DNA of 64,000 nucleotides from the NCBI GenBank assembly GCA_000004985.1, contig GG738874.1. One strand, given 5' to 3'. Position 1 is the first letter of the stretch. Each line of letters starts with the position of its first letter. The translations under genes were made by a program, and so were the position numbers. This DNA is from Naegleria gruberi (taxonomy: Eukaryota). The notes below the pieces were generated by a model. That model worked only from the letters and a program-made list of their open reading frames with translations. It searched no databases and had not been told where the DNA came from. Below, in pieces: positions 1-64,000 of this stretch.

Positions 1-2
1 AG

Positions 3-2996
3 AAGACTAAGGATGTAAAGTCTGATAATCCTGATTCTAAGAATACTAGTAAATCAAAGAAGTCTGTTGATAAGAAGAAGACTAACACAAAGAAGGATAA
101 GAAGACCAATAAGGAAGAAAAGAAATCTGTAGAAAAGAATGAAAAGAAAATAGGAAAGAAGTCTACAAATACAGCCACAAAGAAGGATACTACCAAGTCC
201 ACTAAGAAAACTGATAAGAAATCCTCTGAAAATAAGAAGACAAGTGGATCCAAAAAGGCCGAGCCTAAAAAGAAAACCAATTCAACCAAACCTGGAAAGA
301 AATCTAGCACAAAGAAGCTCTCTAGTACGAAATCAAAATCTATTGGAAAGAAATCTGATATTAAGGAGGGTAACAAGAATGCTAAACCAAAGACCACTGA
401 TACCGGTAAGAAATCAGCTTCTGATAAGAAATCCAAGTCAGACAAGAAATCTGAAAAGAGCCCAACAAGTGTAAAAAAGGATAAGAAGAGTACCAAATCA
501 AAAACTGAAAAAAAGTCAACAACTAGAATGAAATCCAAGGATGTTAAAAAGCCAGGAATGACACCAAAATCATTTGATAACATGTTTGCTCAACAAGCTA
601 AAAAGTTGTCTCAACCAACAAGTCCAGTCAAACCAAACACAAAGTCTGACAAGAAGTCCAACAAGCCAAAGAAATCAAACACTGGTAAGAGGACCTATTC
701 CAAGAAGAATGATAAGTCAAAAACTAGTTCCAAGAAACCTGGAAAGAAATCTAGCACAAAGAACCTAGCTGGTAAGAAATCAAAATCTATTGAAAACAAA
801 TCTGATGTTAAATCCACAAAATCAGGAAAGAAGTCTTCAAAAAATACTGGCAAAAAATCTGGAAAGAAATCTACCAACAAGTCTGGAAAGAAATCAACTA
901 AAAAGAGTAAGAACACTACTAAGTCTGGAAAGATATCCAATACTGGAAAGTCTGGAAAGAAATCAAAGAATGGTAATACGAAATCAGATAAGAAGACCAA
1001 GAAATCAGAAACTGGTAAGAAATCAAAAAATTCCAAAGGAAAGAAGGATAGTAAGAAATCAAAGAAATCTACCAAAAAATCAGTAACGTCAACTAAAACA
1101 ACTAGTAAGAAATCTAACAAGTCTGGAAAGAAGGCTTCTAAGAATACTGGCAAGAAATCAGGAAAGAAATCCAATAAGCCTGGAAAGTCAAAGAAGATAC
1201 CCAAGAAATTAGGTAAGAAGGGTTCTAAAAAGGCTAACCAACCAAGCAAATCCAGTAACAAGTCTGGAAAGACCTTAAAGAATGGTAAACCAAAGAAATC
1301 CAATACTGGAAAGACATTAAAGAATGACACATCAAAGAAATCAACTAAAAAGGGCAAGAACGGTACTAAGTCTGGAAAGAAATCAAAATCTGGTAAGAAG
1401 ACTAAGAAATCAGAAACTGGAAAGAATTCTGGAAAGAAATCAAATACTGGAGAGAAAAACAACAATTCTTCTAAGAATAATAAGAAAAAGAACTTGAATG
1501 GAAAGAAGGACAAGTCCAAAAACAAATCAACTAATTTAAAGAATAATAAGAACACCAATAAGAAGAGTGCAAACAAATCAAGGAATAACAAGAACATGAC
1601 TGAACAAAAGGAAGAATCTGAATCATCTTTTGGCACACCAGATTCTGAGGAGAGAGAAACTCCATATTCTGAAGATGGACCAATAATATTATTAAGAGAT
1701 GATAACATCTTATCTAATTCTTACAAACAAAGAGGAATTGAAATTGAAGATGAACCAGTTAAAGTAGTTGAAAAGAATAGTATGAAGGTCAAGCAAGTCG
1801 ATAGTGAAATTGAACTATCTAGTGATCAAGATGAAGAAAGGCCACTCCAAATTTCTAAGAGGCAAGTTGAAAAGTCAATTCAAAGAAACGATTTTGAAGA
1901 CAATGAGGAACCAAAGGTCTCTAAATCTAAACAAGACGCTGAAAAATCCGAAGTTGAAAAGACCATTCAAAGAAAAGAGAAACACCAAGTTGAAGATGAA
2001 GAAGAAGCCCCTCAAAAGAAGTCTGTAAAAGGAAAGCATGATAAGAAATCTGGAAAGAAATTGAAGAATGAAAGATCAAAGAAGTCTGGAAAGTCTGTTG
2101 CTAAGAAAGGCAACAGGTCTGGAAAGAAATCAAATAATTCCACAGGAAAGAATGGCAATAAGAAATCAAAGAAATCTGGAAAGAACACCAAAACAACAAG
2201 TAAGAAGTACGGAAAGAAGCTCACTAAAAAGAATACCAAGAAATTAGGTAGGAAGGGTTCTAAGAAATCTGTAATTAAACCAAAGAAATCCAATCTTTCT
2301 TATGGTAAGGATTCTGGAAAGAAATCTTCCAAACAATCCAGAAAAGTGGAATATGAAGATGTTGAATATCCAATTCAAAGAAACCAAAAAAAAAGAAAAC
2401 AACAAGTTGATGAAAAACCTCCTCAAAAGAAGTCTAGAAATATTTCAAAGAGACAGCAGCAAGATGAAGAAAGATTTATTCTACAATATGAAAAGAAATC
2501 TGGACACAGAAAGGTTAATAAGAAATCATCCAAGCAAGAATTCGAAGAAAACCGAGCTCCAAAGAGGCAATATGTTGAATTTGATGAAGAAGTTCCTCAA
2601 GAGAATTCCAAATCTGGAATGGATATCTTGACCTATAGAACAAATCCAATCAATATCAATAACCATCAACCTCAAAAAAGAATGATCAATAGAATTACCC
2701 CTCAAACAGTATCTCAATTAAGACCAATCGAATCAAATGCCCCAGCTATTACTAATCCACAAATTTATCATCCATTTGTTAGACCAAATAACTTTGTTAC
2801 CACTGCTCCACCAGCTATTGCTCGACCAAATAACTTTACTCCTCAAACACAATCTCATGATGAAACTATGAATCTGCAAAATATTGGTATCAATCTTGTC
2901 ACCAACAATCCAACTCCTACAGCTCCAAATCATAATGTTAACAGAGCCAGAGTTGTACAAGCTTTGAGAAAATTGATTGCCTCTATGAAGAAATAA
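3..2996 (+). CDS. Lys/Ser/Thr-rich low-complexity protein, 5'-partial. The reading frame is open from the window start; the track's 528 start is only the first internal Met. Paralog of 3466..5193.
   Basis: Frame 3 is uninterrupted from nt 3 to the TAA at 2994-2996. It consists of degenerate KKSGKKS-type repeats. An acidic middle block (RGIEIEDEPVKV...KQVDSEIE) and the C-terminal block (RI.PQ.V.Q...MN.QNI.INL.TNNPTPTAP...RA.V..ALR.LIAS) are shared with the downstream gene. Lys is encoded mostly by AAG. Confidence 0.6.
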   Translation, partial: KTKDVKSDNPDSKNTSKSKKSVDKKKTNTKKDKKTNKEEKKSVEKNEKKIGKKSTNTATKKDTTKSTKKTDKKSSENKKTSGSKKAEPKKKTNSTKPGKKSSTKKLSSTKSKSIGKKSDIKEGNKNAKPKTTDTGKKSASDKKSKSDKKSEKSPTSVKKDKKSTKSKTEKKSTTRMKSKDVKKPGMTPKSFDNMFAQQAKKLSQPTSPVKPNTKSDKKSNKPKKSNTGKRTYSKKNDKSKTSSKKPGKKSSTKNLAGKKSKSIENKSDVKSTKSGKKSSKNTGKKSGKKSTNKSGKKSTKKSKNTTKSGKISNTGKSGKKSKNGNTKSDKKTKKSETGKKSKNSKGKKDSKKSKKSTKKSVTSTKTTSKKSNKSGKKASKNTGKKSGKKSNKPGKSKKIPKKLGKKGSKKANQPSKSSNKSGKTLKNGKPKKSNTGKTLKNDTSKKSTKKGKNGTKSGKKSKSGKKTKKSETGKNSGKKSNTGEKNNNSSKNNKKKNLNGKKDKSKNKSTNLKNNKNTNKKSANKSRNNKNMTEQKEESESSFGTPDSEERETPYSEDGPIILLRDDNILSNSYKQRGIEIEDEPVKVVEKNSMKVKQVDSEIELSSDQDEERPLQISKRQVEKSIQRNDFEDNEEPKVSKSKQDAEKSEVEKTIQRKEKHQVEDEEEAPQKKSVKGKHDKKSGKKLKNERSKKSGKSVAKKGNRSGKKSNNSTGKNGNKKSKKSGKNTKTTSKKYGKKLTKKNTKKLGRKGSKKSVIKPKKSNLSYGKDSGKKSSKQSRKVEYEDVEYPIQRNQKKRKQQVDEKPPQKKSRNISKRQQQDEERFILQYEKKSGHRKVNKKSSKQEFEENRAPKRQYVEFDEEVPQENSKSGMDILTYRTNPININNHQPQKRMINRITPQTVSQLRPIESNAPAITNPQIYHPFVRPNNFVTTAPPAIARPNNFTPQTQSHDETMNLQNIGINLVTNNPTPTAPNHNVNRARVVQALRKLIASMKK

Positions 2997-3465
2997 ACAA
3001 TTAAGATTTGGTGTGTTTGAAAATTTAATTTTAACGGCTCTGGGAATATTTAAGAAAATTCACACAAGTGATTAATAATTAAGTTATGATAAGAATTAGT
3101 GAACGTTCATTACACATTCACTTGAATGGCTATCGTATCTTAAACCAGTAGCACAACCAACTGTTGAAAAGAAATCTGTTGCCAAGACTGACAAGAGTCA
3201 AGTCAAATCAGCANCTGAAAAGAAGAAGGCCGATGTAACACCAAAAGAAATTGCTAAACCAACAAAGAAGCCAGTTGATACCAAGCCAGCTAAACCTGTT
3301 GTCGATACCAAGAAATCTGATGCCAAGAAGTCAACTGATAAATCTGGTAAGCCAAAGACTGGTGCCAAGAAAACTACTGGTAAGAACACTGATGCCAAGA
3401 AGTCAACTAATAAGAAGACTGATGCAAAGACAGGAAAGTCTGCTACTGCCAAGAAGACTCCAGCT

Positions 3466-5193
3466 ATGGCAACCAAGTCTGTTCAAAATAAGACTATTGC
3501 CAAGAAATCTGATGCCAAGAAGTCAACTGATAAAACTGGAAAGCCAAAGACTGCTACCAAGAAGACTGCCAAGAAAACCATTGATAAGGCAAAGTCTGGT
3601 GTAAAGACTAATGCCAAGAAGACTGGTTTGAAGGGAAAGTCAACAAAGAAAGATGTCACCAAGTCAACTAAAAAGTCTGACAAGAAGCCATCTGCCAAGA
3701 AGGATAAGTCTGCCAAGAAGTCATCTGATAAGACTGTAAAATCAAAGAAATCATCTGAAAAGAAAACCGGTAAAAAATCCAAGAAAACTGGTGTAAAGAA
3801 GACTGATAAGAAGGGAAAGAAGGATAAAAAGCCAACTAAAAAGACTCATAAGAAAACCAAGTTAAGTGCATTGACTAGAGCTAGAGGCCACGTCTTTAAG
3901 AAAAAGAAGAAGAATTTGACAACTGAAAACCCATCCCAATCATCCCAATCTCCAATTCTTGAACATATTCCAATGGAATCAGATGGTTTGTCAAGAAGAC
4001 AAAGATATGAACGTTCACTTAAAGAAAAATCAAAGAAATCCGAAAACAATGAAGAGAATGTCCAAAAGGAATCTGAAGTTATTGCAACTCCTAGTTCTGA
4101 AGACATTTCCTCACCAATTAATTCTGAAAGAGTAGCTACTTCTGAAGATTCACCGGTCCAAAACAATTCCGAAGAAAGATCTTCCTCAAACGATAACATC
4201 TCATCCAATTCTGTTAATCAAAGAGGACTTGAAATTGAAGATGATGTTAAAGTTGAAAAGAAACAACGTGTTGGAGTCAAGCAAGTTGATGAAGAAATTG
4301 AATCTAAGGAAGAAATCAAGTCTGACGAAAAGAAATCTGCTAAGGTTTATGGAGAGTCTGATAAGAAACCTAGAAAGGATGAATCTGAAGAAGAATTGGA
4401 AGAGCCAACCTCTGTCCAAAAGAAATCCAAGAAGTCAACTAAGAAATCAAGAAATCTTACGAAGAAGACTGGTAAGAAGGGTGAGAAATCAACCAAAAAG
4501 ACTGCTCCAAAGAAGAATAGCAATAAGACAGGTAAGCAGACAGGTAAGAAGGGTAAGAAATCTGGAAACAAATCAAGAAAGGTTGTTAAGAAATCTGGAA
4601 ACAAGTCAAACAAGAATGAAAAGAAACCAACCAAGAAGACTGATAAGAAGGGTAAGAAATCTGGAAACAAGTCTAACAAGGGTGCTAAGAGATCCACTAA
4701 GAAATCAGGAAAGGGTGAAAAGAAATCCATGAATACTCAAAATAGAAGAATCAATAGAATTGCTCCTCAATCAGTAACTCAATTCAAACCAATGGAAATT
4801 GTTGATACTCCAGCTATCAGTAAGGCACAAATTTCCCAACCAGTTATCACTCAACAAGATGTCGAACCAACTACTGGTACTCAAAGACAACTTCCAACTG
4901 GTGCAATGAATGTTCAAAACATTGACATTAATCTCATCACAAACAATCCAACTCCTACTGCTCCAGATAGTCCATCTCCATCCGAGATTGCATTGGTCAG
5001 AAGATTTTTGGCTAATAGAAGAAGATTGGAAAAGAAGCAAGCTCCACAACAACCAAAGGAAGAACCAATGAATGTTTCTAATGTTGTCACTGTTGGTATG
5101 CCTCAACCTGCTCAAAAGCCAACCAAACAAAATATTGATAGAGCTAAAGTTGCTGCTGCTTTGAGAAATTTGATTGCTTCTGTTAATAAATGA
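3466..5193 (+). CDS. Lys/Ser/Thr-rich low-complexity protein, tandem paralog of the upstream gene. The true 5' end is uncertain.
   Basis: The 575-aa ORF starts at a real ATG. The same frame is open with no ATG back to 3103 and encodes more of the same KSDAKKSTDK repeats, so an upstream exon or intron is likely. The conserved acidic middle and the C-terminal NPTPTAP...RAKVAAALRNLIAS domain are present. Confidence 0.6.
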   Translation: MATKSVQNKTIAKKSDAKKSTDKTGKPKTATKKTAKKTIDKAKSGVKTNAKKTGLKGKSTKKDVTKSTKKSDKKPSAKKDKSAKKSSDKTVKSKKSSEKKTGKKSKKTGVKKTDKKGKKDKKPTKKTHKKTKLSALTRARGHVFKKKKKNLTTENPSQSSQSPILEHIPMESDGLSRRQRYERSLKEKSKKSENNEENVQKESEVIATPSSEDISSPINSERVATSEDSPVQNNSEERSSSNDNISSNSVNQRGLEIEDDVKVEKKQRVGVKQVDEEIESKEEIKSDEKKSAKVYGESDKKPRKDESEEELEEPTSVQKKSKKSTKKSRNLTKKTGKKGEKSTKKTAPKKNSNKTGKQTGKKGKKSGNKSRKVVKKSGNKSNKNEKKPTKKTDKKGKKSGNKSNKGAKRSTKKSGKGEKKSMNTQNRRINRIAPQSVTQFKPMEIVDTPAISKAQISQPVITQQDVEPTTGTQRQLPTGAMNVQNIDINLITNNPTPTAPDSPSPSEIALVRRFLANRRRLEKKQAPQQPKEEPMNVSNVVTVGMPQPAQKPTKQNIDRAKVAAALRNLIASVNK

Positions 5194-5198
5194 ATTCT

Positions 5199-6362
5199 TT
5201 AAAATTGACAATTTATCATTAAATCTGTTAGTTTCTGAGCTATCATTGATTGATAGCATCTTTTCAATGTTGTCTTCTCGAATAAACAATTAGAAATATA
5301 GTGGTTATTTTTCTCGTTACTATTCACTACATATTTAACCACTTGTGAAATGTCAAAATCAGATATCGACTTGATAATGTGATATTCTGACACATTTCCA
5401 TTACCTGTTCGTAAATAGTTAGATATAATTGTATTGACAACATCCCTCTCGTGATAATCGTTTACAATTTGTTCAAGTTCTGGCATTAATTGAGCTTCAA
5501 AAGGTCTTTCAAATTTGATATAATTCCTCAACTTTTTCATCATTAAATCTGGTTTGGTAAAGAGAAGAATTATTCTCGTATTCGAATGATTTCCAATCAA
5601 TTCCTTGTAGAGTTTCAAACTTTCGTCCATTCTATTAACCTTCTCATCTCCATAACATGTTTGATTAAATTCTGAAAGAGAAACTACATAAATCAAAACT
5701 GAAACTTGATTTTCCAAACAATATCTCCACTTTCGTCTTTCATGAATTTTTCCACCTGCTGTCACAAATGTCAATCTATTCTTATTAAAAATAACACTAT
5801 AATCAATTATTCCAGAAGATCCTCCCTTAATATAAATATCTGGAATAAACCTCTCTCGATTCTTAATTTTTGACACAAAAATGTCAACATTCTCAAATAA
5901 ATTCAATGTATCCTGATTAGTTCTATAAATCTTTCTAAATCTATCATCATTCCACAATGCAACAAGTGCATGATCATCAAAATTTCCATTCGGTACCTTT
6001 TCATTAATAATAAACTCAACTGTCCTATCACTCGATGACGATGACGATGAGTACAAAATTTGTTGAATGATAATTCGTGAAATTGTATTCGTATCGACGT
6101 GATAGAAAGAGTCGGAAGTTTTATCGATGGAAGTAAAATGTTCCTTCTTTCTATTTTCATATCGAATCATTTCACAGATGGTTGTCTTTCCACTTGATGT
6201 GTTTCCAAGGAGGACGAATCTCTTTTCTTCCACGTCGTCATTAGCAAGATTATTCGAATGGTTATTCGAAGGAGAAGACGAAATAAACGTGTTTTGAATT
6301 GCGTTACTGTTAACGACGTTGGCGTGTTGCTGTTGTTGAAGTGTTGAGAGCTTCCCACCCAT
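5199..6362 (-). CDS. Heterotrimeric G-protein alpha subunit, divergent.
   Basis: N-terminal MGGKLS is the MG..S myristoylation-type start typical of G-alpha. The P-loop LLGNTSSGKTTICEMI matches the G-alpha GxxxSGKST consensus. RRKWRYCLENQVSVLIYVVSLSEF matches the switch II/G3 region ([24 protein letters not shown]). RILLFTKPDLMMKKL matches the NKxD region (ILFLNKKDLF). Real ATG (CAT on plus) at 6360-6362. Single exon of 387 aa. Confidence 0.75.
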   Translation of the reverse strand: MGGKLSTLQQQQHANVVNSNAIQNTFISSSPSNNHSNNLANDDVEEKRFVLLGNTSSGKTTICEMIRYENRKKEHFTSIDKTSDSFYHVDTNTISRIIIQQILYSSSSSSSDRTVEFIINEKVPNGNFDDHALVALWNDDRFRKIYRTNQDTLNLFENVDIFVSKIKNRERFIPDIYIKGGSSGIIDYSVIFNKNRLTFVTAGGKIHERRKWRYCLENQVSVLIYVVSLSEFNQTCYGDEKVNRMDESLKLYKELIGNHSNTRIILLFTKPDLMMKKLRNYIKFERPFEAQLMPELEQIVNDYHERDVVNTIISNYLRTGNGNVSEYHIIKSISDFDISQVVKYVVNSNEKNNHYISNCLFEKTTLKRCYQSMIAQKLTDLMINCQF

Positions 6363-6529
6363 TTTTTTTTATCTGATTCTTTTCGAAAGGTTTCACTAGT
6401 AATGCTCGAATTGGAAGGAAGAGTCCAAAGATGGTCTTCCAGCTGCTGTTGGAATCTGTAAATCTTTAGCTTAATATTTATTACTGTTCGATACCAGCTT
6501 GGCTAGACAGTAAATTTTATTATTAAAAA

Positions 6530-6874
6530 ATGGCGGGAAAAGCTGTGAACGAATGTTTCTTCCCCATTTCGTTCACTATTGAGCAAAAGGAACTGAAAAA
6601 CTCGTCGACACCAGATGTGGTGGTGGCAAAAAAGCGCAGAAAAAAACGACACAAATATATATCAGGTGCATATCAAAGGTTGTTTGATTTTGAAACCAAC
6701 TTGTTCACTCGCTTTTTATCAATTGTCTTACCAAATGATGAAGATTTGAAAATAGTCCAGTGGTCATATATCCTTAGTGTCATTGTATTCCATCTAGTCT
6801 TCCAATTTATTTTACCGTGTTACCTCGCTTGCAAAGTGGAAGAAAAAGATATTTTGCAAGGGAAGCTATTGTGA
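6530..6874 (+). CDS. Small hypothetical ORF (114 aa, one hydrophobic segment) in the divergent intergenic region. It may not be a gene.
   Basis: Real ATG at 6530 but no recognisable domain. It sits between the starts of two divergently transcribed genes. Confidence 0.15.
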   Translation: MAGKAVNECFFPISFTIEQKELKNSSTPDVVVAKKRRKKRHKYISGAYQRLFDFETNLFTRFLSIVLPNDEDLKIVQWSYILSVIVFHLVFQFILPCYLACKVEEKDILQGKLL

Positions 6875-7116
6875 TTTTGTGTGGCTTGGTCAATTATTCA
6901 CTAGAAGAAAAAAAGGTGATTGAAAGGGAAGAAAATATTTTCACGCTTTTTCTGTCCACGTGTGTTCATCATTAGAGAAGAGAACACTTTCAACATCACG
7001 TTCATCAATTTATAGAATATACTTCTTCCTTTTTGTGTGAGTATTCAGAAGTGTAACAACAAAAGAAAAAGAAGAATTTTAAACAATTTTGCCTACTACA
7101 CTACTTCATCATCATT

Positions 7117-8313
7117 ATGTCCATCGGAAAGTTAATACAGTCATCAGCCTTGTTAAGTCAAGTTGCTGGACAGGCTAATCAATTGTTTGATTCAATACTT
7201 TCCTATTTATTAATTAATTTAGGTTCTTCATCATCTTTATCAACAACAACTATAGCACAACAAGATACAAACTTGTTGCACAATATCATCAATAACAACA
7301 ACAATATTATTGGATCATCCTTTGGAACAACAACCAATGATATAAATAATAGGACTGAAGAAATAATTTTGGTGAGAGGAGTAACACTTACAATGGATAT
7401 TACCTTCTTGTTGGTTCCTTTAATAATCTCGATTGCCATTCCGATCCTCTATGAAATGCTTGTTGTTCGACAATTCCTGGATAAGATTAAAAAGAAGTTT
7501 AAAAGAAAGGCAAGAACACGTTCAACCTATTACGATAAGTTTGGTCAATATCAAGATAGTATTGAGGCATTTGCACTTCAAGATATTGAAAAGGAGGAGA
7601 ATGCTAGAAGCACATTGTTTTGGAAATTGGTTTGCTTTTGTGGATGGAGAAATTTCAAAAACTTTTTCTTTACTACTCCATTAGGTGCAGATAATTCATT
7701 GGCAGCAATCAATGAGAATGGAAGCTTTGTAATGTATCATTCAACACCCTTTCAATTATTGGATAGAATGTGTTCCAGTTGCTGCACAACTGTCAGTACA
7801 TCATCCAGTGAAGATCTCGCACCACTCTTTCCATCAGAAAACAATGTGAAAATTCGATCTGTTACATCCAAAAGCGTTCATCAATATAACATTTCATGCT
7901 GGATTTCTAGTTCAATACTCTTGCTAATACGTATTGGTAATTTCGTATTGGCAGTAGTGACAGCTGTCTACTTGGGAAAGGATGAAATATTCAAGAAGGG
8001 CAATCACAATCCTTGGTTCGAATATACCAAATATCTTACCAACAATACTTTCAATCTCTTCCTTGTCTATTCATCACTCGTGCTATTCTACCATATTATT
8101 CTAATGATGACTGCAGGTGTTCTTGTGATCAAGAAGAGAAAACCAACAAGTGGTAACACAGCTACAGTTACTTTTCCATATCATGACATTATGCCAAGAA
8201 ATTTGGAAAAAGTTTTAGAGGTAATTGGTAACATGTTGTGGTTCTTATCAGAGATGAACCTTGTAACTTCTGCTCTTGTTTCTATTGGGTATGTTATTAT
8301 TGCTATTGTATAA
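7117..8313 (+). CDS. Hypothetical multi-pass membrane protein, probably exon 1 of a gene that continues in 8376..9086.
   Basis: Real ATG at 7117. Several hydrophobic helices (LLVPLIISIAIPILYEMLVV, LLLIRIGNFVLAVVTAVYLG, LVLFYHIILMMTAGVLVI). No recognisable family. Confidence 0.5.
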   Translation: MSIGKLIQSSALLSQVAGQANQLFDSILSYLLINLGSSSSLSTTTIAQQDTNLLHNIINNNNNIIGSSFGTTTNDINNRTEEIILVRGVTLTMDITFLLVPLIISIAIPILYEMLVVRQFLDKIKKKFKRKARTRSTYYDKFGQYQDSIEAFALQDIEKEENARSTLFWKLVCFCGWRNFKNFFFTTPLGADNSLAAINENGSFVMYHSTPFQLLDRMCSSCCTTVSTSSSEDLAPLFPSENNVKIRSVTSKSVHQYNISCWISSSILLLIRIGNFVLAVVTAVYLGKDEIFKKGNHNPWFEYTKYLTNNTFNLFLVYSSLVLFYHIILMMTAGVLVIKKRKPTSGNTATVTFPYHDIMPRNLEKVLEVIGNMLWFLSEMNLVTSALVSIGYVIIAIV

Positions 8314-8375
8314 TATTTACCATTAACCTGAAAATTATTTTGAATAATTATTATAATTATTAATGAACTTGCTGA

Positions 8376-9086
8376 ATGATTATCTTAAGTTTTTGGACAA
8401 TCATCATACCAACAGGAAATTTCCCAACGGATAGAATTAACTTTATCATTATATCATCACATGGATTGACATTTATTGGAAGTTTTATAGAGGCCTTCAT
8501 GTCAGACTTTTATTTTAAATTCTGGCATGTCTTCATCATTGGCCTTTATTCACCAATTTATCTTCTCTATGTTATTGGATTGAAAGAAGGTGGATACATT
8601 ACATCATTCCCATACGGAAATCTTCTCGATTATGACAAGGGAGATTTAGCTTTGGCTGGACATTTCACATTCATCATTGGCATTTATTTACTCTTCGCCT
8701 TGTTCTGGCTCGTCTTGACAGTTTTTAAAAAGTTGATGGTCATCAAGTTTTGTGCCAGTTATGCCTTCCCTTCAACACTTGGACATCGTTCTTCTATTCC
8801 TCATAGTGCATCATCAGGATCATTGGAAAGAAGAGCCAGTTCGACCCCATACTATCAATCCACTTTTAAAGTTGGTTCTCCCGATAGAACAATTTCACCA
8901 ACTCTTCTCCAACAACATGCTCGTTCCATCAGTTTATCGAGTAGTGGTTATGGTGATGAAGAGGAGGAACAATTTACATCACTCCCAGCCAATTCAACCC
9001 TACAAACAACACCTACTCCATCCTCTACAGCTCAGCATCACAAGAGAACCTTTTCTTATGGCAGTACAAGCCATAGCCAGCAATAA
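8376..9086 (+). CDS. Hypothetical membrane protein, probably the 3' exon of the 7117 gene via a candidate intron near 8289-8389. The Ser-rich C-terminal tail is cytosolic.
   Basis: The ORF continues with TM helices and then a Ser/Thr/Pro-rich tail. A GTATGT donor at about 8289 and a CTTAAG acceptor at about 8389 would join the two ORFs in frame at phase 2 (GG|T = Gly). Confidence 0.4.
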   Translation: MIILSFWTIIIPTGNFPTDRINFIIISSHGLTFIGSFIEAFMSDFYFKFWHVFIIGLYSPIYLLYVIGLKEGGYITSFPYGNLLDYDKGDLALAGHFTFIIGIYLLFALFWLVLTVFKKLMVIKFCASYAFPSTLGHRSSIPHSASSGSLERRASSTPYYQSTFKVGSPDRTISPTLLQQHARSISLSSSGYGDEEEEQFTSLPANSTLQTTPTPSSTAQHHKRTFSYGSTSHSQQ

Positions 9087-9690
9087 TTTTACATCATCAG
9101 CCCACAGTACAATAATTTCAAGTGAAATTAGCCCAACAAAATAGAATGTGAGAAGGGCTTTAAAGTGTTAAAGGGTTGGCTAGAAACTGGACCATTCGAA
9201 GTTTGTGTGTCACTGCTTGTTGCTTTGTGATATCTTGTATTTGGAAAGACTTCTCTTCTGGAGCCGTGAGTGTTACGCGATGACAGTTTGGGTAATACAA
9301 ATCTGTCAGAAAGGTGTAACAAATTCGAAACTTTTGCCAAGTTAACAACGCACGTTGCTGCATCAATGTTGCCAAAATGATCCAATGAAGTTATTCACCT
9401 CCTAATCGTTTCATGAATCTGCTTGTAACGATACTTTTCACATCTCTTGAGGTAACAAAACAATCATTTGTTGTCTCTTGTTGAGAAAGATGATTCACCA
9501 TCATTTCAAAACAAATACCCCAACCAACAACAACTAGAGCAAATTACTCTTAGCCGAGTTGTAGCAGTAATTTGTAAATCTTCATTAACAACAACAACAA
9601 GAATACCTTTCTTCTCTAAAATCATTAAAATTATTATTAACCAACTTTCGGTAGCTCTTTCTAACACTTTCTCACAACACCATTTTCTAA

Positions 9691-11277
9691 ATGTCAAGCG
9701 ATAACACTAATGGTGGAACAACCTCAAGTGGTCCAGTTCTCTCCCAATCGGCAACTGATGTCTCATCTCCAACCGAAATTAAAGCCAAAAAGAAGGTTGT
9801 CATTAATGCTGAACCAACCCACGGTCCAATGTCAGTAGCTTCCAACACTACAAAAACCTCTGCCTCTGCTAAAGGAGCTCTCAAAGTCAATACATGTTGT
9901 GGTGTTGTTGAACTGACACCTATGAAATTAGCCTGTTTGATTGGTATGGCTATTACTGTCGTTGCCTTTGTTGCTTTGGGTGTTATTTCAATTACAAGCT
10001 TTGTTTATTCGAGCAGTAAGAAAATTGACCTTTTAATTACCTATGCAGATATCAGATATTACAGATCACAAGCTATGGCTGCTGTCAAGATGGCTGCTTA
10101 TTCTAATGTATGTTTTATAATTATTTGATCAAACTGAACTGTTATTTCCACAAATTAACAATGTTGTCAACCTTTTAACAATGATGACAACTAACATTAA
10201 TTGATAACCAATAATTTAATGATGACAATTCAATAGGATTTTAATCAATACTATGATATCTACACTTCCAACAATAACAATTTAACAAACCTCATCACGT
10301 CGATCAGAACAATTTTCCAAAATGATGCCACAGCCAATGCCCTCTTCACCAAGACCACTCTGACAGCAAAGAGTAAATTGGAAGGTTTTAATACCTATAT
10401 CTTTGGTTTATTGAGACAAGGCAGTTATCAACAAGATGCTATTGACACAGTGAATAGTCAAGATTATAAGGACACTGATAATCTTTTCTATTCTGGTTTA
10501 ACTTCCCTATTGAACTATGTCGTTACTTCGGAACAATCCAAAGACAATAGTGTCATTGCTTCCAACCTAGTTCAATTGGTAATTATTGTGATTGCCTTGG
10601 TGATTGTTTTGCCAGTTTTAGTATTCGTCTTTACTTATGCCATCAATCGTGACTCACTCTATTTGGAAAAGATTAGACGTGCCAATTCCATCATGTTATT
10701 GGATACAATTGCTGATAGTAATTTACGTTCTCTCTTCAAAGCTCATTGTGAAAAGGAAAAGTCAACTGAAAACTTTTTACTCTTAGAAAAGATTCACAAC
10801 TATAAGGCCATGTGTGAAAGAGTCGACGATTTAAATATGAAATTATATGGAGATAGCACAATTTCTGATACTGCTAGTGCTTCTTCAAAGACTGATTCAA
10901 CTGCCACTGCTGAGTCAGTTCCAAAACTCAAGAAGGAACAAGTTGCCAAGTATGAAAAAGAGCTCAATGAAATGGAAGGTAAAAAGTATGAATTGGCCTT
11001 TGAAATTTACTCCTATCACTTGGATATCAACGGTGACATGGCTGCCAACGTAACCAAGAGCAAGTGTGACAAGGTTAAGGTTCAACTCGATAATTACAAT
11101 ACCAAACAAATCGAAAGTTTACCACTCGATTTATTCAAACAAATTGAAAAGGAAGTTTGTTTGACCATGATGGACACTCACAATAGATTCAAATCATCCA
11201 TTGCCTTCCAAAAGGAAATGAAAATTCACAAGCTTAACGTTGAAAAGATTAAGGCTAAGCATAAGAATAAGTTTTAA
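9691..11277 (+). CDS. Two-TM RGS-domain protein (regulator of G-protein signalling). Two exons: about 9691..10107 and 10237..11277, with a 129-nt phase-0 intron. Paralog of 45176..46798.
   Basis: The RGS core is LEKIRRANSIMLLDTIADSNLRSLFKAHCEKEKSTENFLLLEKIHNYKAMCE (S.ENL.F-type motif). Exon 1 has the TM helix KLACLIGMAITVVAFVALGVI, and a second TM helix lies just before the RGS domain. Donor AAT|GTATGT, acceptor CAATAG|GAT. The architecture is colinear with the unspliced paralog on the minus strand at 45176..46798. Confidence 0.75.
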
Positions 11278-11655
11278 ATTTTTGAGAGGAGAGAAAAATA
11301 ATTACCCACCAAGTAGAATATATCTGATACCTTGCTGCTGCTGTGTGTGTAATTAATATTGTATCATAATAATATTAAAATAATGAATTTTTGTAAATTG
11401 TAATAGAACATCATATTCTCCTCGGGTTGCCTTTTTTGATCAAACTGAATCTGTAAAAAATGGCGTTAATCAAACCGCGGGAAATCGTTAGTTGATTTTA
11501 GAAGGCTTGTTGTTGTATGGAAAGTGCATGGAGATATTACCATAACTCTCATGATTGGAGAAATATTAAAGTGGAAAGGAAGGCTATTTTGAATGTGAAA
11601 ATATTCCATCCGATAATTTTATTATTTAATATTATTTTTAAAATTTAAATTTAAT

Positions 11656-14600
11656 TTATTGGGTATTGGCAAAGAGGTTGGAAACACTTCTATTGTTTGA
11701 GTAGAGGAGTGGATTGTTTTTCAAGTGTCTGTGATGTTTGTCATTGAGCAAATAGGTCTTGACAATTCCCTTTCCTTTCACATCAACTTCTCTCTCTTCA
11801 AAATCATATCCCAAATCGAAAACTCTTTCATAAGTTGATCTGGAGATTTGAATTCGTCCATTCTTTGAAGTGGATTCCATTCGAGAAGCAATATTGATGG
11901 TATCACCCCATAAATCGTAGGCAAACTTTTTCATTCCAATCACTCCAGCAACAACTGATCCTGTATTAATTCCAACTCGAATATTGATTTGTTGAGGTGG
12001 TGGAGAGGATGATTTCACCTTTAATTCATTATCTGTTTCCTTAACAACCTCCTCTTGTTCATTATTATCAACAGATTTGAGTCGATTTGAATTGAAATCA
12101 TTTATCACTCCAAATGTTTCAATTGCAAATTTTAAAACTCTTTCAGGATGATCACTTGTTGCAGCTCCAGGTAATCCACCCACTGCAAAATAGGCATCTC
12201 CAATTGTTTTGATCTTTTCCAAATCATATTTTTCAGTCAACATGTCAAATCCATTCACAATTGAGTTCAACATCATTACTAAATCAGTGGCTTGCATATT
12301 ACTACTTATGGCTGTAAATCCAACCATATCTGAAAAGAAACAAGTGATATCATCCAATTTTTCAGCAATGAATGTATGTCCACTTTTCAATCTTGAAGCA
12401 ACACTTGTTGGTAAGATATTCTTCAAGAGATTATCCGATTTTTGTTTCTCTTCACTCAATAAGGCATTTTGTTTCTTTTCAGAAGTTAAATCTTTCATTG
12501 TGACAATCAGAATATTTCTCATTGAACCTCTTTCACCTTGAATTTTGACAGTGAAGAGTGTTATTTTGCAAGGGAATTTGGTTTGATTTCTTCTGATACA
12601 ATCTAATTCAACAATTTCACATTTTCCATTTCCTTCTTCACTCTCCTTGCTGGATTGTTTCAATTGAACATCTTCATCATCTTGATCTTCATCCTTCTTA
12701 TCAGAATCTTTTCCACTCTTTTTGAAAATATACTTGATACACTTGTTGAGTTCATCTTGGTGTGTTGATTCAACCAATTGTGAAATTGAAGTTCCCAAAA
12801 CATCAATTGGTTTCATTCCAAACATTTTCAATGCAGAATAATTCAAAAATTCAATTTCATGATTCTCATTACAAATAATACTTCCTTCAACACTTGAATT
12901 GAAAACATTCTTCAAATCAGAAATGGATGAAGCGGAAGATGATGATGATTTGTCCTTCTTTTTCATTCTTGTACTCAATGAATTGGTATTGTTATAGAGG
13001 ATAAAGTTTCTCAATGTTTCATTCCTCTCTAAAACTTCAACTGGAATATATTGTGACATTAATCGAAGTGAATGTAATTGACCACAATAATTGGAGTAGA
13101 TGATATACATCAGAAAGAAGAAAACCATACACCCAACAATTTCCACACCTGCAAAGCTTATTACTACATCATAAGAGGGAGCTGTAGAGGAGGAAATGAA
13201 TGCCTTGATGAAAATTGTGAACTTGTTACTCAATGCTAGTGCCATTCTCATAGCAAGGTTATGCCGTATCCCTAAATCAGCTATTGGAAGAAGAATACCT
13301 TTTGGAGTTGCTGCCTTTTGAAGAGAATTTTGCTTTCTGGAGTCAGTCAATAATTGAGGAACCAGGGTCATGTAATCATTCAAAAGTGTTTCCAAACCGA
13401 TGCAGTACATCATATTTGTTTCTATTGTAAGAGTCATATTATTTTCTTGCAAATAGTCAGAGCAATTAGATGAAACGCCATGATTAATAAGTGAGTCAAC
13501 ACCTGGATACATTCCTAAAATTGGTCTGGTACCAACAGAGGCATCCCCATAAATTAATCTTGACCACATACTACTAAGAGTTGGTAATCTATTTGTTGCT
13601 CTGTCAAAGAGTACATTGAAATTTGTAACAGTATTGAATAATCTTGGATCACCATATGTAACATTTCTTTTGAAATTAACTGCCAATGGAGAAATATTGT
13701 TTGAAATTTCACTTGCAACAAAGTAGGTCATTACTTCACCTGTGTTAAATGCGATTCTCTGTACAGATGTTGCAGCTTGAATACTTAATCTTACATTGTT
13801 CATCACTCTACCAGCAGTTTGGGCATTGAAGTCGCTTTCATAATAGAACATGGCAATACTTGCACATGTAAATAAGGTAATCAGCGAAATCAAAATAATT
13901 GTTGAAATGTTTGATTTCATTTTGGCAAGTGAGAAAGTATTGTCAGCATTATTGGCAGTATCAGTTGTTTTGTTGTTGAGAGAGTGAAATATTTTTCCAA
14001 TCACATCTTTGCTCAAATGTTTTTCATATATTTTCACAATTTTTGTCATATGACTCATTTCAAATATCATATAACTCAAATAAGCAATACTGATCAAAAA
14101 GAATGCAACTAGAACTGCACCTGAATAATACACCAAATTTTGAGTTGTTAGATCTACTGCATCTGTTGATCTATCAAGATAACGGGCGCAAAAAGTATCA
14201 AAAGCCAGTGAAGCAGTTTCTCTATTCGCAAACAGGAACATGAAATTGTAATTCTTCAATGGGTGAAAGTACAAATCAGTTGCTGCAATATTTAGCAATA
14301 GAGTTTGATAGGACGGATCATAGTTATGGCTTGAAATATTTGTCAACAAGTTAATTGGAAAGGTGTCAATCATATTTTGGGTATACTTGATCATGTGGTT
14401 TGTAAATTCAAGAATGGATATATTCTTTTGACTTGCACTTCCTAAATCATACAAATTCAAATCTTTTGAATTTTCATTTGGAAAGTTACAAGTGTAAATG
14501 TTAGCAGAATAATCTGAATATACATCTACATCGAAAGAATTACTTTGACTCAATTTGATAAGATTCTTGTAAATATCAATATTGTCTTGCAATCGTTTGT

Positions 14601-17136
14601 AGGAATTCTTGATATATTCAGTTTTGGAAAGAGTCTCATATCCTTGATAGGTATTTGGCCATGGATATTCAAAAAACATGAAGGTATTAATGAAGTTCTG
14701 TGTTGCCCTAATGTTTCTAAGTACAGAGTAAGGAGAAATACTTGGTTGACAAACTTGTTGGAGGTAAGGAACTCCTGATTTTACCATATTTGAATAATAG
14801 GCACTGAGAGCCAGTGATGCAACAAACAGAGCAACAACAACCAGGGCGTAAATGCAAGTGATAGATAGTGTGAGAGTATTTGATCTTTGTGATGAAATGG
14901 CATTCTTGAAAATTTGCTCCTTTTTAATCTTTGGATTTTCAAATGCACTTGCCATATCATCTTCATTTGGTTCCTCTTGAGCCAAGTACATTTCATAAGT
15001 ATTTTTTACCTCTGACACAAGTGGCATAATTCTATTTCCTCTCTTATTGACTGTATTATTTGCAAATGAAGCTTTCCTTCTCTTTTTAATTTCCTCTTCT
15101 TCAATGGAGGACGCTTCATTGTAATAGTATTGTGCTAATTCTGAATTGAATTCAAAATTTTCCAAAAAGTTTCCATATAATCTGAGAAGTGTCTTGTTAT
15201 TCTTATTGTTGAAAATTAAATTTTGCAACGTATTTCTACATTGAGTGGTCAAAGCATAAATGGAACGATTAATCTTTTCAACAGATGAATAATTAATTCT
15301 TTCAGAGGCCATTTCTTTCCAAAAGTTTCTGTGAAGAACCAACAAGTTATTTTGATTCTTTTCTAGAATATCTAATTGAGAGGTTAATTCAAATGAATTG
15401 CTTGTTGATTTGGATTTTAAATTGAATGATTCAATTTGTTTCATTTTCTCTCTGATTTTAAATTGTTGGAAAATGTTTGGATGTTGTGATGAGGCTCTTT
15501 TCAATAAACTCATTGAAAAGACACAATTATTTGAATCTAACCATTGTGTTTGAATCAAGAGTGCAGAATAGATTAATAGATCAACATTATTGAATGATTT
15601 TTGATGAGCTGCACCTCTTATGAAAGACATGGCCAATTCACAATCTTTCAATATTTGATTATTTTCAGTAGTGCTATTATTGTTAGTATTATTGGATGAT
15701 TTGTTTAGTGTAGAATTGGATAAACATGATTTGATGAATAATTTCAATAATGATAACTTGTTGAAATCTTCAAACATGTAATATAAATTCATTGCATTCT
15801 TTTCAATTAAAATAAGTGATGAAATGGTTCCATAATTTTCATGACCTTCAATTCCATTCAATATCATATTTCTTGCTCTCTTCAATTGTAAACGTTGATA
15901 CAGTTCCATTGTCAATGTGCCAACAGTAAAGAAAATGATAATAAGAGCAAGTGTCATTAATGAAAATGCAATTCCCATCATTTCAAAATTGGCCCTCTCA
16001 GAATCTGAAGATGAAGATGTTATCGATGATGAATTGACCAATGAAGAAACGAGTGAACCAATACTCGCACCAACTCTTGCTGACATTACACCAAAATACA
16101 ATGAATTTTCAAATCTTCTCAAACATGGCATGCTATAGAATACCAAAACACAACAAATTAGTGAAACTAGTAAATGAAAAATTGCTGATATGAAAATATA
16201 ATTGGTTGGTAATAATTGAGACAATACCAATTGTAAAATACTCAGACAACCAATCAAACTAAAAATGAATGGATTTTCAATCAACATTGGAATTTGAGAT
16301 TCTGGATTTGAATTGCATGTTATAAATTCTGATAATGGAAAGACAAAAGTGACCAAAACTAAAATTGAAATAATTGAAAGAATTAACATGATCAAATTGG
16401 TGGTGTCATTAATACATGCTTGATTCGGATATCTCATCAATGAAGCAATCATATCAGAAGATTCATCAGCATCATTCATCATCATTGTTGAACTACAATT
16501 GAGAAAACCAAGCAACACATAAACAAACAACAAGGAGAATGGTTTTACAATCAAAGCACAATAAAAAGTAAACCATTTCAATTTCTTATAATACTTGTTC
16601 TGTTTGTTGGCTAATCGAATTGAAATTACATAAAAAACAGCCATAATCAATATAATTGCAATGAAAACAGAACCAATTCCAACAACACCCAAATAAGGAA
16701 TCATTCTTGCAATCAAAGTCGTTGGAAAATTGAAAGCATCAATTAAAATATAACTTCCAACATGTCCCCATTTAAAATCTGAAAGAGTTGTCATGAAAAT
16801 TAAACACCACATCCAATAAACATTCACAAATAAAAAGATTGAATAATTTTTCCATCCCTTCTTTGCCTCACAATCTTGTAAAGTGATAATACTATTGGTG
16901 AGTAATATCTTTGCCTGATAAGTGATTGAATTAGTTTCGGTTGTGGTTGTATGAGTGTTGGCACTGTGCAAACTTTCAGAGCCAACATGAGATGGTGTTG
17001 GTTGTAAGAGATTAGATGGATGTTGTTGCTGAGCATTGAAGGAGAAGGCAGCGCTGTAGGAATCGAATAAATTATTGGAAGAAATGTTTCGTGTTGTTTC
17101 GTTTGGATTGGAATGATTTGAGTTGGATTCCTCCAT
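11656..17136 (-). CDS. Receptor-type class III nucleotidyl cyclase, predicted adenylyl cyclase (1826 aa), tandem copy 1.
   Basis: The C-terminal cyclase homology domain contains FSDMVGFTAI, KIKTIGDAYFAVGG, GSVVAGVIGMKKFAYDLWGDTINIASRMES. The purine-specifying residues are Lys (KIKTIG) and Asp (YDLWG), as in adenylyl cyclases; guanylyl cyclases have Glu and Cys. Upstream lie an N-terminal ~6-TM block, a predicted helical region, and two more TM segments flanking a ~350-aa extracellular segment. A PAS-like segment precedes the catalytic domain. No intron is needed. Confidence 0.85.
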   Translation of the reverse strand: MEESNSNHSNPNETTRNISSNNLFDSYSAAFSFNAQQQHPSNLLQPTPSHVGSESLHSANTHTTTTETNSITYQAKILLTNSIITLQDCEAKKGWKNYSIFLFVNVYWMWCLIFMTTLSDFKWGHVGSYILIDAFNFPTTLIARMIPYLGVVGIGSVFIAIILIMAVFYVISIRLANKQNKYYKKLKWFTFYCALIVKPFSLLFVYVLLGFLNCSSTMMMNDADESSDMIASLMRYPNQACINDTTNLIMLILSIISILVLVTFVFPLSEFITCNSNPESQIPMLIENPFIFSLIGCLSILQLVLSQLLPTNYIFISAIFHLLVSLICCVLVFYSMPCLRRFENSLYFGVMSARVGASIGSLVSSLVNSSSITSSSSDSERANFEMMGIAFSLMTLALIIIFFTVGTLTMELYQRLQLKRARNMILNGIEGHENYGTISSLILIEKNAMNLYYMFEDFNKLSLLKLFIKSCLSNSTLNKSSNNTNNNSTTENNQILKDCELAMSFIRGAAHQKSFNNVDLLIYSALLIQTQWLDSNNCVFSMSLLKRASSQHPNIFQQFKIREKMKQIESFNLKSKSTSNSFELTSQLDILEKNQNNLLVLHRNFWKEMASERINYSSVEKINRSIYALTTQCRNTLQNLIFNNKNNKTLLRLYGNFLENFEFNSELAQYYYNEASSIEEEEIKKRRKASFANNTVNKRGNRIMPLVSEVKNTYEMYLAQEEPNEDDMASAFENPKIKKEQIFKNAISSQRSNTLTLSITCIYALVVVALFVASLALSAYYSNMVKSGVPYLQQVCQPSISPYSVLRNIRATQNFINTFMFFEYPWPNTYQGYETLSKTEYIKNSYKRLQDNIDIYKNLIKLSQSNSFDVDVYSDYSANIYTCNFPNENSKDLNLYDLGSASQKNISILEFTNHMIKYTQNMIDTFPINLLTNISSHNYDPSYQTLLLNIAATDLYFHPLKNYNFMFLFANRETASLAFDTFCARYLDRSTDAVDLTTQNLVYYSGAVLVAFFLISIAYLSYMIFEMSHMTKIVKIYEKHLSKDVIGKIFHSLNNKTTDTANNADNTFSLAKMKSNISTIILISLITLFTCASIAMFYYESDFNAQTAGRVMNNVRLSIQAATSVQRIAFNTGEVMTYFVASEISNNISPLAVNFKRNVTYGDPRLFNTVTNFNVLFDRATNRLPTLSSMWSRLIYGDASVGTRPILGMYPGVDSLINHGVSSNCSDYLQENNMTLTIETNMMYCIGLETLLNDYMTLVPQLLTDSRKQNSLQKAATPKGILLPIADLGIRHNLAMRMALALSNKFTIFIKAFISSSTAPSYDVVISFAGVEIVGCMVFFFLMYIIYSNYCGQLHSLRLMSQYIPVEVLERNETLRNFILYNNTNSLSTRMKKKDKSSSSSASSISDLKNVFNSSVEGSIICNENHEIEFLNYSALKMFGMKPIDVLGTSISQLVESTHQDELNKCIKYIFKKSGKDSDKKDEDQDDEDVQLKQSSKESEEGNGKCEIVELDCIRRNQTKFPCKITLFTVKIQGERGSMRNILIVTMKDLTSEKKQNALLSEEKQKSDNLLKNILPTSVASRLKSGHTFIAEKLDDITCFFSDMVGFTAISSNMQATDLVMMLNSIVNGFDMLTEKYDLEKIKTIGDAYFAVGGLPGAATSDHPERVLKFAIETFGVINDFNSNRLKSVDNNEQEEVVKETDNELKVKSSSPPPQQINIRVGINTGSVVAGVIGMKKFAYDLWGDTINIASRMESTSKNGRIQISRSTYERVFDLGYDFEEREVDVKGKGIVKTYLLNDKHHRHLKNNPLLYSNNRSVSNLFANTQ

Positions 17137-18513
17137 CTTTCTTTTGGTTTTTTTTTGAAAATTGTAGTTTTTGTGCCGCCCGGGCGGGTAAGTTGTCAGA
17201 AGTTTCAGATTCGAATAACTTCAACTATACTTCTGTACTGAACTTTAGATGTTGAACATAATTTCCTTCTTGAAATTTGTTTAGTTCGACCGATAGTGAA
17301 ATTACTTTGTTGAGATAAGTTCGCAATGTCTATCAGAATTACATCATGAGATTTCAAATAAAAAAATTATTCGAAATATGGTTATATCATTCACTAGAAT
17401 AAATGTTTGTAAACTATATAGTTTGATTTCTAGTGATTGGTCATTAATTTTGCAACCAGGTTCATGCTCCTTATGATAAGTTTACTTTCGAATATATACA
17501 ATTACAAATGAAAATGGAAATAAAAATTCTCAATTAATTTTGATGTTTGTAATTAATGACAGGTTTTGAGATAATGGTGGGCTAGGAACATAACGAAAAT
17601 GATTTTCTTGCCGTTTGCCCTCTTGATGTGTTTTGAAGCCAAGCGTCATCTTTTAAATTTACTTTAATGTCCAACATTTTAGAGGATAGAACGTTTATTC
17701 CCACTAGTAATATCACCATCAAGAGTTCTTCATCAGATATCTCGAAATCCTTTCTTTTGTTCTTCAAGTTCATGTTTGATTTTTTCTTGCCTTTTTGAGA
17801 GTTGTTTTTGGTTTTTTCAATTTTTTCATATTTATTTTCAAAGGCCACATCAAAGCATCGAAGGAGATTGGCTTCACACAAGATTTTAAGCAATTTGGAA
17901 ATACAGGTAAAGTGCTTTATTTTGAAACATCACAAAAAATCAAACAACAATCTTTTAATAATTAGCTGAAGATTGAGCCTTTTCAAATAATATCAAGTCT
18001 TTATTCAATAATTGCCAAATCCTTACAATTTTTATCTCACGATCTGGCAAACATTGAAATTGTTAATTAATCATGATCGATTGTTTAATAGATTGATCAA
18101 AAAACAGATTGATTAGATGGATTTTAATCGATCAACATGGATGAGATGGAAAAATGATTGGTGTTGAGTGAAAAAATTGTTTCTGGAAAACTGCAATATT
18201 CATCGAGTGGCAAATTTCACTTCATGGTGAATTTTCCAACATGGCAAAGTTCATGTTTAAGAGATTTTCTCCTAAGGTCCATATAAGGGTTGTGGCATTA
18301 TCTTCCTCACGAATAAAATCATCAAAGTTGAGCATATATTTTTTCAACTGTAAAAGGGGAATAATGTGTTCAATGTAACCTCATTGAGCACTGAAACAGA
18401 AAGTTTATTCTCTTAATGTACAAATTCAGCGTAAAACGATTTTCTTTGCTTGTATTAATATTATAATAAAATTATAGGAATATATAAATATTATTTTAAT
18501 CTTTCAACATGGT

Positions 18514-21500
18514 TTAGTTGGAGAAAAGTATTGGCATGCTTCTATTGTTTGAGTAGAGGAGTGGATTGTTTTTCAAGTGTCTGTGATGTTTGTCATTGAG
18601 CAAATAGGTCTTGACAATTCCTTTTCCTTTCACATCAACTTCTCTCTCTTCAAAATCATATCCCAAATCGAAAACTCTTTCATAAGTTGATCTGGAGATT
18701 TGAATTCGTCCATTCTTTGAAGTGGATTCCATTCGAGAAGCAATATTGATGGTATCACCCCATAAATCGTAGGCAAACTTTTTCATTCCAATCACTCCAG
18801 CAACAACTGATCCTGTATTAATTCCAACTCGAATATTGATTTGTTGAGGTGGTGGAGAGGATGATTTCACCTTTAATTCATTATCTGTTTCCTTAACAAC
18901 CTCCTCTTGTTCATTATTATCAACAGATTTGAGTCGATTTGAATTGAAATCATTTATCACTCCAAATGTTTCAATTGCAAATTTTAAAACTCTTTCAGGA
19001 TGATCACTTGTTGCAGCTCCAGGTAATCCACCCACTGCAAAATAGGCATCTCCAATTGTTTTGATCTTTTCCAAATCATATTTTTCAGTCAACATGTCAA
19101 ATCCATTCACAATTGAGTTCAACATCATGACTAAATCAGTGGCTTGCATATTACTACTTATGGCTGTAAATCCAACCATATCTGAAAAGAAACAAGTGAT
19201 ATCATCCAATTTTTCAGCAATGAATGTATGTCCACTTTTCAATCTTGAAGCAACACTTGTTGGTAAAATGTTCTTCAAGAGATTATCCGATTTTTGTTTC
19301 TCTTCACTCAATAAGGCATTTTGTTTCTTTTCAGAAGTTAAATCTTTCATTGTGACAATCAGAATATTTCTCATTGAACCTCTTTCACCTTGAATTTTGA
19401 CAGTGAAGAGTGTTATTTTGCAAGGGAATTTGGTTTGATTTCTTCTGATACAATCCAATTCAACAATTTCACATTTTCCATTTCCTTCTTCACTCTCCCT
19501 CTTCACTTGTTTCAATTGAACATCTTCATCATCTTGATCTTCATCCTTCTTATCAGAATCTTTTCCACTCTTTTTGAAAATATACTTGATACACTTGTTG
19601 AGTTCATCCTGTTGAGTGGATTCAACTAATTGTGAAATTGAAGTTCCCAAAACATCAATTGGTTTCATTCCAAACATTTTCAATGCAGAATAATTCAAAA
19701 ATTCAATTTCATGATTCTCATTACAAATGATACTTCCTTCAACACTTGAATTGAAAACATTCTTCAAATCAGAAATGGATGAAGTTGAAGATGATGATGA
19801 CTTGTCCTTCTTTTTCATTCTTGTACTCAATGAATTGGTATTATTATAGAGGATAAAGTTTCTCAATGTTTCATTCCTCTCTAAAACTTCAACTGGAATA
19901 TATTGTGACATTAATCGAAGTGAATGTAATTGACCACAATAGTTCATATAGATAGTGTAAAGCAGACTAAATATAACCAAACATGCCAAAAATTCTAAAC
20001 AAGCAAAAACAATGGTAACACCAAACGAAGGATTTGATGATGAGCTCACAAATACCTTCATAAATGTAACGAACTTGTTGGTAAGAGCTACACTCATTCT
20101 CAACGCTTGGTTATGTGATAGAGCAACATCTGTTGGTGCAAGAAGAATACCTTTTGGAGTTGCTGCCTTTTGAAGAGTGTTTTGCTTTCTAGATTCGGTC
20201 AATAATTGAGGAATCAATGTCAAATAATCATTTAAAAGTGTTTCCAAACCAACACAATACATCATATATGATTCCATTGTTAATGTAATATTATTCTTTT
20301 GAAGGTAGTCAGAGCAATTAGATGATACACCTTGAGTAACAAGAGAGTCAACATCAGAATATCTTCCCAATATCTGGTCATCTCCAGTGTTTGGATCACC
20401 ATAAATTAGTCTTGACCACATACTACTAAGAGTTGGAAGTCTTGTTGTCACTCTGTCAAAGAGTACATTGAAATTTGTAACAGTATTGAATAATCTTGGA
20501 TCACCATATGTAACATTTCTTTTGAAATTCACTGCCAATGGAGAAATTTTGTTAGAAATTTCACTTGCAACAAAGTAGGTCATTACTTCTCCACTGTTAA
20601 ATCCAATTCTTTGAATAATTGTGGCAGCTTGAATACTCAATCTTACATTCTTCATAACCTTAGAACTGCTGAAAGCGTTGGCATTACTTTCATAATAGAA
20701 CATGGCAATACTTGCACATGTAAATAAGGTAATCAGAGAAATCAAAATAATTGTTGAAATGTTTGATTTCATTTTGGCAAGTGAGAAAGTATTGTCAGCA
20801 TTATTGGCTGTATCAGTTGTTTTGTTGTTGAGAGAGTGAAATATTTTTCCAATCACATCTTTGCTCAAATGTTTTTCATATATTTTCACAATTTTTGTCA
20901 TATGACTCATTTCAAATATCATATAACTCAAATAAGCAATACTGATCAAAAAGAATGCAACTAGAACTGCACCTGTATAATACACCAAATTTTGAGTTGA
21001 CAATTCAATTGAATCAATAGATCTATCAAGATAACGGGCACAAAAAGTATCAAAAGCCAGTGAAGCAGTTTCTCTATTCGCAAACAGGAACATGAAATTG
21101 TAATTCTTCAATGGATTGAAGTACTTGTCGCTAGCAACTAAATCCAACAACGCTGATTGAGTAAATGCATCATTGTTGTTATTGGAAATATTTTGTAGTA
21201 AATCCCAAGGAAATTCATTGATTACATTCTGAGTATATTTGATCATATTGTTTGTAAATTCAAGAATTGAAACATTCTTTTGAGATGAACTTCCCAAATC
21301 GTATATCGTGACATCTTTCGAATTTTCATTTGGATAATTGATGGTAAAATTATTAATAGAATAATCTGAATATACAGTCTCATCAAATGAATTACTCTGA
21401 CCTAATTTGATCAAAGTCTTATAAACCTCTAGCTCTTCTTTAAGTCTTTTCAAAGAGTTGGCAAAGTAATTAGGTTTTGTAGAAATAATATTTCCCTGAT

Positions 21501-23761
21501 AACTAATAGGCCATGGATACTCAAATAACATGAAGGTATTTACAAAATTTTGAGTGGCTCTAACATTTCTTAGAGCAGAATAAGGAGAAATACTTGGTTG
21601 ACAAACTTGTTGAAGGAAAGGCACTCCTGAAATTACTGCATCAGAGTAGTATGAACTCAGTGCTATGGAAGAAACAACAAGGCACAAGCAAACAAATATG
21701 TAGAGTAAACTAATTATAACTGTTGTAGAATTTGACCTTTGTGATGAAATTGCATTCTTGAAAATTTGCTCTTTCCTCATCTTGGGATTTTCAAATGCAC
21801 TTTCCATATCATCTTCATTTGGTTGTTCTTCTACTGGGAATAAGTATGGTTCAAAGTTGGCCTTGGTTTCGTGGAGAGGCATTACACGGTTAGTTCCTCT
21901 CTTATTACTAGTAGCATTACTAAACACAGAAGCTCTTCTCTTCTTTTTCATTTCCTCTTCTTCAATGGAGGAAGCTTCATTGTAATAGTATTGTGCTAAT
22001 TCTGAATTGAATTCAAAATTTTCCAAAAAATTTCCATATAATCTGAGAAGTGTCTTGTTATTCTTATTGTTGAAAATTAAATTTTGCAACGTATTTCTGC
22101 ATTGAGTGGTCAAAGCATAAATGGAACGATTAATCTTTTCAACAGATGAATAATTAATTCTCTCAGAGGCCATTTCTTTCCAAAAGTTTCTGTGAAGAAC
22201 CAACAAGTTATTTTGATTCTTTTCTAGAATATCTAATTGAGAGGTTAATTCAAATGAATTGCTTGTTGATTTGGATTTTAAATTGAATGATTCAATTTGT
22301 TTCATTTTCTCTCTGATTTTAAATTGTTGGAAAATGTTTGGATGTTGTGATGAGGCTCTTTTCAATAAACTCATTGAAAAGACACAATTATTTGAATCCA
22401 ACCATTGTGTTTGAATCAAGAGTGCTGAATAGATTAATATATCAACATTATTGAATGATTTTTGATGAGCTGCTCCTCTTATGAAGGACATGGCCAATTC
22501 ACAATCTTTCAATATTTGATTATTTTCAGTAGTGCTATTATTGTTAGTTGGATGATTTGTTTAGTGTAGAATTGGATAGACATGATTTGATGAATAATTT
22601 CAATAATGATAACTTGTTGAAATCTTCAAACATGTAATATAAATTCATTGCATTCTTTTCAATCAAAGTAAGTGGAGAAATGGTTCCATAATTTTCATGA
22701 CCTTCAATTCCATTCAATATCATATTTCTTGCTCTCTTCAATTGTAAACGTTGATAAAATTCCATTGTCAATGTGCCAATAGTAAAGAAAATGAAAATAA
22801 GAGCAAGTGTCATTAATGAAAATGCAATACCCATCATTTCAAAATTGGCCCTCTCAGAATCTGAAGATGAAGATGTTATGGATGATGAATTGACCAATGA
22901 AGAAACGAGTGAACCAATACTCGCACCAACTCTTGCTGACATTACACCAAAATACAATGAATTTTCAAATCTTCTCAAACATGGCATGCTATAGAACACC
23001 AAAACACAACAAATCAGTGAAACTAGTAAATGAAAAATTGCTGAAATGAAAATATAATTGGTTGGTAATAATTGAGACAATACCAATTGTAAAATACTCA
23101 AAGAACCAATCAAACTGAAAATGAATGGATTTTCAATCAACATTGGAATTTGAGATTCTGGATTTGAATTGCAAGTTATGAATTCTGATAATGGAAAGAC
23201 AAAAGTGACCAAAACTAAAATTGAAATAATTGAGAGAATTAACATGATCAAATTGGTGGTATCATCAATACATGCTTGATTAGGATATCTCATCAATGAA
23301 GCAATCATATCAGTAGATTCATCAGCATCATTCATCATCATTGTTGAACTACAATTGAGAAAACCAAGCAACACATAAACAAACAACAATGAGAATGGTT
23401 TTACAATCAAAGCACAATAAAAAGTGAAGTATTTCAATTTCTTATAATACTTGTTCTGTTTGTTGGCTAATCGAATTGAAATTACATAAAAAACAGCCAT
23501 TATTAATATAATTGCAATAAAAACAGAACCAATTCCAACAACACCCAAATAAGGAATCATTCTTGCAATCAAAGTCGTTGGAAAATTAAACGCATCAATT
23601 AAAATATAACTTCCAACTTTTCCCCAATTAAAATCTGAAAGAGTTGTCATGAAAATTAAACACCACATCCAATAAACATTCACAAATAAAAAGATTGAAT
23701 AATTTTTCCATCCCTTCTTTGCCTCACAATCTTGTAAAGTGATAATACTATTGGTGAGCAA
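18514..23761 (-). CDS. Receptor-type adenylyl cyclase, tandem copy 2. It is disrupted. A 5-nt deletion relative to copy 1 breaks the frame between 22512 and 22544. The 5' end is separated from the body by N-gaps and an inserted duplicate block.
   Basis: The first ~885 nt (18514-19398) and the whole catalytic and N-terminal TM parts are nearly identical to copy 1. The extracellular middle part is clearly diverged. Alignment of 22500-22560 with 15640-15720 shows 'attgttagttggatgatt' in copy 2 versus 'attgttagtattattggatgatt' in copy 1. Confidence 0.7.
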
Positions 23762-23824
23762 TATCTTTGCCTGANNNNNNNNNNNNNNNNNNNNNNNNNN
23801 NNNNNNNNNNNNNNNNNNNNNNNN

Positions 23825-24895
23825 GTGGCAAATGTTGAGAGTGTACCATTAATATCAATCTTTTTGATAGACCAAGTTGGATTGTTTTCAACAAAGTAAA
23901 TATCACCAGTCATTAACGAAACTGTGACTGTGTTTGGATTGGTCAACTTGACAGTATTAGCTGGAAGGCCATCAGTGTTTTCATTAGATGATGAACCTGA
24001 TGCTGCAACACCAGCAATGGTTGATACAACAGTAGGAATGTTATCGAAAACTTCTTGTTCAGGATCAACAATAACACCAGTCCAATTATAAGTTAATTTT
24101 CTGATTAAATTATTTGCTCTGTCAATAATGATCAAATCTTGAGGTCTTTCATCTTCTACCAAATTTACAAGAGGTGTAGGAATTGTTCTAGGATAGAATG
24201 CAATAGCGTGTGGATGACCGATTGGTGTATCAAGTCCATTATAGCCATCACCAAGATTACCTCCAGCGATGGTTTCCAATTTGTATGTAGGAGCCAAGTT
24301 GTTATCTGAAGATGTTGCATTGATGGTAGTAGTACTAAACAACAACATCATCAAGAGAAGGCTACTAATAAATAAAGATAATAAATATTCGTGATGAGAA
24401 AAAGATTTTACTCTCCCTGCAGAGTCGAAAAACCTCTTCATTTTTGTGCCTTTTTTTCTTCTTGTCGATTCACTCTACTTGTGCATAAGAGAAGAATGTT
24501 TGATGGATGGGAAGTAATTTTGGAAGGGCAAGGGCAGAAAGTATGTTGTTTGATGCTAAGAAGTGATCTCCGCATTTTGATTTTGTTGGAGTAAATTTAA
24601 TTGGCTGATTATTTTTTGTTAGTATTCTTTTTGTCTTCCATTTACGAGGAAGATCTTCATGAAAGATTATTTATCTGATATTAAAGATAGCATTGTGATG
24701 AACAGATGAAAGCAACACATTTTTATTTTTTTTAAATTATGAATTGTTTATTCTTGTAACGGTAACTTTTACTGCCCGCCACGTTTAAAAAATGAAAAGA
24801 AAGCAAGAAACAAAAAACACCAAGAAATTATCTTCATCATCCAATGAAGGACCAACAAAAAAGTTGAAGCAATCCAACCTTCTCTCCCTATTCAA
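23825..24895. repeat. Diverged (~98-99% identical) duplicate of 30467..31525. That source region holds the 5' end of the NHL/EGF gene, the bidirectional promoter, and the first ~100 nt of the AP-endonuclease gene. The duplicate is flanked by N-runs and sits inside the 5' region of adenylyl cyclase copy 2.
   Basis: Direct sequence comparison shows scattered substitutions. A 3-nt indel gives SGSSSNENTDG here versus SGSSNENTDG in the source. Further small indels occur near 24640. Confidence 0.8.
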
Positions 24896-24945
24896 NNNNN
24901 NNNNNNNNNNNNNNNNNNNNNNNNNNNNNNNNNNNNNNNNNNNNN

Positions 24946-25145
24946 GCCTGATAAGTGATTGAATTAGTNTCGGTTGTGGTTGTATGAGTGTTGGCACTGT
25001 GCAAACTTTCAGAACCAACATGAGATGGTGTTGGTTGAAGCATTGAGGAAGAGAAAGCTACGTTGGTATTTTGTTCGAGCAGGTTATTGGAAGAGGAGGA
25101 TGAACCATTACTTGCATTAGGTACTGCAAGTAAGTCTTCGTTCAT
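24946..25145 (-). CDS. Displaced 5' coding segment (N-terminal ~65 aa) of adenylyl cyclase copy 2.
   Basis: Its translation ...MLQPTPSHVGSESLHSANTHTTTT.TNSITYQ matches the copy-1 N-terminus. The nucleotides match 16900-17040. The segment is bounded by an N-run at 24896-24945. Confidence 0.5.
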
Positions 25146-25529
25146 TGTGTTGTTTTTCTTTTGATTTGATGAAGTGGAAGGAATTTGCTTTGAAAGAAAA
25201 GATGATGAAATCCAAAAATGGTAGTAAAACTGAGTTTGTGCGAAACCTGTAGAAAGCTTTCAAATCGAATTTATGTTCCAATATGGGTTAGATTGGTTCT
25301 ATAGGTAAATTCTATTTCGTGTATGGTATTGTTGTACAGGGATATTTCCTTTTGTATTTGCCCTACCAACCCATCATGAAAACGCAGTTTCATGTTGTAC
25401 TGTTTGCCCTGATGATGGCGCCAGACATTACAAGACTTCAATTTTGTATTACATTTGAAACGTATTGATGCAACAAGGTTTTTATTTTACAATATACGTA
25501 TAATTGTAAAATAGAAATTTATAAATCTC

Positions 25530-28500
25530 TTAAGGTTCTTCAGTGAGTGTTGCGTAATTTCCATTTCCATCATTTTGATTTTGTGGAGCGGTTTGTCCTT
25601 GTTTCTTCTTGTAAATGTAATATCCAACACCAATGACAATTGCAATAATTATCATCAAAATAAATCCTACAAGAACAACGATATATGATTTGTCACCCTT
25701 TTCTGTAATAATTGTTCCAGCACTACTTGATGTTGGCTTATTGCTTGATGTGCTTGGTTTGTTTGGGGATGGAGTTGGTTTGTTTGGAGATGGAGTTGGT
25801 TGAGGAGTCTTACCACTGCTAGATGTTGGTGGAGTTATTGGTTGAGCAATAAGGGCAAAAGATGAAGGCCAATGAGTAGTTGAGCATACAACTGAATAAG
25901 TGCTTGCTGTTGCTCCTTGTTGTGAACTCAAAATGGTGGTTGTAACTCTGTCAGTCTTCCAAGAATCAGTGGCTTTATCGTAATATGCACAAGCAATTCT
26001 GGACAAGGCGACACTATGTCTTGCTAATGCAGATGTTGGAACGACTATATTGTGCATGTTTAAAAGGATTGGATCAGGAAGGTTATTTAATTCTACTCTT
26101 TGGTTGTTTCCTTGTTGAGTAATGATGAATGTAACAGCAGGGCTCAATACTTTAGAGTTAACACTTCTAATATCAGAAACTGATGAGGCCATATTGAGTG
26201 GAATCTCTTCATCTCTGAGAATAGTTTCCAAATAATCAGAAATTGATGCAGGAAGAGTAATGAAAATATCCTTGAATTTGGTAAATGTAATATTAAAGCT
26301 CTCCATATCTTCCATATCTTGTACGTCTATAATGTTTGTTTCTGTCAAATTCTTCAAAGCAGTATTGTTTACAACAGAACAGAAGAGGGAAGTATCTCCT
26401 GGTGGACAAATAATATTTGTAGCACATTGAGGACCATTATATCCATAAGCACATTGACATGAATCAGGAGATTCACAAACACCATTTCCAGAACATACAT
26501 TAGGATCAGAATAATGAATACCATAACAATAGTAATTCTCACAATTATTACCAGAGAATCCACTTGTGCAATTACACTTGTTTGGAGATGAACAAATACC
26601 ATTACCTGAACAAACTTGAGGATCATTCTTATCCAAGCCATTACAAGAGAAGCTTTCACAATTTTCTCCTTCATATCCAAGAACACAAGTACAATTATTT
26701 CCAGATGAGCAAACACCATGACCTGAGCACACATTGGTATCGTTTGAAGGAATACCATGGCATTTGAATGCTTCACAAGTGTGTCCATAGTATGGTTCAG
26801 TACATTCACAGAGGTCAGGTTTTGAACAAACACCCTTTGATGAACATACTTGTGTATCATTGTGCATAATTCCAAAGCAGTCAAAATGTTCACAAACATT
26901 TCCGTAATATCCAGCTTGACATTCACACTTGTCTACAGATTTGCAAATACCATTACCAGAGCATACTTGCTTGTTAGAATTGAGTACACCAAAGCATTGA
27001 TAATTTTGACATTCCTTTCCTGAATAGCCAGCTTGACAAGTGCAATTGTTTCCAGATGAGCAAACACCATGCCCTGAGCAAACAGTTGAAGTATTAGTTG
27101 AGGAAATACCATAACATGTGAATGATTCACAATTAACTCCTTCATAAGCCTCCTTACATTCACAACGACCTGGGGCTGTGCAGTATCCATTTGCTGAACA
27201 CACATTTGGATCGGCGTGTTCTACTCCATTACAGTAATAAAATTCACAACTAGAACCGTTAAAGTTTTGTTCACATACACACTTATCAATTGCTTCACAA
27301 ACACCATGTGAGGAACATACTTTCTCATCGTTGTGGGCCAATCCAAAGCATCCATAATTCTCGCATTCGTTTCCATAGTATCCAGGTTTGCAGGTACAAT
27401 TATTTCCAGATGAACAAACACCATGACCTGAGCAAACAGTGGAGTCATTTGATTGTTTTCCGAAACAGGTAAAATATTGGCAAGTTTCACCAGAGTGACC
27501 ATCGCGGCATTCGCACTTGTTTGGCAAACTACAGAGACCAGCTTGAGAACAAACTGATGGATTTGAGTGCTCTACACCAAAACAGTCATAATGCTCGCAA
27601 TTATTTCCATAATATCCATTGTTACAAGTACAATTATTGGCAGAAATACAAACACCTTGAGATGAACAAACGTTTGGATCTTCCTTTGGAATTCCATTGC
27701 AACCAAATAATTCACATTGCTCGCCATAATAACCTGCGAAACATGAACAATTATTGTAAGACTCACAAACACCATTGCCCGAACAGACAGTTTCATTTGA
27801 AGGGAGCAAACCAAAGCAAATTCTCGGTAATTTTTCACATTCAGCAGCATCATTAAGTCTGTAACCCTTTGGACACATTGCTGTCAACTTTCTAACTCTA
27901 GAATTACCACTGTCAGCAATATAAACAGTACTTCCGTCTGGTGAGATATCAGCAAACAATGGTCTGTTCAAAAGTGCGAGCCTTGAATCTAAAACAACTT
28001 CTCCATTGAATCCATTAATACCAGTTTTACCAGCAATAGTAGAGATGGTAGCGTTTTCTTCCTTAAGATTAAATCTTATAATTGTGCTATCTCCATTACA
28101 AACAACAATAAAATCACCCTTTGGAGAAACTGAAACAGATCTTGGATAGTAAATAGTATCATCAGATTCAGAACCTTCCAAAACGGTGGAAATAATTCCG
28201 TCATTTGAAACTTTTCTAATTCTATGACTGGCAAAGTCAGAAATGAATACTTCTCCTTCTGGGGATAAGGCAACTGAAGTAGGATTAGCCAATGAAGCAA
28301 GTGTAGCCTTAATATTATCAGCATTATAACCATAATTGTAGTTACCAGCAATAGTTGAAATAACACCCTCTGCGGATACTTTTCTAATTCTGTTAGCAAC
28401 ATTATCAGCAATGTAAATTTCACTTGATGCAGAAACAACAAATGAAGATACACTTGACAAAGCAGCTTGTGTAGCCAATAATCCATCACCAATACCACCA

Positions 28501-31076
28501 GCAATAGTTTCAATTACATTGTTGGAGAGTTTTCTAACTCTATTATTGCCACTATCAGCAATAAAGATATTATCAGAACTATCCATAGACAATGAAGAAG
28601 GATAATTGAGATAAGTTGTTGTGGCCAAACCATCACCATTAAATTCATAGTTTGAGTCAGATCCAGCAATTAATTGAAGAGAACCATTATCATACTTGCT
28701 TATCATATTACCATGGGCAATATAGATTTCATCACTGCTGGAAATAACAATACTAGCAGGACTTGAAACCTCAACAAGTGTGGTAATATTTCCATCGAGG
28801 CCAATTTTTCTGATTCTATCATTTCTGGTATCGGCAATAAACATTTCACCAATTGAATTGATAGCAATAGAATTTGGGGCATTGAGAGAGGCACAACAAG
28901 CCTTTGAACCATCTCCAGCAAAAGTTGGTGAACCATTTCCAGATACAGAAGTAATAATTCCATTAGAAATCTTTCTAATTCTATTATTGTTAGTATCTGC
29001 AAAATAAATATCACCATTAGAGGATATGTGCAAACCATTTGGATTGTTCAACAAGGCATCGGTAGCGCTAATGTTGTTTCCATTATAACCTGTAACGGTT
29101 TGATTACCAGCAATAATAGTGACAACACCATCTGGAGACAATTTACTGATTGTGCTAAGTCCTGTAAAGTAAATATCATCTCCAAATTCATTGACACTGG
29201 TTGGGAACTCTACCACATTAGTAATAGTAGAAATGATACCGGTTGTTTGATTGATCATTCTAATTCTATTATTTCCACTGTCACAAATGTAAATGTTGCC
29301 AGAAGTCTTTGAGGCAAAAACACCAGATGGATAGAAGAGAATTGATGAGGTAGCAACTTGTCCATCTCCTGCAAAATTATTGAGGATACCACCAGCAACA
29401 CGCTTAATAATACCATTTGAAAGAATCTTGTAAATGACATTTTCTACATTAAAGTAGGTCTCTCCTGTACCGGCAATGTAGAAGGAAGCAGATGGATTGG
29501 AAATTAATGTTGCATTGGCCAATTTACCATCCAAATCAGTTAATGTGTTTACAGGTTCTGACGAACCAATGACTGTAGAAATAATGCCTTGTTGATTAAT
29601 TCTTCTAATTCTATTGTTACTTCCATCGGCAATGGTAATAATATCGGCTCCATCCTTTTGGGCGACATGAACATGATTAGGTGAGAGTGCAGACTGAATT
29701 GCTGGGCCATTATCTCCCAAATATGTTGGTTGTCCATTACCAAAAATTGTTGAAATGATTCCTTCCTCAGTAATCTTTCTAATTCTATTGTTCATGCAGT
29801 CGGCAATAATAATCTCCTCAGCAGAAATAGCAATGAATGAAGGATTGTTCAAAGTTGCAGCAGTAGCTAAGCCACCATCTCCAATTGGTCCGATATTAGA
29901 TCCAGTACCGGCTACAATGGAAATTGTATTGGTTGCTGGATTTAACATTTTGAGAATGTGTTGGGATTGTTCCAAAAAGTAGACTTCACCCTCCTCACCA
30001 ACAGCAATACTGGTTGGAGCAATGGTTGCATTGAGAGCATCAATAGGAATTGGTTGGATTGGAGAACCTGGAATTGGTTGAGCACCTGAACCTGCAACTG
30101 TTGTAATAATTCCATTGACAATCTTTCTAATGTAAAACTTGTCGGCAATGTAAATTTCTGGGATGGTATTAATTGGAGCATCTTCCATTCTAAAAAGAGC
30201 AAGTCCTGTTGGTTGAGAAAGGAGAGCATCAGTAGCATTGATACCATTGCCAAAGTATCCCTCTTGTCCACATATACCAGCAATGGTAGTGATGGTCTTG
30301 TTGGAAATTGATAACTTTCTAATTCTAAAGTTTTGAGTATCTACAATATAGATAAACTCCTCTACACCTTCCATTGAATAGACAATTTGACTTGGAGCAG
30401 ACAATTGTGCATCACTCAAAGGAGAAGGAACATTATCAGAACAAATAGAGTCCAAATTGTTAGTGGCAAATGTTGAGAGTGTACCATTAATATCAATCTT
30501 TTTGATAGACCAAGTTGGATTGTTTTCAACAAAGTAAATATCACCAGTCATTAACGAAACTGTGACTGTGTTTGGATTGGTCAACTTGACAGTATTAGCT
30601 GGAAGGCCATCAGTGTTTTCATTAGATGAACCTGATGCTGCAACACCAGCAATGGTTGATACAATAGTAGGAATGTTATCGAAAACTTCTTGTTCAGGAT
30701 CAACAATAACACCAGTCCAATTATAAGTTAATTTTCTGATTAAATTATTTGCTCTGTCAATAATGATCAAATCTTGAGGTCTTTCATCTTCTACCAAATT
30801 TACAAGAGGTGTAGGAATTGTTCTAGGATAGAATGCAATAGCGTGTGGATGACCGATTGGTGTATCAAGTCCATTATAGCCATCACCAAGATTACCTCCA
30901 GCGATGGTTTCCAATTTGTATGTAGGAGCCAAGTTGTTATCTGAAGATGTTGCATTGATGGTAGTAGTACTAAACAACAACATCATCAAGAGAAGGCTAC
31001 TAATAAATAAAGATAATAAATATTCGTGATGAGAAAAAGATTTTACTCTCCCTGCAGAGTCGAAAAACCTCTTCAT
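25530..31076 (-). CDS. Giant type-I surface protein of 1848 aa. It has a signal peptide, ~20 NHL (six-bladed beta-propeller) repeats, ~16 tenascin-type EGF repeats, a Ser/Pro/Thr-rich stalk, one TM helix, and a 25-aa cytosolic tail.
   Basis: The N-terminal hydrophobic leader is LLSLFISSLLLMMLLFS. Many NHL-type units recur, for example IYIADSGNNRIRKI, FIADTRNDRIRKI, YFADTNNNRIRKI. The EGF units follow C.G....VCSG.G.C.....C.C..GY.G..CE..C. The stalk is TPQPTPSPNKPTPSPNKPSTSSNKPTSSS. The TM helix is YIVVLVGFILMIIIAIVIGVGYYIY. Confidence 0.85.
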   Translation of the reverse strand: MKRFFDSAGRVKSFSHHEYLLSLFISSLLLMMLLFSTTTINATSSDNNLAPTYKLETIAGGNLGDGYNGLDTPIGHPHAIAFYPRTIPTPLVNLVEDERPQDLIIIDRANNLIRKLTYNWTGVIVDPEQEVFDNIPTIVSTIAGVAASGSSNENTDGLPANTVKLTNPNTVTVSLMTGDIYFVENNPTWSIKKIDINGTLSTFATNNLDSICSDNVPSPLSDAQLSAPSQIVYSMEGVEEFIYIVDTQNFRIRKLSISNKTITTIAGICGQEGYFGNGINATDALLSQPTGLALFRMEDAPINTIPEIYIADKFYIRKIVNGIITTVAGSGAQPIPGSPIQPIPIDALNATIAPTSIAVGEEGEVYFLEQSQHILKMLNPATNTISIVAGTGSNIGPIGDGGLATAATLNNPSFIAISAEEIIIADCMNNRIRKITEEGIISTIFGNGQPTYLGDNGPAIQSALSPNHVHVAQKDGADIITIADGSNNRIRRINQQGIISTVIGSSEPVNTLTDLDGKLANATLISNPSASFYIAGTGETYFNVENVIYKILSNGIIKRVAGGILNNFAGDGQVATSSILFYPSGVFASKTSGNIYICDSGNNRIRMINQTTGIISTITNVVEFPTSVNEFGDDIYFTGLSTISKLSPDGVVTIIAGNQTVTGYNGNNISATDALLNNPNGLHISSNGDIYFADTNNNRIRKISNGIITSVSGNGSPTFAGDGSKACCASLNAPNSIAINSIGEMFIADTRNDRIRKIGLDGNITTLVEVSSPASIVISSSDEIYIAHGNMISKYDNGSLQLIAGSDSNYEFNGDGLATTTYLNYPSSLSMDSSDNIFIADSGNNRVRKLSNNVIETIAGGIGDGLLATQAALSSVSSFVVSASSEIYIADNVANRIRKVSAEGVISTIAGNYNYGYNADNIKATLASLANPTSVALSPEGEVFISDFASHRIRKVSNDGIISTVLEGSESDDTIYYPRSVSVSPKGDFIVVCNGDSTIIRFNLKEENATISTIAGKTGINGFNGEVVLDSRLALLNRPLFADISPDGSTVYIADSGNSRVRKLTAMCPKGYRLNDAAECEKLPRICFGLLPSNETVCSGNGVCESYNNCSCFAGYYGEQCELFGCNGIPKEDPNVCSSQGVCISANNCTCNNGYYGNNCEHYDCFGVEHSNPSVCSQAGLCSLPNKCECRDGHSGETCQYFTCFGKQSNDSTVCSGHGVCSSGNNCTCKPGYYGNECENYGCFGLAHNDEKVCSSHGVCEAIDKCVCEQNFNGSSCEFYYCNGVEHADPNVCSANGYCTAPGRCECKEAYEGVNCESFTCYGISSTNTSTVCSGHGVCSSGNNCTCQAGYSGKECQNYQCFGVLNSNKQVCSGNGICKSVDKCECQAGYYGNVCEHFDCFGIMHNDTQVCSSKGVCSKPDLCECTEPYYGHTCEAFKCHGIPSNDTNVCSGHGVCSSGNNCTCVLGYEGENCESFSCNGLDKNDPQVCSGNGICSSPNKCNCTSGFSGNNCENYYCYGIHYSDPNVCSGNGVCESPDSCQCAYGYNGPQCATNIICPPGDTSLFCSVVNNTALKNLTETNIIDVQDMEDMESFNITFTKFKDIFITLPASISDYLETILRDEEIPLNMASSVSDIRSVNSKVLSPAVTFIITQQGNNQRVELNNLPDPILLNMHNIVVPTSALARHSVALSRIACAYYDKATDSWKTDRVTTTILSSQQGATASTYSVVCSTTHWPSSFALIAQPITPPTSSSGKTPQPTPSPNKPTPSPNKPSTSSNKPTSSSAGTIITEKGDKSYIVVLVGFILMIIIAIVIGVGYYIYKKKQGQTAPQNQNDGNGNYATLTEEP

Positions 31077-31425
31077 TTTTGTGCCTTTTTTTCTTCTTGT
31101 CGATTCACTCTACTTGTGCATAAGAGAAGAATGTTTGATGGATGGGAAGTAATTTTGGAAGGGCAAGGGCAGAAAGTATGTTGTTTGATGCTAAGAAGTG
31201 ATCTCCGCATTTTGATTTTGTTGGAGTAAATTTAATTGGCTGATTATTTTTTGTTAGTATTCTTTTTGTCTTCCATTTACGAGAAGATCTTCACGAAAGA
31301 TTATTTATCTGATATTAAAGATAGCATTGTGATGAACAGATGAAAGCAACACATTTTTATTTTTTTTAAATTATGAATTGTTTATTCTTGTAACGGTAAC
31401 TTTTACTGCCCGCCACGTTTAAAAA
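31077..31425. promoter_or_regulatory. Divergent (bidirectional) promoter region between the NHL/EGF gene (minus) and the AP-endonuclease gene (plus).
   Basis: Head-to-head real ATGs lie 349 nt apart. The GC-rich motif CTGCCCGCCACG sits 15 nt upstream of the APE ATG in an otherwise AT-rich spacer. Confidence 0.4.
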
Positions 31426-32538
31426 ATGAAAAGAAAGCAAGAAACAAAAAACACCAAGAAATTATCTTCATCATCCAATGAAGGACCAACAAAAAAGTTG
31501 AAGCAATCCAACCTTCTCTCCCTATTCAAGGCACCTTCATCACCACCAGCCTCATCGCAATCCTCTACTGATACTGACTCATTGACAATAGTAGAGGAGA
31601 GTAAAACCTTCTTGGGCACGAATAATAGCTATGAATTGAACAAGCAATTTAAATTCATCAGCTGGAATGTGAATGGAATATCTGCCGTCTTTAGGAAGGA
31701 ACCCAATTATTTGAAAATGTTGGTAGAGAAGGAAGAACCTACTTGTCTTTGTTTGCAAGAGACTAAGCTTTCTGAAGATGTAAAATTATCGGAAATGGCA
31801 CAATATAAATTCAAGAATTATATTGGACACTTTAACACTTCTAGGGCAAGAAAAGGATACTCTGGTACTGCTTGTTTTGTTCTAAAGCATGGTCCAAAAG
31901 TATTGAATGTCAAGTTTGGTATTGGTAAGGATAAGCATGATTTGGAGGGAAGAACTATTACTGTTGAATATGAAGACTTTTATTTGGTCAAGTAAGTTAA
32001 TATTTACACATGTGTAATCTCATGCCTTATTATTGAATGAATTGATTCAAAATGATAATCATTTTGTTGACATAATAATAGTACTTATTGTCCCAATTCT
32101 GGACAAAATCTCGATCGATTGGAATATAGAACAAAGGAATGGGATGTGGATCTACTCAAATACTTTGAAAAATTGGAAAAGAAAAAGCCAATCATTTGGG
32201 GTGGTGATCTTAATGTTGCCATTTCAGAGATGGATATTCATGATCCTCTTACATTATCCAAAAGTCCTGGTTTTACATTGGAAGAACGGCAATCTTCTCC
32301 TCTCGTAACAAAGGCCTCACCTCCTTTTATTGATTCTTTCAGATATAAAAATCCATATAAGAAACAATACACATACTATGGTTACATTAATGACATGAGA
32401 TTACAAAAGAAAGGATGGAGAATTGATTATTTTGTTTGTAGTAATTCTCTAAAAGACAAGATTGTAAATTCTTACATTCTTGAGGAATACTTTGGCAGTG
32501 ACCATCTACCAATTGGTTTAATCATTAATAAGGAGTAG
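31426..32538 (+). CDS. AP endonuclease, exonuclease III / APE1 family. Two exons, about 31426..31991 and 32082..32538, with a 90-nt phase-2 intron (GTAAGT...AATAATAG).
   Basis: Exon 1 carries ISWNVNGI, LCLQETK, GYSGTA and EGR. The spliced junction gives [26 protein letters not shown], which matches human APE1 [25 protein letters not shown]. Exon 2 carries IIWGGDLNVA, GFT.EER, GWRIDYF and GSDHLPI. Confidence 0.85.
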
Positions 32539-32758
32539 ATAACAACTTGGTTTGGAATGTTCATCTCAATGGTCTTTTCGAATAGGTGTTTATGCAAAAT
32601 GATAATGAAAACATTCACAAAACATCAAGACAAATCACCAAACCTTAAATGTACGGTTTTATCTCAGGGCATCAAGCTTCATTCTATTACACTTTAATCT
32701 CTTGACGAACAGACAATTAATTGAAAAAATTATTCAAACATATTAGAGAAGAAGAAGA

Positions 32759-34348
32759 ATGGGCAACATTTCTGGCTCGACAGCCTGTGACTACTCCAAC
32801 ACAACTGATTATGCATCACCTCGACAACGAAGATTTACCTGTAAATCAACAACATTGGAAAGACATTATTCTATTGCCTCTCAACCACCAATATCTTTAC
32901 CGAATTCATATACTAATGTATCCTCACTGCAGACCAATAATAATACGAGTATTCTTTCAAGCAGTCCTCATAGTCCTAAAGAATGTCAGCAACAATCTGC
33001 CATTACTCAAAAATTAATGACGTTCCTTAGATTTAATCCTCATTATTCGGCAAGAACAATACCAGAAGAACAAGAATTATGGAGAACTATTATTGCTCAA
33101 TCGGGAATTTCATGTATTCTTTCTACTCCATCCAAGATGAGGGACTTTTACTTGTCCGGATATGATTCTTCGTTTTTAATATTGAAACCAAAAATTGAAG
33201 AATTGGAGTATGAATTACGGCCAGTCCTCAAACACTTTGGAAGTTTTGATGCGACTAACAATGATGTAGATGAAAGTAGAGCAGAATTATGGCAATTGAT
33301 TGACACTCCAGATTATGACAGTGCTGATGTTGTTCAAATGGCCAAACTCAATAAGAATGTCACTGGTTTAAAGTTATTACTCTTGCCTTCTTATCCGAGC
33401 ATTCCTAAAAACTCCAAGGTTGGTTCAATTCCTGACAAGAATGAATCCCTCACAAAAACCATGAGATACCTATTATCACCATTGGCTGTTGATTTGATTT
33501 TTGATACGAGAGAAGAAATTCACTTCAAACCAGTTGTAGCCATTGGCTCTTTATTGTTGGAATGGGATTCTACCGTAGGTCTGTGTATTCCTAGACACTC
33601 ATTACAATTGTCCAAAATGCTTATCCAAGAAAATTGCATTTACAGCAATGATAAGATCAACATGGAGGAAGCTCTCAATATTGCAAGTGAGCTTATTTGT
33701 GAGTGGAACTTGAGAAAACCTGCAATCTTTTCCAGTTTTGCTCCAACTAAGGGCGAAAGACCAAGAAAGCAATCCATTGGTTCTTATTATCCACCTGAAC
33801 AAAAGATTTTTGAAAATAGGGAGAGAACAGTTGATTCATCAGCTATTCACTTTGCATACGATTTATTGGAAAATATTATCAAGCATTGTAGCACCAATAT
33901 GGCTAGAAACAATGAGGAGGAAGAGAATGAAATTACCCAACTCTTTTTCCCACAAACTGAGACCTGTACATCACTTCTCATTAAAGAATTACTGCAATAT
34001 TCAAGTGGAAATACATTGAAATTATTTGATGGTGGCGATTCCATTTCATTACGCTTTCCAGTGACTGAATATTTCAGGGAGAGCTTTGATTTACCAGTGA
34101 CAAGTCCAAAATTTATTGAGTTCAATTCACATAAGGAATTTGATGAATTTGTTTTGGGATTGTTAGATAAGGAAGATGATTTGGCTAAAAAGTTTCCATC
34201 AGAATATGCCATGTTAAAATGCATTGATAGATGCTTTTGGGTAGGTCATTTACACGATGATGAGGAGTATGCATTTGCGCCTAAACGAGATTGCCCCTTC
34301 ACAGATCCGAGTAACCTTATTGGTATTACACTAACAATGGATCGTTAA
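32759..34348 (+). CDS. Hypothetical protein of 529 aa with an N-terminal MGNISG. This could be a myristoylation motif. No recognisable domain.
   Basis: Long ORF from a real ATG. Ser/Asn-rich N-terminus. Confidence 0.5.
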   Translation: MGNISGSTACDYSNTTDYASPRQRRFTCKSTTLERHYSIASQPPISLPNSYTNVSSLQTNNNTSILSSSPHSPKECQQQSAITQKLMTFLRFNPHYSARTIPEEQELWRTIIAQSGISCILSTPSKMRDFYLSGYDSSFLILKPKIEELEYELRPVLKHFGSFDATNNDVDESRAELWQLIDTPDYDSADVVQMAKLNKNVTGLKLLLLPSYPSIPKNSKVGSIPDKNESLTKTMRYLLSPLAVDLIFDTREEIHFKPVVAIGSLLLEWDSTVGLCIPRHSLQLSKMLIQENCIYSNDKINMEEALNIASELICEWNLRKPAIFSSFAPTKGERPRKQSIGSYYPPEQKIFENRERTVDSSAIHFAYDLLENIIKHCSTNMARNNEEEENEITQLFFPQTETCTSLLIKELLQYSSGNTLKLFDGGDSISLRFPVTEYFRESFDLPVTSPKFIEFNSHKEFDEFVLGLLDKEDDLAKKFPSEYAMLKCIDRCFWVGHLHDDEEYAFAPKRDCPFTDPSNLIGITLTMDR

Positions 34349-34350
34349 AT

Positions 34351-35520
34351 TTATTCTAAAGGTTTGTAAGCTGGTCTACGACGATTCTTCAAGTAAATAA
34401 ACATCCAATAACCAATGACTGCCAAAATTACACAAACCAAAACAAGGGCAACAACAGAAATAGCTACAGCAAGTTCAAGATCATTGTTGTCACATGGCTG
34501 AGAAGGCTGTGATTCAAATTCTTTAGGAATAGGTGGGTCGAACGCTCTCGAGATACGAAGAGCAGAATACTTGTCAGAAAGGTTTTCCACTTGTAATGTT
34601 GTTGCTCCACAATTCCCAGAATCAAAAGAAACAATTGATGATAAGCCAAATAATTGCTCCCTTTTGTTGCAAATATTGCAATCTATCACATCTTGAACCC
34701 AATATTGGAGATCAGTGCAAACTGATCTAGTTGCCAAAAGAATACCAAGTTCAGCAATGTATTGATATTTCCCCTTAATTTTCATAGCCAAGAAGTTTTC
34801 TTGCAATTTACATACACTTCTAGCCTTTCCAAAATCAATAGCTTCGTTAATTTGTATGGTATAGGTACCATCACTATTGAAAACTACATATCCAGATTCT
34901 GATAACCTTCCAAACATGTCGTTATTGTCCAATTTCCAATTTTCTGACATTGGGCAAATACTAGCTAATTGGTTTACTTGATAAATTGGACCTTTCCACA
35001 TTATTGATGCTTTAGATTCCTCATTCCTAATATTAACATAATAATTAACTTGATTATCTTCATCAACATCAAAAAGTGAATACCAATAACTGGCTCCACT
35101 CAACCAAAGTGATGAATATTGCTGACAGCCAGTAGGATCTGCCAACCCATTTGGTAAAGCCAAATTTTCACATTGCACATTAAAAACACTCAAATCAATA
35201 GAATCTGTCAAATTATCTTTCAATTCATATTCTCCTTTCAAGTGCACATAAACAGGATATTTCCTAATCACATGTTCATTATCACTCGTTTTCACAATAT
35301 AAACATCAATCATTCTCGTACTATTATTAACCTTGACTGCAAATATATGACTTTTATATGATTGTGTATCATCATCCAAAAATCCTCTCCAAACCTTATT
35401 AAACACTTCATCCCGAAGATTGTTCACTCTAGCCTCCATCTGTACATTCATCATGACGATTACTACTAACATGATCAAAACCACATAAAGGCTTACTAAT
35501 CGATATATCCGCCGCGTCAT
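34351..35520 (-). CDS. Hypothetical single-pass membrane protein of 389 aa. It has an N-terminal signal/anchor, a Cys-containing ectodomain, a C-terminal TM helix and a short basic tail.
   Basis: The hydrophobic N-terminus is LVSLYVVLIMLVVIVMM. The C-terminal TM is LAVAISVVALVLVCVILAVIGYWMFIYL, followed by KNRRRPAYKPLE. Confidence 0.5.
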   Translation of the reverse strand: MTRRIYRLVSLYVVLIMLVVIVMMNVQMEARVNNLRDEVFNKVWRGFLDDDTQSYKSHIFAVKVNNSTRMIDVYIVKTSDNEHVIRKYPVYVHLKGEYELKDNLTDSIDLSVFNVQCENLALPNGLADPTGCQQYSSLWLSGASYWYSLFDVDEDNQVNYYVNIRNEESKASIMWKGPIYQVNQLASICPMSENWKLDNNDMFGRLSESGYVVFNSDGTYTIQINEAIDFGKARSVCKLQENFLAMKIKGKYQYIAELGILLATRSVCTDLQYWVQDVIDCNICNKREQLFGLSSIVSFDSGNCGATTLQVENLSDKYSALRISRAFDPPIPKEFESQPSQPCDNNDLELAVAISVVALVLVCVILAVIGYWMFIYLKNRRRPAYKPLE

Positions 35521-35868
35521 TATTGTTTAAAATTAATATTGTTGTTATTGTTCTAATAAATAAATTGTTGTATTATTTGATGATATGATGAAAATTGTCC
35601 CGCACTGTAATTTGTTATTTTATCCAAATCTTTTGGTAGTAGAAGAGCGTGCGGGTAATGGCGGAGATTATGATATTTTTTTCTGTTGAATTTTTACACT
35701 TTTTTATGGATTTTTAAAATTGTAAAGATTCCAAAATAAATCATGAAGGATTTTGGATGGATATGGAATGGACACAGGTGGATTGGAGGTTGTATTTGAG
35801 GATTTTTGAGGTTTAGCATTTGGGAAGTTTCAATTTGGGTTCAAAAATTGTTTGAAATTTTAACAAAT

Positions 35869-37875
35869 TTAGATATAATCCAAATCTGAATATTGTGAAC
35901 TAGTCAAAATGTTGACATCCGTGAAATGATTATTCTCCAATTTGTAAAGTAATCTCCTCCCCATCAAATTTTCAAACTTTTTATCCAAATTCCAATTCAC
36001 AAATGATTCTCTCACATTAAATAACATTGAATTCATTACCTGATTGACATCAAATTCATCCAAAGTATTAATGGCATGGAAAGTGATTGAAGATTCGTAT
36101 TCTGCTTCACTTTCTCCATAGTAATGTGAATGATAGCTGATTGAGTATCGATTTTGGATTTGTTTGAATCGTTCGAGGATGTAATTGAAAACTTGTTTTG
36201 GGTTTTTACGATTTCCATTGAAATCTGAAAAGTATTGAGAAAGTGCATTGGATGCTTCACCTTTGGAAACCTTTCGAATGAAGGAATCGACCTTTGTGAA
36301 GAGAACAATCTTTCGAATAGATGATTCGCCAAGTTCCTTCTTGGAAAACACTTGTTCGAAATAGGTTAAACTATCTAGCAATCTATTACCTGGTTTGGTT
36401 TCTGATTTGGAAGGTGAAATTAAATCTTCAAAACTTAACATGTCAATATCCGAAAGTGAAACTGTGAATATAATACATTTCAAATTTTGTTTTTCCAAAT
36501 ATGGAAGATAGAGAGCTCGTTTTTCTTTCCATCCAAAAGTTTCCAATAACAATAGCTTTCTAGTCACCAATTCTCTATTTTCCAAAGTTGGTTTTGTAAT
36601 ATCCTTCACTGGCATACTTTCCAAAGATAGAATTTTAGCCCTCACAATATCTTGTTTGGTCAACTCGGTAATTTTCTTCAATTTTTCAACTCTGCCATCA
36701 TTTAAAAAGTATTCAATATTCTCTCCCAATAGTGGAATTGGAGTTTTCCTCGAATTTCTCTCTCTATACGATTTTTGGACGAAAGGATGTTTCCACAATT
36801 GATCCATCACTTTGAAAAATTCCTTCTGCTTCCATAATCGTCTTAGAATTTGTTGAGATGATGAAACTGAGTTGTTATCTGATGAATTAACTGTCATTGA
36901 AGAACTTCCATTATTCGAATTTTGGCTTGTTTGAGGATTTAATGAGAAAATATTCGAAGGAGATTGGTTTCCATTCGGTGATGTCTTTCCATTCGTAGAA
37001 TTCACATTCGTATTCATTGAACTATTCGATAAATAATTAATTCTTGGAGAAACTGACTCTGGATGAATCATATTTTGAAATTGTTGAATTAAATCTGAAA
37101 ATTGTTGAGTAAATTCTGGTGAAGAATTTTGAATTTCCTCAAAATTGACTTCATGTTGTGAATGTACAAGGATTTTTAAACAGTAAATGCAATAGAGAAG
37201 TATTGAATCTCTATAGAATTTCAATTCTTCAGTTTTGTAATTGTAATCTCTCAAAATTTCCATCAAAGTTGCTAAAATAGGAAACTGTCAGAATTCAAAA
37301 TTATATTGACACTTACTTTTACCGCTATCTACACCTCCAAGAATGAGAACTAATTTACAATCTTGTAATCTTTTCAAATGTTCTTGATGTGAAATGCCAC
37401 TAATCAATTTTGAATAAATATTGAACTGGGTAGCTCTTGGAGTTTTCATTGCAGAACTTGAACTTCCAATATTTAATAATGAAGTTGATAAAGATTTACT
37501 CTTCCTGTCAGAATTGATGACTGACAGTTGTTCGACATTTGTTAGATTGAGTGTTGGCACTTTCGACACTTCGGAAGATTTTGTATTTTTCAAAGCATCA
37601 AAAACAGGATCTTCTGTTTTGACATCCGAAGTATTATTTGATGTTATCATGGATGTCAAAATAAATCTGCCAACTGACTGGCTTCTTTGATGTTTGGCAG
37701 GTTTTAATCCTTCCCTTCCGTTCTGTTGTTGTAAATTTGCAAGATTTGAATTCGAATTATTTAAAGTAAACGAAGACGAATCTACTTCTATTCGAATCAG
37801 ACTTTCAATTCCATTTGATAGAGAATCTCCAGCATTTTGTTGGTCAAGATCTGGTGATGAAAGTTTTATTCCCAT
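35869..37875 (-). CDS. Heterotrimeric G-protein alpha subunit. Two exons, about 37317..37875 and 35869..37271, with a 45-nt phase-1 intron at 37272..37316.
   Basis: The start is MGIKLSS. On the minus strand the intron reads GTAAGTGTCAATATAATTTTGAATTCTGACAGTTTCCTATTTTAG. Splicing restores the G-alpha P-loop LILGGVDSGKTTLMMEIL. Without splicing, the frame stops 11 codons after SGKSK. Downstream, YLPYLEKQNLKCIIFTVSLSD matches the switch II/G3 region and IVLFTKVDSF matches the NKxD region. Confidence 0.85.
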
Positions 37876-38216
37876 TTTTTTTGATTGTTTTCTACGACCT
37901 GTCAGTGACCTAGTCCACCAATCAAATAATTAATGACATTTCGCAGATTATCAACGTTTATCTCTGCAGTGAACACCATGCAGTTTTCAACACCATCACT
38001 GCAGAGATTATCTGGTACATCAGTAAAAAAACTGTAAATTGTTGCTGATTGAGTAATTTCCTCTTTGAGAATCTTTCAATAATTACAATACCAGAAATTG
38101 TTATAAGCAGGGTTCTCCACGTGGTTATAAGTTGCCAAGGTTGTGGCGATTTTTGCGCATATCCCAAGCGAATATCTTAAAGTTGTGCGGCATTTCATCA
38201 AAAAAAACGACTCTAC

Positions 38217-39834
38217 ATGACTTTTGGCATTTCATTGATGTCTTCAGAGACAATGGCCAATTCAACAATCTATGCTAATCAGACATATTGTGATGAAGCT
38301 CTTTTCAACTTGCCGTCATCAATATATTTGGACTCTATTCCACAAATCATAAACGGAGTTTGTCCTGACACCATTTTCACACCAATTTCATCGAGCTTGG
38401 TCCTATTGAACCATCTTATCATTGTCTTTGTGGGGCTAGCTGGTGTCATTTACAAACGCAACAATGCTCATATAAGATATAGAAGTCCAGTTTATTTGTA
38501 TTGGAGTATGTTTGCTAGTACTCTCCTTGTGGGTATTAGTTGTTTGAGGTTTATGATTGGGAGGACTATCTTTCCATGCCCGTTGCATGCTGTTACCTTC
38601 TTTATATTTCCACAAGTTTTAATGATGCCGTCCATTCTGAAATGTTTTAGAGTGTTTCTTCTATATAGGATAAATTTGGAAAAAAGTAAAGTTCACAATG
38701 AGGCTAGATTTTCAATTGCTGTTAAAGAAAAAGGCATAGAATTGGAGTCAAAGGAATTATCTGAAGGCTCTCCTGCTGTTGGTACGCCTGAATTGAATAC
38801 CAGTTCATCAAATATCATGTCAATTGCCACCGATGATGACAGATCAAGTGAAGCAGGTGAAGCACTGTCTGAAATTTCCACAACCCAAACTAGAAAAATC
38901 AAAATCCTTGAATTTCTAGCCAGTACCAAATTTGCCACCATCATTTACATATCCTTACTCATTTTCCATCTTTGTTTTTGGTTAATTTTTTCAGGAATTG
39001 ACCAAGCAATTTCCAATTCAGGAAATCCAGGCAAAACCATCGTTCTACAAGTTGGTTTACTAGATTTCACCAAAGGATGTGTCTCCTCATCCAATGCAGT
39101 CCTCCTCGTAGCAGCTCAATGCATCTTTTACTTGATTATTGAAATAATCGTCTTTGTCTTGTTTGCTTTTTTCACAGATCGAGATACTTGGGGAATGAAG
39201 AGAGAAACCTTTGTTCTGATTTCGTTTCAAGTGGTGGCTGCCATTTTATACATTGCTTTGGGGAGTATTGGGATTATTAAGACTCTGGTTGATTATTTTG
39301 TGGCGTATGCTCATGTGATTTTGATTTATGTTGGATTGGAATTGTGTGTGAATGTTGTGGCACCTGTTGGATATGCATTTATGATGGATTGGAAGGAGGG
39401 AAGAGGAGAGGAGATGGATACAGTTGGAGGGTTTTTGCAGGATAAAAAGAATGTTGAAAATTTGTTGGATTTTGCCAGAAGAAGGTAATTATTTTTTAAT
39501 TTTTTAATTTTTTTTTATTTTAATTTCCAAAATTAGTTATTGTCCAGAAAATGTCTTATTTTGGAGAGATGTTCAAAGATTTAAAAAATCCAACAAGAAG
39601 AATAGAAACAAAATGGCCCAAGTCCTCATTAACACCTACATGAAGCAAACTTCTCCTGTCGAATTGAATTTACCAAGTGAATTGAGTAAATTAATTCCAA
39701 ATTTAGAAATTCAAGCTAATGAAACAACTCCAGTCGATGCAAATATCTTCCAACAATTTGAATTGCATTGCTTGAATGATTTGTGTGATATTTTCACAAG
39801 ATTTAAGGCCTCCACCAAATATGGAAATAATTAA
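38217..39834 (+). CDS. Seven-TM receptor fused to a C-terminal RGS domain. Exons about 38217..39484 and 39537..39834, with a 52-nt phase-2 intron (GTAATT...AAATTAG).
   Basis: Seven hydrophobic helices are separated by a Ser-rich loop. The spliced junction LLDFARR|SYCPENVLFWRDVQRFKK reconstitutes the RGS core (SEENL.FW...FK pattern). The RGS C-terminal helices are AQVLINTYMKQTSPVELNL and IFQQFELHCLNDLCDIFTRF. Confidence 0.8.
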
Positions 39835-39866
39835 TATGTAACAATTTTATTTTTTTATGGAATAAT

Positions 39867-41369
39867 TTACAATTTACTGGCAAATCCTGAGAATGAATTT
39901 GTTTCAGATGAATGGAAATTAATTTCATCACGAATGGAATTGGACCAAACCATAGGTTTACCTGTCAAATCTCTGACATCTGTAAATAATAGTTTAGAAT
40001 AGTTTCTACTGGATGCTTGAGTAATCTTCATCAATGGACTCTTTCTTACTTGTTTAGGATCCAAGAGTTTCAAATCTTGGAAGCTGTAATACAATTTGGC
40101 GAAACTCAAGTTTGAGTTTTCATACGAATCTAGAATAAACTTGTTGAAATCGTAATCACCCAATGTAACGAAGATAATATTTGCTACTTGTGCATTGTTC
40201 TCCAACTTTGAGTTTTCCAATTTGGAAAAGACAATATTCTTGACATCTGAAACTAGTTTCGAATATTGTGAACGATTCAATGGCATTGGACCTTCATGGC
40301 TTTCATCCATCGAATGAGAAACAATGTTGTTCACCATGAAACTTGGAATTCTTTCACCAGTTTCTTTCATTTCTGCATATTTACACTTCCATAATTGGAA
40401 AGTAAAGTTTTCTTTCGTATTTACATAACAACCAGCAAATGAATCATGTAAATAAACACAATCTAAATCCTGAATCAAGAATCCATCATTACCATAAACA
40501 TCTTTCATTGTAGAAACATAATCTTGCACATCATCAATTTCCCTCACATTCGTCTCGTTTTTTTCTTCACCTTCTCTCTTAACATTCATACCAATAAATG
40601 TCAATTTCTGATCACCAACGAACATGCCACAATTCCTAGTCATACCAACACTCTTCATATTATCTTCAAAGATGTTACAGTATCCATATCTAGCACCCAT
40701 CCTTTTTTGGATAAGTACTGCCAAATACATCATTAAATATTTGGAATCAAAGTTTGCTCTCATCCTCGTATTAACCCATCCACTGCCATTAACTCCTACT
40801 TTCATTTGTTTTCCATTGATGAAGGCATCTTTGATGGAGAAGGCATAAATGCTTGCTGGAATGGCTTGGAATAGGTCAACTGAAGAAAGTGGAGAATTGA
40901 GTGGTGTTGCATCTTGTGGAAGTTCTTTAATGTAGACGATGAAGTGATGGGCTGAATGTTTGAATTGAGAGTATTGAGACCATCTTTCGTATAGATTCTC
41001 ATGGACCTTTAGCATGGAAACAAGTTTCTTATCGTTGAGATAGTAAAAGTATTCGTCGAAACATTCCTTTTGTTTGTCGATGGCAGCTAATTCTTGTTGG
41101 AACCATGATTGGAGAGGGGAGTTGTTTTGATTCGTCTTGTTTCCAATATCTTTCATTGTCTTGATTGATGCGCTGTGGTAAATCTTGGCCAACATGGGAT
41201 TTTGTGGATGTAAGAGAAAGACCAAATAGAAAGGTTTCTCGCTCACTGTATTCTTCGAATCTAAACTTGGCGAAACTACTTTAAAATCTTTAGTGTAGAA
41301 TAAGTATTGATGAGTGAGCAACATGTCCACATGTTGTTCTGTAATAACATTCTGATAAGCTGCCTCCAT
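39867..41369 (-). CDS. Hypothetical protein of 500 aa ending in -SKL, a canonical peroxisomal PTS1 tripeptide.
   Basis: Real ATG. The C-terminus is ...GFASKL. No recognisable domain. Confidence 0.55.
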   Translation of the reverse strand: MEAAYQNVITEQHVDMLLTHQYLFYTKDFKVVSPSLDSKNTVSEKPFYLVFLLHPQNPMLAKIYHSASIKTMKDIGNKTNQNNSPLQSWFQQELAAIDKQKECFDEYFYYLNDKKLVSMLKVHENLYERWSQYSQFKHSAHHFIVYIKELPQDATPLNSPLSSVDLFQAIPASIYAFSIKDAFINGKQMKVGVNGSGWVNTRMRANFDSKYLMMYLAVLIQKRMGARYGYCNIFEDNMKSVGMTRNCGMFVGDQKLTFIGMNVKREGEEKNETNVREIDDVQDYVSTMKDVYGNDGFLIQDLDCVYLHDSFAGCYVNTKENFTFQLWKCKYAEMKETGERIPSFMVNNIVSHSMDESHEGPMPLNRSQYSKLVSDVKNIVFSKLENSKLENNAQVANIIFVTLGDYDFNKFILDSYENSNLSFAKLYYSFQDLKLLDPKQVRKSPLMKITQASSRNYSKLLFTDVRDLTGKPMVWSNSIRDEINFHSSETNSFSGFASKL

Positions 41370-42403
41370 TTTCTTTTTTTTGTGTTACCAATAATTATTC
41401 GAAACAGAGAAACTGTATTAAGGTGGATTGCACTGGATTGTTCTAGTTGATTGGGTGGTGCCAATGATTATCTCTGATTTCCTTTTTTATCATGTTTAAA
41501 AACAATCTTATAGATAAAAACGAAAAGATTCTATTGATTGAAGAAAAATTTTTACAAGCTGGAAGATCTAGTAATCAAAGATCAGCAGATCTATTGGTTG
41601 ACCAAAAGATTGACGTGTGCTATTCATTTTAAATAGTGTATTGTTTGTGAGACGGTGTTACACTTTCAAAATCTCGCGAATTAATTGTATTGGCTATTGG
41701 ATGTTGTAAATTCAATGTCCAATTACAAAAAGTGGACGGTTGAACATTCATTTGATGATGATTAGAAATTTTTAACATTTGTGTGGTTTTTGTCTGTCGT
41801 TCATTCTACTTGATCCTTAATGCCGCAGTTGCTCTTGTCAATGTGGAGAGTTTCTGCAGGACTTGTCTGCGTTACTAATCTGGATCATGAGTTCTTTGAA
41901 AAATTAGTTTGCTCTTCTGTGCATATAGTTAGTTTGTATGTCAGACAACTCTTTCATAGGAATCTTTATGTTGGGGAAATTTGTTCTTCTATTGATCATG
42001 GCATGAGATGATCATCAAGATTACATGAAATGTAAAGGATTTGATCAAGGATATATTAGAAATGAAGTCTTTAAGATATAAAAGAAGAAACTGGTCTTTT
42101 TGGAATTAATTAAATAATTATTTACAAAATTCTCAATTAATTTTGCATTTCTAATTTTCAAACAAAGCTGTAAAGGTGGATTTGACTCAAATATTTCAGA
42201 ATTTCACAAACAAGAACCTAAAATAATTGAAATGCTATAGTACTAATTGTCATGATAATTTCCTATTATGTATTCTGTTGCCGTAGGATTGACCTATTCG
42301 AATTCTTTCGGCTAACACTAAAAAGGGATATCCGTGTCTTGTTAGCGACCTCACAAATCAAATTTATTATTTAAACACAAAACTTAAAAACAACAACATC
42401 AAC

Positions 42404-45020
42404 ATGGTTACCCAACTCGTTTTTACTTTTCTCTTCTTTTTCTTGTGTTTGGTTTCTTCTTCCTTCTCCTTTCCAACAAAAATTATTCACTTTACAGAAA
42501 TTAGTACAACAACACAAAATGTAGAAATTTACGGAGCATTCAACTACTTTTCGATATTTACATGGAAAGGGCTGGGAATTAAATCACTTTCACAATTAAA
42601 CATTTCGTCCAATGCACAACTTTCCGAAATATTTTCAAAATATCAAAGTTATGCATTACAACGAATAACAACAAACCAGCATGACAACCAGCAGCAGCAG
42701 AATAGTAAATTCACAATTGTTTGCTCTCACTTGTATCCATGTCGTAGAATTTGGAAAATTCTCGACTTGAATAGTAATTATTTCGAATTACTAATAATAC
42801 CCAACATGTATCCTGATTGTGTCCGTGGATCAGTATTGGAATTGGGTGATGGATTTTTGGCAACTTCAATGGATTTTGCTCGACTTGTTAGAGTGAATCA
42901 AGTTGCAACGAGGAAGGGTTTATTTAGAGAACATTATGATAATAGTATGATACAAATAGATACAAGGTATGATCCTTATGATTTCTATTCGATTCCACTT
43001 GTGCCCACACAATTACTTCTGTCTGTGCATGCAGCAGCAGCCATCATCAGCAACAAGTGTTGACATGTCAACAATATCTGAGAATGAAATCAGATCATTC
43101 TCAGATATTGTTGAGGATCATCTTCATTTCATTAACGATCAGGGATTGAGTTGTAAAAGTAGTCAAATTCATGATTCGTATGTTTGGGATAAATTACATG
43201 GTCTAGTAGATGTAGGATCGAGTCATTTGACCTTCCTCAACAATCTCACAACATCTATAGTGGGATTTCCTGTCAATATTACATATAATAGAGATCCATT
43301 AGTAGAATATAGAACATTTATAATTGAGGGAGGAGGAAGAAATGTCTTTAGACTAAGTACTCCAGATTATGTCAACACATTGTTATGGAATTCTACATGT
43401 CACTTTTGTTCATCCACTGAATGTTTGGCAGAATCTATGGCAAGTAACGATTATTTCATTTTCGTATATTCTGTACCTAGTATTATATATTATTTGAGTT
43501 TTTTTGGATTGGGAATGTTCAGAAAACCATCAATGAGAAATAGATTATTAATTCCTTATATATTACCAATATGTATAATTGTCTTTGAAGTTTGCTGGTC
43601 GGCATTCATTGTGAATACTTGTAAATCAGTATTCTCAATTGTTTCCTTGTTAATTCTTGGATTTTTTACAATTCTAAATGGAATTGTTGTTCTTCGAATT
43701 AAGGGAGCACAAATATTGTATCATAGAATGATTGGGAGGGAAAATAGTTCCAAATTAATCAAATTACTAGTTTCGGAAAGGCTGGGATGGATATTATGTA
43801 TTATCATTCCAAGTATTTTCATGTTGATTTATGGAATACCTCCATTGTTTGTTTCCATCTTTGATTTCCACAAGATTTTATACATTAATAATTTGATATT
43901 TGTTGCCTTTGCATGTATTGGATCAATTACTGCCTTGTTGTATAACACTATTGATTTACTATTTAATTGGAATCATCTCCGAGAAAAAGGTTTGTTAATT
44001 ATATTATAATAATATTTAAATTAATAATTACTATAATTATTATTATTATTATTATTATTGTAAATTAATTTAGGAATATTTTACTATTTGTTTTTCCAAG
44101 ATCCTCTCTATCTTCGATTAGATACTCTATCAATATCCTTAACAATTGTTCCCCTAGCCATCTATATCGGAATTAATGTCATCTACTCACTTTCCTACCA
44201 ATCTGTTGCTAGTAATATTATACGATTAATTATCTCAACATGGCTCTTACTATCATGTGGCGGCTTTGCAATGATTGTTGAGATGGTTTACATGTTATTA
44301 AACTCGAGGAAAGTATCATCCCCGAATAGAGATTCAAAAACTGATGATATCAAATATCTACTATTGAAGAATGAAAAGTTTACCTCTCTTTTCAAAGAGT
44401 ATTGTGAAGGAGAATTAAGCGTTGAAAATTACTTCTTCTATCAGGAATTGATCAATATTCAGAATGCAAATTGTGTTTCCAAAGAACAATTACAAAAGTT
44501 GGAATCCAAATTCATCAACACTTATGCAGTATTCCGTGTAAATATTTCAAATAATTGTAGGAAGGAATTCTACAAGACTTTAAAAGAGGTTAAGCAATCT
44601 ACAACCTCTAGTTTTGTTCTTGATCGTTATCTTGAAGAGAAACCAAAAAGTGATCAAGACAGGAAACGAGAATTTAAAAGCTTAATTGTACATCAATCCC
44701 AAGATAACCTAATGGAGCATGTTGACATTTCAGAGAATGTTGTAAATACTCCACTCTCATCACCACCAATAAGGAGTCACAGCAGTAGCAATGCTTCTTA
44801 TCTGAAGGATAGTTTGAGTATTAAAGTTTGTGGCACGATTGAAAATTTACTGCTCGGCATTCAATTGAATATTCAAGAGACTTTCACCCGATTCCAAAAT
44901 ACTAGAGAATACAGACAATGTCTTGCTGAGAGCAGTGAATTATCAGCAGTGGCCTCTACATCAACTACGCCCAACTCCAACAACAGGAAGAACCTTGCAG
45001 TAAGATTTGATGATGAATAA
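42404..45020 (+). CDS. Second 7TM-RGS fusion receptor. It has a signal peptide and a ~190-aa N-terminal ectodomain. Three exons, about 42404..42966, 43058..43989 and 44074..45020.
   Basis: The signal peptide is MVTQLVFTFLFFFLCLVSSSFSF. The first intron (GTATGA...CAACAAG) is tentative. The second intron (GTTTGT...(ATT)n...TTAATTTAG, phase 1) is firm and joins HLREK|G|IFYY. TM helices span exons 2 and 3. The RGS core is LFKEYCEGELSVENYFFYQELINIQN. Confidence 0.7.
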
Positions 45021-45175
45021 AATCATCGTGATGAGGTTTTTTTAAGGAATTTTTTGTTAAGGTTTTTTTGAAGTTGCAACAACACTGTGTAAAGTTTTGA
45101 TGGCCATTATTACGACCTAAAAGACTTCATAAGGAACCAAGAGTGGAACATTTTTGTACTGTATCAATGATTTAT

Positions 45176-46798
45176 TTAAAAATCGTATTTCTTCTTTTTG
45201 AGTTTATCAACCTTAATCTTATCAATCTTCATTTCACGTTGGAAAGCAAGAGATTGTTTGAATCTGTGGTGAGTATCCATCATTACCAAACAAGTTTCCT
45301 TTTCCAAAATATTGAACATATCTTCTGGTAGTGTTTCAATTTGCTTATCGTTGTAACTGTCAAGCTTATCCTTGACAGCATCAGTAAGAACATGAGAAAT
45401 ATTGACAGCCATATCACCAGTAACTTCCAAAAATTCAGTAAATATCTCAAAAGCAACTTCATACTTTTTGGCTTCAACTTCAGCATATTCTTTTTCAAGT
45501 GGGGAAAGCTTCTTTTTTCCAGAGTGGGCTGAATCACCTGAAACACCTGAAATTTCACTAGAAACATCACTTTGTACATTGCTTTCTCCGAATAATCTCA
45601 TTTGCAAGTCAATGGAACGTTCGCACAATGATCTATAATAATGAATCTTTTCCAAGAGTAAAAAGTTTTCAGTTGACTTTTCCTTTTCACAATGTATCTT
45701 AAATAATGTTCTCAATCCATCATCCTCCATAGTGTCCATCAACATGACAGCATTGGCACGACGAATCTTCTCCAAATATAATGAGTCACGGTTAATGGCA
45801 TAAGTAAAGACAAATACAATGATTGGCAAAATGACGAATAGTGAAACGGCAATGACAATCAATTGAACCAAAGTAATGGCCAGAACATTCTTGTCTTTGG
45901 TACTTTCTTTCTCTTGTACAAAGGTGACCAATTTATCGAGACCTTCTTGGAAAGTTGTCTTGATTGTATTGTATGATGTTGAACTCAGTCTTGTTTTGGC
46001 ATCTTCTGGTTGTGTTCTGATAATTAGTAATATCTGAGAATTTGCTCCATCCCAATTATTTGAAGCCTCAACAGTTGTAGAGTTAAACATGGTCTGAATG
46101 GAAGCATCATCCACGTTCTTTAAAATTGTTTGTAAGGTTTTTTTCAGTGTTTGAGTAGAGTTTTTATACTCTTCCTGAACTAGTAATCTCTGATCTTCTG
46201 ATGAGTAACCAGTATAAGTATACTTTAAAACTAGAGCATTGGAGCTTTCAAAGATGGAAGTAACTTTACCAACAGCAATTAAAATATCGGTTGACTTGGT
46301 TGTGGTAGCAACGAATGCAGCAACAGCTACGCCAGCCAATACTAACAAACCAATAACTGTCACCATCATACCTAGTAAACAAGCCAATTTCATTGAAGTT
46401 AGCTCAACAACACCACAACATGTTCGCAAAGTAATTTTACTCTGACTGAAAGAACTTCCAGACCTTCCACTTTCGCTATGATTCACAAAACCAACTTGAG
46501 ATTGAGCAGCTGTTGTTTGTTTTGCTGTTGTAGTTGGTGATGCAATAGTGACCTTCTTTGAGTTATTTGTTGATGGAAGTGCTGTTATATTCATTGTGTT
46601 ATTTGGTTTGTTGTTGTCGAGTGGAGTTGTTGATTGTGGAAATGATGGTGAAGAGGACGTTGTTGGATTATTTGCTATTGTTGTTGTTGTATTGTTATTA
46701 TTGTTGGAGAGATAGGAAGTGGCATTATTGGCTTCGTTTGAGGCAGGAGCTAGTGAAGGTGAGCCTGTTGTGGAGGCTGTTGATGGTGGTGTATTCAT
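45176..46798 (-). CDS. Two-TM RGS-domain protein of 540 aa with a single exon. Paralog of 9691..11277.
   Basis: The RGS core LEKIRRANAVMLMDTMEDDGLRTLFKIHCEKEKSTENFLLLEKIHYYRSLCE is near-identical to the paralog. TM1 is KLACLLGMMVTVIGLLVLAGVAVAAFV and TM2 is LAITLVQLIVIAVSLFVILPIIVFVF. The N-terminus is Asn/Thr/Ser-rich. Confidence 0.8.
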   Translation of the reverse strand: MNTPPSTASTTGSPSLAPASNEANNATSYLSNNNNNTTTTIANNPTTSSSPSFPQSTTPLDNNKPNNTMNITALPSTNNSKKVTIASPTTTAKQTTAAQSQVGFVNHSESGRSGSSFSQSKITLRTCCGVVELTSMKLACLLGMMVTVIGLLVLAGVAVAAFVATTTKSTDILIAVGKVTSIFESSNALVLKYTYTGYSSEDQRLLVQEEYKNSTQTLKKTLQTILKNVDDASIQTMFNSTTVEASNNWDGANSQILLIIRTQPEDAKTRLSSTSYNTIKTTFQEGLDKLVTFVQEKESTKDKNVLAITLVQLIVIAVSLFVILPIIVFVFTYAINRDSLYLEKIRRANAVMLMDTMEDDGLRTLFKIHCEKEKSTENFLLLEKIHYYRSLCERSIDLQMRLFGESNVQSDVSSEISGVSGDSAHSGKKKLSPLEKEYAEVEAKKYEVAFEIFTEFLEVTGDMAVNISHVLTDAVKDKLDSYNDKQIETLPEDMFNILEKETCLVMMDTHHRFKQSLAFQREMKIDKIKVDKLKKKKYDF

Positions 46799-47949
46799 TT
46801 CTTATTATTCTTATTGAAATTGCTACCTAAAGTTTATGTTGTTATTCGAATGTGGTGTGATTTGATTGTTTTTGAAAACTTCATAACATGAATTGATTGC
46901 AAGGAGATAAATCAATTTAAGGAAATAGATTTATGAATCATGCATTCAATATCAATACTTCTTCATAACAACTTACCAAATACTCTTTGCAATTCTTCTT
47001 CTTCTCCAAGTAGTTTACCGTGAATGTTGTTGTTTGAGAATGCAAAAATTTACGGAATGATTTTGGAGGTAATCTTTGAGTTGTTTTTTTGTGTGATGTT
47101 GAAATGGTGTTGTCTTGCAAGGTCGGGTTTTTTGCTTTAATATTCTTGCTGATCGCGCTTTACTGAATCGCCTTCCTTCTTGGTGAAATGATTGCTGGAC
47201 ATATTGTGAAAGGAGGTATTTATATGGAAATTCATGCGAAAGTAAGCAAAGCCAAAGGTGGAAGTGTTTAAGGATAGATAATTAGTGTTGTTTTTAATTT
47301 TATTTGAATATTTTGAAGATATTAGATGATGAAGAAAGTGGATGAAACTATTGATTTCAGCAAAGAAAATGTAATACAACATTAGGACGGTTATTAGAAA
47401 AGACAATTTAGAAAGAAGAGACAAAGCGGATAGATTCCGATTTTAGGCAACCAATTAAATTATGGAAGCAGACGAAAATAAATGGAATTGTTGCATCTGC
47501 CTTATCAACTTTATCCTTCCAAGAGAAATAAAATAAATTTAGAAAGTTGAAATGCAACGTTCTGTGAACAGTTCCACCTTTTGGCTTTCTGTCAAATAGT
47601 GTAATGTTACTGTAAATCATGTTAAATTGAAAATTCATTTACAACATACTACAGTGAAATGGGTATTTAATTATTAGGTTTGAGTTCACTTAATTTGTTT
47701 GTCGATTTGTCTTGATGTCAGTTAAGAATTTGGAAATGTCAATAGTTCGCTGTTTGTTGCCTTGTTTGTAAAATCCATTTTCTTAAATGAGTAAAATACC
47801 CTAGTAAGAGTAGTGAAGAGCTATTTGTGATTCAATCATCAAAGTACGGTATTTTCATTACCATCTTCCTTTTATCTAATCACGAATCAAACAACTTGCT
47901 CAAATCCACATAAAAGTAAAATAATAAATTTATAATAATAAATAATAAT

Positions 47950-48881
47950 CAAGGGGGGACATAGTTATTTTTAGACAAGCTACTTGCACGGTAAAGTTTT
48001 GAAGCAACCATAGGGAGAAAGGCTTTGCTTTCTTTCTTGATATATACAATAAATGGTGAAATGAAGATTTCAGAATAGACAGTCAACTCAATGGTATATC
48101 TAAAACTTTTTTCTGTTTTTTTGGTATTATTGTAGTTATTGTGTAATATTAGTGTAAAGTTCCCATAACATTTAAAGTACCATACCATTGATATTTTCTC
48201 GCCACCATTTGAGAGATAGGTGAATAGTATCTATATAATTATACTCTAAAGAGCCGAGTCGTCAGAATCAGTATTGATCTTGGTGTATCCCACAGGAGGT
48301 AAGTAGTAGGAAATACTTCGTCAAAAAATGACTAGCGAAATTTTGTTGTAAAGAGATGAGTATTATGTCTATATATAAACAACCTCAGCCAATAAAAATT
48401 CATGGATTCGTTATAATAGATATATATTATCAGTGGTAAAATATTTGTCTGTCAATATGACTTATTAGAGTAATGTAAACTTGATGAAAGTTGTTCGTCA
48501 TTTTATCATTATTTTATAATAAGGAAAAAAATTAGTTGGTAAACTATACTTATTTTTGGAGTAAATAATTGATTTCAATCAACTATTATTTCTATAACCG
48601 TTTCTGCTAATGTCTATAAACGACTGGAAAAATATGAGAACAAACAAGCATAAATTTATTTATTAAATTAGCACAGGATAATAGAATAGTGAAAATCCAG
48701 TTGTTTATTCAATTTTGATGGAAACTGATTTTCTTTTCAAAAAATTGTCATCTTATGCATTCATTGAAGCTCAAAAATAAATTTTTTTATTTATTTTAAT
48801 TGAAAATAATGAGTTTCTTGTACCATAATATTTTTTAAAAAATGTATGACTTCAACAAATTCTTCACTATGTCCCCCCTTG
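47950..48881. mobile_element. Candidate non-autonomous hAT-like MITE of 932 bp. It has 15-bp terminal inverted repeats, CAAGGGGGGACATAG and its reverse complement CTATGTCCCCCCTTG. An 8-bp direct target-site duplication, ATAATAAT, flanks it.
   Basis: The TIR starts with CAAGG. This fits the hAT YARNG terminal motif, and an 8-bp TSD is the hAT hallmark. There is no ORF inside. The flanks are (AAT)n-like, so the TSD could be fortuitous. Confidence 0.5.
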
Positions 48882-49971
48882 ATAATAATAATGTGGTGTA
48901 AAATCTTAGAATATTCGTAAAAAAATTATGCAAATAGCCCTTTTCAGCTCTTCTGATTTTCGGAGTGGTTTTGCAGTGGGAAAGCACCAAACTTTCCCAT
49001 CATCTCAACATCATCTAAATAGTAGTAATAGTAGTAATTTTTATTGGTGGATTATGTATCATCATGAAGTTGGAATTTATTTTTCATGATGGAAAATCTC
49101 AAGTTGGTGTTCCATCATCCGATCATTCCACCAACCATCATCATTATTGTTTTCCATCAATATTAATAATAGTATTTGTGGAAATTAATTTTTAGTATTG
49201 TAATTTTGGTGAAATGTCAAAATTTTCACTAAATTCATCATCACTGCTTGATCTACTGGACAAGTTGGAAAACTGTCAATGTAGCATTGTTCGGAATGGT
49301 CAATAGTAGGTAGGAGAACTTTCTCTGATCAATTTTGGTCAAGTTATGATAGGGATAGGTACATGTGAATTTTGAAAAAGTACATGGACCATAACTCAAC
49401 ATGTACTTCACCAACTTGAATCATGTCTTTTAGTACTACTATTTAAATAGATAATAAACATCATATTTATTATCAGATTTTCATCATGTTGTCAATTTAC
49501 CAAGTTCCGATTTTTGATGCTACCAGAGTTGATTCATAGCCCAATTACAAATCAAACAACAATAAAACAACAATTCATAATGTTTATTATGTTATTAAAT
49601 GTATAATTTCAAGTCTTGTAGCATAATTTGTGAAAATCATTGATATCTGATATTTTCATGTTTTTATTGTTTTTCTCATGATGTGGAAATTGACTTCTCA
49701 CTGAAACATCACGAATAGCATGTCATTCATCCATTCTCTACCAGATAATTATCTTTTACTGTAATTTTCACTATTGGATATTACTTTTAATATTTGTGAT
49801 ACTTTACTATTTTATTCAATGAATAAGGGATGAGAAACATTCATTAGAAGAAGAAAGATTCCCAGTAATATATTCTCTCTCTGTACAATTTATTATTTCA
49901 ATATCTGTCAAATTAATTGAGATAGAAGGTATTTCATCAGCTCATATCAAAACAGCTGGAGTTGAACTACC

Positions 49972-50747
49972 TTGAAAAAGAAGCCTGGAAATTCCAGGAA
50001 AGAATTTGGAACAAAAATCTTTCCTAGAAAATCCAGAGAAAAATCTTTCCGGCTACACTCACCACAAGTTTGCTCATCACATGGTTCTTGTGTTGCTCCC
50101 AATAATTGCTCTTGCCTTAATGGATATTATGGAAGTGAGTGTGAACATTATAATTGTTATGGTATTTATTATAATTCATCACAAGTGTGCTCATCTCGTG
50201 GTGTTTGTGTTTCTCCTGAGAAATGTAAATGTTCAGATGGATATTATGGTAATAATTGTGAACAGTTCAATTGTTCTGGCGTTCATTTCAATTCATCACA
50301 AGTTTGTTCTTCACATGGCACATGTATTCTTCCAGAAAAGTGTATTTGTTCTAGCGCTGGCTGGAACTAATTGTGAGATCTATAATTGTTCTGGAATTGT
50401 AAACACCTCACCAGAAGTTTGCTCTTCACATGGTATTTGTGCATCTCCTTTTTAATTGTAAATGTTCCAATGGATATTATGGAACCATTTGTGACTTGTT
50501 TGATTGTTTCGGTGTTGAACATTCGAATAGCAGTATTGTCTGTTCAGGAAATGGTATATGCCAAACTCCAGATTTTTGTAAATGCAACAATGATCGCCAT
50601 GGAATCCAATGTGAGGCTGTAGGAAAATGTGTCACTGTTAATAATTCAACATTGTGTGCTAAATCCTCAACTCACTCCTTCGATATTCATGTAATTTTCA
50701 TGGTTGTCTTGTTGGTAGCATTGTTTTTAACTCATAACAGTTTGTAA
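49972..50747 (+). pseudogene. Truncated and decayed gene fragment. It encodes ~6 tenascin-type EGF repeats, a TM helix and a short tail (NHL/EGF surface-protein family). It lacks a start and a signal peptide. Two +1 frame breaks occur at homopolymer runs near 50365 and 50455.
   Basis: The EGF units (CSCLNGYYGSECEHYNC, CKCSDGYYGNNCEQFNC, CKCSNGYYGTICDLFDC) are spread over three frames. The frame is restored by removing 1 nt at each break. The fragment begins mid-repeat and ends VIFMVVLLVALFLTHNSL. Confidence 0.6.
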
Positions 50748-50950
50748 ATCAAATAAATGGTCTTATTATTCTGTGAAAGTAAAAGATGATGACGTGCCTC
50801 GAAACAAGTTGAATACTGTGTATGCATACTGTGATAATAGATTAATTTGGTGAGGAGACTGTTTTAATCTACGGATTACCTTTCTTGTACAGATATTCTT
50901 TATATTTTAAAATTTATTATCTTCACCTTTCAGATGGCAATTAAAAAAAA

Positions 50951-53152
50951 ATGTCTTCACTTGCTACCAGGGCACAACTGTATAATCCTGTTGGTATTTT
51001 TGTTTCATCAAATAATGAAGTTTATATTGCTGATTATAGTAATCATAGAATTAGAAAAATATTAAAAAATGGAAATATTGCAACAATCGCTGGAAAGGGA
51101 ACTTGTGGCTTCAGTGGTGATAATGGTCCTGCAACAAATGCACAAATTTATTATCCTTCTAGTGTTTTTGTTTCATCAAATAATGAGGTTTATATTGCTG
51201 ATCAAAGTAATCACAGAATTAGAAAAATATTAGAAAATGGAAATATTGTAACAATTGCAGGGAATGGAATTGGTGGCTTCAGCGGTGATAATGGTCCTGC
51301 AACAAATGCACAAATTTATTATCCTTATAGTGTTTTTGTTTCATCAAACAATGTAGTTTATATTGTTGATTATGGTAATAATAGAGTTAGAAAAATACTA
51401 GGGAATGGAAATATTGTAACAATTGCAGGAAATGGAACTTCTGGATTCAGTGGTGACAATGGTCCTGCAACAAATGCACAACTAAATAATCCTGTTGGTG
51501 TTTTTGTTTCATCAAATAATGAAGTTTATATTGCTGATCAAAGTAATCACAGAATTAGAAAAATATTAGAAAATGGAAATATTGTAACAATTGCAGGGAA
51601 TGGAACTGGTGGATTCGGTGGTGACAATGGTCCTGCAACAAATGCACAACTATATATCCCTTATAGTGTGTTTGTTTCAAACAATGAAGTTTATATTGTG
51701 GATTATGGTAATAATAGAATTAGAAAAATATTAGGGAATGGAAATATTGTAACAATTGCAGGGAATGGAACTTCTGGATTCAGTGGTGATAATGGTCCTG
51801 CAACAAATGCACAACTGAATAGGCCTTCTAGTGTGTTTGTTTCAAACAATGAAGTTTATATTGCTGATCTTAATAACCATAAAATTAGAAAAATATTAGA
51901 AAATGGAAATATTATAACAATTGCAGGAAATGGAACTAAGGGATTCAGTGGTGATTCACCATTTGATATTAGAATGTATCCTCATATTGGAAATAACTTA
52001 TTTACTGGAAGTAGTATCTTGTATTCTAAAATACAAGTTCATAATTTGTGCAAACATTCAAGAGATCAATTATTTGGATTGCAAATTTATGGATTCATTC
52101 CATTCATTGAGAAAATTTCACCACAGTTTAGTAATATTTTGAAGAATGAAAAAATACTTTGTTTGATGAGTTCATCACAACAAGAAATTATTCAAAAATT
52201 AATTGACTCTTTGATATATGATAAAGATAAGGTAATGTTTAGCAAAGAAGAAACGTTGGATGTTTTATTCATTTTGGGTTTATTCAAGAATGGTGAATTT
52301 ATTGATTTGAAAAGATCATTGACAAGTGGGTTTGTGAACTCACTCACATTAGAAAATCTTCTTTTGAAATGGGAAACAATTGAGATTTTACTGAAAATTT
52401 GCAAGGAAGAATTCAATGTTCAAAATTACATTCTTGATCATTTGAATAACTATTGTATTGAATATGCTGTTGTTCAAATGAAAACCAAAGAAGGAAACGC
52501 CTTATTATCTACCCTTCCAATAATTATGAGAAATGGTGCTACCATATTTCCAAAATTGATCATTACTCAACCAACTGCAATTAATATTGAGGAAACAATT
52601 GAGATTAAACCACAAACAATTGAATCATTATATAATGACATGAAAACAAGTGATGTGAAAATCAAAATGGGACAAAACAAATACCTATATTGTCACAAAA
52701 CTGTATTGAGTTTTTCAAGTACATTCTTTAATGCACTTTTTGACAGCGGATCTTGTTTCAGTGATTTAAGTGATGACGGAGTATTCACACTAAACGAACC
52801 AGAAGATTTGGAATTATTGGAAATTGTGATTAAATATTGTTATGGAATTTCAATTGACAAAATTGATCCTGTTAAAAGTATGGGATTACTTGATATGGCA
52901 ATGAAACATGAAATTCCATATCTGGTTGATTATTGCAAGAATAGCTTTAATCTATCTATTGATAATTACTTTAATATGCTTGAAGTATGTGAAAATTATT
53001 TTGATTTACAACTATTTGAGCCATGTTTCAGAGAATTTGTCAAATTTAGCATTGCCAACAGAAAACAACTTTTCAGTGATCGCGATAGAATTTCCAAATT
53101 ACCTGAAAAAGTGTTGCAAGAAATGGTCTTTTCGTTTTCTCAGGACTTTTGA
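50951..53152 (+). CDS. NHL-repeat (6 units) plus BTB/POZ domain protein of 733 aa. It has no signal peptide, starts mid-NHL-unit, and may be a subtelomeric chimeric gene.
   Basis: The NHL units are near-identical 55-aa repeats (NGNIVTIAGNGTSGFSGDNGPATNAQLNNPVGVFVSSNNEVYIADQSNHRIRKILE). The C-terminal BTB spans KYLYCHKTVLSFSSTFFNALFDSG...LELLEIVIKYCYGISI...MGLLDMAMKHEIPYLVDYC. Confidence 0.6.
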   Translation: MSSLATRAQLYNPVGIFVSSNNEVYIADYSNHRIRKILKNGNIATIAGKGTCGFSGDNGPATNAQIYYPSSVFVSSNNEVYIADQSNHRIRKILENGNIVTIAGNGIGGFSGDNGPATNAQIYYPYSVFVSSNNVVYIVDYGNNRVRKILGNGNIVTIAGNGTSGFSGDNGPATNAQLNNPVGVFVSSNNEVYIADQSNHRIRKILENGNIVTIAGNGTGGFGGDNGPATNAQLYIPYSVFVSNNEVYIVDYGNNRIRKILGNGNIVTIAGNGTSGFSGDNGPATNAQLNRPSSVFVSNNEVYIADLNNHKIRKILENGNIITIAGNGTKGFSGDSPFDIRMYPHIGNNLFTGSSILYSKIQVHNLCKHSRDQLFGLQIYGFIPFIEKISPQFSNILKNEKILCLMSSSQQEIIQKLIDSLIYDKDKVMFSKEETLDVLFILGLFKNGEFIDLKRSLTSGFVNSLTLENLLLKWETIEILLKICKEEFNVQNYILDHLNNYCIEYAVVQMKTKEGNALLSTLPIIMRNGATIFPKLIITQPTAINIEETIEIKPQTIESLYNDMKTSDVKIKMGQNKYLYCHKTVLSFSSTFFNALFDSGSCFSDLSDDGVFTLNEPEDLELLEIVIKYCYGISIDKIDPVKSMGLLDMAMKHEIPYLVDYCKNSFNLSIDNYFNMLEVCENYFDLQLFEPCFREFVKFSIANRKQLFSDRDRISKLPEKVLQEMVFSFSQDF
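51000..51950 (+). repeat. DNA-level tandem repeat with a ~165-bp period and ~6 copies. It encodes the NHL units of the 50951 gene.
   Basis: Blocks such as aatggaaatattgtaacaattgcagggaatggaa...ggtgataatggtcctgcaacaaatgcacaa recur almost verbatim. Confidence 0.75.
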
Positions 53153-54179
53153 GAGATTTCTGATTGATATCATTATGATCTATTAGTTTCGCTACGTAGT
53201 GGTGTAACTAGCAACCTGTTGATTTGCATGAATCTGAAAAATGCAGCACTATCAAGTGTTGTGTGTCATAATTATCGCACGATTAGCTGTGCCAATTTTA
53301 TTCCTTTCCATAAAAGTCGCACCGAGTGTCATTCCAAATTTATACCAATAAACAAAGTTTAGACATGTTATCATCTGCTACTTTCACCACGTATTCTTTT
53401 CACGGTTGGCATAAATGCCATCACACAACTCGAATAAACTTTGTATTTTATGTTTTAATTGCTGAAAATAATCATAGGAAATCTACTTTCAAGTTTGAAA
53501 CCATTGTTATGCTCGTAACGAAATTTCCATTCAGAGGGTGAAGTCAGATTCTGAAATTGTCAAGTATTTAATGAGAAATGCAATAATTTATAAGTTTCAA
53601 CTGGATCTGGTGAGATGACACATAATCTTTTCCCTTGGGGGTTTGGAAATACGAACCTCGGATACCTCTTACTCCAATCTCTTATTGATTTAAGATTTTG
53701 AAATTGTTTATTATTGAATTTTTATAAAGAGTGTTGACACGAATCAGAAGCTTCTTATTGTAACAACACTTGATAGAAGAATGGGAAAGTGGCTGCATTA
53801 ATTCAACATATTGAAAGTGAACAAGGTTCTCATCTCAAGATTTGGAACTCTTCTTCATGAAGAGGAGATTATTGGGTGGTGACTAGAGAGAAACATTTCC
53901 TTGTAGCTTTTCTACTAGTAATTAATTGACCAAGATGTTGACCTATAATATGGAAACACAATAAAATTCAATAATACTGATAAATCCAAGTAGTGAATAT
54001 GAATGGTAATCATAAATCTAAAATCCTTCCAGAAAAAATCATGGTTGGATCCATTTTGAGACTTTTGGAAGTCAACTTGGATGGCAATAGGGGAGCTTTT
54101 GATGTGGTTAACACATTTAAAGGGATCTGAATATTTTATTGGATGATATATGTCATCGCTGTACTTTATCACTAAATGT

Positions 54180-54300
54180 TGAATATCATGATGTTATAAT
54201 CTATATTTCCAATTTGGAAAATGTTGCAATGTCAATGTTTAATTGAAATATTGCCATCATACCAATAATTGATTTTATAATATAAAAATGGTATTATACA
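54180..54300. repeat. Subtelomeric dispersed repeat, family A. The second copy is at 56226..56340.
   Basis: Shared string ...caatttgg(a/g)aaatgt(t/c)gcaatgtcaat(g/a)(t/c)ttaattgaaatattgccat(c/a)ataccaat(a/t)attgatt... Confidence 0.7.
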
Positions 54301-54303
54301 CTA

Positions 54304-54952
54304 NNNNNNNNNNNNNNNNNNNNNNNNNNNNNNNNNNNNNNNNNNNNNNNNNNNNNNNNNNNNNNNNNNNNNNNNNNNNNNNNNNNNNNNNNNNNNNNNN
54401 NNNNNNNNNNNNNNNNNNNNNNNNNNNNNNNNNNNNNNNNNNNNNNNNNNNNNNNNNNNNNNNNNNNNNNNNNNNNNNNNNNNNNNNNNNNNNNNNNNNN
54501 NNNNNNNNNNNNNNNNNNNNNNNNNNNNNNNNNNNNNNNNNNNNNNNNNNNNNNNNNNNNNNNNNNNNNNNNNNNNNNNNNNNNNNNNNNNNNNNNNNNN
54601 NNNNNNNNNNNNNNNNNNNNNNNNNNNNNNNNNNNNNNNNNNNNNNNNNNNNNNNNNNNNNNNNNNNNNNNNNNNNNNNNNNNNNNNNNNNNNNNNNNNN
54701 NNNNNNNNNNNNNNNNNNNNNNNNNNNNNNNNNNNNNNNNNNNNNNNNNNNNNNNNNNNNNNNNNNNNNNNNNNNNNNNNNNNNNNNNNNNNNNNNNNNN
54801 NNNNNNNNNNNNNNNNNNNNNNNNNNNNNNNNNNNNNNNNNNNNNNNNNNNNNNNNNNNNNNNNNNNNNNNNNNNNNNNNNNNNNNNNNNNNNNNNNNNN
54901 NNNNNNNNNNNNNNNNNNNNNNNNNNNNNNNNNNNNNNNNNNNNNNNNNNNN
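54304..54952. other. Assembly gap (N-run).
   Basis: 649 N. Confidence 1.
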
Positions 54953-55035
54953 TTGAAATTGATAGAAACCTCATTATATGATGTTAATAACATATTGTAT
55001 CAATTTGGTATTGAATCTCATTGTCCTTAGGGTAC
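54953..55035. repeat. Subtelomeric dispersed repeat, family B. Other copies are at 56770..56862 and partly at 62040..62090.
   Basis: Shared string tgaaattgatag(a/g)aacctc(a/t)ttatatgatgtt(a/t)ataacatattgtatca(a/g)tttggtattgaatctcattgt(c/t)cttaggg. Confidence 0.7.
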
Positions 55036-55329
55036 TTCCCTATTGAGGTACCTTAATTGACCATCTCTATATTTAAATTGAGATATGATATTTATTTCAA
55101 TTGTATCATCATTTTGTAAATGATGGATAGTAGCCAAGTTGTGTATGGTGTAGAATTGGTATAACATTATTTTCAACATTTACAAGTGCAAATTCTCATC
55201 ATCTGTTGGACCAAAACAAAAAATTTTGTTATAGTGGTGGTTTTTTTACTAATATCCACATGTACAATATCGGAACAAGGAGATGCTCTATAGTTGTGCA
55301 GAATCATTCCACCAACAATAAGTTTTTGA

Positions 55330-55440
55330 AATATTCTTTTCTTAGTGAACTTTGCTTGCATCATAATTATTAAGGAATTGTTTCAAGTAGATGGAAAGTG
55401 TTCTAAAATTGCTGTAGATGGTAACATTCCGTTACAGCAT
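55330..55440. repeat. Local duplicated segment, family C. The second copy is at 55660..55745.
   Basis: Shared string cttgcatcataattattaaggaattgtttcaagtagatggaaa(g/a)tgtt(c)taaaat(t/c)g(c/a)tg(t/g)a(g/a)atggt. Confidence 0.7.
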
Positions 55441-55745
55441 AGTTAAATTCTAAGAAATGATTGAGATTTGCCATTTTTTCACAACTGTTATCTTTTAAAC
55501 AATGGTTGTCATCCAACCCGATGTAAAAACTGTTTGAAATTGTTTCAAATGAACGTGGAGTGGCTCAAACCCGTTGCTTCTTTTCAAAAAAGAGACTTAT
55601 CCAACCTTTTGAATGAGAATGTATTAACTATACAACAAACTGAAATTTATTTTTTCTTACTGAACTTTTCTTACTTCACAATTATTAAGGAATTGTTTCA
55701 AGTAGATGGAAAATGTTCCAAAATCGATGGAAATGGTGGCAGTCC

Positions 55746-55781
55746 TTAGGGTTTGGGGGTTTGGGGGTTTGGGTTTGGTTA
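55746..55781 (+). repeat. Short interstitial telomere-like tract, gggtttgggggtttgggggtttgggtttgg. A GC-rich motif (CCTGGCGCCGGACG) follows it.
   Basis: Direct reading of the sequence. The tract has the same orientation as the terminal (GGGTTT)n blocks. Confidence 0.7.
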
Positions 55782-56862
55782 ACCTGGCGCCGGACGATTT
55801 TGTCCAAAAATCCTGCCTTTCGACCTAAAATTTTTTAGCTATGCCTTCTACACATCTATTTCTATCTACCATATTAATATCTAGTCTTGTCTTTAAGTAA
55901 TTTTCGAGAAAATAGCCTCTGATTAGAGGTCATTTTTCAATAAAATTTTCCCGCGGAAATTTTCCCGCTTTTAGTATTACAGAACTTTGACAACCTTCAA
56001 ACTCAATCAAATTAGCAAATAATCTATTTATATAAAATGGAACCCTGCCATGTGATGTATACATCAATGTTACAAATAATTGTTTGTTGGATATATTTCT
56101 CTATGTAATATATTGAGTTTGATTGAATACTGTCAATAACAACACTATTAAACTTTTAAAAGGGACCTACATTTTATTTGATAATATCATTTATCTATGT
56201 ATTGTATCGACAAAAACCTGGTATCATGATTTTATTTTCTATATATTCAATTTGGGAAATGTCGCAATGTCAATACTTAATTGAAATATTGCCATAATAC
56301 CAATTATTGATTATATATCATGAAGCTGATATTATAGACTTTATTTGATGTATATATGAATATATGATTGAAATATTTCAATTTTGACTTTTCTTAATGT
56401 CATGGGTAGTTCACTAAGGTAGTCACTTTGCCATATGACAACTATCTAAGATGATATTGAAATCATTCCAAAATTGATATTATGATAGTATTTGATGATT
56501 ACAACATGATGAAAATGAAAAGGAATTGATTATTACAATATTTGACATGTAAGAATGTTACCTTTGATCAATTGGATAAGTAGCTTGACAGACATTCCAA
56601 TTATATAGATATTGATTTCTATTACTCAGATACTTTACAAATATCATTTATAAGAGTAGTGGTATGATATTCTGTTTTTTTATACTTCTTGATATTGACT
56701 TGTCATATTATCATGAGTAATTGCTTACATGGTTAAATGACATGTATACTGAATGATGTCCAAATGATATGAAATTGATAGGAACCTCTTTATATGATGT
56801 TTATAACATATTGTATCAGTTTGGTATTGAATCTCATTGTTCTTAGGGAACTCTCCTATTAA

Positions 56863-57458
56863 ATTTTGTAAAATCAACATGTACCTTCCTGTGGCGCCAT
56901 TTCTAATTATTATGATATGAAATTGAATTCTACATCATTATAGATCATCTATATCATGTTGGTAAAGTTTCAAAAGTGGTTCTTTTTCAAGATTTTATCC
57001 TTTTCATATCTAGTTGACCATGTGTGATTGAGGGAAGAAATCTATAAATATGAAAGTCAAAATAAATTTGATATTCGATGTTTACTCATTCAAATGGAAC
57101 ATTTTCATATCAGGGTTCAATATGTTTTGATGAGAAACTCAAAAGTTATTGTTGACCTCTTTTACCTCACAACTTCCCTTTTCACTTGATACTTTTATAC
57201 CTACAGACTTGAACTTTTGAAATTTGATATGAAAGTGATTATAGATGTTGTTAATGATGATATATACTATATAATCTCATTAAAGGATTTTGAAATTATC
57301 ATTCTTCCTATGGTTTCATTTTAACAATTTTAATCTGACACTATTTATAAAGTTAATATTTTATAAATTGAAAAACTAAATATAACACGTTGTTCTACTC
57401 ATCATTTACAATCGAGGTGATATAAAATTTAATGATATTTGAATAAGTTTATAATTTN
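56863..57458. repeat. Subtelomeric tandem element, copy 1 (~600 bp). It runs into the N-gap.
   Basis: About 90% identical over its length to 62080..62668. Confidence 0.85.
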
Positions 57459-60400
57459 NNNNNNNNNNNNNNNNNNNNNNNNNNNNNNNNNNNNNNNNNN
57501 NNNNNNNNNNNNNNNNNNNNNNNNNNNNNNNNNNNNNNNNNNNNNNNNNNNNNNNNNNNNNNNNNNNNNNNNNNNNNNNNNNNNNNNNNNNNNNNNNNNN
57601 NNNNNNNNNNNNNNNNNNNNNNNNNNNNNNNNNNNNNNNNNNNNNNNNNNNNNNNNNNNNNNNNNNNNNNNNNNNNNNNNNNNNNNNNNNNNNNNNNNNN
57701 NNNNNNNNNNNNNNNNNNNNNNNNNNNNNNNNNNNNNNNNNNNNNNNNNNNNNNNNNNNNNNNNNNNNNNNNNNNNNNNNNNNNNNNNNNNNNNNNNNNN
57801 NNNNNNNNNNNNNNNNNNNNNNNNNNNNNNNNNNNNNNNNNNNNNNNNNNNNNNNNNNNNNNNNNNNNNNNNNNNNNNNNNNNNNNNNNNNNNNNNNNNN
57901 NNNNNNNNNNNNNNNNNNNNNNNNNNNNNNNNNNNNNNNNNNNNNNNNNNNNNNNNNNNNNNNNNNNNNNNNNNNNNNNNNNNNNNNNNNNNNNNNNNNN
58001 NNNNNNNNNNNNNNNNNNNNNNNNNNNNNNNNNNNNNNNNNNNNNNNNNNNNNNNNNNNNNNNNNNNNNNNNNNNNNNNNNNNNNNNNNNNNNNNNNNNN
58101 NNNNNNNNNNNNNNNNNNNNNNNNNNNNNNNNNNNNNNNNNNNNNNNNNNNNNNNNNNNNNNNNNNNNNNNNNNNNNNNNNNNNNNNNNNNNNNNNNNNN
58201 NNNNNNNNNNNNNNNNNNNNNNNNNNNNNNNNNNNNNNNNNNNNNNNNNNNNNNNNNNNNNNNNNNNNNNNNNNNNNNNNNNNNNNNNNNNNNNNNNNNN
58301 NNNNNNNNNNNNNNNNNNNNNNNNNNNNNNNNNNNNNNNNNNNNNNNNNNNNNNNNNNNNNNNNNNNNNNNNNNNNNNNNNNNNNNNNNNNNNNNNNNNN
58401 NNNNNNNNNNNNNNNNNNNNNNNNNNNNNNNNNNNNNNNNNNNNNNNNNNNNNNNNNNNNNNNNNNNNNNNNNNNNNNNNNNNNNNNNNNNNNNNNNNNN
58501 NNNNNNNNNNNNNNNNNNNNNNNNNNNNNNNNNNNNNNNNNNNNNNNNNNNNNNNNNNNNNNNNNNNNNNNNNNNNNNNNNNNNNNNNNNNNNNNNNNNN
58601 NNNNNNNNNNNNNNNNNNNNNNNNNNNNNNNNNNNNNNNNNNNNNNNNNNNNNNNNNNNNNNNNNNNNNNNNNNNNNNNNNNNNNNNNNNNNNNNNNNNN
58701 NNNNNNNNNNNNNNNNNNNNNNNNNNNNNNNNNNNNNNNNNNNNNNNNNNNNNNNNNNNNNNNNNNNNNNNNNNNNNNNNNNNNNNNNNNNNNNNNNNNN
58801 NNNNNNNNNNNNNNNNNNNNNNNNNNNNNNNNNNNNNNNNNNNNNNNNNNNNNNNNNNNNNNNNNNNNNNNNNNNNNNNNNNNNNNNNNNNNNNNNNNNN
58901 NNNNNNNNNNNNNNNNNNNNNNNNNNNNNNNNNNNNNNNNNNNNNNNNNNNNNNNNNNNNNNNNNNNNNNNNNNNNNNNNNNNNNNNNNNNNNNNNNNNN
59001 NNNNNNNNNNNNNNNNNNNNNNNNNNNNNNNNNNNNNNNNNNNNNNNNNNNNNNNNNNNNNNNNNNNNNNNNNNNNNNNNNNNNNNNNNNNNNNNNNNNN
59101 NNNNNNNNNNNNNNNNNNNNNNNNNNNNNNNNNNNNNNNNNNNNNNNNNNNNNNNNNNNNNNNNNNNNNNNNNNNNNNNNNNNNNNNNNNNNNNNNNNNN
59201 NNNNNNNNNNNNNNNNNNNNNNNNNNNNNNNNNNNNNNNNNNNNNNNNNNNNNNNNNNNNNNNNNNNNNNNNNNNNNNNNNNNNNNNNNNNNNNNNNNNN
59301 NNNNNNNNNNNNNNNNNNNNNNNNNNNNNNNNNNNNNNNNNNNNNNNNNNNNNNNNNNNNNNNNNNNNNNNNNNNNNNNNNNNNNNNNNNNNNNNNNNNN
59401 NNNNNNNNNNNNNNNNNNNNNNNNNNNNNNNNNNNNNNNNNNNNNNNNNNNNNNNNNNNNNNNNNNNNNNNNNNNNNNNNNNNNNNNNNNNNNNNNNNNN
59501 NNNNNNNNNNNNNNNNNNNNNNNNNNNNNNNNNNNNNNNNNNNNNNNNNNNNNNNNNNNNNNNNNNNNNNNNNNNNNNNNNNNNNNNNNNNNNNNNNNNN
59601 NNNNNNNNNNNNNNNNNNNNNNNNNNNNNNNNNNNNNNNNNNNNNNNNNNNNNNNNNNNNNNNNNNNNNNNNNNNNNNNNNNNNNNNNNNNNNNNNNNNN
59701 NNNNNNNNNNNNNNNNNNNNNNNNNNNNNNNNNNNNNNNNNNNNNNNNNNNNNNNNNNNNNNNNNNNNNNNNNNNNNNNNNNNNNNNNNNNNNNNNNNNN
59801 NNNNNNNNNNNNNNNNNNNNNNNNNNNNNNNNNNNNNNNNNNNNNNNNNNNNNNNNNNNNNNNNNNNNNNNNNNNNNNNNNNNNNNNNNNNNNNNNNNNN
59901 NNNNNNNNNNNNNNNNNNNNNNNNNNNNNNNNNNNNNNNNNNNNNNNNNNNNNNNNNNNNNNNNNNNNNNNNNNNNNNNNNNNNNNNNNNNNNNNNNNNN
60001 NNNNNNNNNNNNNNNNNNNNNNNNNNNNNNNNNNNNNNNNNNNNNNNNNNNNNNNNNNNNNNNNNNNNNNNNNNNNNNNNNNNNNNNNNNNNNNNNNNNN
60101 NNNNNNNNNNNNNNNNNNNNNNNNNNNNNNNNNNNNNNNNNNNNNNNNNNNNNNNNNNNNNNNNNNNNNNNNNNNNNNNNNNNNNNNNNNNNNNNNNNNN
60201 NNNNNNNNNNNNNNNNNNNNNNNNNNNNNNNNNNNNNNNNNNNNNNNNNNNNNNNNNNNNNNNNNNNNNNNNNNNNNNNNNNNNNNNNNNNNNNNNNNNN
60301 NNNNNNNNNNNNNNNNNNNNNNNNNNNNNNNNNNNNNNNNNNNNNNNNNNNNNNNNNNNNNNNNNNNNNNNNNNNNNNNNNNNNNNNNNNNNNNNNNNNN

Positions 60401-61945
60401 NNNNNNNNNNNNNNNNNNNNNNNNNNNNNNNNNNNNNNNNNNNNNNNNNNNNNNNNNNNNNNNNNNNNNNNNNNNNNNNNNNNNNNNNNNNNNNNNNNNN
60501 NNNNNNNNNNNNNNNNNNNNNNNNNNNNNNNNNNNNNNNNNNNNNNNNNNNNNNNNNNNNNNNNNNNNNNNNNNNNNNNNNNNNNNNNNNNNNNNNNNNN
60601 NNNNNNNNNNNNNNNNNNNNNNNNNNNNNNNNNNNNNNNNNNNNNNNNNNNNNNNNNNNNNNNNNNNNNNNNNNNNNNNNNNNNNNNNNNNNNNNNNNNN
60701 NNNNNNNNNNNNNNNNNNNNNNNNNNNNNNNNNNNNNNNNNNNNNNNNNNNNNNNNNNNNNNNNNNNNNNNNNNNNNNNNNNNNNNNNNNNNNNNNNNNN
60801 NNNNNNNNNNNNNNNNNNNNNNNNNNNNNNNNNNNNNNNNNNNNNNNNNNNNNNNNNNNNNNNNNNNNNNNNNNNNNNNNNNNNNNNNNNNNNNNNNNNN
60901 NNNNNNNNNNNNNNNNNNNNNNNNNNNNNNNNNNNNNNNNNNNNNNNNNNNNNNNNNNNNNNNNNNNNNNNNNNNNNNNNNNNNNNNNNNNNNNNNNNNN
61001 NNNNNNNNNNNNNNNNNNNNNNNNNNNNNNNNNNNNNNNNNNNNNNNNNNNNNNNNNNNNNNNNNNNNNNNNNNNNNNNNNNNNNNNNNNNNNNNNNNNN
61101 NNNNNNNNNNNNNNNNNNNNNNNNNNNNNNNNNNNNNNNNNNNNNNNNNNNNNNNNNNNNNNNNNNNNNNNNNNNNNNNNNNNNNNNNNNNNNNNNNNNN
61201 NNNNNNNNNNNNNNNNNNNNNNNNNNNNNNNNNNNNNNNNNNNNNNNNNNNNNNNNNNNNNNNNNNNNNNNNNNNNNNNNNNNNNNNNNNNNNNNNNNNN
61301 NNNNNNNNNNNNNNNNNNNNNNNNNNNNNNNNNNNNNNNNNNNNNNNNNNNNNNNNNNNNNNNNNNNNNNNNNNNNNNNNNNNNNNNNNNNNNNNNNNNN
61401 NNNNNNNNNNNNNNNNNNNNNNNNNNNNNNNNNNNNNNNNNNNNNNNNNNNNNNNNNNNNNNNNNNNNNNNNNNNNNNNNNNNNNNNNNNNNNNNNNNNN
61501 NNNNNNNNNNNNNNNNNNNNNNNNNNNNNNNNNNNNNNNNNNNNNNNNNNNNNNNNNNNNNNNNNNNNNNNNNNNNNNNNNNNNNNNNNNNNNNNNNNNN
61601 NNNNNNNNNNNNNNNNNNNNNNNNNNNNNNNNNNNNNNNNNNNNNNNNNNNNNNNNNNNNNNNNNNNNNNNNNNNNNNNNNNNNNNNNNNNNNNNNNNNN
61701 NNNNNNNNNNNNNNNNNNNNNNNNNNNNNNNNNNNNNNNNNNNNNNNNNNNNNNNNNNNNNNNNNNNNNNNNNNNNNNNNNNNNNNNNNNNNNNNNNNNN
61801 NNNNNNNNNNNNNNNNNNNNNNNNNNNNNNNNNNNNNNNNNNNNNNNNNNNNNNNNNNNNNNNNNNNNNNNNNNNNNNNNNNNNNNNNNNNNNNNNNNNN
61901 NNNNNNNNNNNNNNNNNNNNNNNNNNNNNNNNNNNNNNNNNNNNN
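57459..61945. other. Assembly gap (N-run). It probably spans further copies of the subtelomeric tandem element.
   Basis: 4487 N, flanked on both sides by copies of the same ~600-bp element. Confidence 1.
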
Positions 61946-62079
61946 TGAAAGTGAAAATAAACTTGATTTTCTATCTCTACTCATCGAATGGAGCATTTTC
62001 ATGTATATATTGTTGGTTGAAGTGATGTATTTGATAGAGTTGGTCTGACTTGTCTTTCCTTTAAGTCAACCATAAAATA

Positions 62080-62668
62080 TCAACATTTACCTTCTCATGA
62101 TACCATTTCTGATTTTTAGGACATGAAATTGAATTCTATATCATTATAGATCATGTACATCATTTTGGTAAAGTTTTAATAGGTGGTCCTTTTTCAAGAT
62201 TTCATCCTTTTCATCCCTAGTTGACCATGATGGTTGAGGGAAGAAATCTTTAAATATGAAAGTTAAAATAAATTTGATATTCGATGTTTACTCATCAAAT
62301 GGAACATTTTCATATCAGGTTTCAATATGTTTTGATGAGAAACTCAAAAGTTATAGTTGACCTATTTTACCTCACAACTTCCCTTTTCACTCTATACTTT
62401 TATACCTACAGAGATGAACTTTTGAAATTTTATATGAAAGTGATTATGAATGTTGTTAACGATGATATATACTATATAATCTCATTAAAGGATTTTTAAA
62501 TTATCATTCTTCATATGGTTTCATTTATGAAATTTTAATCTGACATTATTTACAAAGTTAATATTTTATAAATTGAAAAACTAAATATACTACGTTGTTC
62601 TACTCATCATTTCCAATCGAATGATATAAAATATTATGATATTTGAATAAGTTTATAATTTTGGGCTA
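62080..62668. repeat. Subtelomeric tandem element, copy 2. It is preceded at 61946..62080 by a partial copy and is followed directly by telomere repeats.
   Basis: Aligns to 56863..57458. The piece at 61946-62040 aligns to an internal part of the element (57040-57135), which indicates a head-to-tail array. Confidence 0.85.
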
Positions 62669-63076
62669 GGGTTTGAACGTTGGGTTTAGAAGAATTCTGG
62701 GGGTTGGGTTTGGGTTTGGGTTTGGGTTTGGGTTTGGGTTTGGGTTTGGGTTTGGGTTTGGGTTTGGGTTTGGGTTTGGGTTTGGGTTTGGGTTTGGGTT
62801 TGGGTTTGGGTTTGGGTTTGGGTTTGGGTTTGGGTTTGGGTTTGGGTTTGGGTTTGGGTAGGGTTTGGGTTTGGGTTTGGGTTTGGGTTTGGGTTTGGGT
62901 TTGGGTTTGGGTTTGGGTTTGGTTGGGTTTGGGTTTGGGTTTGGGTTTGGGTTTGGGTTTGGGTTTGGGTTTGGGTTTGGGTTTGGGTTTGGGTTTGGGT
63001 TTGGGTTTGGGTTTGGGTTGGGTTTGGGTTTGGGTTTGGGTTTGGGTTTGGGTTTGGGTTTGGGTTTGGGTTTGGG
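62669..63076 (+). repeat. Telomere-type hexamer array (GGGTTT)n of ~65 units. It begins with degenerate units (gggctagggtttgaacgttgggtttagaagaattctggggg). A few variant units occur (GGGTAGGGTTT, GGTTGGGTTT). An N-run at 63077-63126 truncates it.
   Basis: Direct reading. The G-rich strand runs 5'->3' toward the window end. Confidence 0.9.
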
Positions 63077-63449
63077 NNNNNNNNNNNNNNNNNNNNNNNN
63101 NNNNNNNNNNNNNNNNNNNNNNNNNNTTGAATCAGGTTGATTTGCATGCAATATGAATAAGTAACATTATCAAGAGTGATTATTCACCAATTAAATAATC
63201 AATATTCAATAATCGGTTTGATTTCAATCAATAGCTTGATCAACAAGCTATGGATTAATATTCCAGTAATTAACGGCAGTCTATTTTTAAATTTAATCAA
63301 AGACCATATATAGTATCTTGACTTTTATGATCTGGAAACTATCTAGACGTGTTCTATTAGACGGTGGGCAGTGCCATGTATTCGTTGTTCCAACCAAATT
63401 TTTTTAGAGTCGAGCCAATTTTGTTAATATTTTAATATTATTTATTCTT

Positions 63450-63560
63450 CTGATGATATTTCGTCACCACTTTATTCATCACTTCCACTGTCTGACCCAG
63501 CTTGACTTGTAAATTTTTTAGCCTGACCGGCTCGACTTGGAAATTTCGCAAGTTCTGCAT
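63450..63560 (+). repeat. Three degenerate ~25-bp tandem units, (c/g)agc(t/c)(t/c)ga(c/g)tt(g)(t/g)aaattt, in the unique telomere-associated spacer.
   Basis: cccagcttgacttgtaaatttttta / gaccggctcgacttggaaatttcgc / ctctggctcggctttgaaattttta. Confidence 0.5.
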
Positions 63561-63639
63561 AAAATGCCTCTGGCTCGGCTTTGAAATTTTTACTTTGGGT
63601 TTGGATTAGAGTTGTTTTGATTTGTTACTTCGGGTTTGG

Positions 63640-64000
63640 GTTTTGATTTGTTACTTCGGGTTTGGGTTTGGGTTTGGGTTTGGGTTTGGGTTTGGGTTTG
63701 GGTTTGGGTTTGGGTTTGGGTTTGGGTTTGGGTTTGGGTTTGGGTTTGGGTTTGGGTTTGGGTTTGGGTTTGGGTTTGGGTTTGGGTTTGGTTGGGTTTG
63801 GGTTTGGGTTTGGGTTTGGGTTTGGGTTTGGGTTTGGGTTTGGGTTTGGGTTTGGGTTTGGGTTTGGGTTTGGGTTTGGGTTTGGGTTTGGGTTTGGGTT
63901 TGGGTTTGGGTTTGGGTTTGGGTTTGGGTTTGGGTTTGGGTTGGGTTTGGGTTTGGGTTTGGGTTTGGGTTTGGGTTTGGGTTTGGGTTTGGGTTTGGGT
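63640..64000 (+). repeat. Second (GGGTTT)n telomere-type array. It runs to the end of the window and is preceded by degenerate units (gggtttgggttttgatttgttacttcgggtttggg).
   Basis: Direct reading. Same orientation as the first array. Confidence 0.9.

What the first reader, a model, noticed from the sequence alone, without database searches (positions are those of the whole stretch)
47942..48889. Candidate hAT-type MITE with perfect 15-bp TIRs and an 8-bp target-site duplication
CAAGGGGGGACATAG at 47950-47964 and its exact reverse complement at 48867-48881 bracket 932 bp of non-coding AT-rich DNA. The identical octamer ATAATAAT lies immediately outside each end. The TIR begins with CAAGG, which fits the hAT terminal consensus YARNG. 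An 8-bp TSD is diagnostic of hAT transposition. A G6 run inside an AT-rich genome makes chance matching of the TIRs unlikely.
Basis: seen in the sequence. Interest (0 to 1): 0.55.

Follow-up and report, generated by a model that had tools for sequence, protein, structure and literature searches.

The report
Transposon-like insertion in a Naegleria microsatellite
A 932-bp non-coding stretch of the Naegleria gruberi genome, with perfect inverted ends and duplicated flanks, is almost certainly an ordinary cut-and-paste transposon relic; its family (hAT is the best guess) cannot be fixed from this one copy.

Summary
CAAGGGGGGACATAG lies at 47950-47964, its reverse complement at 48867-48881, and ATAATAAT abuts both ends. 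The perfect inverted repeat is really 16 bp, or 18 bp with a palindromic AT.

It is not chance. Only 2 of 240 simulated windows reach the information content of the 16-mer. Of 1031 perfect inverted repeats of at least 10 bp in the window, only this one and one 10-bp pair have flanking direct repeats of at least 6 bp.

The window is Naegleria gruberi. The element sits in a 3.2-kb intergenic region between an RGS gene and an EGF/NHL gene, and it splits a degenerate (AAT)n tract. Nothing inside it matches a protein family, tRNA or Rfam family.

The best reading is a young non-autonomous class II transposon insertion. The hAT assignment is plausible but unproven. Because of the (AAT)n context, the duplication could be any length from 1 to 8 bp depending on where the termini lie. 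An 8-bp duplication is not unique to hAT.

No second copy, autonomous partner or empty site could be found, because the N. gruberi genome was not searchable with these tools. The "MITE" label is unsupported: 932 bp, copy number unknown. This is an ordinary finding of low interest.

The parts
47920..47949 (.). Degenerate (AAT)n microsatellite forming the left flank. It is the presumed target tract that the element interrupts.
   Evidence: Tandem Repeats Finder: period 3, 10 copies, 72% matches; sequence.
47942..47949 (.). Left copy of the flanking direct repeat ATAATAAT. This is the candidate target-site duplication; 8 bp is the maximum, and the true length is undetermined.
   Evidence: (phase table).
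47950..47965 (+). Left terminal inverted repeat CAAGGGGGGACATAGT: 16 bp perfect, or 18 bp if the palindromic AT at 47948-47949 is included.
   Evidence: (pair I1).
47966..48865 (.). Internal 900 bp. The 932-bp element as a whole is 28% G+C. Non-coding: the longest stop-to-stop frame is 93 aa and runs through the left TIR. No Pfam remnant, no tRNA or Rfam gene, and no subterminal repeats shared by the two ends.
48866..48881 (-). Right terminal inverted repeat, the exact reverse complement of the left TIR.
48882..48889 (.). Right copy of the flanking direct repeat ATAATAAT. It is followed by AAT and then unique sequence (GTGGTG...).

Best explanation
This is a single, evolutionarily young insertion of a non-autonomous class II (TIR, cut-and-paste) DNA transposon in Naegleria gruberi. 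It lies about 1.15 kb upstream of an RGS-domain gene (45176-46798, minus strand) and about 1.1 kb upstream of an EGF-repeat ORF (49972-50370, plus strand).

Inferred mechanism: a DDE-type transposase encoded elsewhere in the genome recognised the 16-bp termini CAAGGGGGGACATAGT, excised the element, and joined its 3' ends to staggered positions in an (AAT)n tract. Gap repair then duplicated the target. The element encodes nothing itself, so it depends on that enzyme in trans.

The most likely superfamily is hAT, given the 16-bp TIR, the CAAGG terminus, a duplication of up to 8 bp, and T at position 2 and A at position 7 of the duplicated octamer. In that case excision would go through hairpins on the flanking DNA and integration across 8 bp.

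Shown: TIRs, flanking direct repeat, non-coding content, interrupted microsatellite, and statistical non-randomness. Inferred: mobility, trans-mobilisation and superfamily. I put the probability of a transposon insertion at about 0.8 and of hAT specifically at about 0.45.
For: - Perfect 16/18-bp inverted repeat. It is the longest and the only G+C-rich one in the window. 2 of 240 simulated windows reach the 16-mer's information content and 0 of 240 the 18-mer's.
- An 8-bp identical flank directly abuts both arms. Only 1 other of 1031 inverted repeats has a direct repeat of at least 6 bp. ATAATAAT occurs only 11 times in 64 kb.
- Removing the element and one repeat copy restores one continuous imperfect (AAT)n array.
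- Similarity between the two ends stops exactly at the 16-bp TIR, as expected for transposon termini rather than a long palindrome.
- The inside has no coding remnant or RNA gene.
- The nearest assembly gaps are at 24969 and 54304, so a scaffolding artefact is unlikely.
- hAT-compatible features: Hermes has 17-bp TIRs and an 8-bp TSD with target preference nTnnnnAn (PMC10368747). ATAATAAT has T at position 2 and A at position 7. CAAGG fits the YARNG terminus (established knowledge of hAT).
- DNA transposons do exist in N. gruberi, for example MuDRF (PMC3164196).
Against: - No second copy of the TIR or of the internal sequence exists in the 64-kb window.
- No related sequence was found in metagenome, viral or prokaryote collections; those hits are single and unrelated beyond the 16-mer.
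- No autonomous partner and no empty site were found. The N. gruberi genome could not be searched, so this is absence of a test, not a negative result.
- The duplication length is ambiguous: 1 to 8 bp depending on the termini.
- The flanking octamer is near-palindromic, so the TSD reading rests on 2 discriminating bases.
- No subterminal repeat motifs of the kind hAT transposases bind were detected.
- Classified TEs make up only about 0.28% of the N. gruberi genome (bioRxiv 10.64898/2026.06.24.734286), which lowers the prior.
Confidence: 0.75

Rival explanations
1. It is a non-autonomous TIR transposon of a superfamily other than hAT. Candidates are another family with an 8-bp TSD (P-like, Zisupton/KDZ, an 8-bp MULE), or a PIF/Harbinger-type element with termini TCAAGG...CCTTGA inserted at TAA inside a (TAA)n tract. 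A family making 5-, 6- or 7-bp duplications is also possible.
For: The phase table shows the same sequence is compatible with TSDs of 2/5/8, 3/6 (TAA, TAATAA) and 1/4/7 bp, because the AT next to the TIR is palindromic and the flanks have a 3-bp period. Zisupton makes 8-bp TSDs and IS3EU 6-bp TSDs (PMC12730594). CAAGG also fits the CANRG terminus that I recall for P-type elements (memory only, not tested). Mutator-type elements are documented in N. gruberi (PMC3164196).
Against: - PIF/Harbinger and Merlin termini normally begin with G/GG, and Merlin TIRs are at least 24 bp (PMC8101967).
- Transib and CACTA terminal motifs (CACWATG, CACTA) are absent.
- hAT is the most widespread eukaryotic family that combines short CA-type TIRs with 8-bp TSDs.
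Confidence: 0.3
2. Chance: a fortuitous 16-bp inverted repeat whose arms happen to abut two separate AAT microsatellites. No mobile element is involved.
For: AT-rich 14-16-bp perfect inverted repeats do occur by chance in this window. My back-of-envelope estimate, from base frequencies only, is that roughly ten inverted repeats of this information content would arise by chance across a 41-Mb genome. AAT-type tracts are common in intergenic DNA, and no second copy was seen.
Against: Only 2 of 240 simulated windows reach the TIR's information content. The chance of a flanking direct repeat of at least 6 bp is about 1e-3. The joint probability is about 1e-5 per window, or about 0.01 for the whole genome. 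The repeat arms end exactly where the microsatellite resumes.
Confidence: 0.05
3. It is a 24-bp imperfect inverted repeat (ATAATAATCAAGGGGGGACATAGT, 92% complementary) with no target-site duplication. This could be the product of a local inverted duplication, or the pair of recombination sites of an invertible segment.
For: (pair I1) reports 24-nt arms at 92% complementarity. The direct-repeat and inverted-repeat readings of the 8 flanking bases differ at only 2 positions.
Against: Both discriminating positions match the direct-repeat reading, which is 8/8 identical. Identity is perfect for 18 bp and then fails exactly where a TSD would begin. The left flank is part of a longer AAT array that is not mirrored on the right. 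Site-specific invertible segments of this kind are not known in Naegleria, and no recombinase gene lies nearby.
Confidence: 0.05

Closest known systems
Non-autonomous hAT elements (Ds-like derivatives of Ac/hobo/Hermes-type transposons)
   Same: Short perfect TIRs (16 bp here, 17 bp in Hermes). A 5'-CA...TG-3' terminus that fits YARNG. A possible 8-bp duplication with T at position 2 and A at position 7 (nTnnnnAn, PMC10368747). No coding capacity. Internal sequence unrelated between the two ends.
   Different: The 8-bp TSD cannot be distinguished from shorter ones in this (AAT)n context. No subterminal transposase-binding repeats were detected. No hAT transposase remnant lies inside. No autonomous partner or sister copies were available.
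MITEs (miniature inverted-repeat transposable elements)
   Same: TIR plus TSD, A+T-rich, non-coding, inserted in intergenic DNA near genes.
   Different: At 932 bp it is larger than typical MITEs (usually well under 800 bp). Copy number is unknown, with one copy in 64 kb. No family homogeneity could be shown.
PIF/Harbinger-derived Tourist-like elements (TAA/TTA target)
   Same: If the termini are TCAAGG...CCTTGA, the duplication is TAA inside a (TAA)n tract, which is the preferred Harbinger target.
   Different: The termini do not begin with the usual G-rich Harbinger/Tourist motif. This reading requires the extra 5 bp of flank identity to be a by-product of the microsatellite.
MuDRF (Mutator-type) elements reported in N. 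gruberi (PMC3164196)
   Same: Same host. A TIR-bounded class II element.

Membership tests
hAT superfamily | 8-bp target-site duplication (5-7 bp in the hAT5/6/7 lineages) | tested here: inconclusive
   ATAATAAT flanks both ends. However, 2/5/8, 3/6 and 1/4/7 bp are all compatible because of the (AAT)n context and the palindromic AT. hAT5/6/7 and non-hAT families with 8-bp TSDs exist (PMC12730594).
hAT superfamily | Short TIRs (about 10-25 bp) with a 5'-YARNG terminus | tested here: met
   16-bp perfect TIR starting with CAAGG. The consensus comes from established knowledge. Hermes has 17-bp TIRs (PMC10368747).
hAT superfamily | Target preference nTnnnnAn (Ac/Hermes type) | tested here: met
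   ATAATAAT has T at position 2 and A at position 7 (PMC10368747). This is weak evidence in A+T-rich DNA.
hAT superfamily | Mobilised by a BED zinc-finger / DDE / hAT-dimerisation transposase encoded by an autonomous copy with the same TIRs | not testable with these tools
   The N. gruberi genome is not indexed. No transposase remnant lies inside the element, and no transposase-like ORF appears in the window.
hAT superfamily | Subterminal short repeats that bind the transposase | tested here: not met
   6- to 8-mers shared between the two 200-bp ends are no more frequent than in shuffles. The motifs are family-specific and can be short, so this is only weak evidence against.
Any transposon family | Several dispersed copies with the same termini and different flanks, or a polymorphic empty site | not testable with these tools
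   One copy in 64 kb. Metagenome, viral and prokaryote scans gave only single unrelated hits. The flanking genes have no near-identical relatives in other assemblies.
MITE | Small size (typically under about 800 bp) and high copy number | tested here: not met
   Size is 932 bp. Copy number could not be determined.
MITE | Non-coding, with TIRs and a TSD | tested here: met
PIF/Harbinger | 3-bp TWA (TAA/TTA) target-site duplication | tested here: inconclusive
   TAA is possible if the termini are TCAAGG...CCTTGA.
Tc1/mariner | TA target-site duplication | tested here: not met
   No boundary choice gives TA on both sides.
Mutator / MuDRF | 9-bp (8-11 bp) TSD; 9 bp for the N. gruberi MuDRF | tested here: not met
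   9-bp and longer duplications are impossible, and 8 bp is the maximum (PMC3164196).
Merlin | 5'-GG termini, TIRs of at least 24 bp, 8-9-bp TSD | tested here: not met
   The termini begin CA (or TCA/ATCA) and the TIR is 16-18 bp (PMC8101967).

The most novel reading that the evidence does not exclude
The element is a recently inserted member of a still-mobile, so far undescribed hAT-like (or other 8-bp-TSD) transposon family in Naegleria gruberi. In this discoban lineage, classified TEs are only about 0.3% of the genome, and I found no paper describing hAT elements or MITEs. The perfect TIRs and perfect flanking repeat would then mark current or very recent transposase activity that could be used as a genetic tool.
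Probability: 0.3. Interest if true: 0.3.

Novelty: new member of a known kind. Interest (0 to 1): 0.15.

Why it matters
It matters little beyond genome annotation. If a family and an active transposase were confirmed, it would document recent cut-and-paste transposition in a very TE-poor free-living heterolobosean. It might also offer an endogenous transposon for mutagenesis in Naegleria, which lacks good genetic tools. As it stands it is one ordinary TE-like insertion in an intergenic microsatellite. It also illustrates that a target-site duplication read inside a microsatellite cannot be used to assign a superfamily.

Tried and rejected
1. Other copies in the window: pattern search with up to 3 mismatches and blastn of the 932 bp found none.
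2. Copies through protein space: the longest frame (93 aa) searched against 5.8 billion proteins gave no hit, and the exact ORFs are not in the collection.
3. The exact TIR in public collections gave 78 metagenome, 5 viral and 36 prokaryote loci. All are single hits with no second arm at up to 3 mismatches and no similarity beyond the 16-mer, which is the level expected by chance.
4. Fetching the N. gruberi scaffold or a second strain through flanking genes: the NCBI N. gruberi assembly is not indexed. An ENA metagenome contig (L001) carries a protein identical to an N. gruberi paralogue but not this locus. The flanking genes are singleton clusters.
5. Synteny in N. lovaniensis: the best RGS homologue lies in an unrelated neighbourhood.
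6. Coding remnants and RNA genes inside the element: six-frame Pfam, Rfam at gathering and E<=1 thresholds, and ARAGORN found nothing meaningful.
7. Subterminal repeats: none beyond chance.
8. Literature: no paper on hAT elements or MITEs in Naegleria, and the N. gruberi genome paper is not held.
9. Rejected outright: Tc1/mariner, Mutator with 9-bp TSD, Merlin, and CACTA/Transib terminal motifs. An assembly artefact is also rejected, because there are no gaps nearby.
The word-index design would return animal and plant hAT proteins rather than any Naegleria one, and the N. gruberi DNA could not have been fetched anyway.

Full report
**What the window is.** A 540-aa ORF next to the finding (45176-46798, minus strand) is 100% identical to a Naegleria gruberi predicted protein on a 401,612-bp scaffold. 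The 733-aa ORF at 50951-53152 is exactly NAEGRDRAFT_49904. The window is therefore nuclear DNA of the heterolobosean amoeba N. gruberi. It is about 33% G+C and has long, mostly intron-free ORFs.

**Checking the observation.**
- The perfect inverted repeat is 16 bp (CAAGGGGGGACATAGT, 47950-47965 and 48866-48881). Because the adjacent AT is palindromic, it extends to 18 bp.
- ATAATAAT abuts both arms (47942-47949 and 48882-48889).
- The element is 932 bp and 28% G+C.

**Is it more than chance?**
- A census of perfect inverted repeats with 50-5000 bp spacing shows this is the longest in the window and the only G+C-rich one. The runner-up is a 16-mer with 25% G+C.
- In 240 first-order Markov simulations of the window, 2 reached the information content of the 16-mer (34.6 bits) and none that of the 18-mer.
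- Of 1031 perfect inverted repeats of at least 10 bp in the real window, only this one and one 10-bp pair carry a flanking direct repeat of at least 6 bp.
- ATAATAAT occurs 11 times in 64 kb.
- Multiplying these rates, I estimate the joint probability at about 1e-5 per window, or about 0.01 for a 41-Mb genome. The structure is real.

**Anatomy.**
- The left flank is a degenerate (AAT)10 array at 47920-47949. The right flank continues as ATAATAATAAT and then becomes unique sequence. Deleting the element and one repeat copy restores a single imperfect (AAT)n tract, as expected if an element inserted into a microsatellite.
- Similarity between the two ends stops exactly at 16 bp. Shared 6- to 8-mers in the 200-bp subterminal regions are no more frequent than in shuffles.
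- The interior has no long ORF. The longest stop-to-stop frame is 93 aa and reads through the left TIR.
- There is no Pfam match in six frames and no homologue among 5.8 billion proteins.
- There is no tRNA and no Rfam family, either at gathering thresholds or meaningfully at E<=1.
- The nearest assembly gaps are at 24969 and 54304.

**Genomic context.**
- The element sits in the middle of a 3.2-kb intergenic region.
- On one side is the start of an RGS-domain gene, 1.15 kb away on the minus strand.
- On the other side is an EGF-repeat ORF, 1.1 kb away on the plus strand, followed by an NHL/BTB gene.

**The weak point: the target-site duplication.**
- The flanks have a 3-bp period and the AT next to the TIR is palindromic, so the boundaries can be drawn three ways.
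  - Termini CAAGG...CCTTG give a duplication of 2, 5 or 8 bp.
  - Termini TCAAGG...CCTTGA give 3 or 6 bp (TAA or TAATAA).
  - Termini ATCAAGG...CCTTGAT give 1, 4 or 7 bp.
- Only 9 bp or more and a TA duplication are excluded.
- ATAATAAT is nearly its own reverse complement. The tool accordingly also reports 24-nt arms at 92% complementarity. The direct-repeat reading beats the extended inverted-repeat reading at just two positions.
It does not remove the evidence for an insertion, but it removes the evidence for a particular duplication length.

**Superfamily.**
- In favour of hAT:
  - A 16-bp TIR (Hermes has 17 bp).
  - A CAAGG terminus that fits YARNG.
  - A possible 8-bp duplication whose sequence fits the Hermes/Ac target pattern nTnnnnAn (PMC10368747).
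- However, an 8-bp duplication is not diagnostic. Zisupton makes 8 bp, Merlin 8-9 bp, and hAT itself has lineages making 5, 6 and 7 bp (PMC12730594, PMC8101967).
- Rejected here:
  - Tc1/mariner, because no TA duplication is possible.
  - Mutator-type MuDRF, known in N. gruberi with a 9-bp TSD (PMC3164196), because 9 bp is impossible.
  - Merlin, which has GG termini and TIRs of at least 24 bp.
  - CACTA and Transib, whose terminal motifs are absent.
- A PIF/Harbinger-type insertion at TAA remains possible, though the termini are atypical.
- Given that this is a transposon, I put hAT at a little over half.

**Family-level tests that could not be done.** The decisive tests are other copies, an autonomous partner and an empty site. 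All need the N. gruberi genome or a second strain.
- The NCBI N. gruberi assembly is not in the positional index.
- The flanking genes have no near-identical relatives in ENA, JGI or Logan data.
- An ENA metagenome contig with an N. gruberi-identical protein (L001) is a different locus.
- The N. lovaniensis homologue is not syntenic.
- Exact-TIR scans of metagenome, viral and prokaryote collections returned only single, mutually unrelated hits, at the number expected by chance.
- The searchable literature has nothing on hAT elements or MITEs in Naegleria. It gives 5.1% repeats (PMC6125883) and about 0.28% classified TEs (bioRxiv 10.64898/2026.06.24.734286). It also reports that young TEs are methylated (PMC12344493).

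**Verdict.**
- The best explanation is a young, non-autonomous cut-and-paste transposon insertion into an (AAT)n tract, mobilised in trans by a DDE transposase that recognises the 16-bp ends. I put this at about 0.8.
- hAT is the leading superfamily but is unproven, at about 0.45 overall.
- "MITE" is not supported, given the 932-bp size and unknown copy number. "An 8-bp TSD is diagnostic of hAT" is incorrect.
- Remaining alternatives are another superfamily (about 0.3), chance (about 0.05), and an imperfect 24-bp inverted repeat without a TSD (about 0.05).
- This is an ordinary feature of a eukaryotic genome and of low interest. It would become modestly interesting only if it marked a still-active family in this TE-poor protist.

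Noticed in passing
window 62,700-63,076 (ends at the 50-N gap 63077-63126): About 380 bp of near-perfect (GGGTTT)n, which is (AAACCC)n on the other strand. This telomere-like hexamer array lies inside the scaffold, directly next to an assembly gap. It is either an interstitial telomeric repeat or a scaffold join across a chromosome end.
   Followed up: no
window 56870-57457 and 62075-62661: Two 0.59-kb segments that are 91% identical flank the 4.5-kb N gap (57458-61945), just before the telomere-like array. They may be subtelomeric repeats or redundant assembly.
   Followed up: no
window 11687-16918 vs 18539-23774: A 5.3-kb tandem segmental duplication at 90% identity. It carries two large multi-pass membrane proteins that look like nucleotidyl cyclases (ORFs 11656-17136 and 18514-23761, minus strand); the cyclase reading is mine from the sequence and was not checked against Pfam.
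   Followed up: partly
window 23825-24895 vs 30463-31529: A 1.07-kb segment, 99.4% identical to the 5' end of the 1848-aa repeat-rich gene with EGF-like Cys repeats (25530-31076, minus strand), is bounded by 50-N gaps. It looks like redundant or haplotype assembly rather than a real duplication.
   Followed up: no
window 528-2996 and 3466-5193 (+): Two adjacent long ORFs (822 and 575 aa) are extremely rich in Lys/Ser/Thr/Gly 'KKSGKKS'-type repeats and share related C-terminal tails. Function unknown.
   Followed up: no
locus L001 (ENA ERZ929261, contig k127_169372, 8.9 kb): An environmental metagenome assembly contains a contig encoding a 500-aa RGS protein identical to an N. gruberi NEG-M protein. 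A near-identical N. gruberi strain, or contamination, is therefore present in that data set and could serve for empty-site tests if more of it were retrievable.
   Followed up: partly
window 37390-38234: A 10-bp perfect inverted repeat (TGAAATGCCA) with TTGATG on both sides is the only other inverted-repeat-plus-direct-repeat structure in the window. It is at the level expected by chance among 1031 inverted repeats.
   Followed up: yes

What the first reader, a model, noticed from the sequence alone, without database searches (positions are those of the whole stretch)
49972..53152. Decaying EGF-TM gene fragment next to an NHL-BTB gene built from near-identical DNA repeats, just inside the subtelomere
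The fragment at 49972-50747 has no start and begins mid-repeat. It needs two single-nucleotide corrections at homopolymer runs to read through. These are either real pseudogenising mutations or homopolymer sequencing errors. Immediately downstream, the 50951 ORF opens in the middle of an NHL unit. Its six NHL units are almost identical at the DNA level with a 165-bp period, which indicates very recent unit amplification. It ends in a BTB/POZ domain, an unusual partner for NHL. Together these look like ectopic recombination products of the NHL/EGF surface-protein family near the chromosome end.
Basis: partly seen in the sequence, partly recalled or inferred. Interest (0 to 1): 0.5.

Follow-up and report, generated by a model that had tools for sequence, protein, structure and literature searches.

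The report
Intact NHL-BTB gene beside EGF pseudogene
Near a chromosome end of the amoeba Naegleria gruberi, a truncated and frame-shifted leftover of an EGF-repeat surface-protein gene lies next to a complete member of a Naegleria-specific gene family that joins a six-bladed NHL propeller to a BTB domain, probably a ubiquitin-ligase adaptor, so this is ordinary gene-family biology and not a fresh recombination product.

Summary
The window is Naegleria gruberi, at a scaffold end that carries the known TTTGGG telomere repeat.

**NHL-BTB gene.** ORF 50951-53152 is the annotated 733-aa protein NAEGRDRAFT_49904. It is intact.
- Its start, MSSLAT-AQL, is shared by at least five paralogs.
- Its six 56-aa units model as a closed six-bladed NHL propeller. 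A helical domain and a BTB plus BACK-like module follow; the module matches the Cul3 adaptors SPOP, KLHL11, KBTBD2 and KEAP1.
- NHL-BTB is a multigene family in N. gruberi and N. lovaniensis, so the fusion is old.
- The repeat is real, but the period is 168 bp, not 165, and the units are 78-93% identical in DNA with synonymous divergence of 0.2-0.4. That is neither near-identical nor very recent.
- Variation is concentrated at seven loop positions per blade.

**EGF-TM segment.** It is a real teneurin-type EGF remnant.
- Homology starts abruptly mid-domain at 50059.
- There is no start codon.
- Two frame breaks exist: a -2 nt lesion at a non-homopolymer site (~50356-50367) and a +1 in a T5 run (50449-50453).
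- Its last 105 codons are annotated as NAEGRDRAFT_68811.

It is most likely a young pseudogene. There is no evidence that the two genes form one recombination product. Interest is low to moderate.

The parts
50059..50747 (+). Remnant of a teneurin-type EGF-repeat surface-protein gene. It holds one 5'-truncated EGF unit lacking Cys1, four complete units, a short Cys-containing stalk, and a C-terminal hydrophobic tail (IHVIFMVVLLVALFL, TM or GPI-signal-like) followed by a stop codon.
   Evidence: Three-frame reading. tblastn to gene 25530-31076 at E 1e-30 to 1e-40. Pfam EGF_2 and EGF_Teneurin on the corrected translation. DNA homology starts at 50059.
49972..50058 (+). Open frame upstream of the remnant with no homology to EGF units and no ATG. 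It is probably not part of the original gene.
   Evidence: Local DNA alignment stops at 50059. No significant tblastn match upstream.
50356..50367 (+). Frame break 1, between Cys5 and Cys6 of EGF unit C. The unit is 2 nt shorter than the 117-nt register. The sequence is GCTGGCTGGAAC, which is not a homopolymer.
   Evidence: Unit spacing 117 then 115 (families D5 and D9).
50449..50453 (+). Frame break 2, a T5 run between Cys3 and Cys4 of EGF unit D. Removing one T restores ...CASPFNCKCSNGYYG...
   Evidence: Spacing 233 = 2x117-1.
50430..50747 (+). Annotated 105-aa 'predicted protein' NAEGRDRAFT_68811 (EFC43338.1, D2VIV2). It is the longest ATG-initiated ORF left in the remnant. Its first 8 residues (MVFVHLLF) are an out-of-frame reading of EGF unit D.
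   Evidence: Exact look-up. Frames. Only sub-threshold Pfam EGF matches.
50951..53152 (+). Intact NHL-BTB gene of 733 aa, NAEGRDRAFT_49904 (EFC43339.1, D2VIV3).
   Evidence: 100% match to P0001. Pfam domains. Paralog alignment.
50969..51973 (+). Six tandem NHL blade units (168, 168, 168, 168, 165 and about 168 bp). They are predicted to form a closed six-bladed beta-propeller spanning residues 1-333.
   Evidence: TRF. Unit alignment. AlphaFold model with pLDDT mostly above 90. Foldseek matches to teneurin-like protein, NHLRC2, TRIM71 and Pizza6 propellers.
51974..52093 (+). Low-confidence, probably flexible linker (residues about 342-381).
   Evidence: pLDDT below 50 for residues 334-381.
52088..52555 (+). 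Conserved all-helical domain (residues about 380-535) with no match among solved structures. Family relatives that carry ankyrin repeats or no recognised N-terminal domain also have it.
   Evidence: pLDDT about 90. (module also found with Ank or short N-termini). Foldseek alignments cover only the BTB-BACK part.
52619..52945 (+). BTB/POZ domain (residues about 557-665).
   Evidence: Pfam BTB 4.5e-11. Profile hits to KBTBD2, KEAP1, BCL6 and SPOP BTB. Foldseek hits to SPOP, KLHL11-Cul3 and A55-Cul3.
52967..53146 (+). C-terminal helices after the BTB domain (residues about 673-732), resembling a 3-box or BACK domain.
   Evidence: The profile alignment runs into the BTB-BACK of KBTBD2, KBTBD4 and SPOP. 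Foldseek aligns 170-200 columns to BTB-BACK structures.
54184..57457 (.). Subtelomeric repeat blocks, given as context. They include an interstitial telomere-like tract at 55746-55778 and a telomere-adjacent element at 56870-57457 that recurs at 62075-62661.
62700..64000 (+). Two (GGGTTT)n telomere arrays, 62700-63076 and 63658-64000, separated by a 50-N gap and about 530 bp. Given as context.
   Evidence: TTTGGG is reported for N. gruberi in PMC3622300.

Best explanation
The region holds two unrelated neighbours at a Naegleria gruberi chromosome end.

(1) 50951-53152 is an intact, single-exon member of a Naegleria-wide NHL-BTB family. Residues 1-333 form a closed, unusually symmetric six-bladed NHL propeller. 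After a flexible linker come a family-specific helical domain and a BTB plus BACK-like module. I infer that it works as a SPOP-like substrate adaptor of a Cullin-3 ubiquitin ligase. In that model the BTB/BACK part dimerises and docks Cul3, and the propeller binds the substrate through the face made by its D-A and B-C loops. The seven hypervariable positions of each blade lie on that face. Blade similarity reflects family-wide homogenisation or blade turnover together with strong scaffold constraint. It does not reflect a just-happened amplification.

(2) 50059-50747 is a young pseudogene remnant of a teneurin-type EGF-repeat membrane protein. It lost its 5' part at a breakpoint inside an EGF domain and then acquired two frame-shifting indels. 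The annotated 105-aa ORF is what remains readable.

Shown here: domain content, completeness, family membership, repeat statistics, the breakpoint and the frame breaks. Inferred: Cul3 adaptor function, the binding face, and that the frame breaks are real mutations.
For: ORGANISM AND ANNOTATION; 100% matches to EFC43339.1 and EFC43338.1, both on the 401,612-bp scaffold.

INTACT GENE. Four close paralogs start MSSLAT[SR]AQL, P0003 has MSSLVTRAQL and P0081 MSLLASRAQL, and all have the same layout. An in-frame TAA lies just upstream of the ATG. The six blades are modelled with pLDDT mostly above 90. Foldseek gives E 1e-15 to 1e-30 against six-bladed NHL propellers.

OLD FUSION. NHL plus BTB proteins occur in N. 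gruberi, N. lovaniensis and environmental contigs, including members only 30-35% identical in the C-terminal module.

CUL3-ADAPTOR LIKENESS. Pfam BTB 4.5e-11. A family profile hits the BTB-BACK of KBTBD2 at 7e-11 and also hits KEAP1, KBTBD4 and SPOP. The model of residues 342-733 (pLDDT 84.7, pTM 0.79) matches SPOP, the KLHL11-Cul3 complex, the vaccinia A55-Cul3 complex, KBTBD2/4 and KEAP1. The conserved F-x-D aligns with the L-S-E of KBTBD2, which is the phi-x-E position.

REPEATS. DNA identity 78-93%. In core codons dS is 0.19-0.42 and pN/pS is 0.27. In the seven hypervariable codons pN/pS is 4.4. Entropy is concentrated at unit positions 5, 6, 8, 23, 24, 45 and 46. These fall just before strand A, just after strand B and just after strand D in the model's DSSP assignment.

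PSEUDOGENE. There is no ATG, and the homology breakpoint at 50059 leaves an EGF unit without Cys1. Nothing related lies upstream. The first lesion is -2 nt at a non-homopolymer site. No similar protein other than the ORF itself turned up for the 105-aa piece.
Against: No direct evidence exists for Cul3 binding, for a substrate or for expression. The phi-x-E position carries D rather than E, and that loop is modelled with low confidence (residues 599-609). BTB domains also serve purely as oligomerisation modules.

The hypervariable positions were chosen because they vary, so the pN/pS of 4.4 is inflated by ascertainment and rests on few sites.

For the remnant, every cysteine of the EGF units retained downstream of the breakpoint is still present, and the corrected frame has no stop codon over 256 codons. 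Either the decay is very recent or the two indels are assembly errors, and read data were not available. One indel is in a T5 run. A short upstream signal-peptide exon cannot be excluded by sequence alone.

The homolog search failed to return the annotated 105-aa protein, so its silence about paralogs is weak evidence.
Confidence: 0.7

Rival explanations
1. The EGF-TM segment is an intact gene. On this view the two frame breaks are assembly or sequencing errors, and a short 5' exon with a start codon and signal peptide was missed.
For: Every cysteine of the retained EGF units is still present, and no stop codon occurs in the corrected 256-codon frame. One break is in a T5 run. The scaffold end is gap-rich and partly mis-scaffolded. 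A pyrimidine-rich ...tctttcctag acceptor-like site lies at about 50017-50026.
Against: The first break is a 2-nt shortfall in non-homopolymer sequence. Homology begins mid-domain at 50059, so the first EGF unit would lack Cys1 and leave an unpaired cysteine. No AG lies immediately before 50059. The related gene in this window (25530-31076) is a single uninterrupted ORF. No candidate signal-peptide ORF was found in the 3.2 kb upstream.
Confidence: 0.12
2. The annotated 105-aa ORF (50430-50747, NAEGRDRAFT_68811) is a functional small membrane protein salvaged from the remnant. Its out-of-frame N-terminus, MVFVHLLF, would act as a short signal or anchor.
For: It is an ATG-initiated ORF present in the public annotation. 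It retains one complete EGF unit and the hydrophobic tail.
Against: Only sub-threshold Pfam matches. It would carry three orphan cysteines from a truncated EGF unit. The N-terminal hydrophobic stretch is only about 7 residues and arises from a frameshift. No homolog was found other than itself. Ab initio models of this kind are common over pseudogenes.
Confidence: 0.08
3. One reading: both segments are ectopic-recombination products of the NHL/EGF surface-protein family, and the NHL-BTB gene is a recent chimera with freshly amplified blades.
For: Subtelomeric position. The window also holds a large NHL/EGF gene. The remnant is truncated at a sharp breakpoint. Blades 2/4 and 3/5 pair at about 92% DNA identity, which suggests a two-blade duplication or conversion at some time.
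Against: The NHL-BTB architecture, N-terminus and length are conserved across many paralogs and in N. lovaniensis. Identity to the NHL region of the NHL/EGF gene is only 33-38%. dS between blades is 0.2-0.4. The propeller is complete.
Confidence: 0.03
4. The NHL-BTB protein is not a Cul3 adaptor. On this view its BTB/helical module serves only for self-assembly or for scaffolding another complex, and the propeller has an RNA-binding role (as in TRIM-NHL proteins) or an enzymatic or lectin-like role.
For: Many BTB proteins do not bind Cul3. The phi-x-E glutamate is replaced by aspartate. A 150-residue helical domain of unknown function sits between the propeller and the BTB domain. NHL propellers of TRIM71 and Brat bind RNA, and TRIM71 is among the fold matches.
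Against: The best sequence-profile and fold matches of the BTB region extend into the BACK/3-box. All the top ones are Cul3 adaptors, several solved in complex with Cul3. The layout of an N-terminal recognition domain with a C-terminal BTB-BACK mirrors SPOP.
Confidence: 0.2

Closest known systems
SPOP / MATH-BTB Cul3 substrate adaptors
   Same: The order is the same: an N-terminal substrate-recognition domain, then BTB, then 3-box/BACK-like helices at the C-terminus. SPOP is the top fold match of the C-terminal module and a profile hit. It is also lineage-expanded as a multigene family, as MATH-BTB genes are in nematodes and grasses (from my own knowledge).
   Different: The recognition domain is a six-bladed NHL propeller, not a MATH domain. 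An extra helical domain of about 150 residues precedes the BTB domain. Cul3 binding is untested.
BTB-BACK-Kelch proteins (KEAP1, KLHL11, KBTBD2/4)
   Same: A BTB-BACK module combined with a six-bladed beta-propeller as the substrate binder. These give the best sequence-profile hits (KBTBD2 7e-11, KEAP1) and also fold hits.
   Different: The domain order is reversed, with the propeller first. The propeller is of NHL type, not Kelch. There is no Pfam BACK or Kelch hit.
RCBTB1/2 (RCC1 propeller followed by BTB)
   Same: An N-terminal beta-propeller followed by a C-terminal BTB domain (from my own knowledge; not tested here).
   Different: That propeller is a seven-bladed RCC1 type. No sequence relationship was detected.
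TRIM-NHL proteins (TRIM71/LIN-41, Brat, Thin)
   Same: A six-bladed NHL propeller joined to a ubiquitin-ligase-related module. TRIM71, Lin41 and Thin NHL domains are fold matches.
   Different: There is no RING, B-box, coiled coil or filamin domain. The NHL domain is N-terminal here and C-terminal in TRIM-NHL proteins. Those proteins are E3 ligases themselves, not Cul3 adaptors.
Highly repetitive ('recently amplified') beta-propellers (Pereira & Lupas 2022, PMC9218822) and the designed Pizza6 propeller
   Same: Mean blade-to-blade identity is 78%, above that paper's 60% criterion for 'highly repetitive'. Pizza6 symmetric NHL-derived designs are fold matches. Blades are homogenised within a species.
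   Different: Here the blades have diverged at synonymous sites (dS 0.2-0.4). The survey's eukaryotic cases are mostly fungal, and its main text mentions neither NHL nor Naegleria.
Teneurin-like NHL + EGF + TM surface proteins (gene 25530-31076 in this window; PDB 9ifo 'Teneurin-Like Protein')
   Same: The remnant's EGF units have the same 39-aa, six-cysteine unit and 44-52% identity to that gene's EGF region. They match Pfam EGF_Teneurin. The NHL propeller of the NHL-BTB gene gives its best fold match to 9ifo (44% identity).
   Different: The remnant has no NHL part, no long stalk and no cytoplasmic tail. The NHL-BTB protein has no signal peptide, EGF or TM segment and shares only 33-38% identity with the neighbouring gene's NHL region.

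Membership tests
NHL-repeat six-bladed beta-propeller | Repeated NHL motif recognised by the curated family model | tested here: met
   Pfam NHL 5.2e-34 (115 bits against a cut-off of 20) and TEN_NHL 9.2e-34.
NHL-repeat six-bladed beta-propeller | Six four-stranded blades closing into a toroid | tested here: met
   The AlphaFold model has 24 strands in six blades with pLDDT mostly above 90. Foldseek gives E 1e-22 to NHLRC2, with TM about 0.83 normalised to the target.
BTB/POZ Cul3 substrate adaptor (BTB plus 3-box/BACK) | BTB/POZ fold | tested here: met
   Pfam BTB 4.5e-11, 43.4 bits against a cut-off of 20.5. Profile hits to KBTBD2, KEAP1, BCL6 and SPOP.
BTB/POZ Cul3 substrate adaptor (BTB plus 3-box/BACK) | Helical 3-box/BACK extension directly after the BTB domain | tested here: met
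   Helices at residues 673-732. The profile alignment covers KBTBD2 residues 14-174 and SPOP residues 173-330. Foldseek aligns 170-200 columns to BTB-BACK structures. No Pfam BACK hit, so the evidence is at fold and profile level only.
BTB/POZ Cul3 substrate adaptor (BTB plus 3-box/BACK) | phi-x-E Cul3-contact motif in the alpha3-beta4 loop | tested here: inconclusive
   The conserved F-x-D (CFSDL) aligns with L-S-E of KBTBD2. Aspartate replaces glutamate, and the loop has pLDDT below 50.
BTB/POZ Cul3 substrate adaptor (BTB plus 3-box/BACK) | Physical binding to Cullin-3 and substrate ubiquitination | not testable with these tools
   This needs biochemistry. The presence of Cul3 in Naegleria was not checked here.
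TRIM-NHL | RING, B-box and coiled coil N-terminal to the NHL domain | tested here: not met
   No such Pfam hits. The NHL region starts at residue 10.
Teneurin-like NHL/EGF surface-protein family (as a source of the NHL-BTB gene) | Signal peptide, EGF array and TM segment, with close NHL similarity to family members | tested here: not met
   No EGF or TM segment in ORF 50951-53152. Its NHL region is 33-38% identical to gene 25530-31076, against 77-83% identity to NHL-BTB paralogs.
Teneurin-type EGF repeat protein (for the remnant 50059-50747) | Six-cysteine EGF units recognised by the curated models | tested here: met
   EGF_2 7.9e-20 and EGF_Teneurin 1.1e-18 on the frame-corrected translation. 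tblastn E down to 3e-40.
Processed or unitary pseudogene (for the remnant) | Loss of the start codon or 5' region, plus frame disruption relative to functional relatives | tested here: met
   No ATG, and a mid-domain breakpoint at 50059. Two frame breaks. Whether these are real mutations or assembly errors is not testable here.
Highly repetitive beta-propellers (at least 60% internal symmetry; PMC9218822) | Mean blade-to-blade sequence identity of at least 60% | tested here: met
   Mean 78%, range 65-93%. The criterion is quoted from the paper.

The most novel reading that the evidence does not exclude
The Naegleria NHL-BTB genes may be a diversifying family of Cul3 substrate receptors. On this reading a nearly invariant, pseudo-symmetric six-blade scaffold displays about seven hypervariable residues per blade on the D-A/B-C loop face. 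Blades would be shuffled or homogenised by unequal crossing-over and gene conversion, partly in subtelomeres. That would make a repeat-based variable recognition system, for example against bacterial, viral or other foreign proteins, analogous to what has been proposed for the expanded MATH-BTB families. The neighbouring EGF pseudogene would then be collateral debris of the same subtelomeric turnover.
Probability: 0.15. Interest if true: 0.55.

Novelty: new variant of a known kind. Interest (0 to 1): 0.28.

Why it matters
The practical outcome is a correction. The locus is not a fresh chimera. It is an annotated but uncharacterised member of a Naegleria-specific family, next to a small pseudogene whose tail is currently annotated as a 105-aa protein (NAEGRDRAFT_68811) and probably should not be.

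The family itself has modest interest for three reasons:
- It pairs an NHL propeller with a C-terminal BTB-BACK module. I found no description of this pairing in the searchable literature.
- It is a natural example of a highly symmetric NHL propeller in a protist.
- Variation concentrated in loop positions on a fixed scaffold suggests diversifying substrate recognition.

If the Cul3-adaptor role were confirmed, it would add a new class of substrate receptor to the cullin-RING repertoire of an early-branching eukaryote. It would also give protein designers a natural counterpart of Pizza-type symmetric propellers.

Tried and rejected
- I looked for decayed NHL or EGF sequence upstream of the remnant (46.8-50.07 kb) with permissive tblastn (word size 2, E up to 20). 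Nothing rose above noise. This rejects the idea that a whole NHL/EGF gene is decaying in place.
- From reading the frames, I suspected a third frameshift just upstream ('NLSGYTH' in another frame). Local DNA alignment did not support homology upstream of 50059, so I dropped it.
- The look-up of encoding contigs for the window protein and for P0004 returned nothing, because the N. gruberi genome is not indexed there. I therefore could not examine paralogous loci or test whether EGF genes neighbour other NHL-BTB genes.
- A homolog search with the corrected 256-aa fragment returned only a 46%-identical metagenomic protein, P0121, with a different architecture. It missed the annotated 105-aa protein, so I do not use it as evidence of absence. 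A search with the 105-aa protein found only itself.
- Single-sequence phmmer of the C-terminal half against PDB gave nothing. A family profile was needed.
- Rfam and tRNA scans of the whole window gave no hits.
- Exact look-ups of small ORFs in the 3.2-kb ORF-poor stretch found none of them annotated.
- I considered introns as an explanation for the frame breaks and rejected it. The EGF units are contiguous across both breaks, with only -2 and +1 nt, which leaves no room for an intron.

Full report
**Origin of the window.** The 733-aa translation of 50951-53152 is 100% identical to a Naegleria gruberi 'predicted protein' on a 401,612-bp scaffold. Its identifiers are EFC43339.1, D2VIV3 and NAEGRDRAFT_49904. 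The window is 29-37% G+C outside its N-gapped end and is packed with long uninterrupted ORFs. It ends in (GGGTTT)n arrays at 62700-63076 and 63658-64000. TTTGGG is the candidate telomere repeat reported for N. gruberi (PMC3622300). A telomere-adjacent element occurs twice, at 56870-57457 and 62075-62661, with 91% identity. Further repeat blocks start at about 54184. 'Just inside the subtelomere' is therefore correct. However, the end of the scaffold appears to be several chromosome-end contigs strung together across N gaps.

**The NHL-BTB ORF: what is there.** Pfam finds NHL (5.2e-34), TEN_NHL (9.2e-34) and BTB (4.5e-11, residues 561-665).
- Tandem Repeats Finder reports 50972-51955 with period 168, 5.9 copies, 86% matches and score 1387.
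- Cutting the ORF at the [NR]AQ motif gives six units. Four are 56 aa, the fifth is 55 aa, and the sixth was cut at a 56-aa window (168 or 165 bp).
- Pairwise DNA identity is 77.6-92.7%. Units 2/4 and 3/5 are the closest pairs, at about 92%.
- Protein identity is 65-93%, with a mean of 78%.
- Nei-Gojobori estimates between blades give dS of 0.19-0.42 and a pooled pN/pS of 0.27 for the scaffold codons.

The repeat is real and strikingly regular. The period is 168 bp, not 165, and the units are neither near-identical nor the product of a very recent amplification.

**The NHL-BTB ORF: is it truncated or chimeric?** It is not.
- Four close N. gruberi paralogs (77-83% identical; 679-928 aa) begin MSSLAT[SR]AQL, and two more begin with one-residue variants of it. 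They have the same order of parts. More distant paralogs and N. lovaniensis proteins add only a short N-terminal extension or a seventh blade.
- An in-frame TAA lies immediately upstream of the ATG.
- An AlphaFold model built on the paralog alignment gives six four-stranded blades for residues 1-333 with pLDDT mostly above 90. Foldseek matches six-bladed NHL propellers: a teneurin-like protein at 2.7e-30, then NHLRC2, SOQ1, TRIM71/Lin41, Thin and the designed Pizza6.

The N-terminal 'LATRAQL' resembles the inter-blade 'PATNAQL' because that is where a blade begins. It does not indicate that a seventh unit was cut.

**Age and spread of the fusion.** A full HMMER scan with residues 342-733 found 139 cluster representatives, 24 of them at E<=1e-10.
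- The better ones cover the whole helical plus BTB module.
- Many of them carry NHL repeats in front. Others carry ankyrin repeats or no recognised N-terminal domain.
- The named ones are N. gruberi or N. lovaniensis. The rest are unnamed environmental contigs.
- The NHL part of the window gene is only 33-38% identical to the NHL part of the neighbouring NHL/EGF gene at 25530-31076.

The architecture therefore predates the split of Naegleria species. It was not made locally from the surface-protein family.

**Blade homogeneity is a family trait.** Within-protein blade identity is 54-89% across family members. It is highest in N. lovaniensis, where the blades share a species-specific signature, KIMKNGMITTIAG, against KILENGNIVTIAG in N. 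gruberi. That pattern points to concerted evolution or repeated blade turnover.

Across 23 blades from five close paralogs, variability is concentrated at unit positions 5, 6, 8, 23, 24, 45 and 46. The rest of the unit is almost invariant. In the model's secondary structure these positions fall just before strand A, just after strand B and just after strand D. By the standard propeller topology these are the D-A and B-C loops, which form one face and usually form the ligand-binding face. This mapping is an inference from established knowledge.

At these codons the window gene's own blades show pN/pS of 4.4. The sites were picked for being variable, so this is only suggestive.

**How the NHL-BTB protein probably works.**
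- A single-sequence search of PDB found nothing.
- A profile of 15 C-terminal modules hit the BTB-BACK of KBTBD2 (7e-11) and also hit KEAP1, BCL6, KBTBD4 and SPOP. The alignments run well past the BTB core into the following helices.
- A separate model of residues 342-733 (pLDDT 84.7, pTM 0.79) matched SPOP, KLHL11-Cul3, vaccinia A55-Cul3, KBTBD2/4 and KEAP1 by Foldseek. About 170-200 columns aligned, all within the BTB-BACK part.
- The helical domain in front of the BTB (residues about 380-535) had no structural match.
- The conserved F-x-D aligns with the L-S-E (phi-x-E) of KBTBD2.

My best mechanistic reading is a SPOP-like Cul3 substrate adaptor with an NHL propeller as the recognition domain. 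Nothing here tests Cul3 binding, so an oligomerisation-only or other role remains a live rival.

**The EGF-TM segment: what is there.** Three-frame translation shows teneurin-type EGF units running from frame 1 to frame 2 to frame 3, ending in a hydrophobic tail and a stop codon at 50747.
- tblastn with the neighbouring NHL/EGF protein gives 44-52% identity at E down to 3e-40.
- The frame-corrected translation matches EGF_2 (7.9e-20) and EGF_Teneurin (1.1e-18) and has no internal stop over 256 codons.
- Unit spacings are 117, then 115, and 233 for two units. The first break is therefore a 2-nt shortfall, within GCTGGCTGGAAC at 50356-50367, which is not a homopolymer. The second is one extra T in a T5 run at 50449-50453.
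- DNA homology to the 117-nt unit begins abruptly at 50059, at unit position 55. The first unit therefore lacks Cys1. The stretch 49972-50058 is simply open frame.
- There is no ATG in the frame.
- The 3.2 kb upstream has no ORF longer than about 100 codons and no trace of NHL or EGF coding sequence.

**The EGF-TM segment: interpretation.** An exact look-up showed that the 105-aa ATG ORF at 50430-50747 is annotated as NAEGRDRAFT_68811 (EFC43338.1, D2VIV2). It sits between D2VIV1, the RGS-like gene at 45176-46798, and D2VIV3. Its first eight residues are an out-of-frame reading of an EGF unit, and it reaches no Pfam threshold. A homolog search with it found only itself.

Four features favour a pseudogene: the mid-domain breakpoint, the missing start codon, a non-homopolymer 2-nt lesion, and a second indel within 100 bp. 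Two features point the other way: every cysteine in the units retained downstream of the breakpoint is intact, and there are no nonsense codons. The decay is therefore very recent, or the indels are assembly errors. I put the pseudogene reading at about 0.75-0.8. It could not be settled without reads.

**Relationship between the two.** They are separated by 203 bp. The first ends with a membrane anchor and a stop codon. The second starts with the family's conserved methionine. They belong to different families: one protein is extracellular, and the other lacks a signal peptide and has a BTB domain typical of intracellular proteins. I see no evidence for a joint recombination origin or a joint transcript.

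**Comparison with what is known, and verdict.** The gene is already in the databases as an uncharacterised predicted protein. Beta-propeller-BTB Cul3 adaptors are well known, including BTB-Kelch, RCBTB and, in topology, MATH-BTB/SPOP. Highly repetitive propellers are also well known (PMC9218822). A full-text search for Naegleria, BTB and NHL together found no relevant paper. I therefore rate the NHL-BTB family as a new variant of a known kind and the EGF remnant as an ordinary pseudogene.

Noticed in passing
window 23825-24895 vs 30463-31529: A 1071-bp block bracketed by two 50-N gaps is 99.4% identical, in direct orientation, to the 5' end and upstream region of the NHL/EGF gene at 25530-31076. 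It is probably an allelic or misplaced contig and not a true duplication.
   Followed up: partly
window 54184-64000: The scaffold end looks like several chromosome ends in series. A telomere-adjacent element occurs twice (56870-57457 and 62075-62661, 91% identity). The first copy runs into a 4488-N gap. Two separate (GGGTTT)n arrays follow (62700-63076 and 63658-64000), and an interstitial telomere-like tract TTAGGGTTTGGGGGTTTGGGGGTTTGGGTTTGG lies at 55746-55778.
   Followed up: partly
window 46799-50058: This 3.2-kb AT-rich stretch (28.6% G+C at 48-50 kb) has no ORF over about 100 codons, no RNA family or tRNA hit, and no similarity to the neighbouring genes. That is unusually long for this gene-dense window. 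It might be the sequence that replaced the 5' part of the EGF gene.
   Followed up: partly
window 11656-17136 (-) and 18514-22512 (-): Two tandem paralogous genes encode TmcB-type TPR, PAS and adenylate/guanylate cyclase domains.
   Followed up: no
window 528-2996 and 3466-5193 (+): Long Lys/Ser-rich low-complexity ORFs with imperfect 30-99-bp internal repeats.
   Followed up: no
window 50951-51973 (NHL region) vs database: The NHL blades are 41-57% identical to many bacterial and metagenomic NHL-repeat proteins, such as Spirosoma and Bryobacteraceae 'TIGR03437 family' proteins. They are only 33-38% identical to the eukaryotic NHL/EGF neighbour. This may reflect consensus-like repeats or an old bacterial origin.
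   Followed up: no
paralogs P0002 (928 aa) and P0010 (819 aa), not in the window: These N. gruberi models contain an internal re-start of the NHL region after part of the helical domain. They may be tandem gene pairs fused by the annotation, or assembly collapses. This hints at tandem arrays of NHL-BTB genes. P0002 and P0005 lie on one scaffold with UniProt accessions about 12 apart.
   Followed up: no
tool behaviour: The word-indexed homolog search with the 256-aa corrected fragment did not return the 105-aa annotated protein, which is 100% identical over about 96 residues. Negative results from that search on Cys-rich repeats should not be trusted.
   Followed up: yes

What the first reader, a model, noticed from the sequence alone, without database searches (positions are those of the whole stretch)
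53200..64000. Chromosome-end architecture: dispersed repeats, head-to-tail ~0.6-0.7 kb satellite, and two (GGGTTT)n blocks oriented toward the end
Protein-coding density drops to zero after 53152. Repeat families A, B and C recur, and one short tract recurs interstitially (55746-55781). An element of ~600 bp is present at 56863-57458 and 62080-62668, with a partial copy at 61946-62080. Its arrangement implies a tandem array hidden in the 4.5-kb N-gap. The array ends in degenerate then regular GGGTTT hexamers with the G-strand 5'->3' toward the window end. That is the polarity expected for a right-arm telomere. TTTGGG is not the common TTAGGG unit. A pure G3T3 array is unusual: Paramecium mixes G4T2 and G3T3, and Tetrahymena uses G4T2. 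It could therefore help place the organism. The second block, after a 50-nt N-run and ~500 bp of unique DNA, is either a nested telomere or a second chromosome end scaffolded onto the first.
Basis: seen in the sequence. Interest (0 to 1): 0.6.

Follow-up and report, generated by a model that had tools for sequence, protein, structure and literature searches.

The report
Naegleria gruberi TTTGGG telomere and subtelomere
This is the gene-free tail of a Naegleria gruberi draft-genome scaffold, ending in the TTTGGG telomere repeat already reported for this amoeba; the "hidden satellite" is not shown by the sequence, and the doubled telomere is probably an artefact of how small contigs were strung together.

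Summary
The core observation holds. Two (GGGTTT)n arrays lie at 62700-63076 and 63658-64000, with about 60 copies each at 97-98% purity. The G-strand points to the window end, and there is none on the other strand or in the 53 kb of genes. The last ORF is 100% identical to a Naegleria gruberi predicted protein on a 401,612-bp scaffold. Fulneckova et al. 2013 already named TTTGGG as the candidate N. gruberi telomere from this assembly, so the main point is known.

The rest is an ordinary gene-free subtelomere built from four small contigs:
- a duplicated ~0.7-kb unit (A+B);
- a 105-bp repeat C whose second copy stops exactly at a 36-bp interstitial telomere tract;
- a ~590-bp element E in two copies (90.7% identical).

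E2 runs straight into the telomere. E1 ends on the last base before the 4.5-kb gap.

The "head-to-tail satellite" is not supported. The "partial copy" is a 57-nt internal fragment followed by 73 unrelated bases, and no tail-to-head junction exists.

Nested telomere versus second end cannot be settled here. A 99.4% duplicate contig also sits between 50-N gaps elsewhere in the window, which favours a scaffolding artefact.

The parts
50951..53152 (+). Last gene before the end: NHL-repeat/BTB protein, 733 aa
   Evidence: Pfam NHL, TEN_NHL and BTB. It is 100% identical over 733 aa to 'predicted protein [Naegleria gruberi]' on a 401,612-bp scaffold.
53153..54303 (.). Gene-free proximal subtelomere (end of contig 1), GC 32%
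   Evidence: No ORF above 85 aa and no Pfam hit. Composition.
54116..54302 (+). Repeat A, copy 1; ends at the contig end
   Evidence: 78% identical over 188 nt to 56156-56340.
54304..54952 (.). 649-N gap, probably hiding the ~430 nt that separate A and B in the second copy
   Evidence: N run. A'-B' spacing in contig 2. The content of the gap is an inference.
54954..55044 (+). Repeat B, copy 1; starts at the contig start
   Evidence: 91% identical over 91 nt to 56770-56860.
55327..55430 (+). Repeat C, copy 1
   Evidence: 84% identical over 105 nt to 55641-55745.
55641..55745 (+). Repeat C, copy 2; its homology ends exactly where the interstitial telomere tract begins
55746..55781 (+). Interstitial telomere-like tract (TTAGGG, TTTGGGGG x2, TTTGGG, TTTGG), same polarity as the terminal arrays
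56156..56340 (+). Repeat A, copy 2
56770..56860 (+). Repeat B, copy 2; directly abuts E1
56870..57457 (+). Element E, copy 1 (~590 bp); its last base is the last base before the 4488-N gap
   Evidence: 90.7% identical over 589 nt to 62076-62661.
57458..61945 (.). 4488-N scaffold gap, content unknown
61946..62002 (+). 57-nt fragment matching an internal part of E (positions 189-246), followed by 73 unrelated nt
   Evidence: 85% identical; z=17 against shuffles.
62076..62661 (+). Element E, copy 2; the telomere-adjacent copy
62662..62699 (+). Degenerate telomere junction (GGGCTA, GGGTTT, GAAC, GTT, GGGTTTA, ..., GGGGGTT)
62700..63076 (+). Telomere array 1: GGGTTT x25, GGGTA, x10, GGTT, x15, GGGTT, x9, then GGG and the gap
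   Evidence: TRF score 712. Unit decomposition.
63077..63126 (.). 50-N placeholder gap
   Evidence: The same size recurs at 23775-23824 and 24896-24945, around a redundant contig.
63127..63595 (+). Spacer U: no copy elsewhere in the window, no ORF of note. Its first ~50 nt resemble 53218-53259.
   Evidence: The 43-nt local match has z=7.4.
63596..63657 (+). Degenerate junction with a 26-bp unit (GTTTTGATTTGTTACTTCGGGTTTGG) x2.4
   Evidence: TRF.
63658..64000 (+). Telomere array 2: GGGTTT x22, GGTT, x24, GGGTT, x9, then GGGT and the window end
   Evidence: TRF score 665. Unit decomposition.

Best explanation
The window is the distal part of a 401.6-kb scaffold of the Naegleria gruberi draft (Sanger, scaffolded) genome. 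Bases 53153-64000 are a chromosome-end region.

Telomere. (TTTGGG)n is the telomere repeat of this amoeba, with the G-rich strand running 5'->3' outward. It is presumably made by telomerase copying a CCCAAA-type RNA template; that step is inferred, not shown.

Subtelomere. Proximal to the repeat lies a gene-free, AT-rich subtelomere of locally duplicated blocks. The ~590-bp element E is a telomere-adjacent sequence whose 3' boundary is the telomere junction.

Interstitial tract. The 36-bp tract at 55746-55781 sits exactly where repeat C' is cut off. It is most simply the scar of an old break healed by telomere addition. A further subtelomeric block (A'-B'-E-telomere) was later joined onto it by recombination or break-induced replication.

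Assembly. The region consists of four small contigs of 1.1 kb (the gene-free tail of contig 1), 2.5 kb, 1.1 kb and 0.87 kb, linked only by mate pairs. The 874-bp contig (U plus the second array) behind the 50-N placeholder most likely belongs to another chromosome end or to the other allele of this end, not to a nested telomere.

Sub-probabilities:
- N. gruberi chromosome end with TTTGGG telomere: ~0.9
- E is a telomere-adjacent repeat rather than a tandem satellite: ~0.7
- the second array is a scaffolding artefact or an allele: ~0.55
For: Organism. The last ORF is 100% identical over 733 aa to an N. gruberi predicted protein on a 401,612-bp scaffold. The gene content fits: two PAS-adenylate cyclases, two G-alpha, two RGS and NHL/EGF proteins, as long ORFs in the standard code at GC 33%.

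Telomere. There are two arrays of about 60 units at 97-98% purity, on one strand only, with the G-strand toward the end and none in the 53 kb of genes. Both have degenerate proximal junctions. Fulneckova et al. 2013 found TTTGGG as the candidate telomere of N. gruberi by the position and orientation of arrays in the genome assembly (PMC3622300).

Subtelomere. No ORF above 93 aa and no Pfam hit after 53152. GC falls to 26-28%. Repeats A, B, C and E are confined to the last 10 kb.

E as a telomere-adjacent element. E2 runs without a break into TTTTGGGCTAGGGTTTG. E1 is homologous up to its very last base, which is the last base before the N gap.

Healed-break scar. C' homology stops at 55745 and the telomere-like tract starts at 55746, in the same polarity as the terminal arrays.

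Scaffolding. Contig 4 is 874 bp, about one Sanger read. The only other 50-N gaps in the window flank a 1,071-bp contig (23825-24895). That contig is a 99.44% duplicate of 30463-31529 and interrupts the 5' end of a cyclase gene. So small redundant contigs are demonstrably interleaved behind 50-N placeholders in this assembly.
Against: - The terminal position is inferred from an assembly. No reads, Bal31 data or long-read data are available here, and Fulneckova et al. themselves say experiments are needed.
- I could not check other N. gruberi scaffold ends, because the genome is not retrievable with these tools.
- I could not verify that base 64000 is the scaffold end.
- A real nested structure (array, 0.5 kb, array) is not excluded. 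The interstitial tract at 55746 shows that telomere tracts can become internal at this very end.
- Both arrays carry the same order of variants and stop 57-58 nt after a GGGTT unit. I cannot explain this with confidence.
- Telomerase and its template were not examined.
Confidence: 0.78

Rival explanations
1. Truly nested telomeres on one chromosome. An internal array of at least 377 bp follows E2, then about 0.5 kb of U, then the real terminal array. This would arise by sequence capture (break-induced replication, end-joining or retroelement addition) onto an existing telomere.
For: The scaffolder did place contig 4 distal to contig 3, in the same orientation. A smaller internalised tract at 55746-55781 shows the process has happened at this end.
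Against: The link is only a 50-N placeholder. The other 50-N gaps in the window bound a redundant, misplaced 99.4% duplicate contig. Contig 4 is the size of a single read. U has no poly(T)/poly(A), no ORF and no retroelement signature. The gap hides the decisive proximal junction.
Confidence: 0.22
2. E is a ~0.6-0.7-kb satellite arranged head-to-tail, and the 4.5-kb gap hides about 6-7 more copies that end at the telomere.
For: There are two E copies in the same orientation on either side of the gap, and an E-related fragment at the right edge of the gap.
Against: No tail-to-head junction is present. The 130 nt upstream of E2 are a 57-nt internal E fragment plus 73 unrelated nt. The sequence upstream of E1 is repeat B', which is unrelated to that upstream of E2. 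E1 ends on the exact base where E2 meets telomere repeats. That is expected if E's 3' end is a junction to other sequence; in a tandem array the contig break could fall anywhere.
Confidence: 0.15
3. The GGGTTT arrays are internal microsatellites with no end function.
For: Only that terminal position is not proven from a draft scaffold.
Against: Strict single-strand polarity, position distal to all genes, degenerate proximal junctions, a canonical TxGy unit, and an independent assembly-wide survey that found a terminal pattern convincing enough to list TTTGGG for N. gruberi.
Confidence: 0.03
4. A ciliate (Paramecium-like) macronuclear chromosome end, since G3T3 units occur in Paramecium telomeres.
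For: Paramecium MAC telomeres are mixtures of TTGGGG and TTTGGG (bioRxiv 10.1101/2025.11.06.686955).
Against: No TTGGGG units are present. ORFs up to 1848 aa are open in the standard code. One protein is 100% identical to an N. gruberi protein.
Confidence: 0.01

Closest known systems
Candidate TTTGGG telomere of Naegleria gruberi (Fulneckova et al. 2013, Genome Biol Evol 5:468; PMC3622300)
   Same: Same organism, same assembly and same repeat unit, inferred in the same way from the position and orientation of arrays in scaffolds.
   Different: Nothing essential. That paper gives only the motif. The junctions, element E, the interstitial tract and the contig structure described here are extra local detail.
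Paramecium macronuclear telomeres (random mix of TTGGGG and TTTGGG)
   Same: They contain the G3T3 hexamer, with the G-strand outward.
   Different: Paramecium mixes G4T2 and G3T3 because of misincorporation at one template position. Here 117 of 117 regular units are G3T3 and no G4T2 unit occurs. The organism is unrelated.
Yeast X - interstitial TG1-3 - Y' - telomere organisation, and human subtelomeric duplicons bounded by short (TTAGGG)n tracts (from my own knowledge, not checked here)
   Same: Duplicated subtelomeric blocks are separated by a short internal telomere tract of the same polarity as the terminal array. A discrete element lies directly next to the telomere.
   Different: There is no sequence relationship. 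E has no ORF, whereas Y' encodes a helicase. The copy number of the blocks across N. gruberi chromosome ends is unknown.
Chlamydomonas reinhardtii subtelomeres (tandem ~850-bp 'Sultan' elements capped by a 'Spoiler' next to the telomere; from memory, search found no paper)
   Different: Tandem repetition, the defining feature there, is not seen here.

Membership tests
Telomerase-type telomere repeat array | Tandem array of a short (5-8 nt) T/G-rich unit | tested here: met
   GGGTTT x63.5 and x57.7, 97-98% matches. 117 perfect units.
Telomerase-type telomere repeat array | G-rich strand runs 5'->3' toward the chromosome end | tested here: met
   All arrays and the interstitial tract are on the + strand, distal to the last gene and toward the window end. 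None on the - strand.
Telomerase-type telomere repeat array | Physically terminal on the DNA molecule (Bal31-sensitive; reads end in it) | not testable with these tools
   Only a scaffolded draft is available. It is not even certain that base 64000 is the scaffold end.
Telomerase-type telomere repeat array | Same repeat at most or all chromosome ends of the organism | not testable with these tools
   Other N. gruberi scaffolds could not be fetched. The published survey reports a convincing terminal pattern.
Telomerase-type telomere repeat array | Rare or absent inside gene-bearing DNA | tested here: met
   No GGGTTTGGG or CCCAAACCC in 1-53152. None in a 22-kb internal N. lovaniensis locus (weak control).
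Telomerase-type telomere repeat array | Telomerase RNA template matching the unit | not tested
   No telomerase RNA or TERT was sought. The Rfam scan of the window found nothing.
   No E-tail/E-head junction. Upstream of E2 lie a 57-nt internal fragment and 73 unrelated nt; upstream of E1 lies repeat B'.
   Two full copies 5,206 bp apart (by the gap estimate). The gap content is unknown.
Telomere-associated sequence / subtelomeric duplicon | Discrete repeat whose distal boundary is the telomere junction | tested here: met
   E2 abuts the degenerate telomere. E1 homology runs to the last base before the gap.
Telomere-associated sequence / subtelomeric duplicon | Shared by several chromosome ends | not testable with these tools
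   A metagenome scan with the E-tail 24-mer gave only two contigs sharing that 25-mer and nothing else.
Telomere-targeting retroelement array (HeT-A/TART or Athena type) | Reverse transcriptase/Gag ORFs or poly(A)-derived tracts at telomere-proximal junctions | tested here: not met
   No ORF above 93 aa, no Pfam hit, and no poly(T)/poly(A) after the interstitial tract or at the start of U. The junction of array 1 with U is hidden by the gap.

The most novel reading that the evidence does not exclude
The scaffold order is real. This N. gruberi chromosome end would then carry three telomere tracts in series: a 36-bp scar, an internal array of at least 377 bp, and the terminal array. They would be separated by non-coding blocks, recording repeated cycles of breakage, telomere healing and capture of new distal sequence. 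That would make Naegleria ends unusually dynamic and give a first picture of subtelomere turnover in Heterolobosea.
Probability: 0.2. Interest if true: 0.35.

Novelty: already known. Interest (0 to 1): 0.14.

Why it matters
It matters little beyond bookkeeping. The TTTGGG unit for N. gruberi has been in the literature since 2013, though only as an in-silico candidate. The window adds two concrete subtelomere-telomere junction sequences (E2/telomere and U/telomere) and an interstitial tract. These could serve as anchors for telomere-PCR or long-read checks. It also flags that the last 10 kb of this scaffold, and the 23.8-24.9 kb contig, should not be trusted as a linear map. Telomere biology in Heterolobosea remains experimentally untouched in the papers I could search, so a wet-lab confirmation would still be a small but real contribution.

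Tried and rejected
1. Ciliate origin (Paramecium, Tetrahymena or Stentor type). Rejected: long ORFs in the standard code, no G4T2 units, and 100% protein identity to N. gruberi.

2. Fetching this and paralogous N. gruberi scaffolds through exact-protein look-ups (window ORF, P0003, P0005, P0006). All were 'not on record'. Two small subtelomeric ORFs were also not on record.

3. The single metagenome scan, using the conserved E-tail 24-mer. It returned two contigs (L002, L003) that share only that 25-mer and are otherwise unrelated.

4. The last protein search, using the (GF)n peptide encoded by the E2 junction plus telomere, to reach TTTGGG arrays in public contigs. It returned only imperfect G/F/L/V-rich proteins and no pure (GF)n.

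5. Sister-species check. The best N. lovaniensis homologue of the last gene lies mid-contig (132-154 kb of 309 kb), so it gives no chromosome end. That locus has no TTTGGG runs.

6. U as a diverged copy of the sequence just after the last gene. Only a 43-nt local match was found (z=7.4); the rest is unrelated.

7. Retroelement origin of E, U or the post-ITS block. No ORFs, no Pfam hits and no A/T tails.

8. Rfam and tRNA scans of the window found nothing.

9. Literature on Naegleria telomeres beyond Fulneckova 2013. Nothing was found, and the N. fowleri nanopore paper does not mention telomeres.


Full report
**What is in the sequence**

Reading 52800-58000 and 61800-64000 and running Tandem Repeats Finder confirm two long hexamer arrays. 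The first is (GGGTTT)n at 62700-63076, with 63.5 copies, 97% matches and score 712. The second is at 63658-64000, with 57.7 copies, 98% matches and score 665. A regular-expression count finds runs of two or more GGGTTT units only on the + strand and only from 55765 onward. It finds none for TTAGGG, TTTAGGG, TTGGGG, TTAGG, TTAGGC or TTTTGGGG. The 9-mer GGGTTTGGG and its complement are absent from the 53 kb of gene-bearing DNA. The N runs are at 54304-54952 (649), 57458-61945 (4488) and 63077-63126 (50), so the last 10.8 kb holds four contigs. After the stop codon at 53152 no ORF exceeds 93 aa, and none of eight tested ORFs hits Pfam. GC drops from 33% to 26-28%.

**Which organism**

The window carries long ORFs in the standard code. 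They include two PAS-domain adenylate cyclases, two G-alpha subunits, two RGS proteins, a teneurin-like NHL/EGF protein and an NHL-BTB protein. The NHL-BTB ORF at 50951-53152 is 100% identical over all 733 residues to 'predicted protein [Naegleria gruberi]'. That protein is encoded on a 401,612-bp scaffold, and paralogues of 77-83% identity lie on other N. gruberi scaffolds. The published N. gruberi assembly has 1977 contigs in 784 scaffolds, which matches the gap-ridden structure seen here.

**What is already known**

Fulneckova et al. 2013 (PMC3622300) searched 143 genome assemblies for TnAmGo-type arrays and judged them by position and orientation. [quoted passage not shown] They also state that experiments are still required to confirm terminal position. 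I found no later paper on Naegleria telomeres in the searchable library. The N. fowleri nanopore genome paper does not mention telomeres. The central finding is therefore real but already described.

**Anatomy of the subtelomere**

BLAST of the four contigs against the whole window, the repeat finder and MAFFT give the following order:
1. last gene
2. about 1 kb of sequence with no copy elsewhere in the window
3. A (54116-54302)
4. 649-N gap
5. B (54954-55044)
6. about 280 nt
7. C (55327-55430)
8. 210 nt
9. C' (55641-55745)
10. interstitial telomere tract (55746-55781)
11. 375 nt
12. A' (56156-56340)
13. 430 nt
14. B' (56770-56860)
15. E1 (56870-57457)
16. 4488-N gap
17. 57-nt E fragment (61946-62002)
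18. 73 nt
19. E2 (62076-62661)
20. about 40 nt of degenerate repeats
21. array 1
22. 50-N gap
23. U (63127-63595)
24. 62 nt of degenerate repeats containing a 26-bp unit x2.4
25. array 2

A and B are two parts of one ~0.7-kb duplicated unit. The first copy is broken by the 649-N gap. None of these repeats occurs in 1-53152.

**The satellite claim**

E1 and E2 are 90.7% identical over 589 nt. The claimed partial copy at 61946-62080 is only 57 nt of similarity (85%, z=17 against shuffles). It matches E positions 189-246, which is an internal piece. The next 73 nt match nothing. Upstream of E1 lies B', which is unrelated to the sequence upstream of E2. So there is no E-tail/E-head junction anywhere, and the arrangement does not imply a tandem array.

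One further detail argues against a tandem array. E1 is alignable up to ...AAGTTTATAATTT, its very last base before the Ns. At the same point E2 continues TGGGCTAGGGTTTGAACGTTGGGTTTAG... into the telomere. A contig break exactly at E's 3' boundary is expected if that boundary is a junction to something repetitive or variable, such as the telomere or differing continuations. In a tandem array a break could fall anywhere. I therefore read E as a telomere-adjacent element present in at least two copies. This is an inference; the gap content is unknown.

**The interstitial tract**

C' loses homology to C at 55745. The tract TTAGGG-TTTGGGGG-TTTGGGGG-TTTGGG-TTTGG begins at 55746, in the same polarity as the terminal arrays. 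A repeat copy truncated by a short telomere tract is the classic signature of a break healed by telomere addition. The A'-B'-E block distal to it would have been added later by recombination or break-induced replication with another end. The pattern is shown; the mechanism is inferred from what is established in yeast and human subtelomeres (my own knowledge).

**One end or several?**

The second array lies on an 874-bp contig, about one Sanger read, behind a 50-N run. Gap sizes in the window are 1, 50, 50, 1, 649, 4488 and 50, so 50 looks like a placeholder rather than an estimate.

A self-BLAST shows what such placeholders can hide. The only other contig bounded by 50-N runs is 23825-24895. 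It is a 99.44% duplicate of 30463-31529 and sits inside the 5' end of the second cyclase gene, 6.6 kb from its twin. It is almost certainly an allelic or redundant contig interleaved by the scaffolder.

By analogy, contig 4 (U plus telomere) is more likely another chromosome end, or the other allele of this end, than a nested telomere. A 43-nt match between the start of U (63136-63177) and the sequence 66 nt after the last gene's stop codon (53218-53259, z=7.4) hints at a paralogous or allelic origin, but it is too short to carry weight. I put the scaffolding explanation at about 0.55 and true nesting at about 0.2; the remainder is undecided.

**An unexplained detail**

Array 1 reads x25, GGGTA, x10, GGTT, x15, GGGTT, x9, then GGG and the gap. 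Array 2 reads x22, GGTT, x24, GGGTT, x9, then GGGT and the window end. Both show the same variant types in the same order and stop 57-58 nt after the last variant. This could have three causes:
- late-read base-calling deletions followed by quality trimming;
- the distal parts of both contigs being built from one pool of telomere-only reads;
- real shared variant repeats.

It also suggests, but does not prove, that base 64000 is a contig end and hence the scaffold end.

**Attempts to bring in related sequence**

- N. gruberi scaffolds could not be fetched.
- The one metagenome scan, with the E-tail 24-mer, hit two unrelated contigs that share only that 25-mer.
- A protein search with the (GF)n junction peptide found no telomere-derived ORFs.
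- The N. lovaniensis homologue of the last gene is mid-contig.

The checks 'same repeat at other ends' and 'E at other ends' therefore rest on the 2013 survey or remain open.

**Verdict**

This is a correct and careful observation of an N. gruberi chromosome-end region whose telomere unit is already published. The added structural claim of a hidden tandem satellite is not supported. The doubled telomere is more likely an assembly product. Interest is low. The only mildly novel possibility is a truly nested, repeatedly healed chromosome end.

Noticed in passing
window 23825-24895 versus 30463-31529: A 1,071-bp contig bounded on both sides by 50-N gaps is 99.44% identical to the 5' end and upstream region of the NHL/EGF gene 6.6 kb away. 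It interrupts the 5' end of the second cyclase gene. It is probably an allelic or redundant contig misplaced by the scaffolder.
   Followed up: partly
window 11687-16918 and 18539-23774 (- strand genes): Tandem duplicate PAS-domain adenylate cyclase genes, 90.0% identical over 5,263 nt, each with TmcB-type TPR, PAS and cyclase domains.
   Followed up: partly
window 62700-63076 and 63658-64000: Both telomere arrays show the same order of short variants (GGTT, then GGGTT) and both stop after nine further units, 57-58 nt later. Read-end artefact, a shared read pool or real shared variants: unresolved.
   Followed up: partly
window 63136-63177 versus 53218-53259: The first ~45 nt of spacer U resemble the sequence 66 nt downstream of the last gene's stop codon (43-nt local alignment, z=7.4 against shuffles). 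This hints that U comes from a paralogous or allelic gene flank.
   Followed up: partly
L001 (ENA metagenome assembly ERZ929261, contig k127_235142) versus window 5191-6556: An environmental metagenome contig is 99.4% identical at nucleotide level to the G-alpha gene, with about 200 extra nt just upstream that lengthen the ORF from 387 to 408 aa. This indicates a close N. gruberi strain in that sample.
   Followed up: partly
window 55940-55975: 'TTTTCCCGCGGAAATTTTCCCGCTTTT': two E2F-like TTTCCCGC boxes, one palindromic, in the gene-free block just distal to the interstitial telomere tract. The short stretch right after that tract (TTAACCTGGCGCCGGACG) is unusually GC-rich.
   Followed up: no
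window 50972-51955: The NHL domain of the last gene is a 168-bp unit repeated 5.9 times at 86% nucleotide identity, which points to recent internal repeat expansion. The family has 77-83% identical paralogues on other N. gruberi scaffolds, two of them very small (14 and 24 kb).
   Followed up: no
window 31426-31995: A 189-aa ORF has a weak Exo_endo_phos (endonuclease/exonuclease/phosphatase) hit (E=1e-5). Its start overlaps the region duplicated in the misplaced contig.
   Followed up: no
window 528-5193: Two adjacent ORFs (822 and 575 aa) are lysine-rich with 30-99-bp internal repeats and have no Pfam match.
   Followed up: no
L002 1808-1831 and L003 13136-13159: Two metagenome contigs (FWWM01017851.1, FWWL01007951.1) carry an identical ~100-nt stretch that includes an exact 25-mer match to the tail of element E. 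They show no further similarity to the window, so this is judged a chance match.
   Followed up: yes
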